Source: Rhizaria sp. SCN 62-66
Taxonomy: Eukaryota
NCBI GenBank assembly: GCA_001724265.1
Contig: MEDY01000269.1
Span: 1 to 42,266, forward strand
Direction of reading: 5' to 3'
DNA: 42,266 nt
A model generated the notes under the pieces. That model worked only from the letters and a program-made list of their open reading frames with translations, was not told the origin of the DNA and searched no databases. Shown piece by piece: positions 1 to 42,266 of the stretch. Numbering within the stretch: position 1 is the first letter of the stretch; each line of letters starts with the position of its first letter. A program made the position numbers and the translations under genes.

Positions 1-1
1 G

Positions 2-160
2 TCCGAGATTGAGTACTACGCCATGCTCTCCAAGGTCTCTGTTCACCAGTACTCTGGCTCGAACAACGCCCTCGGCACTGCGTGCGGTAAGTTCTTCCCT
101 GTCTCTGCCCTTTCCGTCACCGACCCCGGAGATTCCGACATCGGCTCCATGAAGGCGTAA
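2..160 (+). CDS. RPL30: 60S ribosomal protein L30 (eL30), 3' end (5' part outside window)
   Basis: Frame 2 reads [55 protein letters not shown], matching eL30 signatures [16 protein letters not shown] and DPGDSDI. Not in the ORF track. Confidence 0.96.
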
Positions 161-530
161 GTCGTTGGTCCTCGCTCCCATTCTCACTAAACATGAGATG
201 TGTGTGCGCGCGCCGGCTTCCAAACCCGACCGTGGTCGCTTTTTGAGGTGAGCTAGTGTTTGCTGCTCTGTACAAATTCAATCCTTATGCCGTGTGGCGA
301 CATCAATACACCTTGAAAACACTTCTTTACTCTGACCTGCTCTCGATCCACTCTCGCTTCGCGCCCTGTCTCTCCACTTGCTCTTCGTGTAATTTCATTC
401 CGGATCACGCCTTTGGCATCGACAAAGCTGTGTCTTATTTGCGCGCTGGAATAAAGTCTTGGAAACGTACGAATTCTCTTTATTGTGACTCCAGAGACAT
501 TTTCGAGAGGGTCTATTTCGCAAGCCGATA

Positions 531-1895
531 ATGGAGCCAGCTCCCGGTCAAACATACCCCATCGTCGCGGGGCCGTCAATCCTGCGCCCCGGCGATGACT
601 CAGAGTCCTACCACGCTATCAGGTGTACGTATCATCTTGCTTCTTATCCCCACAACGCGGTTTTTTATGCCTTCTAAGTTGTTTCACGCCCATAACCCCT
701 ATCTCACGGAAGACTTTGACCTTTTTTTGTAACCTCGTCCTCAGTCAGCACAAAGCCTCAGTCCACGGACCCTACCCGCGGCCTCCTCACAATTTCCGAC
801 TCTGGTGCCGTCTCCGCGCGTCTGTCCCGCCACCCCGCCCCCGCGCTGCCGGTCCCGGCCTCCGCCGCGGTCTCCGCCGCCGCCCGCGCGGCCGCCGTCT
901 CGGCTGCTGCCTCGGCCGCCGCGACGGCCGCAGTGGGGCTGGGCTTCGCCGGCACATCTATCCCGGCCGACGAGCAGGAGTTCGTGTTGCAGTTCGATCC
1001 GGTTGCGGGCGTGCTCACGCTGCACTCGCTGAGCGGGCTCACGCAGCTCAGCCACTCGAACGACGCGCTTAAGCTGTTGCCCACCCCTCTAACCGCCGTC
1101 GCCGCCGCCGAGGAGGCCGCGCGCGCTGCGGTCGAGGCGCGCGCGCTCCGCGAGCAGGCCGGCGACGACGACGACCTCGCCAAGTACGAGGCCGCTGAGG
1201 CTGCCGCAGCCGCCACAGGCGCGGGCACCGCCGCGGCCGGCAGGGGCCGCGGCGGCGGCGTTGCAGCGGGGAGCGCCAAGAAGGTCGTGCTGCTCACGGC
1301 GGCCAAGGTTGCCACGCTGGAGCGCAAGGCCGAGGCCGCCAGGTCCAAGGCGGAGGCCGCGGCGGCGAAGAAACAGGCCGCCGCGGACGCCGCAGCCGAG
1401 GCCAAGGCGCGGAAGCAGAGCGAGCGCGAGGCCAAGCTGGAGGCCAAGCTGGCCGCCGCGGGGAGCGCTAAACGGGCCAGGACCGCGTCCGGGAGCGCTA
1501 CCGCTGCGGACGTTGTTTCTGCTGCTGCTGTGAACATTGACAGCAATGCGAACTTCAGCACGGACGGCGACGGCGACGGCGACGGCGACCCTAATGATAG
1601 TTATGAAGCAACCATGTCTGCGGTTTGCAACGAGATCGAAGATGAAGATGTGCATATCAAGGCGGAGGTGGCCAAGGGCGTGAGTGTTGCTGATGGTGAT
1701 GTCATGAATGATGACGACGACGACGACGATGTCTTTGACTGGCTAGATGAGGTTGCGCCTCGCTCCGCCGCTCACCCAAACGGCGACGACTCCGTGAACG
1801 CTGATGTTGATGCTGATGCTGGTTTCAAGGCTGAAGCGCAGGCTGATGATGCTGCGGCAGAGAACGGTGACGACGACGAGTGGGAGGGACTTTGA
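531..1895 (+). CDS. ELL-associated factor (EAF) family transcription elongation factor, 2 exons (531-624, 745-1895), about 414 aa
   Basis: Splicing gives YHAIRF-STKPQSTD, matching the EAF motif YHTIRYDFKPASVD. Then FAGTSIPADEQEFVLQFDPVAGVLTLHSL (EAF FxG...ExVLIFD...G.F.LEKL). Acidic C-terminal tail; TGA stop. Confidence 0.8.
625..744 (+). other. Spliceosomal intron (120 nt, phase 1) of EAF gene
   Basis: GTACGT donor, AT-rich body, T-tract with TGTAAC, CCTCAG acceptor; removal restores the EAF motif. Confidence 0.8.
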
Positions 1896-2687
1896 GCAAC
1901 ACCTCGTTGTCCACTTGTCACTCAAAATGTTACCACGTTAAACATGATTCGAGAATAGTGCTGGCCATGGCGATGCTCCTCGAATGAACTGATACTTAGA
2001 AACACGTTTAATAATACAACTAACACATATTAATTGAATAGTTTTTTATTATCAAAGACTGCGGTCACATTTCACCCCGTATATCATGATACATTTGTCC
2101 TGTAGAAGCATGTCTTCTATTGTGATAGCTGCTGTTGGTGACATGTACTTTTGGTGCGCGGCAACGATGCAAAGCGCGGCAACTTAAACAAGTGATAAAA
2201 GCGTTATTAATTGGGGATAAAGACGACTTTACAAGTGATGTGATACATATGAGAGCAATCAGACAAATGCGCGGCGCGAAATCACGCAACTCGCACACTC
2301 TGCATTGCGTGCCAATAAAGAAATAAAAATCCAACGAGAGGGAAGGAAGGAACGTTGAACTGATAAGATTAGAGCTTAAGAAAATATACATTAGAAAACA
2401 GAAAGTAGGCGAAGCACGTTGTTTGACACGCAAAATGAAAAGCGTTCGAACTGTAGTTTGACGGTCTTGCCGAGTTTGTTTGCTTACATCGAGTTACAAT
2501 CATAGTAAAGAACGCTGAAGCATAACATGATCACATAGAACTCACTTGAAAATGGAATGTCATTATAATTTGTAAAACATAAGTTTAAACACAGCAAAAA
2601 GAAAAATAAACAACTATTCTTACTCATACAATAAAAGCTCAACAGCGAACATGTTGCTGACTACTTTTCTAAATTGAGAACAAGTCT

Positions 2688-2748
2688 CGTTTGGGTCACG
2701 TTTGGTTTCGTTTGGTTTCGGTCGGTTTCGTTTGGTTTGGTTTGATTG
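2688..2748. repeat. Imperfect pentanucleotide microsatellite (GTTTG/GTTTC)n in the carrier gene 3' UTR
   Basis: cgtttggtttcgtttggtttcggtcggtttcgtttggtttggtttgattg seen directly. Confidence 0.8.
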
Positions 2749-2766
2749 AGTGTAGATCAGTTTGCG

Positions 2767-5700
2767 TCAGATGCCGCCGCCGAGAAGCCGCGGCGCGAGC
2801 GCCTCGTAGGACGCGAAGAAGACGACCTGCCATGGCACGACGCGGAGGAAGTTGGGCCCCACGCCGCGGTACAGCGCGGCCACGCCCTCCGCGCGCACCG
2901 TCTTGACGCCGCAGTCCCAGATGCCGTTGTAAGTCACCGCGGGCGCCGCGGGCGCGCCGGCGAAGGGCAGCAGCCGCGGCATGGTGACGGGCAGCTTGGC
3001 TGCGGCGGGCGCGGCGGCGGCGGCGGCGGAGGGCAGCAGCGTCGGCAGCGAGCCTGCGATGCGCGCCGCCGTGTTGGCCAGACTGGCGGCGGCGGCGTTT
3101 GTCGTCGGCAGGGCAGTAGCAGTTGCGCCAGCAGCAGAGCCAAGAGCACCAGCAGTGCCGAGAGCGGCGCGGGTGGCCGCTCCAGCAACAGTAGCAGCTG
3201 TTGCTGGAGCAGCGCTGGCGTTGACGGCGCTGGTACTGACGGCACTGGCAGCGGCTGCGAGCGCGCGTCGCTGGTTCATCAGCCGCGTCTTGATCGTGTC
3301 CGCGGGCGCCGAGGCGACGGTCGACACGAGCGCTGACACGGCCGACACGGCGGCGTGCGTGGTGAAGCAGTTCTCCCAGCGCAGCCAGCGCGGGCCGTCT
3401 GGCGCCGTCACTGCTTGCTTGGTCGCCGCGTACACCCCCAGCCCGGTGCCCGAGGACAGCGCAGACCGTAGCATGCCCGCGGCCGTGCCCTTGTAGAGCC
3501 CCGCAACGCCCTCAGCCGCCAGTGTGTCGCGCAGACAGCCCCACACGCGCCACCGCTGCGGCTGCGCGCGCACCCACCACGGGTCGCGCGCGGGCCGACT
3601 CGCGTTCTGCGTCACTGTGGAAACACTGGCGGCGGCGTTCTCGCGCGCGACCTCGGCCATGAGGCGGACCTTAAGCACGTCGAGCGGGTTGGCGACGAAC
3701 TGGCCGACCATCGCGGCCGAGACCGAGGCCGTGAGCTGCTCGGTCGCCGTCGGCCGTGCGGGGTCCGCGCACACGCCCGTCTTAATCTGCTTGAAGAGCG
3801 ACATCTGCAGCCCGGCCTTCGTGAACTGCCGCAGCAGCGCGGGGCAGAGCCCGCTGTAGAGCGCGCCGACGCCGCCCGTGGCCACCACAGCCGTCAGTTG
3901 CCGGACCAACCGCGGCGGCCGCAGCGCAAACGTGTGCGTCTGCAGCTGCGCCGACAGGGCCGGCAGGCCCCAGCGTTGGGAAAGCACGCCGCGCGCCGTG
4001 GCGCTCGCAGCGGGCGCTGTGACGGCACGCGCTGTCGGCGCAGCAGCGGCACTCGCAGCAGAGGCAGCAGCGGCAGCGGCGGGCACCGGGCGCGCGAGTA
4101 GCGCGGCGGCGGCCGAGCCAGCGGCCAGCGCGGCAGTGCCCGCGGCCGCCGTGGCCGCCGTTGTGCCCGCTGCCGCCACCGCGCCCGCTGAGAGAGCCGA
4201 GGTAGCGGCGGACGCAGCGACGGGGGCAAGCTGGCGGCCGACCTTGGTGAGTTCGAGGGGCAACGTGGCGGCCTCTGCGGCGCAACCGGCGAGCGAGCCG
4301 CAGAGGAACTGTGTGACTGCTGGCGGCAGCGCGGCGGCGATGGGCCACAGCGGCACTTGCGCGGCCTCCTCTTCGTCCTCTTCTGCGTCGCACACGCCGT
4401 CGTCTTCGTCATCGTAGGCGTCGCCGAGCATGTCGTCGTCGTCGATGACGCCGTAGTCGGCCACCGTGGCGTCGCCGGCCTCCAGGTCAGCCAGCGACTT
4501 TGCAGTAACAGCGGCAGACGTGGTCTCGTCGTCAGAGTCAGCGTCGGTGTCTGTTGCGGTGGCGTCGGCTGCTGTTGCGGCTTTATCGTCGCTCGACTCG
4601 GCGGACTCGTCGTCGAAACTGCTTACTGTCGCCGTGGCCGGCGGTCGACGGCGCACCGCGGACACGGCGCCGGTGACAGCGCCAGTGCCCGAGGTGGTGT
4701 CCGCCTCGGAGGCAGCGTCAGCGTCAGTGTCGGCGTCGGTGTCGGAGTCAAAGGCGGAGACCGTTGTCGTCGACGGCACGCGGTGACGCGCATGCGCACC
4801 AGCGCCAGCGCCAGTGCCAGTGCCAGAACTAACTCCAGCGCCGTGGCCTGTGCGTGTGCCGGTGTAGACGCGCTTGTCGCCGACCGTGCTATAGATCTTG
4901 CTCCCGTCGGCGGCGGTCTTCTCCTTTGCGCCCGCGAGCGCGGCGGTCTTGTCCTCGTCGTTGCCGCGGTGGCTGCGAACGGCGCTGAGGTCCCAGAGCC
5001 CCATGCCCATCCCCAGCCCTAACCCTAGCCCGAGCCCGACGCCGGGGGCCATCTTGCGCGCGCGCCCGTCGCCCTCGCCGTCGTGGCCGCGCGCGTGGCC
5101 ATGGTGCCGCGAGCCGGGGCGCGGGCGCGACCGCGCGCGGGGGTGCGGCGCCAAGTTGCGCGGCATCGGCAGCGCGCCGGGCGCCTGCGGGAACCGCCAC
5201 AAGTCAGGGTCACTGCCGCTGCCGCTGCCGCTACTGCCAGCAACACCGGGTGCAGAGGTAGGCGCAGAGCCGAAGCCAGTGTCCGCGCCTGTGGCGGCGG
5301 CGGCAGAGACGGGCGCAGAAGCGGCTGGGGCTGTGAATGCGGCGGCGGGAGCGCTGCTCGCACCGGTCTTGGGCGCCGCAGCCGGGACTGCGGCGGCTGG
5401 CGCAGCGGGCGCGGCAGCCGGCGTGCGTGCAGAGGCAGCGCCCGACGCGAGCCTAGTGCGCGCGGTCGGCGCCGCGCCGCTACCAGCTGTCGCCCCCGTT
5501 GTCGTCGTAGTCGTTGTCGCTGCGGAGGGCGCGGCGGTCGTCCTTGCCGGCGTCCCAGTAGTAACTGACGGCGCCGCAGTCGAGGACTTAGATCGTGACA
5601 AAGTTGTCGTCGTCGTTGATGCTGGCGCAGGCGCAGGCCCGCGAGATGATACGGGCGCGAGCGCGGGCGCGGGCGCGGGGGACGCCAGCGAGCGCGGCTG

Positions 5701-8700
5701 CGACAGCGGGTGTGGCCGACTCTGTGATTGAGACAGCGATGGTGGCTGCAGCGTCTGCATGCGCGAGGGCGGGCGCGACTGCGAAAAGCCGCTGCCGGTC
5801 GACGGGCGCACGGACTGTGAGCCCGACTGCAGCAGCAGCTCGCGGTGCAGCTGCTGCCGCCTCTGCAGGAGAGATTGTGACTGTGACAGTGCGCTGGGGC
5901 CGGGGCCCATGACTGACTGGGAGCCAGACAGCGCCTGCGCGCCGGTCATCTGCGGCTGCGGCCCGGCGCCGGGGACAGGTAAATACTGCTGTTGTTGCTG
6001 TTGCTGTTGCGAGCGGCCCGCGGCGACGGACTGCGAGCCGTCCCGAGGGCGCGACTGAGTCGTGTGGTGGCGAGGGGAGAACGTGAACGCCGTCGCCACA
6101 GAACCACCGCCGGCATCAGTGCCAGCATCAGCGCCAGTAATTCCCGCAGTGCCGGTGGCGGCGCTAGCGCGGGGCGCTGGCGCGGAGAACAGCGGCTGTT
6201 GCTGGGACCGGGACTGAGGGCGCTGTGACGCGCTCTCGCGCTCACGGTCCCGGTTAAGGTCGGTGCGGCGCAGCTGGAGCCAGGGCGCCTGCGTGGCGCC
6301 GCGCGGCGAGTGCATGGGCGAGTGCATGGGTGAGTGCAGCGGCGTGGGGCGCGGGGTCGGCCGCGGCGTCGGCAGCGGCGTCGGCACGTTGCCCAGCACG
6401 CGCGGCACAGTGACCGGCACTGGCGCCGTGTGGGGCAGCACCAAAGCAGACAGCCGCGAGTGCGACTGCGTGTGCGCCAGCGTCGGCAGCGCGTGCCCGT
6501 GGCTCTGCCCGTGCGTGTGGCCGTTTTGGCTGTTGGTGTTGCTGCTGGTGCGGGAGAGTGGCAGCTGCGCAAACGGGTGCGCGTGCTGGTGCGAATGCGA
6601 CTGGGAGTGCGTGTGGTGCAAGTGCGTCTGATGAGGCTGCGTAGGGTGCGACCGTGTCTGCGAGCCGTGGCGCGAGAGCTGCGTGGCGAACGGCAGCGCG
6701 TTGGGAGTCAGCAGCGGTGACAGCAGCGCCGGCGTGCGCGCGATGTCGGCCGCCTCAGAGCCGTCCTCGTCTTCGTCCTCGTCGCTGCCACTGGCGCTGC
6801 CGCTGTCGCTGTCACTCTCGCTGCCGCTGCGGCTGCTGCTGTCACTAAGAGAGCGGACCAGGTCCCGGGCCGTCGGGCGCCGCCTGCGCCGCGCCCTCTC
6901 GACGACGGTCACGATGTCGCCCTCCCCGACAGAAAGTTTGTCGTTCGCAGCTGCAGTATCGGCAGCAGCGGTGGTGACGGGGACAGGGACGGCGCCGCTG
7001 CTAGAGAGGAAGTCCGCGGCGGAGCTGCTGCGGGGAGATACCGACGCCGAGTGAGAACCACCATGATTGCCGCCGCCGCCGCTGCCGCTGCCGCTGCCGC
7101 TGCGCAGAGCGGAGGGGGAGGTGGCCTGCGACAGCGACCCGCCGGAGAAAGAACCCGAGTGCGAGCGCGAGTGCGTGCCGATGGGCGAGCTAAACACCGG
7201 GCTCAGCACGGGGCTTAGCAGCATCATCGGCCGCCGGTATCCCCCGGCGCCGGTCAAGTGCGTGGCGGCGTAGCCTCCCGCTCTCGCTTTAGCCCCCGTC
7301 GCGGCGGTCTGCGGCGCCGCGCCCGAGGCCGGCGTGAAGGGCGTGACCGTGGGCGGTGGCGCCATGCGCGGGCTTGTCGGCAGCAGCAACTGCGCGGGCC
7401 GCCCGCCGATTGCGCGCGGGCGCGGGCGCGCGTCGATGGCCTTAGCAGCAGCGCTGCCGCCAGCTCCGATAGCCGTGGCCGTGGCCGAGACTGAAGGCTT
7501 GCGAATGCTGCCTGTGCTGCCGTCATCAAGCGGGGCCGCAGGGGTCGCGGTGTCTGTGACCGTGATCATGAGTCTATTGCTGTTGCTGTTGCTGTCACAT
7601 GCAGTCGAGACCGGCTCCGCTAGCTCCGCTGGCGGCGCTGGCGGCGCTGGCGACTGCGCCTGCGACTTGGACTGCGCTACCGTCACAGCCAGCGCCGCAT
7701 CCGCGTCGGCGCCGGCAGCCGCGTCGTCTGCGTCGGTCTTTGCGTGCGCGCGCGCGCTTGTGCGCGGCCTGAGTGTGAACGCGGTGTGGCGCGGGGAAGA
7801 TGGAGCCGTGGCTGCAACGCCGTAACCGCCGCGGCCAACGCTTGCCACATCGGCAGCGGCAGCAGCAGCGGCAGCGGCAGCGGCGGAGGCAGCGTCGGTG
7901 TCGGAGTCGGTGGTGGGCTGTTTGCTGATCATGTCGCTGATGCTGTTGCTGTTGCTGCAGCCGTGCGTCTCCACAACCTCAGCCTCGAGGCAAGGCTTCG
8001 CAGCAGTGCGGGCGCTGAAATCGCCCTCAGCTTCGCTGTTGTCGTCCTTGCTCATGTCGCGGCCACTGCTGCTGCGGGCAGAGCGCTGGCAGAGCGCCCG
8101 CGCCACGCCACCCCGCTCACTGCTGCTACTGCTGCTTCCGCCTCCACGGTGCGCCTGTGTGCGAGCCGGTGCGTGTGCGTGTGCGTGTGTAAAGCTAGCG
8201 GTGGCGTGCTGCGCGGCGACAATCGCGGGCACCGCGGCCGAGGCGGGGTGCGCCGTGACCGAGTTTGAGTTGGAACATGCGACTGCGGAGCACGCGACTG
8301 CGGGGCACGCAACGGCGCCGCCCGAAGTCGGGGCCTGGCTCTGCATGCTCTGGCTATATCCGTGACCGTGAGCGTGGCCGTGGTGACCGTGGCCGCTGTC
8401 GCTGAGGCCGTGCGTGTGATGAAAGTTCAGTCCGTGCGCAATAATGCTGCTGAGGCCTGTCGCCTGACTGGCCACAGCGTACTCAGCTCTGTGGCGATCA
8501 GTCGCACTCGCGGCCTCGCTGGTGCTGCCAGAGGCGCCGTGCCCATGGCCGGCGCTGGCGCTATGGCCGGTGCCTGTGCCATTGCTGGCGCTCAGGCTGG
8601 AGCCCACCGGCAGCGAAAGGCACTGTTTGAGCGCGGGCAGCGCGGGCGACGGCGCCAGGGACGACAACGACCGCGAATGCGCCTGCAGCTCGAGCTGCAG

Positions 8701-11331
8701 CTGCGACGGCGACGGCGACTGCGACAGCGATGGCGAGCACTGGGAGCGTTTTGACTGCGACTGCGGGTCCGAGTGCGACTGAGACTGAGTGCGCGAGAGA
8801 GACGACCGAGGCCTCTGCTGTTGTAAATGAGAGTGTGGTTGCTGCAGAAGCTGCGCCGGTGAGCCGTACACGAGTTCCCACCTTAGCGCCGCCGCCGCCG
8901 CCTCTGCCGCCGCCGCCTCTACGGCCGCCGCCTCTGCGGCGGACTGTGTGCCCGCCGCGTCGCCCCAGTACCCGCCCCGGTCGCCGCCCCGGTCAGAGCC
9001 TCGATAAGAATCGCGCTCTGCGTGGCACAGGTCCGGCGAATGGGGGGCAGTTGGCGGCGCGCCCGCGGGGCCGGCCGACGCAGGCTGCGACCGCGGGCCC
9101 AACGCATAACCGCCACCGCCGCTGCTGCGGTATGCCGACGCGGGAGTCAGTGCGACGGCGGCGGCGGCGGCGGCGGGCGCGGAGGGCGAAGGCGAGGGCG
9201 AGACCGAGGGCGCGGCCGACACGGGGGCCGAGGCCGTGACGGAGGCCGAGGCGGAGGTGACGGCGGGGTGGGTCGCGAAGGGCGACAGGAACACGGGATG
9301 GTGCGGCGGCGCCGCGTAGCCTTGATGGTGCTGCTGATGGTGATGCTGATGCACGGGCTCCTGGGCGGCTGGGGCCGAGTGTAAATAGTGTCCGCCGATG
9401 AAGCCGCCGCCGCTGTGGCCGCCGGGCCTGGCGTTGCGCGGTGTGAAGAGCGAGTAGACGGCGTCGTCGTTGCTCGTGTCGAACGTGTCCTCGTCGTCGT
9501 CGCCGCGCTCACCAGTTGTGCCTCTAGCGGTGTAACCGTAACCGCCTCTAGCGTTGTAGCCCCCGCCGCCAGTGCCAGTGCCAGGGCCAGCGCCAGTGGC
9601 GGCTCCGCCGTACTGGGAGCCGCCCGCGACGCCGCCGCCGGGCCTGTTATAGGCGTTGACGCGGCCGCCGCTGGTGGTCGTGACGCACCGGTTGCTGTTG
9701 CTGTTGTTGCAGTTGCCGCTGCTTGCGAACGCGCCCGGGGCAGCGCTCGCGGCGGCGGGGGCGGCGCCGGCGAGCGCGGGCGAGGTGTGCCGCGACTGGC
9801 TGAACTGGTACGGGTACTGCTGATGTTGCTGATGCTGAGTCTGCGGCCGGCGCAGGCTGCCGCGGCTATGCACGTTGTGCCCGAAGCCCGAGTGGCCGTG
9901 GGTCAAAGAGTGACCATGGGCGCTCAGCGCGTGACCATGATCGCTCGCCGCAGTCGGAGCAGCAGCAGCAGCAGGACTAGCGGCGGCAGGCACAGCGACT
10001 GTGGGCACAGCGGTGTTGTCTGCGCTGTCTCTGTCAGCGCCAAACGGTCCCTCGTCTGCGCCCGTAAAGGGCACTCTCGCGGCGCTGGTAAACGGCACAG
10101 CGAGCGGCGCGGTAACCGTGGGCACCGTGGTGTTGCTATCACCGGCACCGCGCGTCGGACTCTGAATCTGGGCACTCTGGACACTCTGGATACTGTGAAT
10201 GTGACTCTGGCTTTGGTTGCTCTGATTGGACGCGTTGGCGCTGGCGTAGCTGCTGTTGTACGCGTTGGCGTTGTACGTCGGGCGCGTGCGCGACGTCGCT
10301 GCCGTCGGCGAAGTCGCTATCACCTTGGGCGACGTCGTCATCGTTGTCGTCGTTGTGAACGGAGCCAGGTACACGCGCACGCCGCCGCTCGCGGGAACGC
10401 GTGGGTTGTAGCTGTTGGCAAAGTTGGCCGTACTCGCAAATGTGTTGTTACTGTAGTTATTGTTGTTATTGTTGTTGTTAGCGCCGAAGTGGCCGTGGGC
10501 GCCGGCGAGGATGGCCGCGGCGGAGGCCGTGGCAGCCGCAAAGGCCGAGGACGAGGATGACAGCGACGACGGCGTACCTGGCATCGGTCCGTTGTAGTTT
10601 ACGGGCGTGGCCGAGAGGCGCCGTGTGTGTGCGGGCGCGGACGATGCGGGCACCGGCAGCGTGTCCAGGTGCTGCTGCTGCTGCTGCTGCTGAGGCTGCT
10701 GTTGTTGTTGCGGGGGTGAGAAGCTGAACACGGGCTTGCGCACTTCATTCGCAGTATTAGCAAGCGTACTCCCATGTGTTACCCCTTGAGTTCCAGCGCC
10801 AGCGCCAGCGCCAGCGAGCGTGCCTGGGCCCGGGACAGCAGCGTTGGCAGCGCTGGCGGCGTTGGCGGCTGTGGCGTTGGCGACAGCGACGGAACCGGTG
10901 TCGGCAGTCGTGTTCGTCATCGGCGACGGCGACGGCGACGGCGATGGCAGCTGCAGCTGCAGAAACCACTTGGAGGGCGTTTTGAGCGGCGACTTCAGCT
11001 GCGACGGCGACAGCGACTGGGACTGCGAGTTGCTCTGCGACTGCGAGCCCGAGCTTGCGTACAGCGGCGACGGCAGCGGCAGCGGCGACGGTAGCGGCGA
11101 CGGGGACGGCGACGCCGCGGCCGAGACCGAGGCCGAGGCCGACGCGGGAACCGGCGCGGCGGCCAGCGCAGACAGGGCGGACGCGGCGGCGGCGGCGACG
11201 GGCATCGCCGCGCCCGTCTTGGCCGCCGCTAACCTCGCTTGGATCGCCGCTGCTGCTGCTCCTGGCGCTCCCGCTCCTGGTGCCGTCGCCGCTGCTGTTG
11301 CGCCAGCGTCCCCTGATGCGGCCGCCGCAAA

Positions 11332-11372
<41 letters not shown>

Positions 11373-12195
11373 GGGAGGGCAGCGCGAGGGCCGACAGAGA
11401 GCGCTTGCTGCCGGCGGCGGCAAACGACGTGCGCGCACGCTCACGCTCACGGTCATTGCCCGTTTTGTTCGCATCTTTGTTGCTGTAGCTCTTGTTGGTG
11501 CCTCTGTTGGCAGTGTAGTAGTTTTCCGCGTCGACGCGGCCTTCGCGGCCGTCGTGGCCGAGCACAGCGGTGTCGTGCTGGTCGTGGCCGCGGCTGCGGT
11601 CGTGGCTGTGCCCGCGGCCGTGGCCGTGGCGGCCGGGCGCGGGCTCCATCGCCGAGGCGTGCATATACAGCAGACGCTGCGATGGAGACTGCGAGAGCGA
11701 CAGCGGCGACGGTGCCGGTGCCAACGGCTTCAGTTCCGCGCCCGCGCCGGCGCCCGCGCCCGCGGCGACGCTAGTGGCGGCCTTTGCAAAAGGCGCGAGC
11801 AGGCCAGCGGCGTCGGAGGGCGAGGGGGCTTCGTCACCGGCGCCGGGCGGTGTGGCGGGGGCGGCCTTTGAGACCGGGGACAGCGCGAAGTGCAGCAGCA
11901 GGGACCGGTGGAAGGCGGGCCGGGGGCGCGGGGACGGCAGAGCGGCCGCCAACGGAGTTGGGACGCCGGGCCGCGGCGGTTGAAACAGAGTCGCGGGGAA
12001 GCCAGCAGCGGCTGTGGGAGCGGTGACAGTGGCCGCAGCAGAGGTTGAAACGGAGCCGGGTGCGAGGACCGTTGTGGTCATAAGGGGGTCATTCCGTGGT
12101 TTTGATGTGTTAATCAAGGTTTGAGGCGTTTTACGCGTGTCTGGCAATAGAATGCCAGGCTTGTCACGCTGAGAAACGTTTAGAGCGGAATCCAT
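2767..12195 (-). CDS. 3142-aa protein: about 2600 aa low-complexity N-terminal region plus C-terminal mitochondrial carrier (SLC25; UCP/dicarboxylate/oxoglutarate-like) domain
   Basis: Uninterrupted ATG..TGA ORF bounded by AT-rich DNA. Three carrier repeats: PLELTKVGRQL, PLDVLKVRLM, PADTIKTRLMNQ, each followed by a [EG]GVx[AG]LYxG motif. LLRQ and PNFLRVVPWQVVFFASYE are UCP-like. Carrier domain about 2770-4320. True start is uncertain. Confidence 0.85.
6300..6390 (-). repeat. Coding 12-bp tandem repeats encoding (PTP[LR])x4 and (HSP[M])x3
   Basis: PTPLPTPRPTPRPTPLHSPMHSPMHSP in the 3142-aa ORF. Confidence 0.75.
11332..11368 (-). repeat. (AGC)n trinucleotide run encoding poly-Ser
   Basis: About 12 consecutive GCT units on the + strand. 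Confidence 0.9.
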
Positions 12196-13874
12196 GGTGA
12201 CAGCGTCGCGAAACGCGTCAGGAAAAATAGAAGAGCCGGAACTGCACGCGTCGAGAATTAAGGAGGTTTAAGAGGGATGAGATTGTGGCGTCAAAATGCT
12301 CTTATCAAGAAATTCAAAGTGAAGTTATTGTTTTTACAACTTTGTGGTTGTCTAGAAAGCAATAATAATCCGACTGTGGCGAAATGAAGCAGGTAATGAA
12401 GAAGATACGACCAGCTCACCCCTGCCTCCAATCCCACCACAAAAGCCGCCTCGGCCAGTCGATTTGAGTGGCACTCGCTTCCAAGCCTCTTGTGTACAGT
12501 TTATCGTATGTCGATGGCTGTGTTGGTACAGTATATAATTTTCCAGTAGTCATCGTGTTTAATTCCGCGGCTAAAATAACAATGTTTGCGCTGTATAATG
12601 CATTGTGAAAGCTATTGTGCAAGTCAGATGCCTTCAGTCTGCCCAACGGCTACTCGAAAGAATTCCAGAGGGCGACCTCTCTGGAGGTCATGTGAGATGT
12701 GTCTGCAGTCAAACGAGCCATATTTGATTTTCGGTAATACTAAATGAATTTGCGACTGCCCTCAGCAAGTAAACTTATTGAGTCAAGGCTTTTGAGTGGC
12801 TAGAGTTCTCGATAAAAAGGAGGCAACACCAGATGTAACTTCCCAAAGCGAGTCACGTTACACGATGAAGTCACTGTATCACGATGAAACGTCCATTTGC
12901 GGATGTTAATCATTGCATTACAACATTATCATGTGCTCTAAACTTTTGTTTTATCTTTATCTAATGCATAATGATCAAAATGAGCTCTGGGGAATGCAAG
13001 AAAGTGCGATGTGGCATCTTAAAAGACTAACTCAGACTCACTGCAAGGAGTGACTTTCAGTCTGCTTTGGCGCAAAGCCGGTCATATGTACTGTTTAAAC
13101 CCTGCGGACACCCGACACTTGCTGACATCTCCCGCTCAGAACAAACTGTGACGGGTATCTAGTCTCAAAGTGTCCTGAGCTACCAGACGCTGCAGACCTG
13201 TTCAAGTTAAAAACCAAGAATACATCACGATAATAGATGTCGTTACATGCATAAGCGTGTGATAAATACATGACCTTCTTTGAAAAACGGGTGAACAATA
13301 TTGTCTAATAGATATATACGAGCGTTTAAGTGCTGGACCTGCGTTTATCGTTGCACTCGCGCTATGACAGTGTTTGTGGTGGCTGGCGCGAAGGTTTGGG
13401 GCAGATCAGAGGAGGTTTTGATACCAAGGGAAATGCAGCGATTAGGTGTTTCTGCGTGTGTCTATATAATGCGGACGCTAATGTACACACTTTTATTTAT
13501 CTTATTCCAAATTGACCGCACTTATTTTGCGGGCGTATCTGCTTGCCGATAGCGTGCACGCGCGAAGGATGCCTATCGGAAATGCTCCTCTCAACCGCGC
13601 GCTAGATGGCACTTCATCGCCGCATAACGCTGATTTTCGAAATACGGCTATATTTTCCGTGTTGTCCTTGATGTATTCTGCCTTCTCACAGTGCTCGTTT
13701 TTTCTCTCCTGTTTGTTAAACTGCTACCCAGCCTTTTTTCTTTCCCCTCTCGCCTCGCGCTTCGCAGTAACGCGAGCCTCCTCGCTTCTGTGCTCCTGCC
13801 ACCGCCGCAGCTTTGTGCCCCGGTCTCTGTCACCCTTCACTTGGCGCGGCTGCTGCGTGGGGCGACGTTCTGCA

Positions 13875-16800
13875 ATGGGCCAACAAGCCTCGCGTCCCGG
13901 CGGACTTGTTGAGTCGATCAAAAAGGGCACTCTTACCGAGTCCAAACTCAAATTCCTCCTCTCCGTACGTCATCCCTAGCTTTCTTAGACCTCTTTCAAA
14001 TCAAAAGCCATGTGCCCCTCCTTTTTGAAAACAGCTTTTGGGCCTATTTTTTTCTAACTGCCTTTTTAAACTTTCTTTAAACCCTACTTTATATGTGTGT
14101 ATCCGCATCTAAACACTCCTCCTCGGTCTTCCTTCCCTTGCTCGCGTACGTTCGCTCCCTCTCTGCTCAATTTGCTCTGCTCTTTTCGCTCTCGCTCGCG
14201 CTGCCAGAATGGCTACATCATCAACGAGGCGGACCTCCGCGGCCGCACGGCGCTTGTGCGCGCGATCATGCGCGACGACCTGGCGCTGGTAAAGCTGCTG
14301 CTGGCGCACAACGCGGACCCCCGCGTGCTGGACCAGATCCTCTCCTGGTCCGCGCTGCACCACGCCGTGGGCGGCAAGCACAAGGCCATCGTGGCCGAGC
14401 TGCTCAACAACCCGCTGGTGGCGCACATTACGCGGCCGCTGGTGTTTCACACGGACCGTGACGGCCACGACTGCTACCAGCTCGCCGCGCAGCGAGGCCA
14501 GGTCGAGACGTGCTGGATCCTCGGCTTCACGCGCGTGCTCCAGCTCTACCCTCGCGGCTTCGGCGAGGCCGCGCGCCCTGACCTGGAGCCCTACGTTGCC
14601 GCGCAGCTTCAGAAGGCCGTGTCGGCCGCTGCGAACAAGCACGTCGCCAAGACGTTCAAGTTCTTCCTGGGCGGCCTCAAAGCCACCGTCTACACAGTCA
14701 CCTGGCGCAAGAATGACCACATCGGCAACGACGCTGTTGCGAATAATAACAACAACGCTGCTGCCGGTGCTGCTGCTGGAAAGGCGCCCTCTCGGTCTCC
14801 CTCTCTCGCCCCTGCCCCCGCCCCGTCCCCCGCCGGGGCGAGTGCGATGCCGCCGCGCGTGTCTGTGCTGGCCGGCAGCGGCGTGTCATCCGCACCGCCC
14901 GCGCTGCCGCCAGTAATTCTGGTGCCCTGCACTGCGCCCTCAAGCTACCGCGCGCGCACACCGCACGCCCAGGCCGCCGCGCTCGCCGCGCCGGATGGCG
15001 ACGTGGCGCTTGTCACGGTGTCGCACCGGCGCGTGCGCTTGGCGGCCGACGGGCGCGGGCTCGTTATCACGCCCGACGCGGGCGGGCTGCTCAGCAAGGC
15101 CCGGGACGCTGAGTACCTGCCGTTCGGACCCGACACCAAGATCATTGAATGCCCGGGCCCTAACAGCGCCAACTCGAGCAGCAGCAACTTGGGCCAGACT
15201 GGCACCGGCGGGACCGGTGAGTCGCCGGTGCTGCGCGTGATCCTCAACGCCGACGTTGAGATCCACTTCGAGCTCACCGAGCCCACGGGCGGGTCTCTGT
15301 CGGCCGCCTACGCCGGGATGCGATCAGTAGTGGCGACCCTACTGCCGTACTACCGCGGCAAGCAGCGCTGGGACGCCTACGCCACGGCCGCCGTGCGCCT
15401 GCTCAGCGGCGTCGCCTCGGAGCGCCGCGGCGTGTGGCTGCTGCGCGAGCGCCTTGTCACGCTGCGCGCCGAGGTCGAGAACATTGTCCGCGCGGAGAAA
15501 TTTGCGGCACGCGGCGGGGACTACTCGACGGCCAAGAAGCTCAAGGCGCAGCGCCTCCGGATCGCGGCGGAGCACGACATGGTTGAGGAGCGCTACCGCG
15601 CCGCCATCGCGGCCGACAAGGAGCAGGAGCGCAGAAGCAAGGCCTCCGCCGCCGCCGCGCTCGTCGCTGCCAACAACAATGCTCCTGCTCCTGCTGCTGC
15701 TGCTGCTGCTGCTGCTGGTAACAACAATAACAAAAATGCACGCGGCAATAAGAACAACGCCAACAACGCGAGCGCGCAGGAGAGCGCGCAGGTGCGGGGC
15801 CCGCGCGGCGCCAACATGAGCGCCGTGATGCAGCTGCTGCAGGAGGGCGTGGACCTGCAGGACTTCCTCAGTAGCGAGATCCGCCGCGTGAGCGCCGCCG
15901 TGGCCGAGTACGAGGGGCTGCAGCGGCAGGCCGGCAAGGAAACCGAATGGGACCGCGCGCAGTCGGCGCACCTCGCCAAGCAGCCCTTCCTGTTTGCGCG
16001 CGAGCTGTTGTCGCGGTGCCTGGCCGACACCGAGGCCGTCATGGCCTACGCGGGCCGCGGCGACACGCCGCCCGGGACGCCGCAGATCAACGCCTCGGCC
16101 GTGCCGGTCGAGGGGCTCGTGCACCGCCCGCTGCGCGCGGACGGGACGCCGCTGTACGGCGAGGAGGACGAGGACGACGCGCACGCGCTGGTCCTGGCGC
16201 CGCTGCCGCAGAGCGAGAGCGAGCGCGACCGCGCCGCGCTGCCGCCGCTCGACTTGGGGCAGGGGCTCGCCGACATGGGCCTGGGCCTGGGGTTCGAGGA
16301 AGAGGAGGAGGAGCATGGTGTGCTGCCGGCGGGCGACATGGCGCAGGAGCGCGCGCAGGCGGCGTATCCGTCTGTGCCGCGCGTGGCCGTGAACGCGGCC
16401 GCCGTCAACAACGCGCAGTACAACGCGCAGTACAACTCGCAGCAACAGCAGTCGCAGTATGTCAACAGCACTGTGCCCGCTGCGGCGGCCGCGAGTGCGA
16501 GCGGCTTCAAGCTGGCGCCGATGCAAGACCCTTTTAGCAACAGCAACTACAGCAACAATAACAACAACGTGAACGTGAATGTGAATGCCGACGTGCAGAA
16601 CATGAGCCGCGTCATCGTCCTCCAGGACACGCCCACCGCTGCTCACAGCAACAACGCGGTGCAGAACACGGTGAGCGCCCCCGCCGGCGCGTCAACGCCC
16701 GCCCGCATGAGTCTAAGTACCAACGCAGGCCCTCTAAGTACCAGCGCGCGGCCATCGCCGTCGGTGCCCTCACGGCCCGCGCGCGTCACGCCCCCCGCCT

Positions 16801-17753
16801 CCACAGTCGCCAACAGCAGCGGCAACAGCAAAGAGGCCAACGTGAACAACATCAACAGCGCTGCCGTTGCTGCGGGCGCCGGCGTGGCGGCGATGACACC
16901 TTCGGCGTCGCCCGTGCCGTCTCTGTCGTCCTCGCGCGCACCCAGCGCAGCCTCCGCCTCTTCCGCCGTCTCAGCCATCGCCGAACAGCAGCAGCAGCAG
17001 CAGCAGCAGCAGTTTGGTAAAGAGGAGGAGGATGAGGACGCGCTGGCCGCCGCCGTGGCCGCATTGCCCTCCGCCCGCGCCGCCAACACCAGCATCAGCA
17101 ACAGCGGCAAGAACGCTGTCAGCGGCAGCAGCAGCAGCAATGACAAGCCCAAGAAGGTGTTGATGCTCGCCGACGGGCCCGCGCCCGCCCGCGCCCCACG
17201 GCCCCGCACTCAGCCGCAGCATCAGCAGCAACAGCAGCAGCAGCAGGGCGTGAACTACGTCTGCGCCGGCGTCCCCGGCGCGATCGTCTCCAGCCCCGGC
17301 ACCGTGCGCGCCACGAGTACCGCGGGCGTGCCGGGCGCGATCCCGCCCCCCGCGCTCACGGTCGCCTCGTCCGGCTCCGTCCAGAACCACGGCCACGGCC
17401 ACCACCACGGCCAGCAGTATCCCGGGCCCAACGCGGGGTCTCGGATGGGCAGCTTCGCCCACAGCGGCAGCCACTTCGAGAGCGATCCGGCCCCGCCGAC
17501 GTACGACGAGGCCATGTCGCTGTTCCACAACGACGCAGTCTTCTTTCCCGAGCCGCCGCCGCCGCACGGAGACCAGCCCGGCTACCACGGCGACGCCGCC
17601 GCGGGGGGCGCCGCGCTGGAGGCCGAGGCCAAGACCAGCGACGGCAACGGCGACGGCAGCGGCGGTGGCAGTGGCAGTGGGTTTGCTGCGGACGAGTTCG
17701 CGGCCTTCTTCTCGCTGCCGCGGCACCAGGAGGTGGCCGAGGAGGAGGAGTAG
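13875..17753 (+). CDS. Ankyrin-repeat protein with predicted N-myristoylation; exons 13875-13964 and 14208-17753 (about 1211 aa if the first TAG is a stop; about 2067 aa to TGA 20321 if both TAGs are read through)
   Basis: MGQQAS start (MGxxxS). Ankyrin repeats DLRGRTALVRAIMRDDLALVKLLLAHNADP, SWSALHHAVGGKHKAIVAELL, DRDGHDCYQLAAQRGQVE. UVR-like helical motif EKFAARGGDYSTAKKLK; PPTY motif. Confidence 0.85.
13965..14207 (+). other. Spliceosomal intron (243 nt, phase 0) of ankyrin gene
   Basis: GTACGT donor, pyrimidine-rich body, GCCAG acceptor where GC-rich coding sequence resumes. Confidence 0.8.
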
Positions 17754-20321
17754 GGTGATTTGCCCCCCCTGATCAACAGCAACAACAACAGCAACAATGC
17801 CAACAACAATGACGGTCTCGAGAACGAGGTCGAGGACGGCGACGTCGCGCCTATCCCGGCCTTGTCGTCTCTTATGCAGCCGCAGCCGCCGCGCGCGCCG
17901 CTGGTGGTGAACGTGTCGGCCTCGCTGGCCGACGACGGCGCGGCGCTTACGCCCCTCGACCGCAGCAACAGCAACGTCAACAACAACTGCAACAACAGCA
18001 AGAGCGACAGCCTCGACGGCGCTGCGCTCTACGGCCTCCCGCCCCTCACCGACGACGACAAAGGCGGCAAGGGCAAGGGCAAGGGTAAGGGCCAGCAGAA
18101 CGACAATAGTGACGGCCACAGCGTCAACAGCAACAGCCGCAGCGCGCTGCTGTCGCCCGCGGCATCGATGGCCATCTTCAACGCCATCGCGCAAGTCACC
18201 GCAGACACGCCGGAGCCCGCCAACGCTGACGCCGACGCCAACGCCAATGCCCACGGCAACGCTGACGCTTAGTCTGCGCCTGAGGCCGCATTCGCTGCCG
18301 CTGCCGCGGCGCCCGCGCTATCTGCGACTGCGACGCGGGGCAACGCGCCGGTGCCGCTGTCGATGGCGGCCTCGCTGGACGGCCACGGCCTCAGCCCTCG
18401 CCAGCGCAACCGTGGCGTCGACCGCGACGGAGACCGCGACGGAGACGGAGACGGAGATGCTGAGGGAGACAGAGACGACGAGTTCGCCGCTGGCTTAGGC
18501 CTCGGTTTGGCGCCGGTGTCGGCCTCCGCGGGCGGTGACGGGCTCTCTGGCCTCTCCGGACTGACCCCGCCGCCGCCGCAGCGCCGCGCGCCGCCGCAGC
18601 AGCCGCTGCAGCAGCAGCCGCTGTCGGCGCGCGCGCTCTCGGGCTCCGGCCGCGCCTTCGCCTTCAACGTCAACGCCAGCAGTCTGAACAACAACGGCAA
18701 CGGCAACGGCAACGGCACTGGCAGCGGCGGCGGTGCGGTGATGGCCGCCCCGTTCCCCACCGGCGGCGACTCGCCCGCGGCGTCGCTGCACGCGAGCGAG
18801 TTTTTTGCGCAGGAAGAGGGCTGCGGCGCCGGCCGCAGCGCAGTCTCCGAGGGCGACGGCGGCAGCTTCTACGCCGCCTCCGCCGCCGCCTCCGCCTCGG
18901 CCGCCGCGCACACCGCGCACGCGGGAGGGCACAGGCAGTCGGCGTCCTCGGCGCACTCCGCCGCCGCCGCTGCCGCCGCTGCTGCCGCGTCTGGGGGCGT
19001 CGTGAACGCTGTGACGCACTACGATGAGAGCGACAGCGAGGACGACGACGATGAGGAGGAAGAGGAGGGCGCTCCCGCTGCCTCCGGCTCTGCCGCCGCC
19101 GCCGCCTGCGCTGGCTCCGGCGCCGGCAAGGGCGGCCGCCCGCGTCTGCAGCCCTCGCCCTCCGCCGCCGCCGCCGCCGACTCCACGAGCGGCAGCGGCA
19201 GCGGCGGCGGCGGCAACGGTGGGTCTGGCTACGCCACCGCGGCGTCGGGCACGGCGCGCACCCCCAGCGCCCGCTTCGGGCCCCGGCTCGCGCCCTCCGC
19301 AATGGCGCGCGTCCCAGGTGCGCCCGGCGGCGCGATTGGCGGTGCGAATGTCGCCAGTAGCAGCGGCGGGAATGCGAACCTGCTGGGGGACGACGCGGAC
19401 AGCGTGGACGGCGGCGCCAGCAACAGCAACAGCAGCAGCAGCACCGCGGACATCGCGGCGAGCGTGCGCGCCAACGCCAAGAAGCGTCTGGCCGCCGCGC
19501 GCGCCGCGGGGACTTGGGACGGCCGCCTGCCCTCCGCCTCCGCCTCCGACTCGTTCTCTGAGAACACCGCCAGCGGCGGGCAGCCGCGGCTGAAGCTGGG
19601 CGGCGCTGCTGCGAAAGGCCACGCTGCAGCTGTTAACAACAACAACAGCAACAGCAACAGCAGCGCCAGCATGGGTTCCGACATGGGCATGGGCGACAAC
19701 GCCCTCGGCCAGTTCGACGGCAGCAACAACAACAACGGCAATAACACCGGCAATAACACCGGCGACAACGGCGATAATAACGGCGCGATGGCCGCGATCG
19801 CGGGCCGGCCGACGCTGGAGCCGGTCGAGCTGGCTGTGAGCCCGAGTGCCGCGGCGTCCGTCTCGATCAGTGCTGTGGACGACGCGGTGGCCTTCGCGGA
19901 CCTGCTGGGCCACGCGCAGTCGACGGCCAGCTACGACACCATGTTCGGGGACGCCTTTAGAGCCACGCGCGCGGCCAACGAGAACGACAAGAGCAACCAC
20001 AATCCTGTCAACAACAATAGCTCCTCCGCTAAGAACAACAACAAGAGCAGCAGCAGCAGCAGCAGCAGTGTCCAGGCTGATAACGCTGACAACGAGAACA
20101 GCAACAACAGCAACAGCAACAGCAACAGCGCAAGCGCAACCACTGCCGGCAGCGTGGGCAGCGCGTCTAGCGGCGGCAAGACCGACGCCAGCGCCAGTGG
20201 CGCCAGCGCCAGTGCGAGTGCCAGCAGCGGGGCGGGCGTGGGCAGCGGGGTGGACTTTGAGTTCGACTTCGACGCCTTCGCGGGAATGCAGCCGGCGGCG
20301 GCGCACGAGGCCGCCATCTGA
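17754..20321 (+). CDS. In-frame coding-like extension of the ankyrin gene beyond TAG 17751-17753, with a second in-frame TAG at 18270-18272, ending TGA
   Basis: Same frame as the upstream exon, same AAC/AGC/GCC/GAC-rich codon style, no AT-rich spacer. GC content falls only after the TGA at 20319-20321. Confidence 0.55.
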
Positions 20322-21299
20322 CGACTCAGTGATCGGAGTGCGACTGCCAACCGCCATGGGGCGGGGCTGGTAGAGATTGCCCTCTTCTTAACCTTAACGC
20401 GTCGTCGTGAGCTTTTGTCCGACACCGCTCATTTGACTCGGCGGAACACGCGTGGCGTGATAACGGATCATTGCGAAACTTGTAGTCATCACTATTGCTC
20501 ACCGTCGCAACTCTGGACTTCTGTTATGTTAGCTTTTGACGCAACGCAAACGGAAGCTCTTGAGGAGCGTGTGTGATGCGTGTGCGTGCATTGCTGCTGC
20601 CATCGCTGCTACAATCACGCACATCACCATAACAATCTATTATTTGCTTTTTTGTCCTGTACTTGTATATTTTAATCGTCATTGTTGAAAATGAAATCAA
20701 TAAAGATTAAAAACTAATCGTGAAAGACAAACTTAAAAAGATGCTTATTGATACGTAATGCAGTTTAGAATTATGCTCAATGAGTAAAACGCGTTTTGTA
20801 TTTGTTGACTTGAAAAAACATCATTACACTCACTGACTCACTTGGAGTGAGTCAATCACTCGCACACATTGTCACTGCTTATAAATACGGAATGAACAAA
20901 GCAGATGAGCAAACACAGCGACAAATACGCAAGTTCGCGAGCGCAACTTGAAAAACAACACACACACAGCAGATCAGTGGCGGCTTCGGCTAGCGCCCGC
21001 TGTGGACTGGCACTGACGACCTCAGGTCCTCACCCACATGGCGGCTTAACTTTCCACAACTGCCTACTTGAACACGCCTGAGCACCGCCCGACTTAAGCG
21101 ATACTGAGGCTGTGAATGTGGCATAACGTCTATCGAACGGCGTCTTTAACATCCGACTAGACGACTTAAACATTGAACTCTAACTCAGCATACCAGCGAC
21201 AACATATTGTCTAACCTACATTGTGTGCGAACCCACTCACACAACGCACATAGATACTTTGTGACATACTGAGGCACTTAGCGGCGGCAGTCCTGGCTC

Positions 21300-22472
21300 T
21301 TAGTCGATGTTGTCGACCTCGCCGCGGAGCGAGTCTGGCGAGAGCGAGAGGCGGTCGTGGCGCTGCTGCGCGTTCGCGTACAAGAACGAGCTCCACGCCC
21401 TCAGCGTCACGACGCCGTCCTCCTCGCTCTCGTCGGCCTCCGCCTCGGCCTCAGCCGCAGCCTCCGTCGTAGTGGCAGCTGCCTCAGCCTCAACTGCCTC
21501 AGTCGTAGCAGTCTCGTCCTTCTTGTCGCCAGCTTCAGCGCCAGCCTCAGTCTTCACACCAACCTTCGACGCAGCCTCCGACGCCGCCTTGTCCGCGGGC
21601 ACCGGCGTGGCGATGGAGAGGATAGTATGGCGGAGCCTGGCGTCCTGCGCGGCCGAGTCCGCGGAGAACCAGGGCGACTGCAGCAGCGCCGCCGCCAGCG
21701 CGCGCGCGCTCACGCGGCCCTGGCTGCCGTCGTCCACGGACCGGAACACGTCCAGCAGGTCCTCCACCGCAATCGACGTCGCCTGGGAGGGGGGAACGGG
21801 GGGGAATCAAAGGTGAGTGTGTGTGGGGCATCGGTCCAGTACAGTTACAAGAAAATATAGAAAGATACAAGGTTAAGTTAAACTTATTGCGAGTTAAACT
21901 CATCGTGAAATATAATATTACTGTGCTATAACGACACTAAATTGGCTATAGTGAGTTCTATAGAGGGTTGGTGCAGAAATGAAGACTATTAAAAGATCTG
22001 TGCAATCTAAGGCGAAGCCAGTTGTCGGTCATAGGACACGTACAGCAGAGGGGAAGATGCTTTTGCGCACCGCCGGGCCCTTAGAAGCCGTCTTGGCGGG
22101 CGCGGGCGTAACGAACGCAGCGCCGCCGGCCGCAGCAGCGCCAGCGCCAGCGCCGGCAACTGCGGGGGCAGTGGCAGTGGCAGTGGCAGTGGCAGTGGCG
22201 GCCGCGGGGGCGGGGGAGGAGGCGACTGAGCCCGCGGTCTCGGCCTTGCGCGGGGGCGCGACGGGGGACGGGCGGGCAGCGGCTGCCGAGGCCGCGGAGC
22301 CAGCGGGGGCCGGCGTCGCAGGAGCAGAGGCCGTGGTGGCGGCCGCGGCGGCGGCGGTGGTAGTGGCTTTCTTAGATTTGGAGCCGCTGAAGAAGATGAG
22401 CTTGCCGAGGAGGAGCACGGCGGCGACAGCGACGCCGGCAATGCAGAGACGCTTCTTTTGCTCAGTATCCAT
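21300..22472 (-). CDS. Signal-anchored protein with two degenerate EF-hand-like motifs; exons 22472-22044 and 21782-21300, about 303 aa
   Basis: MDTEQKKRLCIAGVAVAAVLLLGKLIFFSG (TM helix then basic residues), Ala-rich linker, LLDVFRSVDDGSQGRVSARAL and DESEEDGVVTLRAWSSFL; TAA stop. Confidence 0.7.
21783..22043 (-). other. Spliceosomal intron (261 nt, phase 0) of EF-hand-like gene
   Basis: GTACGT donor, AT-rich body, C-rich tract, CCCAG acceptor. Confidence 0.8.
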
Positions 22473-23112
22473 CAGCGTCGGAGTGGTGAGAGAGGACACG
22501 GAAGGTGCGACTCAGAACCCGATGCGGTGGGGAAAGACTGGTGGTGTCTAACGGATTGTTTGGGCAGAATGCAACGAGTGTGGCGTAGACGTGCATTGTT
22601 ATCATGGAACAGAGTGTAGTATTAAGAGGTAAAACAAGACATGTGATTATTGTGGGTTAGTGTGCTTTCAAGTCCATTGACGGTGCATACACGAAGATAT
22701 AGAATGATTTGTGAGACTACCCAGCTCCCTGACAGTGACTGTGGTCGAGCGGACCGATGGGTCCCTCGGATCAGTCAGGATGTCCAGCTCTAACTTCGAA
22801 GGCATTAATCGTCGTTTTTCTATCGGAAGCAGCACATACTGTAAACATTTTTCGAATTTCATTGGTCTTTTTATCATTTTCGCAAAATGACACGTTTAAA
22901 TCCTATCTCTAGAGAGCAGTATACGCATGCGCCAATCTGTCGACGTCTCGTGCGGACGTAGAGCGAAACCTTTTTGCTTTCCGCTCTTTCCTGCACTCAT
23001 GTCGGAAAGATAACGATAACGACATTCATCCGTCAAAACTTCAGTATGCATCACTTACTAAACCCTGTAAAATCTGCTCTCCCACGACATTTCTATGCTT
23101 GTTTAGAAAGAA

Positions 23113-24599
23113 ATGTTCGCTTCCAAGCGCGCTGTGAGCACCGTCGTCAAGCGGTGCATGTCCACCAAGGCCATCGCCGACACCGACATCTGCATCGTGT
23201 CCGCCGTGCGCACCCCGCTGGGCTCGTTCGGCGGCGGCCTCGCGTCGCTGACGGGCGTGCAGCTGGGCTCGCACGCCATCGCGGCCGCCGTCGAGCGCGC
23301 CGGCGTGTCGCCCGTCGACGTCTCTGAGGTCATCATGGGCAACGTGCTCTCGGCCAACCTGGGCCAGGCCCCCGCGCGCCAGGCCGCGATCGGCGCCAAG
23401 CTGCCCGAGGCCACCGTGTGCACCACCGTCAACAAGGTCTGCTCCTCGGGTCTCAAGACGATCATGTACGCGGCCAACGAGATTGCGCTTGGCAACTCTG
23501 ACATCGTCGTCGCCGGCGGCTTCGAGTCCATGTCCAACGCGCCCTACTACGCGCCCGCGCTGCGCAACGGCGCGCGCATCGGCGACACGCAGATGCTCGA
23601 CGGGCTTATGAAGGACGGCCTCACCGACCCCTACGGCAAGTACCCCATGGGCAACTGCGCCGAGGTGTGCGCCGACGAGATGAGTTTCTCTCGCGCCGAC
23701 CAGGTACGCCGACGAAAACAATGATATCCACGTCGCTTTATCAATTTACGTAGTATAACGCTTATTTTATATCTTTAAATTGCACTACTTGATTGTCTCT
23801 TGCACTAGAACATGTGTTCAAATAATGCATTTCTCACTCTATATGTTTTTCTTTCATATTCTTGCCATTCGATTCATTCTCTCTTGCATCCGTTTGTTCC
23901 GCGTTTATTTTGTAGGACGCCTATGCCGAGGAGTCTTACCGCCGCGCGCAGGCGGCCATCACCGCGGGCAAGTTCGTGTCCGAGATCGCCCCCGTGACGA
24001 TCGCGGGCAAGAAGGGCGCCGTGACCGTGGCCGCGGATGAGGAGGCCTTCAAGGTCGACTTCTCCAAGATCTCCTCGCTCCGTCCCGCGTTCAAGCACCC
24101 CACGAAGCCCGAGGCGCCGCTCACGGTCACCGCGGCCAACGCGTCCGTGCTGTCTGACGGCGCGGCGGCGCTGGTGCTCTGCTCCGGCAAGACCGCCAAG
24201 GCCAAGGGGCTGACGGTGCGCGCGCGCGTGCTTGGCCACGCGGACCACGAGCAGGCGCCCGTGTGGTTCACCACTGCGCCCGCCAAGGCGATCCCCAAGG
24301 CGCTGGCTAAGGCGGGCGTGAAGATCGAGCAGGTCGACAAGTTCGAGGTCAACGAGGCCTTCTCGGTCGTCGCGCTGGCCAACCGCAAGCTGCTCAACAT
24401 CGACCCCGCCAAGATCAACGTCTACGGCGGCGCCGTCTCGCTGGGCCACCCGCTCGGCGCCTCGGGCGCGCGCATCGTCGTCACGCTGCTCTCGGCGCTC
24501 AAGCAGGAGAAGGTCAACGGCGGCTCCGGCATCGGCGTCGCGGGCATCTGCAACGGCGGCGGCGGCGCCTCGGCCATCGTCATCGAGTCCCTGGAGTAA
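23113..24599 (+). CDS. ACAT1: Acetyl-CoA acetyltransferase (thiolase II, ACAT1/ERG10 type), probably mitochondrial; exons 23113-23703 and 23916-24599, about 424 aa
   Basis: RTPLGSFGG, GQAPARQA, catalytic NKVCSSG, GGFESMSN, NEAF, GHPLGASG, CNGGGG; Arg/Ser/Lys-rich presequence MFASKRAVSTVVKRCMS; TAA stop. Confidence 0.95.
23704..23915 (+). other. Spliceosomal intron (212 nt, phase 0) of thiolase
   Basis: CAG|GTACGC ... TTTTGTAG|GAC; splicing restores SRADQ-DAYAEESYRRA. Confidence 0.92.
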
Positions 24600-24616
24600 G
24601 CGAAGCGGGCGAATGA

Positions 24617-24648
24617 GCGAGTCAGCGAGTCGGCGAGTCAGTGAGCCG
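24617..24648 (+). repeat. Short tandem 8-mer (AGCGAGTC-like) x4 in thiolase 3' UTR
   Basis: agcgagtc agcgagtc ggcgagtc agtgagcc. Confidence 0.65.
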
Positions 24649-24929
24649 GTAACGGCGATGACGCGAGCGTGATAATCGCGTGATAGTGGCGTGCCGATAT
24701 CCCGATTGACGGCATGCGTGTGCTGTGTGAACGAACGAACGAATCTTCTTTCTTGTGATATTTATACAAATCAAACGTTTTTATAACAACAAGAGAACTT
24801 GTTGTTCATAAGATTCGATAAAATTGTATTCGTAAATAGCTCTACTGTAAATAGTTTAGTTTGTTTGAAAAATCAAATAATGCGCGATGACAAAGCGCAA
24901 ACAAGCTGTTGCACATTGTCCCCTTTCGT

Positions 24930-27900
24930 TTAGCGTTTGTTGTCGCTCACGAAGAAGTTGTTAAGGTAGCTGGCCACCTTCTCGAAGCGCCACTCCGGGT
25001 GCCACGCGCACTGCGCCTGCTGCTGCTTCATCTTACCGTCGCTGTCGCCGCTGTTCTCCTCACCGTCGTCATCGCTATACTCGACGCCGCTCTCGGCGTC
25101 CGCCACCGCCGCGGCCGCCGCGGCCGCCGCGCTGGCCTCGGCCTCTGCGGCCGCTGCGGGGCAATGCGCGGGCCTGCGCTGCGCCCAGCGGCAGTCCCTG
25201 CACGCGGCCTGCGAGGGAAAGAGCGCCTTGGGGAAGACGGGGTCGCCGGCGCGGTGCGCGGCCTCGACCCCGTGCAGGCGCTCGTTGACGCTGTTGTGGG
25301 TCGCCCATAGCCACAACGCGAGCTGCGCAGACGGCAGCCGCACCTCGGCCGCCGCCGCCGCCTCGAGCGAGACCGGTCCGCCCACTGCCGCCCCGGCGGG
25401 GCCGTTGCCGGTGTCGGCAGCGGGAGGGTCTGGGCGGGTGCGCGAGGGGGCGAAGAGGGGGGCGAAGGCTAGCAGCGGCACGTGCGCGTTGCGCGAATAG
25501 CCCAGGAAGTGTGTGCGGCACTCGTTGCAGAGGAAGAAGTGCGTCAGATACGCGCGCACAGTGTGCATGAAGCTGGCCACGGGCGCCGCGCCACCAGCCG
25601 TTGCCGCCGTCATCGCCGCCGCCGCAGCATGGAGACCGCTCCCGCTGCCGACCGGGGTGGCCGAGGTGTGGGATGCGAGCGCGGCGGCGGCGACGGCGGT
25701 CTCCTGCCCGCGCGGCCAGCGGTGCGCGGCGCCGTGTAGCGTCAGCCAGAGCCCGCAGGTGTACCCGCGCGTGTGCGCGAGGGACCCGCGGCACTGGCGC
25801 CAACGGCCGGCCTCCCAGTCCGCCCACGCGCGCCCGCCCAGCTGCCAGGAGCCGGGGAACTCGGCCAGCGCGGCCGCGGGCGCCGCGGCGGGCGCCGTGG
25901 CGGACCGCAGCCCGGCCGGCGTCCACAAGTGGGCCTGGCCGGCGAGCGCGCCGGGGACGTCGCGGCCGCCCGCGCCGAGACCCAGCACGTTGTCTGGGTG
26001 CGGCGGCGGCACATACCGGTGCAGCGACCCGCGCAGCACGGCGAGCGAATGCCGCAGCGCGGGCGCGGCGTCGGGCGTGGCCGTGGAGAGCACGAGCAGC
26101 ATGTGCGAGAGCGACTCGTAGCACGACGTGGCGTGAAGCAGCGCGGCGTCCTCGCGCGCGCTGAGCAGCCCCGCGCGGTACTGCACCCACCACGCTTCGC
26201 CGTCGTCCACCGCAACCGCGTCCGTAGACTCGGACTGCGAGTCCGCCGCAGAATCAGAGTCAGAGCGCGCGGCTGCGGCTGCTGCAGAGGCGGAGGCGGC
26301 AGCGACCTGGGAAGTGAAGGACGGGCTGGCGAGGGCGGCGACGGCGGCCAGTACCGTCGTCGCGTTCCCGGTCACGACCCCGACCCGCGCACTCGCAATG
26401 GCAGCCGCAGCCGCGCTCTTACTATTAGTGTTGGGGAAGAGGACCGAGAGCGAAGGCACCGGCACCGGCGCGGGCGCGCCGTTGCCGTCGGTCTTGCGAC
26501 TATTTCCGAGCGCGGCCGCGGCCGCGGCGGCAACGGCCTCGACGTCCGCGGCGGGCTCGGCCTGCGCGGCCCTCGCCGCCGCATCGACCGCCGCCGCCGC
26601 CGCCATGGTGCCCGTGGTGCCGTCGCGCAGCGCGCTGAGCAGGCGCAGCGCGGCGCCTGCGGCGGCGGCGCGCGTAGAGGTGACGCGGCCGCCCAGCGCC
26701 GCGCGCCGCAGCGCCGCCTGCAACACGCCTTCCACAGCGGCGGCAGCGCTGGGGGCAGCGCTGGCGGCGGCGGCGGCGGCGGAGCGCGCGAGGGTAGAGG
26801 TGCCGCTGGCGTGGGAGCCGAACTGGGCGTTGAAGTCGGCCATCTTGACCGCGCAGGCCGGGACCGCCTCGCGCAGCGCGATGGAGAGGTACAGACTCGA
26901 GTCGAAGGTCGAGGCCACGGGCGGGTACCCATCCGCGAGCGTCGCCGGACGGGACTCGGCCTCTGCAGACTGCGAAGGCGACTGCGACGGCGACTGTGAG
27001 CTCGCACTGGGGAGCTGGGTCGCCGGCAGCAGCACGGGCGCCGCACTGGCACTCGGGTTAACGCTCGCAGTATTGGCGTTGGCCGCGGTGTTTGACGCGG
27101 CGTGCGCCTGCTTCTCAACCGTGGCGGCGACCATGGCGTCGAACTCGGCCTCACTGTGCAGGATCCCCGCTGCGAGCGGTAGGGTGCGCGCGCCGCCCGC
27201 CGCGGCCAGGAACCGGTGCGCGGTGAGGCGGTGGCGCGACCAGCCCTCTGTGGCGGCCGCCGCGGCCGGGTCGGCCGGCGCGGGCGCCCAGGGCAGCCGC
27301 AGCAGCGGGGAAGGCGCGAGGCCCAGCGCGGACCGGCGAGGCGAAAGACTGGGACCGCCAGTCTGCGCCTGCGCCTGCAACGGTGACTGAGACTGAGACT
27401 GAGACGCTGCGGCGGTGGCGGTGTTGACCGGCAGGGGCGCGGGCGCGGCGAGCGCGCGCGTGACGGCGCTGTAAAACCGGTCGCCGACCCGCGCCGCGCT
27501 CGCCGACTGACCGGGAGCGTCCGCAGAGTGGCCGTGGGCGGCGGAGGACGCGTGCACGTCGGGCGGCGGCGCGGCCGAGGCGGCGGCAAGCGGGCCCACG
27601 AAGGGGTCATGGAGCAACGCCACTGCGGCCGCCAGCGCGAGCCGCGCGCCCACGGTCACGTTCTGCGCCAACACGCCGCTCGCGAGGACGCTGGCGCTGT
27701 CGCCAAGGGCCACAGCGAGGGGGAAGGACAGCTCGCGCGAAGGCAGCAGCGGCGTCGCGGGCGTGGGCTGCGACGCCACGTGCACGTGCCGGGCACTGAC
27801 ACCGCCCGCGCCGGGGGAGCTGAGACCGCTCGCGAGCGCGGCCGCGACGGCGGTGGCGAAGGACGCGGCCGGCGCGCCAACATTGTGCACGCCGACGCTG

Positions 27901-30900
27901 TGCGCAGCGCCGGTGCTGCCGGCGGCGCCCTCGCTCGCCGTGAAGTTGGCAGACGGCAGGGGCAGGTAGTGGGCCCGGAGCCGCGCCGCCGCGGCCGCCG
28001 CCGCGCCCCAGGTCAGCTGCGCGCGCGCGTAGGCGGTGAGCGACCTGACGCGGGCCGGCGCAGGGCGGCCTGGCTGAGCGAAGTCTCCGTCGTCATCGTC
28101 GTCGTCGTCGTCGTCGCTGTCGCCGTCGAGCTCGCTGCGGCCGCCCTCCTCGTCGTCCTGGCCGTCGCCGCTGCCACTGCCGGGCTTAGCGTAGCGCCAG
28201 AGCATGCCATCCTCTGCGACCGCCGCGCGCGCCATGAGCTCGCCGACGGTCTCCAGCACGCCCTCGGCCGACCGCTCACCCGGCAGCGTCAGCGGCGTCA
28301 GCGCCAGCGGCAGCGCACGCGGCGCCGCCGAGCCCACCGTCGCGGCCCTCATCGCCCGACCGCCGGAGCCGTCAGCGGTGGTGCCCGGCGCCGAGGACGA
28401 GGAGGAGGACGAGGTAACTGCGCTGCCCACAGTCGCCGTCGCCGTCGCCGTCGCCGTCTTAGGGTTCGCGCCAGCGCCAGCGCGTGGCAGCGCGGCGGTG
28501 GGCGCAACGTGGGTGGTGTAGGACGCCGCAGCGAAGACCTTGGCCACGGACGAAAGGCCCGCGGCGACGACGCCGCCCGCGCTGGGGGCCAGCGCGGGGT
28601 CCCACGTGTTAAAGTAGGTGAATCCGGGCGCGAAGTCGCTCCCGGCGGCCTCCGCGACGGCCCCCGCGGTGCCCGCGCCAAAGCCGCCGTCGGCCCCAGA
28701 GCCAGAGCCAGCACTCGAGACGGACACAGTGCGCCCCTGAGACTGCGCCTGCGCCTGTGAGTGGAACTGCGCGGCCATGGCGGCGGCGAGCTCTGCGTCG
28801 GCGGCGTCGGTTTCCCGCGTCCGCGGCCGCTGGTCGCGCGCGACAACAAAGCCCTGCGGGACCCAAGCCACGCCCGCGGCGGCGGCCGTCAGCGGCGTGT
28901 GCGCGAAGCCGTTCTCGGCGAACTCAAGCGCGGCCTGCCACACGTCAGCGGGCGCGACCAGCAGGGCGGGGTAACCGCGGATCTGGAACAGCTCGCACAG
29001 CGAGGCGCCGGAGCCGGCGCAGTGGACCTTGGCGATGCGTACGGCGCCGCGGCGCCGCGTGTTGAGCGCCGCGCCGAGCCGCTCGACGGAGCGCGCAAAG
29101 CGTTGGCAGTGGCCGCACCACTTGGCGTAAAACTCAACCACGACCCACGGCCGCACGCGCCACTGGGCCGGCGCGGTACTGGTGACGGTACTCGTGACTG
29201 TGGTGGTGGTGCCTGTGGGTGAAGCCGGGCGCTTGTTGTTGTTGTTCGTGCGATGGTTCGCGAGCGAAAAGGGCGAGAGTGCAGGGAAGAGGCTCAGAGG
29301 CGGGTTTTGCACCGCGAAATCTGACTGCCAGTCAGCAGCAGCAGCAGAAGAAGAAGCAGCAGCGGAAGCGGAAGCGGGTAGCTCGGTGAAGAGCGTGGGG
29401 CTCTCTGTGTACAGCCTGTTGACCGCAGTGTTGTTGCCGTCAAACAAAGAGAACGGCTTGACAACAGGCCACACGCTCTGGCTATGGTCATCGCGGCTCT
29501 GGGCCGCGGTCACGGCCGCGGCGGTCACGGCGGCGGCGACAGCGGCGGCGGCGGACGGCAGCGCCCGCTCGGCCTCCGCAGCGGCCTCGGCGCCTGCGGC
29601 CAGCACGGCGGCGTAGCGCGCCAGCGCGGCCCGCTGCGCCGCCGTCTCTGGCCCGCCCGTGCCCGCCGCGGCCGCCGCGGCGGCGCGAGCAGTCTTGGCG
29701 TTGTCGCTCACGGGCGCGGGCGCGGCGGCCGCGGCGGCCAACGCGGCGGCGACGTCGGCGGCGGGGACAAAGGCGGCGTCGGCAAGGATGGCGGCGAAGA
29801 CGGCGCGCGCGGTGGGGAGCGTGAGCTTGGGCACCCAGAGTGCAGGGAAGAGGTTCTCGCTCGGGTCGCCCAGCGCCGACTTGGGCACCTTTGGGGGAGA
29901 TATTCGTTGCGATATAAGCCAATAGTGATGATAAAATAATGAATTTGTGTTATAAATATTATCTAATCAGAATAAATACAAGAATTAAAGCCTGTGACAC
30001 TAACTTCGTAGAGATATAGTCCATATTGTGTTTTGTGATAAAACTTCGTGACGTACGATGAACTGGGGCCCGAACTGCGACTGGTGCCGATACAGCACCG
30101 GCCGCTCCCCTCCGCCGCTGCCGCTGCTGTCGCCCGCAGTCGCCGCAACGGCCGGGGCCGGGGATGAGGAGAAGCCGTAGAGTGCGGCCTCGGCAGCAGC
30201 GTCTGCGTCGTCGCCGCCGGCACCGCCGCTGGAGCTGAGGTAGCTGCCGATACCGCCGCCAGCGCCAGCGCCAGCGCCAGCGCCAGCGCCGGTGCCAGTG
30301 GAGGCGGGGCCTTGCTCGAGCAGGGCGCTGAGCGCGGCGCCGGCGGCCACGTCCGCGGCGCCCTGCGAGGGCCCATAGTAGGCCCCCCCCCCACTATGGG
30401 CGCCGGCGGGGAGCGGCGCGAGCGGTTTGGGGAGGAAGACAACGAGCGCGGCCCACGTCAGCGTGCCCAGCAACAGCGCGGCGGCGACAGCGCCCGCAAT
30501 GATCAGCCCCATCGACGACGACGACGACGACGCCAAGACACCGTTGCCGCCGTTGCCGTTGCCGTTGCGGCCGCGGCCGACGCGGCGGCGGCCAGCAGCG
30601 CTGCCAGCGACGCCGGGGGCCCCTGCGGCCCCGGCTGCGGCGGCTGCGGTGAGGTTCGTGGTCGAGTTGGGCCCGTAGCCGGCGCCGAGCGGGCTGAGCG
30701 CGACGCCGGTGCCGCTGAGCGAGCCGGGCAGCAGGCCTGAGGCTGACACGGAGGCCGCGGAGTTTGAGTGACCGTGGGCAGAGTGACCGTGGGCGGCGGG
30801 CGGCGGGGAGGAGGCCCGCGAGCGGACGAGGTGGGCGCTGGCGTTGGAGCTGTTGAGGACGCTGTTGGCGCCGTGCGGCACCACGTTGTTCACGCCGAAC

Positions 30901-31769
30901 TGACCGTGGGCCGCCGAGTGACCGTGGGCGGCCGAGAGCGGGCTCGCGGTGGCGGTGGTGGCCGCAGACGTGGTCGAGTGGCTGTGGGCAGTGGAGCCTG
31001 TGTGGCTGTGGCTCGGTGGCGATAAGATGGCAGCTGCGCCGGCCAAGGGCGTGTACGTGCCTTCGTCGTTGGTGCAAGTGCCATCGTTGTGAGTGTAAGC
31101 GTGCGTGTTAGTACCGCCCAGAGCGGCTGTGCCGAAGGGCGTGTAAGGGGTCGCCGCGCCCCCGGCTAAGGGGGTAGTCAGCCCCCCAAAAAGGCCACTT
31201 GCATTGCCGTTGAGCCCCCCGTTCAAACCACCGAGATTGTTGCTGCTGTTATGCAAGAGAGAGCCTGTCTCCGTGTCCGTCTCGTTGCCGGCGCCGGCGC
31301 CGTACCCGTACCCACTCGCACTGTACTCGCCACTACTGCGCGCAGCACTGACGGCAACGGTGCTAGCGGCGCCGCTGCCGCTGCCGCTGCCTGCGTGACC
31401 GTGATTGAGGACCGGGACTGGCGCAGCCGCGGGGAACGCGACGTGCGCCGCGGGCCGCTGCACCGGCGGCGACGGCAGCACAAACGGGTTCGCAGCGGGC
31501 ACGCCGCCCGTCCCCGTAGCGGCCGGGATACCGGCAGCAGCGGCCGCCGGCGCAGCGGGCGCAGCGGAGGCAGAGGCGGAGGCTGTTGCGGGGGGAGTGG
31601 GCATGGGGGCGGAGGCTGTGAACGGGGACGCAATGGATCCGTTGGCGCGGGACGGCGACGGGGGACGCGCAGAGGCCGCGGTTGGAGCGCCTGGCGCGCC
31701 GGGGGCGCTGGAGGCGCCGGGGGTGGGTGGGAAAGCCGTGGGGATTGGCTGGTTTGTGAAGGGATTCAT
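24930..31769 (-). CDS. QSOX: Quiescin sulfhydryl oxidase (thioredoxin + Erv/ALR), greatly expanded; exons 31769-30057 and 29888-24930, about 2223 aa
   Basis: VVEFYAKWCGHCQRFA (29106-29120), CELFQIRGYPAL, CRGSLAHTRGYTCGLWLTLH, FFLCNECRTHF (25518-25529), LWLWATHNSVNERL, DPVFPKALFPSQAACRDC; TAA stop. Joining of exon 1 is inferred from splice signals. Confidence 0.9.
29889..30056 (-). other. Spliceosomal intron (168 nt, phase 0) of QSOX
   Basis: ATC|GTACGT ... CCCCCAAAG|GTG; AT-rich island between two in-frame GC-rich ORFs. Confidence 0.8.
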
Positions 31770-32488
31770 TCGGGGTGGCTGGCAGCTGCTGGGGCGCAGT
31801 GCTGTAGCGGGTCACAAACTCAGCTGCAAGGAGTTGAAATGTTACTATAGAGTTTTAACTGTGCCTTTGTAGCGGCAAGAGAGGAATAGAAACCAGGAAC
31901 GGGTTGTTTGAGAGTAGGTCGGCGAAGGAATAGCGAAGTGAAGGGAAGTTGTTGATGTTTTGCTGTTAAGCAAAAAAAGACGCTGTATCTCATTAACACA
32001 ATGAGTTTTCCAGATATAAATTGAAATACAAGCATTTAATAAAAATTAAATATATAATAGAGAGTGATAAGTGACATTGATGATTAAATCACGAAGTAAA
32101 CTGTCTTTGCAAATGCTGACTCTGCACAATCTGACGAAGCCGCAGCAGAAGCACGCCACCACAAAGACGCACGAATTGTAGAAAATGATATCCCTTACTG
32201 TGAAATAGATGTATATAGAGTTGAAATTTAAGGCGCCGCAACTGATTATAGATGTGAAATATTATAGTCTAGCAAAAACTGTGTATGACTTGTTTTATTC
32301 GTTGAAATCATACGTTTTATGAAGTGTCACCTTGTGGTTAAGCGCGCTGCCTCTGCAGCAGTGACAGCACAAGGCGCGCGCTTGGCTGCATGAACAGGCC
32401 CTGGTCAGAAAGCCGCGCAACAGCTGTGTACGGTGGCTGCGCGGTGAAGACTCAGGTTCTAGTAGGAGGACGCCAGAGTGCTGAGACG

Positions 32489-32887
32489 TCACTCCAACAC
32501 TTCAACATACTTAGTGCTGCTCGTTTGGCCAGCCACGATCACGACCTAAACGCGACAAAAGCAAACAAAGCGAACAAATTGGAATAGTTTAGCGCAACGC
32601 ATCATGTATATACCATTATGCACGTTAGTTATGGGAAGATTATGGCGCAAGAGTGTCGGACGAGAGAGAGGAAGCGACGAGCCTCGAGATACAAGATGGG
32701 GAAAGCAGGGGTTACGGACCTTACTCTTAGGTTTAGAGAAATGCTTAGCAAGTGCCTCAATGACGGCCTTGTTGGCAGCGCCGTCAACGGGTGGTGATGT
32801 GACGTGGACGCGGTAGACGCCGTCAACGACCTCAACTGCAGTTCGCTTCGAGCGGGCAATCACTTTGAGCGTGATGCGTGTAGACAT
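32489..32887 (-). CDS. DUF167/UPF0235 (YggU-like) protein; exons 32887-32720 and 32545-32489, 74 aa
   Basis: VHVTSPPVDGAANKAVIEALAKHFSKPKSK joined to VVIVAGQTSSTKYVEVLE-TGA gives the family motifs PPxDGxAN and GxTSxxK. Confidence 0.9.
32546..32719 (-). other. Spliceosomal intron (174 nt, phase 0) of DUF167 gene
   Basis: AAG|GTCCGT ... TTTAG|GTC; splicing restores the domain. Confidence 0.85.
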
Positions 32888-33145
32888 CTCGAGAACACGA
32901 TGGTGGGACCGTCAATAGCTGGCGCAAATTGACACAATACTTCTTGCCACTATTTTAATATTATATTTTTAGGGTACCACTCAAAAACGTCGTTTTCTGT
33001 GTGAATACCACTTTTCAATGTTGATCCAGCTCTCGTCCGAACTTGAGAAGCCGAGCCTCACCAAGCCTTCGTCACAATTCTTCCTTCTTTTTTTTCTAAC
33101 GCATAAGCCGCGCTCCACACTAACTGCGCGTTGCTTTTACACCCA
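32888..33145. promoter_or_regulatory. Putative bidirectional promoter between DUF167 and RsmJ-like genes
   Basis: 258-bp AT-rich spacer between divergent start codons. Confidence 0.5.
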
Positions 33146-36100
33146 ATGCTTCCTGGCGCAAACGCGCGCGCGCTCTCCGCCGCCTGCGCAGCGACGGCAA
33201 CCGCTGCGGTGGCCTCCCGCGCCGCCGCAGCCAGCCTCCACTGCTCCGCGCGCGCCGAGCACTGCGAACTTACAGCGAAGCGCGCCGAGCCCGCGTCCGC
33301 GCCTATGTTTGGCCCCGCAGCGCTGCCCTGCGCGCGGCCCGGGCTCCGCGACTCGCTCCCCGCCGTAACGCACGGCTCGTCATGTTCGCGCAGTGTCGCG
33401 CAGTTCGCGACAGCCGCTTCGCATACTCTGGCCGCTTCGCGCACTCTGAGCTCTGTGACCTCTGTGAGCTCGGCGAGCGCGCCCACAAGCAGTCTAGCGG
33501 GCGCGCGCGCTCTGCTGAGCGCCCCGGCTGCGACCTTTGCGACGCTGCCGGCCCCGGCCTCGGCCTCGGCGCGCGCCGCGAGTGGCGTCGCGAGTGGCGC
33601 TGTGAATGGCGCTGCGAATGGCGCTGCGGCCGCGCTGCGGGCGGAGGGGGCCAAGACTCTCGACGGGAACAGCAGTCTGAGCAACAGTAACGCCGACGAC
33701 GACGACGAGAGCGTCGAAGGTCGCGGTGCTGCGGGCTCTGACAGCGGCAACAGGAGCTTGCACGTTGTATCTGAGCCGCTGACACTGCAATCGTCGTCCC
33801 CGTTCCCCTCCTCGCCCTTTTACGTCTCACTCTACGCCCACAGCCCCAGTCACAATGCTGCGGGTGCAGACGCCACACACTCAACGACTTCGCACAGTGC
33901 AAGTGACCGTGGGCAGCCGCAGCCGCAGCGGCAGCGGCAGCCGCCCGCGCTGGAGTGGGTGGACCTCGAGCACGCCAACAGCACTGCCGGCGCGCTCCCG
34001 CCGCCTCCTCGGCCTGATTACACTGGCAAAACTCGGAGCCTGGCTGAGTCTTCTCAGAGCGCCGGAAGCTCGTTCCGCTTGCCGTACCCGGTAGAGCTCC
34101 TCACCACCACGCTCCGCGCCCCGTCTCAGCCGGCGTTGCAGCCCGGGGAGTCGGCAGAGACCGTCGGCAGCACGGGTTCCGCCCCCATGAGTGCCGGCGC
34201 AGGGACCGTGAGCACCGCGAGTACCGCGGCGAGCACCGCAGTGAGTTCCGCGGGCGCGGTGGTGTGCGTATCGCAGCTTGCGGCCCTCACGGCCGACGTC
34301 ATGGACGTTGTCGAGGACTACCTCGACTGCATCCACGACTCGTCGCTTGCGCTGCCGCTCGCCTACACCTCGGAGCACGCCTGGGCCGCCGCGGCCGCCG
34401 CCGACGCCGCCGCCGCCGACGCCGCCGCGAATGATGTTGGTCACAGCATTAGTGAGAATGAGCGCGCTGCGAGGAACGCGATCGCGTCTATTCTCTCTCA
34501 ATCCAACGCCAATAGCGAGGACAGCAACACCGGCAACGCCGCAAGCTCCAGTGCAAGTGCGCGAGCTGAGTGCGCCGCGCTGTCCGACCCCACGTCGGCG
34601 CTGCTGTTCCTTGACCCGCGGCCGTCCGCGCTGGCGACGGCGCTGGCGACCTTCCTCGCGCTGCCGCTGCTGGCGCCGCCGCTGCTGCGCCTCTCGCCGC
34701 TGGCGCTCGCGCGTGCGTGCGGCTACAGCCCCGAGCGGCTGGGCGCGCTGCGCAGGCAGGCGCGCGCGCAGGCCCCCAAGGGCGGCAAGCTCGACGCTGA
34801 CGTCGATGGCGACGGCGATTACTTTAATCACGAGCTCGGTGCTGGTGACTATGACGCCCACGCTGCCGGCGAGACCGCTCCCGGCGAGACCGCTGCCGAC
34901 CGCGAGCTCCGCGCGCTCCCGGCCGTGAGTGACCGTGAGCGGGACCGTGAGCAGGGCCGGTTCTGCCGCCCGCGGCTCGTGGCGCGCGAGTCGTGGTCCC
35001 GCGAGCGCGCGCTGCGCTCCGAAATCGCGCGCAAGAACGTGCAGCGCAACGTCGCCGCGGCGCTGGCGCACGCGGGGGCCAGCTACGCGGTCATGGTCGA
35101 GCCGCCCCGCCAGTTCCGCAACCCGCGCCGCGACGGCGACAGCGACAACATCACTCAGAACAGTGATAATTGCAGTAGCTCGTGCGCGGCGGAGGTGAGT
35201 GGCGGCGCGGCGGCGATCGTGGAGCTCGAGACGTGTTTGCGCGCGGGCTACGTGCCGTCGTCAGTGCTGTCGCAGACGCTGGCGCAGTGCGAGGGTGGCA
35301 GCGTCTTCGCCGTGCCCATCGTCACCGCTGCCAAGGGCAAGGAAGTGACCGCGAACCTGCCCGCGCCGGCGCAGACGCTGGCGCAGTCAGTCTCACAGGT
35401 GCAGGCGCAGCTGCACGCGCAGGCGCAGGCGCAGTTGCGCCTGGTCACCGCTGCGTCGCCCGATGCCACTGTGAGCAGTGGTGGCGGCGACTACGACGGC
35501 AGCGCGGCTGCGGCCGCCCACGGCAGTGCTGTGTGCGACAGTGACGGCAAGGCGGTCAAAGGCGGAAAGCGCCTCAAGAAGCTCTTACAACAGCAGCAGC
35601 AGCAGCAGCAACAGGTGAAGAGTTATAGCGGTAAGAACAAGAAGAGCGCCGCCCCGTCTAACGCCCGCGCTGTTGCCGCAGCCGTTGAACGCGACGTTGA
35701 CGACGACGCTGATGAAGACGACGACCCTCTCGACGCTGACGACGCCGAGAAAGATGCTGACGAAGAAGAAGACAGCGAGGCCGAGGCCGCGGCGCTGGCG
35801 CTGCTGGAGGACGAGCAGGATGCCGCCCTCGAGGCGCAGCTCCGCTCTCTGCACGGCCTCGGTCGGCACAGCAGCAGCAGCAGCAGCAGCGGCGGCGGCG
35901 ATGCAGTCGGCAGCGGCGGCGGCAACGCGAGCATGTCGCTGCAGCGCTCGCACCGGTTCGGCGGCGTCATCCACGTCGACTTCGTGTCCGGGTTGGGCAG
36001 GCAGAAGCGGCTGCTGGGCAACTTCACCGCGCGCTCGCCGCTGCTGCAGTCAGTGCTGGGCCAGCGCCACGCGACGGCCGCGCGGCCCGCGGCGCCGCTC

Positions 36101-38689
36101 ACGCTCGACGGAGTGCTCGAGGACCTGGACGCGCGCGCCGCGCGCCGGGCGCTGCGCAAGGAGCAGGAGCAGATGGTGCGCGCGGGCGCCGCGCCGGCAT
36201 CAATCCTTGCGCGCAGGAACAAGAAGAACAGCAAGAACTACATCGCCGCCAACGCCTTCATGGACGCGCTCGACGCCGAGGACCGCGCCGCCAGCGCGCG
36301 CGCCGCCGCGGGCGGGCGCGGCGGCGGGGACGGCGCGCTGCTGTCGGAGATTAAGCCGCCCGCGGTGGTGGCGGCGGAGGAAGCCGCGACGCGCGCGGAG
36401 CGGCTGCGGCGTGCCGAGGCCACGCTCGAGGCCGCGCGGCGCACGCTGCACGGGCTCCCAGCCGCGGGTGGCCAGGCCGGCGGCGCGGGAAAGGCGGGCG
36501 CGGGGAAGGCGGGTGTGGACGCGACGGCCGACGTGGTGGGCGAAGGCGACGGTGACTGCGGGTCTGCGGACGGCGCGAGCGCGAGCGCGGGCGCGCGGCC
36601 GCTGCGCTTGCTGGACTGCACCGGCGGCTTTGGCACCGACGTGTTCGTCGTTGCCGCCTCGGTCAAGCAGCGCGCCAACGTGCAGATCACGGTCCTGGAG
36701 CGCAGCCCCGTGCTGTTTGCGCTGCTCGCCGACGGGCTGCGGCGCGCGCAGCAGGCCGCCGCGGCCGCCGACGCCGCCGCCGCCGCGCGCGCGCAACGGG
36801 ACGTCGCGCCCACGTACTTCAACTCTGGCGCGGCGGGCGCGCCCGCGGTCGGCGAGGTCCGCGCGCGCGTTAAGGAGGAGCTGCTGCAGTCGCGCCGCAG
36901 GGACGTGGCCAAGCTCGCCGGTGCAGATGCTGTCTCTGACGGCGACGCCGCTCCTGGCGGTAGTGGCGACGCTGCGGGGGAGCTGGGCGCGGAGCTCAAC
37001 TGGGGGCCCGGGGGCCGGCTGGGCTCGCGCGTCGCGCGCGCCGTCGACGCCGCCGCTGCTGCGACAGCGACTGCTGCTGCGTCATCGGCGTTATTGGCGT
37101 CATCGGCGTCTTCGTCGTCGCGTGTGACGGACGCTGTCATTCTGGGCTCTGACCCCTTTGCCGCGGCGCGCACCGCAGCGCTAGCCGCGGCCACCGCGCG
37201 TCCTGCCACCGCGACAGCCGTCGCAGCGACACGCGGCGGTCGCGCGAGCGCTGGCGCTGGCGCGACTCCGTCTCCGGGCGCGGCGGCTGCGGCAGCGCCG
37301 CTGAACAACTTCAATCACATCGGCTCCAGTGTCAGCGACGCAGCGTCATCCTACGCCCACAACCGCAACGGCCACAGTGCCCACGGCTCGTCTGTCCACC
37401 CCTCCGCTGCCCACGCCTCCGCTGCCGCCCGCGGGCAGAGCGCATACACCCCGCTGGCGCAGCGCGTGGCCCTGTCGGCCGAGGCCGAGGCGCGGCGCGC
37501 GCACGTGGTGCGGACGGCAGAGGAGGCGCTACACCAGTTCCTGTTCCAGCGCAAGGGCCGCGGCGGCGAGCTCCACGCGCTCGACGTGGCCACCATCGCG
37601 CGCAACATGCGCCTCGTGCACAGCGACGCGGCGGAGTTCCTCTTCGCCGCCGCCGCTAGGCCCGGCGCCAAGACGCTCGCCGCAGACGCAGACGCTGCCG
37701 CTGCTGCTGCTGCTGGTCATGCAACGCCTGCAGTGGGAGAGCGTGTTGACAAAGTCAAGGTTGCCGTGGACGCCGCGGTCGGTGACCCCGCAGACCCCCT
37801 CAGTGTCGCGACCTACAGCAGCTGCGCGACCGGCAGTGACGACGATGGCGCGAGAGTCGCGCCCGCAGCGGCGGCAGGGCTGTCCCAGCTCGGGCTCCTG
37901 CCGCTGTCCGCTATGCCCCGCTGGCTCCGCGCTGCCAAGTCGTCGGCGAGCGCGGGCGCGGGCGCGGGTGCGGGCGTGAACAGCAGTGGCAGCGCGTGGC
38001 AGCCTCGTGGCCCTGCCGCGCGCGCGTTTGACGTCGTCTTCCTGGACCCGTTTTACCCAGAAAAGCACGTCGGCGCGGGGCGCAGGCGCAAGATCGCGGC
38101 GCGCAACTCCAAGGGGATGAACTTCGCCAAGCTCCTTCGCCAGGTCGAGGAAGCGCGCGCCGCCGAGATCATGCAGCAAGCGCTGCCTGCGAGTGGCGAC
38201 ATAACAGCCGCTCCCGCTGCGACTGAAGAGAGCGACGAGGACGGCAACTGGGAGGCGCGTCCGGGCGCGGGCGCGGTGGTGGCCGCGCGCGTGAGCGTGT
38301 TCCGCTCGCAGGCGGCGCGCGCGTTCGAACGCGTGCTGAGCGACGCACAGTCGCGGTGGGGCGCGGACGTGACCGCGGGCGTGGGCGCGGCGGCCGCGGG
38401 GGCGCACCTGGCGCGCGCGGCCGCGGGGCCCGTGTTCCGGCCCGAGCCCGCCAACACGGGGCTGCTGCTCGACGCCGCGCGGCTCGCCGCCGGGCTGCGC
38501 GTCGTGATCAAGCGGCCGCGGCACGCTAAGACGCCGTACCCCACGGCGGCCGTATTCAAAGACCGCAAAACGCGGTTCGACGTGCTGGCGCCGTTCCAGG
38601 CCCGCGCGGAAGCCGCCAGGGCCGTTAACGCGGTCGCCGAGACACTCGCCAAAGAAGCGCAGGCCGCTTTTGTCGTTGCGCACGATTAG
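33146..38689 (+). CDS. rsmJ: RsmJ/YhiQ-like SAM-dependent rRNA methyltransferase with long N-terminal extension and large insertions, about 1847 aa
   Basis: Colinear RsmJ motifs IHVDFVSG (~35969), LLDCTGGFGTDVFVVA (~36608), LERSPVLFALLADGLRRA, MRLVHSDA, FDVVFLDPFYP (~38027), RVVIKRP, RFDV. First ATG at 33146. Ends TAG followed directly by TAA. Confidence 0.8.
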   Translation: MLPGANARALSAACAATATAAVASRAAAASLHCSARAEHCELTAKRAEPASAPMFGPAALPCARPGLRDSLPAVTHGSSCSRSVAQFATAASHTLAASRTLSSVTSVSSASAPTSSLAGARALLSAPAATFATLPAPASASARAASGVASGAVNGAANGAAAALRAEGAKTLDGNSSLSNSNADDDDESVEGRGAAGSDSGNRSLHVVSEPLTLQSSSPFPSSPFYVSLYAHSPSHNAAGADATHSTTSHSASDRGQPQPQRQRQPPALEWVDLEHANSTAGALPPPPRPDYTGKTRSLAESSQSAGSSFRLPYPVELLTTTLRAPSQPALQPGESAETVGSTGSAPMSAGAGTVSTASTAASTAVSSAGAVVCVSQLAALTADVMDVVEDYLDCIHDSSLALPLAYTSEHAWAAAAAADAAAADAAANDVGHSISENERAARNAIASILSQSNANSEDSNTGNAASSSASARAECAALSDPTSALLFLDPRPSALATALATFLALPLLAPPLLRLSPLALARACGYSPERLGALRRQARAQAPKGGKLDADVDGDGDYFNHELGAGDYDAHAAGETAPGETAADRELRALPAVSDRERDREQGRFCRPRLVARESWSRERALRSEIARKNVQRNVAAALAHAGASYAVMVEPPRQFRNPRRDGDSDNITQNSDNCSSSCAAEVSGGAAAIVELETCLRAGYVPSSVLSQTLAQCEGGSVFAVPIVTAAKGKEVTANLPAPAQTLAQSVSQVQAQLHAQAQAQLRLVTAASPDATVSSGGGDYDGSAAAAAHGSAVCDSDGKAVKGGKRLKKLLQQQQQQQQQVKSYSGKNKKSAAPSNARAVAAAVERDVDDDADEDDDPLDADDAEKDADEEEDSEAEAAALALLEDEQDAALEAQLRSLHGLGRHSSSSSSSGGGDAVGSGGGNASMSLQRSHRFGGVIHVDFVSGLGRQKRLLGNFTARSPLLQSVLGQRHATAARPAAPLTLDGVLEDLDARAARRALRKEQEQMVRAGAAPASILARRNKKNSKNYIAANAFMDALDAEDRAASARAAAGGRGGGDGALLSEIKPPAVVAAEEAATRAERLRRAEATLEAARRTLHGLPAAGGQAGGAGKAGAGKAGVDATADVVGEGDGDCGSADGASASAGARPLRLLDCTGGFGTDVFVVAASVKQRANVQITVLERSPVLFALLADGLRRAQQAAAAADAAAAARAQRDVAPTYFNSGAAGAPAVGEVRARVKEELLQSRRRDVAKLAGADAVSDGDAAPGGSGDAAGELGAELNWGPGGRLGSRVARAVDAAAAATATAAASSALLASSASSSSRVTDAVILGSDPFAAARTAALAAATARPATATAVAATRGGRASAGAGATPSPGAAAAAAPLNNFNHIGSSVSDAASSYAHNRNGHSAHGSSVHPSAAHASAAARGQSAYTPLAQRVALSAEAEARRAHVVRTAEEALHQFLFQRKGRGGELHALDVATIARNMRLVHSDAAEFLFAAAARPGAKTLAADADAAAAAAAGHATPAVGERVDKVKVAVDAAVGDPADPLSVATYSSCATGSDDDGARVAPAAAAGLSQLGLLPLSAMPRWLRAAKSSASAGAGAGAGVNSSGSAWQPRGPAARAFDVVFLDPFYPEKHVGAGRRRKIAARNSKGMNFAKLLRQVEEARAAEIMQQALPASGDITAAPAATEESDEDGNWEARPGAGAVVAARVSVFRSQAARAFERVLSDAQSRWGADVTAGVGAAAAGAHLARAAAGPVFRPEPANTGLLLDAARLAAGLRVVIKRPRHAKTPYPTAAVFKDRKTRFDVLAPFQARAEAARAVNAVAETLAKEAQAAFVVAHD

Positions 38690-39062
38690 TAAAGTGAGTT
38701 GAGTGTAATCGCGGCCACAAATTACCATTATTTATTCGCAATTGATACACAATGTTTACTTAAGTAGTGCCTTTGTGACAGTCAGGCTTCCATGCGTCGC
38801 AAAGTTGTTTAACCATAAGCTTAATATTGTAAGCTTAACGACTGATTCGAGTGTGTTGTTCTGTGGGGTTGTGATTTTGAACGTAAGCCTGAGCCGCTGA
38901 ATGATTTGCTCTCGCTTAGCTCCGGCGTTGGTGTTTTGACCGCGGTGCAGTCGTGACGACAGCGGATGCGTGAGTGCGACACAAGAGCAAAAAATAAAGC
39001 TGTGTGTGCGCGCGCGCGTGCGGAAAGCAGCAACAGGTGGGCGGGCGCATGAGTAAACGAAG

Positions 39063-39071
39063 AAAAAAAAA
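39063..39071 (-). terminator. Pol III poly-T terminator of tRNA-Pro
   Basis: T9 run 5 nt downstream of the tRNA 3' end. Confidence 0.8.
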
Positions 39072-39076
39072 TAAAC

Positions 39077-39148
39077 GGGGGTCGGCGGGAGTTGAACCCG
39101 CTACCACCTCTACCCTAAAGAGGTATGATACCGTTACACCACGACCCC
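39077..39148 (-). tRNA. tRNA-Pro (anticodon AGG), intronless
   Basis: Acceptor stem GGGGTCG/CGACCCC, anticodon stem CCTCT/AGAGG with loop TT-AGG-GT, T arm GCGGG-TTCAACT-CCCGC, discriminator C, no encoded CCA. Confidence 0.95.
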
Positions 39149-39676
39149 ATGTCATCCGGATTCACCGAGAAAAATCAAACAAATCATGGGATTTGCTGTC
39201 AGGTAACTGAAATTTTATATATGTAAATAATTTAATAAAACATTTCTGTTTGTGAGCGAGATGTACTAAACGTTTAGAATAACTTAACAAGTAAAGTATA
39301 TGAACAGTTACATTTGTAAAATTAAACGTAGTTTATTGCAGTAGTCTTAGAGTGGGAATATATTGATACAGATTCAGTGTAAACGCTCAATTGCATCTCT
39401 CTCACAGTAAGATTAAGTAGGGTTACTAGGATATTTGTCAGTGTGAATGTTGCTTCAAGTCACATCAATGCGTCTGAATAAAAAGTACTCATTTATTTAG
39501 ATCTGTTTTAGGAACTGTTTTGTCTTTCTTATATAAATACAGTATATTAATACGCAAGCATGTGTAGTGTTGCGTGAGTTTGGAAAAAAGCACAAAACTA
39601 CTACGAGTAAGCTTACTAATAACAGCACAGAGACAAGAAATCACATTTCCACTAAATTAGTATTGAAAATCTTACC

Positions 39677-42073
39677 TCATAGGGAAAATATTGAGTCAAG
39701 ATCTAAGACTTTTTGCTGCTTCGCCTTGGAAGCTTTCTCTGCCTCCAGCTTAATCAGCGCCAGTTGCGCTGTCTCCCAGTCAGCTGGAACAGTGTCCGCC
39801 AGCAGCTGCAAAGCGCGCTTTTCGTGGAATACGTCTGGGAACGCCACAGCAACGCGCACGCGCCACCGCAGTCCTGGTGAAGCCGTCATGGCTGCCTCCG
39901 CATCAACGGCCTTAGCGAGCGCAACAGCAGTGGTGCGCTTGTTGGCGTCAGTCAACTTCAACATCGCGTGATTCGCAGCCATAGTCGCACCAGGGGCATT
40001 ATTATCGTCAATGTTGATCTTGTTATGATCTCTCTGAGAAGCACGACTGTTATCTTCACTATCACTGTCATTATCACTGAAATTGTCAAAAGCACTGTCA
40101 TCAAGCTGGACAGCACTCACCACTGTGAACTTTACACACACATTGCCAAACTCAATGACATCAACAATACCGCCATGACTCATCGATGAAGACTTGTTCT
40201 CTTTCTCATTATCTTTGTTAACTTTTCCATTGATCACGCGGCCATCTTCCTCATCTTCGTAGTCGTCGGTCTCAATGAGCTCAGTGATGGCTTGAGAACG
40301 TGCACCACATGCCTCATATCTTGCAACAAGACTTGGCGACAAGATGCTCGCCTCAACCTCACCTACAAGCGCGCATTGGCACTCGGGCGAGAGTGACAAA
40401 AATGCATGGAGGGAGCTCGCACCCTCGATGGCACCACCTGGAGTCAAGTTTGCAGTAGCAGACTTTGAGCCAGCACTCGTGTTGGCAGCAATAATGTTAG
40501 ACTTCACAGCAGTGGTTGCGTCTGCCTCTGTGCGTTGCTGTGGCAACGGCAGCAGCAGCGGGGAGGCACCGCAGCCACAGCCACGACGCACATTGCATTT
40601 GAAGCGTACGCCACACAACTCAACTGTGCCCAGCTGAATCACAGGACCACGCGAAGTAGCAATTGTATTTGCACTTCCACGAGCGTTCACAGTGACCGAT
40701 CTTGAGTGGGCAGGAAGAACCAGCTCAGCGAGCGGCACATCTATCTCACGAACAACCTCACGCGGCACCAGTGCAGCAGCGGTGTCCGTGAAAGCCACAT
40801 CAAACGCGGCGCGCGCGCTAGCCCACGGCGTATCGGCAAGTGTGGTTTCAGCTTTCATGCTCACATCCGCAGACACGCTTGCATCGGCGCATTGGCCAGA
40901 GTTAGCAGGCGTAAATGGCCAGACGGGTCGTGATTGAAGCAGTCGAGCAAGACGTGTGATAGTGGGCGCATCTGTAGCACCAGTCATACTCGCCAGTGTG
41001 CTTTGCGTGAGCGCAAGAGCTTTCTTCTCTTGCGCGATGCGCTGTGACAGGAACAGACGTAGCTGCGCAGCAAGTGCCGAAGGAAGGGCGAGCGCCTGGG
41101 TTGCGTATCGTGCCGTTGCGGCTGCAAGCGCGGTTAGCTGGGTCTCGGTCTGTGTGCGTAAGGTGATTGTGAGAGCTGTCTCATCCGCGAGCTGTTGCGC
41201 AAGTGTGGCAATCCGTGGGGTGAGTGTTGCAGCATGAGAGCGGAGCTCAGAGTGTTTAGCGGCGACAGACCGGATGACGTGGTCTTTGTGCTCGCCATTA
41301 AGAATGATACAGTGACCGCAGATCACCAAGATGCAATTATCACACCAGTACAGCATCAGAACAGGCTCGCCATGCTTGTGGCAACTCTATTTCAAACGCA
41401 AAACGTTGTTTGCGAATGTGAGAACATACACGCCAACAATAGTGTCAGGATAGTGAGAATATTACCAAATGGGAAACGCATTTTACAGAAAGCTTAAGAA
41501 AAAAGTAACTCAATTAAAACTCTTGCAATCTTCGTAACTCTGATAAGCGCCGAGTCGCAATGAGTTTTTTTGTTGGACTCGTCGCTTTGTCGCGCGCGTC
41601 ATTGAGGGTAAGGGAGAAGAAAGCGAGGTGATGTGACGTACACTGGGATCACGTTGTGCAGGAGCAGTACAAATGGACACCCCGATATCAGCGGAGGTTG
41701 AGCCAGCAGCTCCAGCAGCATTGACACTGCTGGTGGTGCGAGTCAGGGCGCTGGAGCTGGGCGGGGAGGATTCACCTTGAAGATCACTTTCAGACTATAA
41801 TTGAACGCAAATAAAGAACAAAATACAACAGGTGAGATTTAATGCGAGATACTATATAAAAAATAGAACAATTGGCGGATAACTACACCCGTCAAAGAAA
41901 CCAACGTTAGGGCATTTTTTTGTAAGGGCAAGAAGAGAAGACTTCTTAGGACGTTGGGGGATGTCGATATTGTTTACCTTAAAGCAAGGTTGGCATAAAA
42001 TCGGAGGTCGATTTGTGCCATTAATGTGAAGGGTGCGGCCACAATTCTTGCAGCTCGACACCCGGGTCGTCAT
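39677..42073 (-). CDS. TRIM-like protein: CxxC-CxxC zinc motif, B-box type 2, coiled coil, possible degenerate MATH domain; exons 42073-41978, 41794-41642, 41386-39677, about 652 aa
   Basis: CKNC..CQPC; B-box CHKHGEPVLMLYWCDNCILVICGHCIILNGEHKDH; helical region after it; TGA stop. The two upstream exons are inferred from splice signals only. Confidence 0.65.
41387..41641 (-). other. Spliceosomal intron (255 nt, phase 0) of B-box gene
   Basis: AGT|GTACGT ... AAATAG|AGTTGCCAC, placing the acceptor just before the first B-box Cys. Confidence 0.7.
41795..41977 (-). other. Spliceosomal intron (183 nt, phase 0) of B-box gene
   Basis: AAG|GTAAAC ... T-rich ... TTATAG|TCT. Confidence 0.55.
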
Positions 42074-42266
42074 GATGACTCGTCTGATTTAAGTGTAATA
42101 CAAGGCACACAAGCCACGCGGAGAGTTGACTAGGGAGGGTGAGGATATGAAAAGATAAGTATCAAGTTATGTTACCGTCGACATTCTGCATAAAATTCCA
42201 GTCGACAGCTTTTGCCGGTCGCGATTTAAAGGTGGCGTTTCTTGTGTATACACACTTCGTTTTCCT

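Follow-up and report, generated by a model that had tools for sequence, protein, structure and literature searches.

Two in-frame TAG codons in a lineage-specific ankyrin-repeat gene: a possible young truncation with an orphaned, coding-like tail

When a reading frame continues through two TAG codons with its coding character unchanged, the TAGs may be read by the ribosome, or the gene may have lost its tail so recently that the frame is still intact. This question is raised by a gene on the forward strand of contig MEDY01000269.1 from Rhizaria sp. SCN 62-66, which was analyzed over its whole 42,266 nucleotides (the window). The first-pass annotation described three pieces in a single frame, and this holds. 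The stop-to-stop frames are 14070-17753, 17754-18272, and 18273-20321, the first two of which end in TAG and the third in TGA. Read as one, the open frame 14208-20321 passes a TAG at 17751 and a TAG at 18270 and then reaches the TGA. The gene start had been placed at 14097, which is incorrect. The gene begins with an ATG at 13875 in exon 1 (13875..13964; 30 codons, MGQQASRPGGLVESIKKGTLTESKLKFLLS), the translation of which begins MGQQAS. The MG...S start resembles an N-myristoylation signal and is a candidate for one. A spliceosomal intron of 243 nt follows (13965..14207; GC 0.46; GTACGT...CCAG), one of three introns in the window (243, 212, and 168 nt; GC 0.31-0.46; donor GTACG). A contig of data set X4 (record 17) fits the window exactly from 14208, and its 239 preceding letters do not match there.

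Exon 2 runs for 1,181 codons to the first TAG (14208..17750). It encodes ankyrin repeats and a central region that is conserved, as well as disordered sequence in which the motif PPTYDEAMS is found. Ank families were identified by Pfam at residues 55-151 of the stop-to-stop frame; beyond the ankyrin repeats, we did not find a match for the gene in Pfam or the PDB. The first TAG (17751..17753) is preceded by four GAG codons and followed by GGT GAT, and its context is as originally described (GAG GAG GAG GAG TAG GGT, 17739-17756). Piece 2 (17754..18269; 172 codons), which was once or is still translated, contains the motifs PRAPLVV and AIFNAIA. The second TAG (18270..18272) is found in the context GCT TAG TCT GCG, again as described (GAC GCT TAG TCT, 18264-18275). 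Piece 3 (18273..20318; 682 codons) is a disordered tail with the motifs GTWDG, AFADL, and MFGDAF. A TGA (20319..20321) marks the end of the ancestral frame, and GC drops beyond it. In agreement with the first description, the 854 codons after the first TAG contain no TAA or TGA, and a DEFAA motif is present on either side (FAADEFAAFF and RDDEFAAG). The sequence at 20322..20576 is probably the 3′ UTR, with an approximate end coordinate. It is found in X7, a polyA library, and in X4 at 20402; its extent was derived from variants listed at 20402-20543 and from how far each is from the end of its contig. The open frame by itself is weak evidence, because the DNA is GC-rich and long antisense frames (630 and 448 codons) are also open in the window.

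That the three pieces are one gene, as had been proposed, is borne out by a relative, L001, which encodes homologs of all three in one unbroken ORF (105-4637; ~1,500 codons, ending in TGA). L001 has no intron at the site of the first intron and reads through as ...KFLLS|N...; by eye, 26 of the 30 residues of exon 1 match the start of this intronless ORF. The first 697 residues are 57% identical between the two. Six colinear anchors link the sequences (residue in the window/residue in L001): PPTYDEAMS (1095/891), PRAPLVV (1224/981), AIFNAIA (1319/994), GTWDG (1761/1247), AFADL (1889/1349), and MFGDAF (1906/1365). Five of these are located beyond the first TAG and three beyond the second. The best colinear chain scored 636; the scores of 30 block shuffles were 416-572, and reversing the sequence gave 512. 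A BLASTP with composition correction returned the short anchors only (E 0.002 for PPTYDEAMS, 0.44-4 for the others). Scores of individual 12-mers barely clear the 95th percentile (38 against 35, and 41 against 39), so that homology of the tail rests on the colinear set and the chain score. A global MAFFT alignment of the tails misplaced the anchors and was discarded. Neither TAG falls in a reliably alignable column, and the comparison therefore assigns no amino acid to TAG. Together, the comparisons with L001 show that the three pieces are one ancestral gene.

The protein is lineage-specific and consists of ankyrin repeats and a long disordered tail. A single-protein scan of metagenomes resulted in no relative, and an alignment-based scan resulted in L001 only. 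Among 1.84 billion representative proteins we did not find a relative besides L001 (the same gene as P0002); all other matches were to ankyrin repeats only. The gene family thus comprises only two clusters in that collection, a sign that the eukaryotic lineage it belongs to has been poorly sampled.

The TAGs are real and are common to all assemblies seen. Contigs of X2 and X3, which are apparently one data set, bridge both TAGs (17253-18717) with no other letters and no gaps. The same is true of a contig of X4 (17253-18721), which is from a different study and differs from the window at nine sites elsewhere in the gene. In a 90% protein cluster, all three full-length ORFs, which come from three other assemblies, end ...EVAEEEE at the first TAG; the fourth member is a 285-residue fragment. 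Base-call error had been put forward as an explanation and is rejected, as independent contigs and three assemblies carry both TAGs. Premature by comparison with the ortholog in L001, the stop is a genuine feature of the DNA and is fixed across every assembly seen. Among the contigs listed for X7, none that is organism-specific spans either TAG. We did not find a holder of piece 2 among proteins of 302-2000 residues or proteins spanning the TAGs (read as X) among those of 204-651 residues. The N-terminal search covered 649-2067 residues, and a stop-free ORF of ~2,071 residues would fall just beyond this range, so that an allele of this kind could have been missed. Exact look-up of four possible tail ORFs with ATG starts found them absent from the protein collection, for which gene callers may use other start codons.

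The codon style was reported to be unchanged across both TAGs, and this was confirmed. The GC content at the three codon positions (GC1/2/3) is.68/.53/.86,.61/.46/.87, and.65/.64/.86 in pieces 1, 2, and 3, respectively. A codon log-likelihood model was trained on the eight other genes in the window (8,647 codons), which themselves score 0.14-0.55 bits per codon. In the gene frame, the three pieces score 0.39, 0.58, and 0.49 bits per codon, and the remaining five frames score at most 0.15. Both GC3 and the codon log-likelihood of the tail are equal to or above those of the upstream part. The reported absence of an AT-rich spacer also stands, as GC in 150-nt windows spanning the two TAGs is 0.64-0.75, compared with 0.27-0.54 after the final TGA. 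Within ~120 nt of sequence surrounding each TAG, it is 0.59 (first) and 0.72 (second). These surroundings are coding-like and unlike the AT-rich local introns, and a location of the TAGs inside introns was rejected.

We favor a recent nonsense mutation that truncated the gene and orphaned its tail, an explanation to which we give roughly an even chance of being correct. Most simply, the fifth GAG of the GAG run would have become TAG by a single G-to-T change. Ribosomes would then stop at 17751 and produce a protein of 1,211 residues (30 + 1,181), and the former 854-codon tail would be carried as a 3′ untranslated region of ~2.6 kb. Neutral decay would have left its earliest mark in the second TAG, 173 codons further on; we infer both the order and the age of the two mutations. 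The truncation must be young, because the tail is without a frameshift and its codon bias is undiminished. The clustering of the TAGs fits a truncation, because the second is located inside the stretch that the first leaves untranslated. If TAGs were distributed evenly over the ~10,700 codons of the window, the probability of the second falling in the stretch behind the first would be 0.08. That both interruptions are TAG is weak evidence for recoding. Of all single-base changes in the tail, 1.43% (110) create a stop, and in 84 of these the stop is TAG. In common with young nonsense truncations, the gene has a premature stop relative to its ortholog, the stop is fixed in the assemblies seen, a second stop is found downstream, and TAG is the mutationally expected codon. 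In contrast to them, there is no frameshift, the codon bias is kept, and the SNPs are mostly synonymous.

These differences are points against a truncation. No frameshift, TAA, or TGA was found in the 854 tail codons, and apart from the second TAG the tail is without decay. The odds of a second nonsense codon arising before any frameshift are ~0.1-0.3, assuming that frameshifting indels are a few percent of substitutions. The SNPs in the tail look selected. Between the window and X4, three of four tail SNPs are synonymous in the old frame and one is non-synonymous, compared with three synonymous and two non-synonymous SNPs upstream, though these numbers are tiny. The probability of at least three of four being synonymous under neutrality is 0.05-0.12. 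A length variant of 3 bases at 20199 leaves the frame intact, although it is located within a trinucleotide-like repeat. In addition, no gene in the window ends on a lone TAG. The argument from the intact frame is weakened, because the case was selected for its intact frame. With a dead tail, the gene would be no more than a usual case of recent truncation, and chiefly of use as a warning: in GC3-rich genomes, where nonsense mutations mostly give TAG and off-frames remain open, recoding does not follow from a frame that stays intact past a stop.

We consider a truncation somewhat more likely than readthrough or a leaky UAG. In the latter explanation, UAG would terminate poorly, either because a natural suppressor tRNA or a near-cognate one decodes it or because the release factor is weakened, and the tail would still be translated through both TAGs into a product of ~2,067 residues. 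TAG would persist at low frequency, with almost no selective effect, where disordered regions are free of constraint. We consider this possible, but not probable. It would account for the 854 tail codons without frameshift, TAA, or TGA, for a tail that scores at or above the upstream part and within or above the reference genes, for the synonymous excess (3/4) among the tail SNPs, and for the anchors common to L001 that are intact past both TAGs. Sequence past the second TAG is also represented in contigs, both from X4 and from the polyA library X7. The use of terminators in the window is also compatible with a leaky UAG. Eight genes of the window end in TGA (4), TAA (3), and TAG (1), and the only other TAG-ending gene (33107-38689) has a TAA directly next to it (TAG TAA, 38687-38692). 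None of the eight thus ends on an unbacked TAG, but a census of eight genes is too small for statistical power.

The distribution of TAG argues against a leaky UAG. It had been noted that the window has no other in-frame TAG, and we found none in the 8,647 codons of the eight other genes, much of which is equally low-complexity; exon 2 likewise has no TAG in its 1,181 codons upstream of the first one. The two that are present are 173 codons apart in one tail, the arrangement that has a probability of 0.08 under an even spread. The only tRNA identified in the window is tRNA-Pro(AGG); no tRNA with a CUA anticodon was found, though one window cannot prove absence, and no eRF1 gene is within the window. 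Two readthrough events multiply and would give a low yield unless readthrough is efficient. The contexts UAG GGU GAU and UAG UCU GCG do not match the stimulatory consensus for readthrough. The RNA structures predicted for 100-nt stretches starting at the two TAGs (z = 0.23 and 0.86) are no better than shuffles and are like control stretches.

A broader form of this proposal is that UAG is an inefficient stop in this organism, an uncultured protist of wastewater with a GC-rich and intron-poor genome. TAG would then drift into disordered tails as a rare, tolerated codon, TAG terminators would be backed by a second stop, as in the TAG TAA at 38687, and translation of the 854-codon tail would represent an early, ambiguous reassignment of UAG. 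We advance this tentatively and regard it as rather unlikely. If the tail is translated, it would be an example of the intermediate ambiguous state that is assumed by models of stop-codon reassignment and is rarely observed. The organism lives in accessible bioreactor and sludge communities.

Examples of programmed stop-codon readthrough that adds a C-terminal extension include the tobacco mosaic virus replicase (UAG CAA UUA), murine leukemia virus gag-pol, and extensions in Drosophila and mammals. A gene-specific programmed readthrough, or a minority of transcripts that lose the TAGs by splicing or RNA editing, is very unlikely. As in programmed readthrough, a coding-like, in-frame extension is present behind the stop. 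However, there are two stops to pass here, they are followed by GGU and UCU (UAG GGU and UAG UCU), and there is no downstream structure. The stop and the extension are not conserved together in relatives, as the only relative, L001, has an uninterrupted ORF without stops at these places; the site is hence not conserved. For splicing, in-frame GT..AG pairs are found around the first TAG (60) and the second (34), including a 30-nt GTAGGG...AG candidate at 17750-17779, and contigs reflect the main form only, so a rare form could escape. The candidates have a GC of 0.52-0.71, and none has the GTACG donor of the local introns. The X4 contig is gap-free over the TAGs, while another X4 contig begins exactly at the acceptor of intron 1. 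X4 is rated as "probably DNA", so its unbroken contig is weak as an RNA test. A putative junction at 17140>17774 (TG..AT, with sides of 21-22 letters) is in AAC/CAG repeats and was rejected as a repeat artifact. A loose end in X4 at 17794 (A-rich, 2 records, agreement 0.57) is in an AAC repeat and was not taken as a poly(A) site.

That UAG has become a full sense codon, in the way known from the rhizarian exLh (Leu) and from Iotanema spirale (Gln), is highly improbable and is close to refuted by the window data. The first-pass annotation had raised a UAG-as-sense nuclear code as a candidate; a code of this known kind is not supported, given the absence of TAG from the eight other genes, including their conserved thiolase, carrier, and thioredoxin domains. 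A search of the thiolase exon against the Atlas matched bacterial thiolase clusters only. Points in favor are that the frame is broken by TAG alone and that seven of the eight genes end in TAA or TGA and the eighth in TAG TAA. Published counts are 384 in-frame UAGs in 71 genes for exLh and 204 in 126 genes for Iotanema spirale, a fornicate metamonad and not a rhizarian; UAG-sense protists carry 1.6-5 in-frame UAGs per gene, many at conserved positions (PMC5304391). Both exLh and Iotanema resemble this case in having in-frame UAG while UAA and UGA end genes, and the window is without an unbacked TAG terminator. In contrast to their many UAGs, largely at conserved residues, there are two here, both in one disordered tail that cannot be aligned, and neither TAG is in a reliable alignment column. 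Stop codons inside expressed genes are also reported from Blastocrithidia nonstop (PMC12153298) and Amoebophrya (PMC12005148), protists whose stop codons serve both as sense codons and as terminators. The change in Blastocrithidia nonstop reportedly affects the whole code, compared with one gene in the window here.

An artifact or mis-parse, in which the sequence or its assembly is wrong or the pieces are two or three distinct neighboring genes, has nothing in its favor beyond prior possibility and can be set aside, as independent contigs and three assemblies agree and L001 has every part, with the order of the anchors unchanged, within a single ORF. A more divergent relative is contained in run X7.

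The eukaryotic contig that makes up the window is GC-rich: its genes are ~70% GC and its spacers and introns AT-rich. Its sequence is present in sequencing runs from bioreactors, wastewater and sludge. The frame open from 14070 passes through a TAG at 17751–17753 (TAG1) and a second TAG at 18270–18272 (TAG2) before a TGA at 20319–20321. An open frame is little proof in such DNA, because open frames of 630 and 448 codons also occur on the antisense strand. However, the coding signal is confined to the TAG-interrupted frame. GC3 is 0.86, 0.87, and 0.86 in exon 2 up to TAG1 (14208–17750), the piece between the TAGs (17754–18269) and the piece after TAG2 (18273–20318). Codon log-likelihoods in their own frame are 0.39, 0.58, and 0.49 bits per codon, versus ≤0.15 for the five alternative frames; the measure was trained on 8,647 codons of the eight other window genes, which themselves score 0.14–0.55. 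Local GC revealed no AT-rich spacer at either TAG. The single frame across two in-frame TAGs described in the first-pass annotation is thus borne out.

The gene starts at an ATG at 13875. Exon 1 (13875–13964, forward strand), which translates as MGQQASRPGGLVESIKKGTLTESKLKFLLS, is followed by a 243 nt intron (13965–14207; GTACGT...CCAG, GC 0.46) and by exon 2 from 14208, both on the same strand. A word-indexed search found a sole relative, a protein of 1,455 residues (P0002). When 1.84 billion representative proteins were searched exhaustively with a profile, only P0002 and the cluster containing the window protein were recovered, the remaining matches being confined to ankyrin repeats. The DNA of this relative (L001) carries a single unbroken ORF (105–4637) that ends in TGA and lacks the intron. 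The exon junction is confirmed since L001 reads straight across it (...KFLLS/NSFIINE...). Pfam and PDB searches recognize ankyrin repeats near the N-terminus and nothing else. The conserved region after the repeats (14208–16300 in the window, 210–2300 in L001) includes DVALVTVSHRR, EYLPFGPDT, WDAYATAAVRLL, and TEWDRAQSAH.AKQPFLFARE. Pfam and PDB offer no match to this region, and just two clusters of the representative proteins carry it; it is therefore a lineage-restricted domain of unknown function.

Over the first 697 residues of exon 2, identity to the L001 ORF is 57%. Past this point only short motifs in disordered sequence are shared, yet they are colinear: PPTYDEAMS (window residue 1095/relative residue 891), PRAPLVV (1224/981), AIFNAIA (1319/994), GTWDG (1761/1247), AFADL (1889/1349), and MFGDAF (1906/1365). 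Five of the six anchors are downstream of TAG1 and three are downstream of TAG2. The best colinear chain scored 636; 30 block shuffles gave 416–572, and reversing the sequence gave 512. Single 12-mers are marginal (38 versus a 95th percentile of 35, and 41 versus 39) and composition-corrected BLASTP E-values are weak, so the case for homology of the tail, the codons between TAG1 and the TGA, rests on the ordered motif set. These comparisons show that one ancestral gene encompassed all three pieces. Neither TAG has an alignable column between the window and L001, and therefore no residue can be inferred for either. Relevant to the age of the TAGs, a contig from the polyA library X7 differs at six of 43 bases at 14540–14582 (five synonymous); a more divergent relative of the organism therefore lives in activated sludge, and the tail of that relative would serve to date them.

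We give a young nonsense truncation of the tail an even chance of being correct. Continued translation of the tail through a leaky or rare-sense UAG is possible but rather doubtful. In favor of truncation, TAG2 lies inside the stretch that TAG1 would silence (probability 0.08 under an even spread of TAGs), neither TAG has a readthrough context or is followed by structure (fold z = 0.23 and 0.86), and L001 has no stops at the corresponding places. Two readthrough events would be needed, and because they multiply, the yield of the full tail would be low. Against truncation, the 854 tail codons contain no frameshift, TAA or TGA and their codon bias is undiminished, although the intact frame is discounted because the case was selected for it. 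Of all single-base changes to the tail, only 1.43% create a stop, so a second nonsense mutation before any frameshift is not the likeliest path, an argument that depends on assumed indel rates. Three of four tail SNPs against sequencing run X4 are synonymous (neutral probability 0.05–0.12); upstream of the tail, three are synonymous and two are not. A length variant at 20199 is three bases long. The first-pass annotation had judged readthrough and nonsense mutation equally possible; truncation is now rated somewhat the likelier. The variant at 20199, within a GCCAGC/GCCAGT repeat, consists of CCA put in, or three bases left out, in runs X2/X3, X4, and X7, and keeps the frame.

Minority splicing, editing or programmed readthrough is highly improbable. 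The three introns visible in the window all start with GTACG and are 168–243 nt long with a GC of 0.31–0.46. Besides that at 13965–14207, they are the AT-rich thiolase intron (23704–23915, forward strand, 212 nt), which interrupts the Pfam Thiolase_N match at model position 173/174, and the AT-rich intron of a thioredoxin/Erv1/Alr gene (29889–30056, reverse strand, 168 nt, GTACGT...AAAG, GC 0.31). The sequence around TAG1 and TAG2 is coding-like, with a GC of 0.59 and 0.72, and no in-frame GT..AG candidate around them has a GTACG donor. Location of the TAGs within introns is ruled out by GC, coding signal, the missing donor, and the continuity of the X4 contig. The X4 contig is unbroken over both TAGs, though X4 is rated 'probably DNA'. 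Another X4 contig fits exactly from 14208, with 239 preceding letters unmatched there, a pattern expected of spliced cDNA. An X7 contig (14047–14340) contains intron sequence, and X7 also covers 18390–18714 and sequence beyond the TGA. Given the rating of X4 and the intron in X7, the RNA evidence is suggestive only. An A-rich loose end at 17794 in X4 (two records, agreement 0.57), ~40 nt past TAG1 in an AAC repeat, is probably due to repeat cross-matching or, less probably, to polyadenylation immediately downstream of TAG1. A similar arrangement is seen on the reverse strand, where ORFs 30000–31811 and 24930–29966 lie in one frame, separated by an in-frame TAG and TGA. This one is ordinary, because both stops sit in the 168 nt intron, whose length is a multiple of three. 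The gene holding that intron has thioredoxin and Erv1/Alr domains, like sulfhydryl oxidase.

Full reassignment of UAG is scarcely credible. In the gene sets tallied in PMC5304391, the rhizarian exLh has 384 in-frame UAGs across 71 genes and Iotanema spirale has 204 across 126 genes, and UAG is never a terminator in either. In contrast, and as the first-pass annotation observed, in-frame TAGs are absent from the eight other window genes (0/8,647 codons), which include thiolase, mitochondrial-carrier, and thioredoxin domains. Compared with those tallies, UAG is not a sense codon in the manner of the known cases, and the proposed nuclear code of that kind is not supported. Both stops being TAG is expected, since 84 of the 110 single-base changes that create a stop in the tail yield TAG. 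In a census of eight window genes, too few to settle the question, the stops are TGA (4), TAA (3), and TAG (1). The only other window gene with TAG as first stop (33107–38689, forward strand, SAM-dependent methyltransferase domain) ends in a tandem TAG TAA (38687–38692), and thus no window gene has a lone TAG as its terminator. A tRNA-Pro with anticodon AGG (39077–39148, reverse strand) is the window's sole tRNA gene.

An artefact, or separate genes, is the least credible explanation. Among assembled contigs, those of X2 and X3 (17253–18717; counted as one data set because contigs and depths are identical) and of X4 (17253–18721) span both TAGs with no other letters and no gaps. X4, which belongs to a separate study, departs from the window at nine further sites in the gene. 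All three full-length members of the 90% protein cluster, from three assemblies, end in ...EVAEEEE, and the one other member is a 285-residue fragment. Base-call error, an earlier suggestion, and assembly error are ruled out by this agreement. Protein searches recovered no TAG-free allele, over length ranges too short to include a stop-free ORF of ~2,071 residues.

Elsewhere in the window, the intron-split acetyl-CoA acetyltransferase (thiolase) gene (23113–24599, forward strand) has a GC3 of 0.91–0.96 and ends in TAA. A 3,166-codon open frame on the reverse strand (2767–12267) has the mitochondrial carrier family as its sole Pfam match, in five stretches, the best at residues 2840–2953 near the C-terminal end. 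Some 2,800 mostly low-complexity residues would precede the carrier; alternatively, the frame contains unseen introns or merges two genes.
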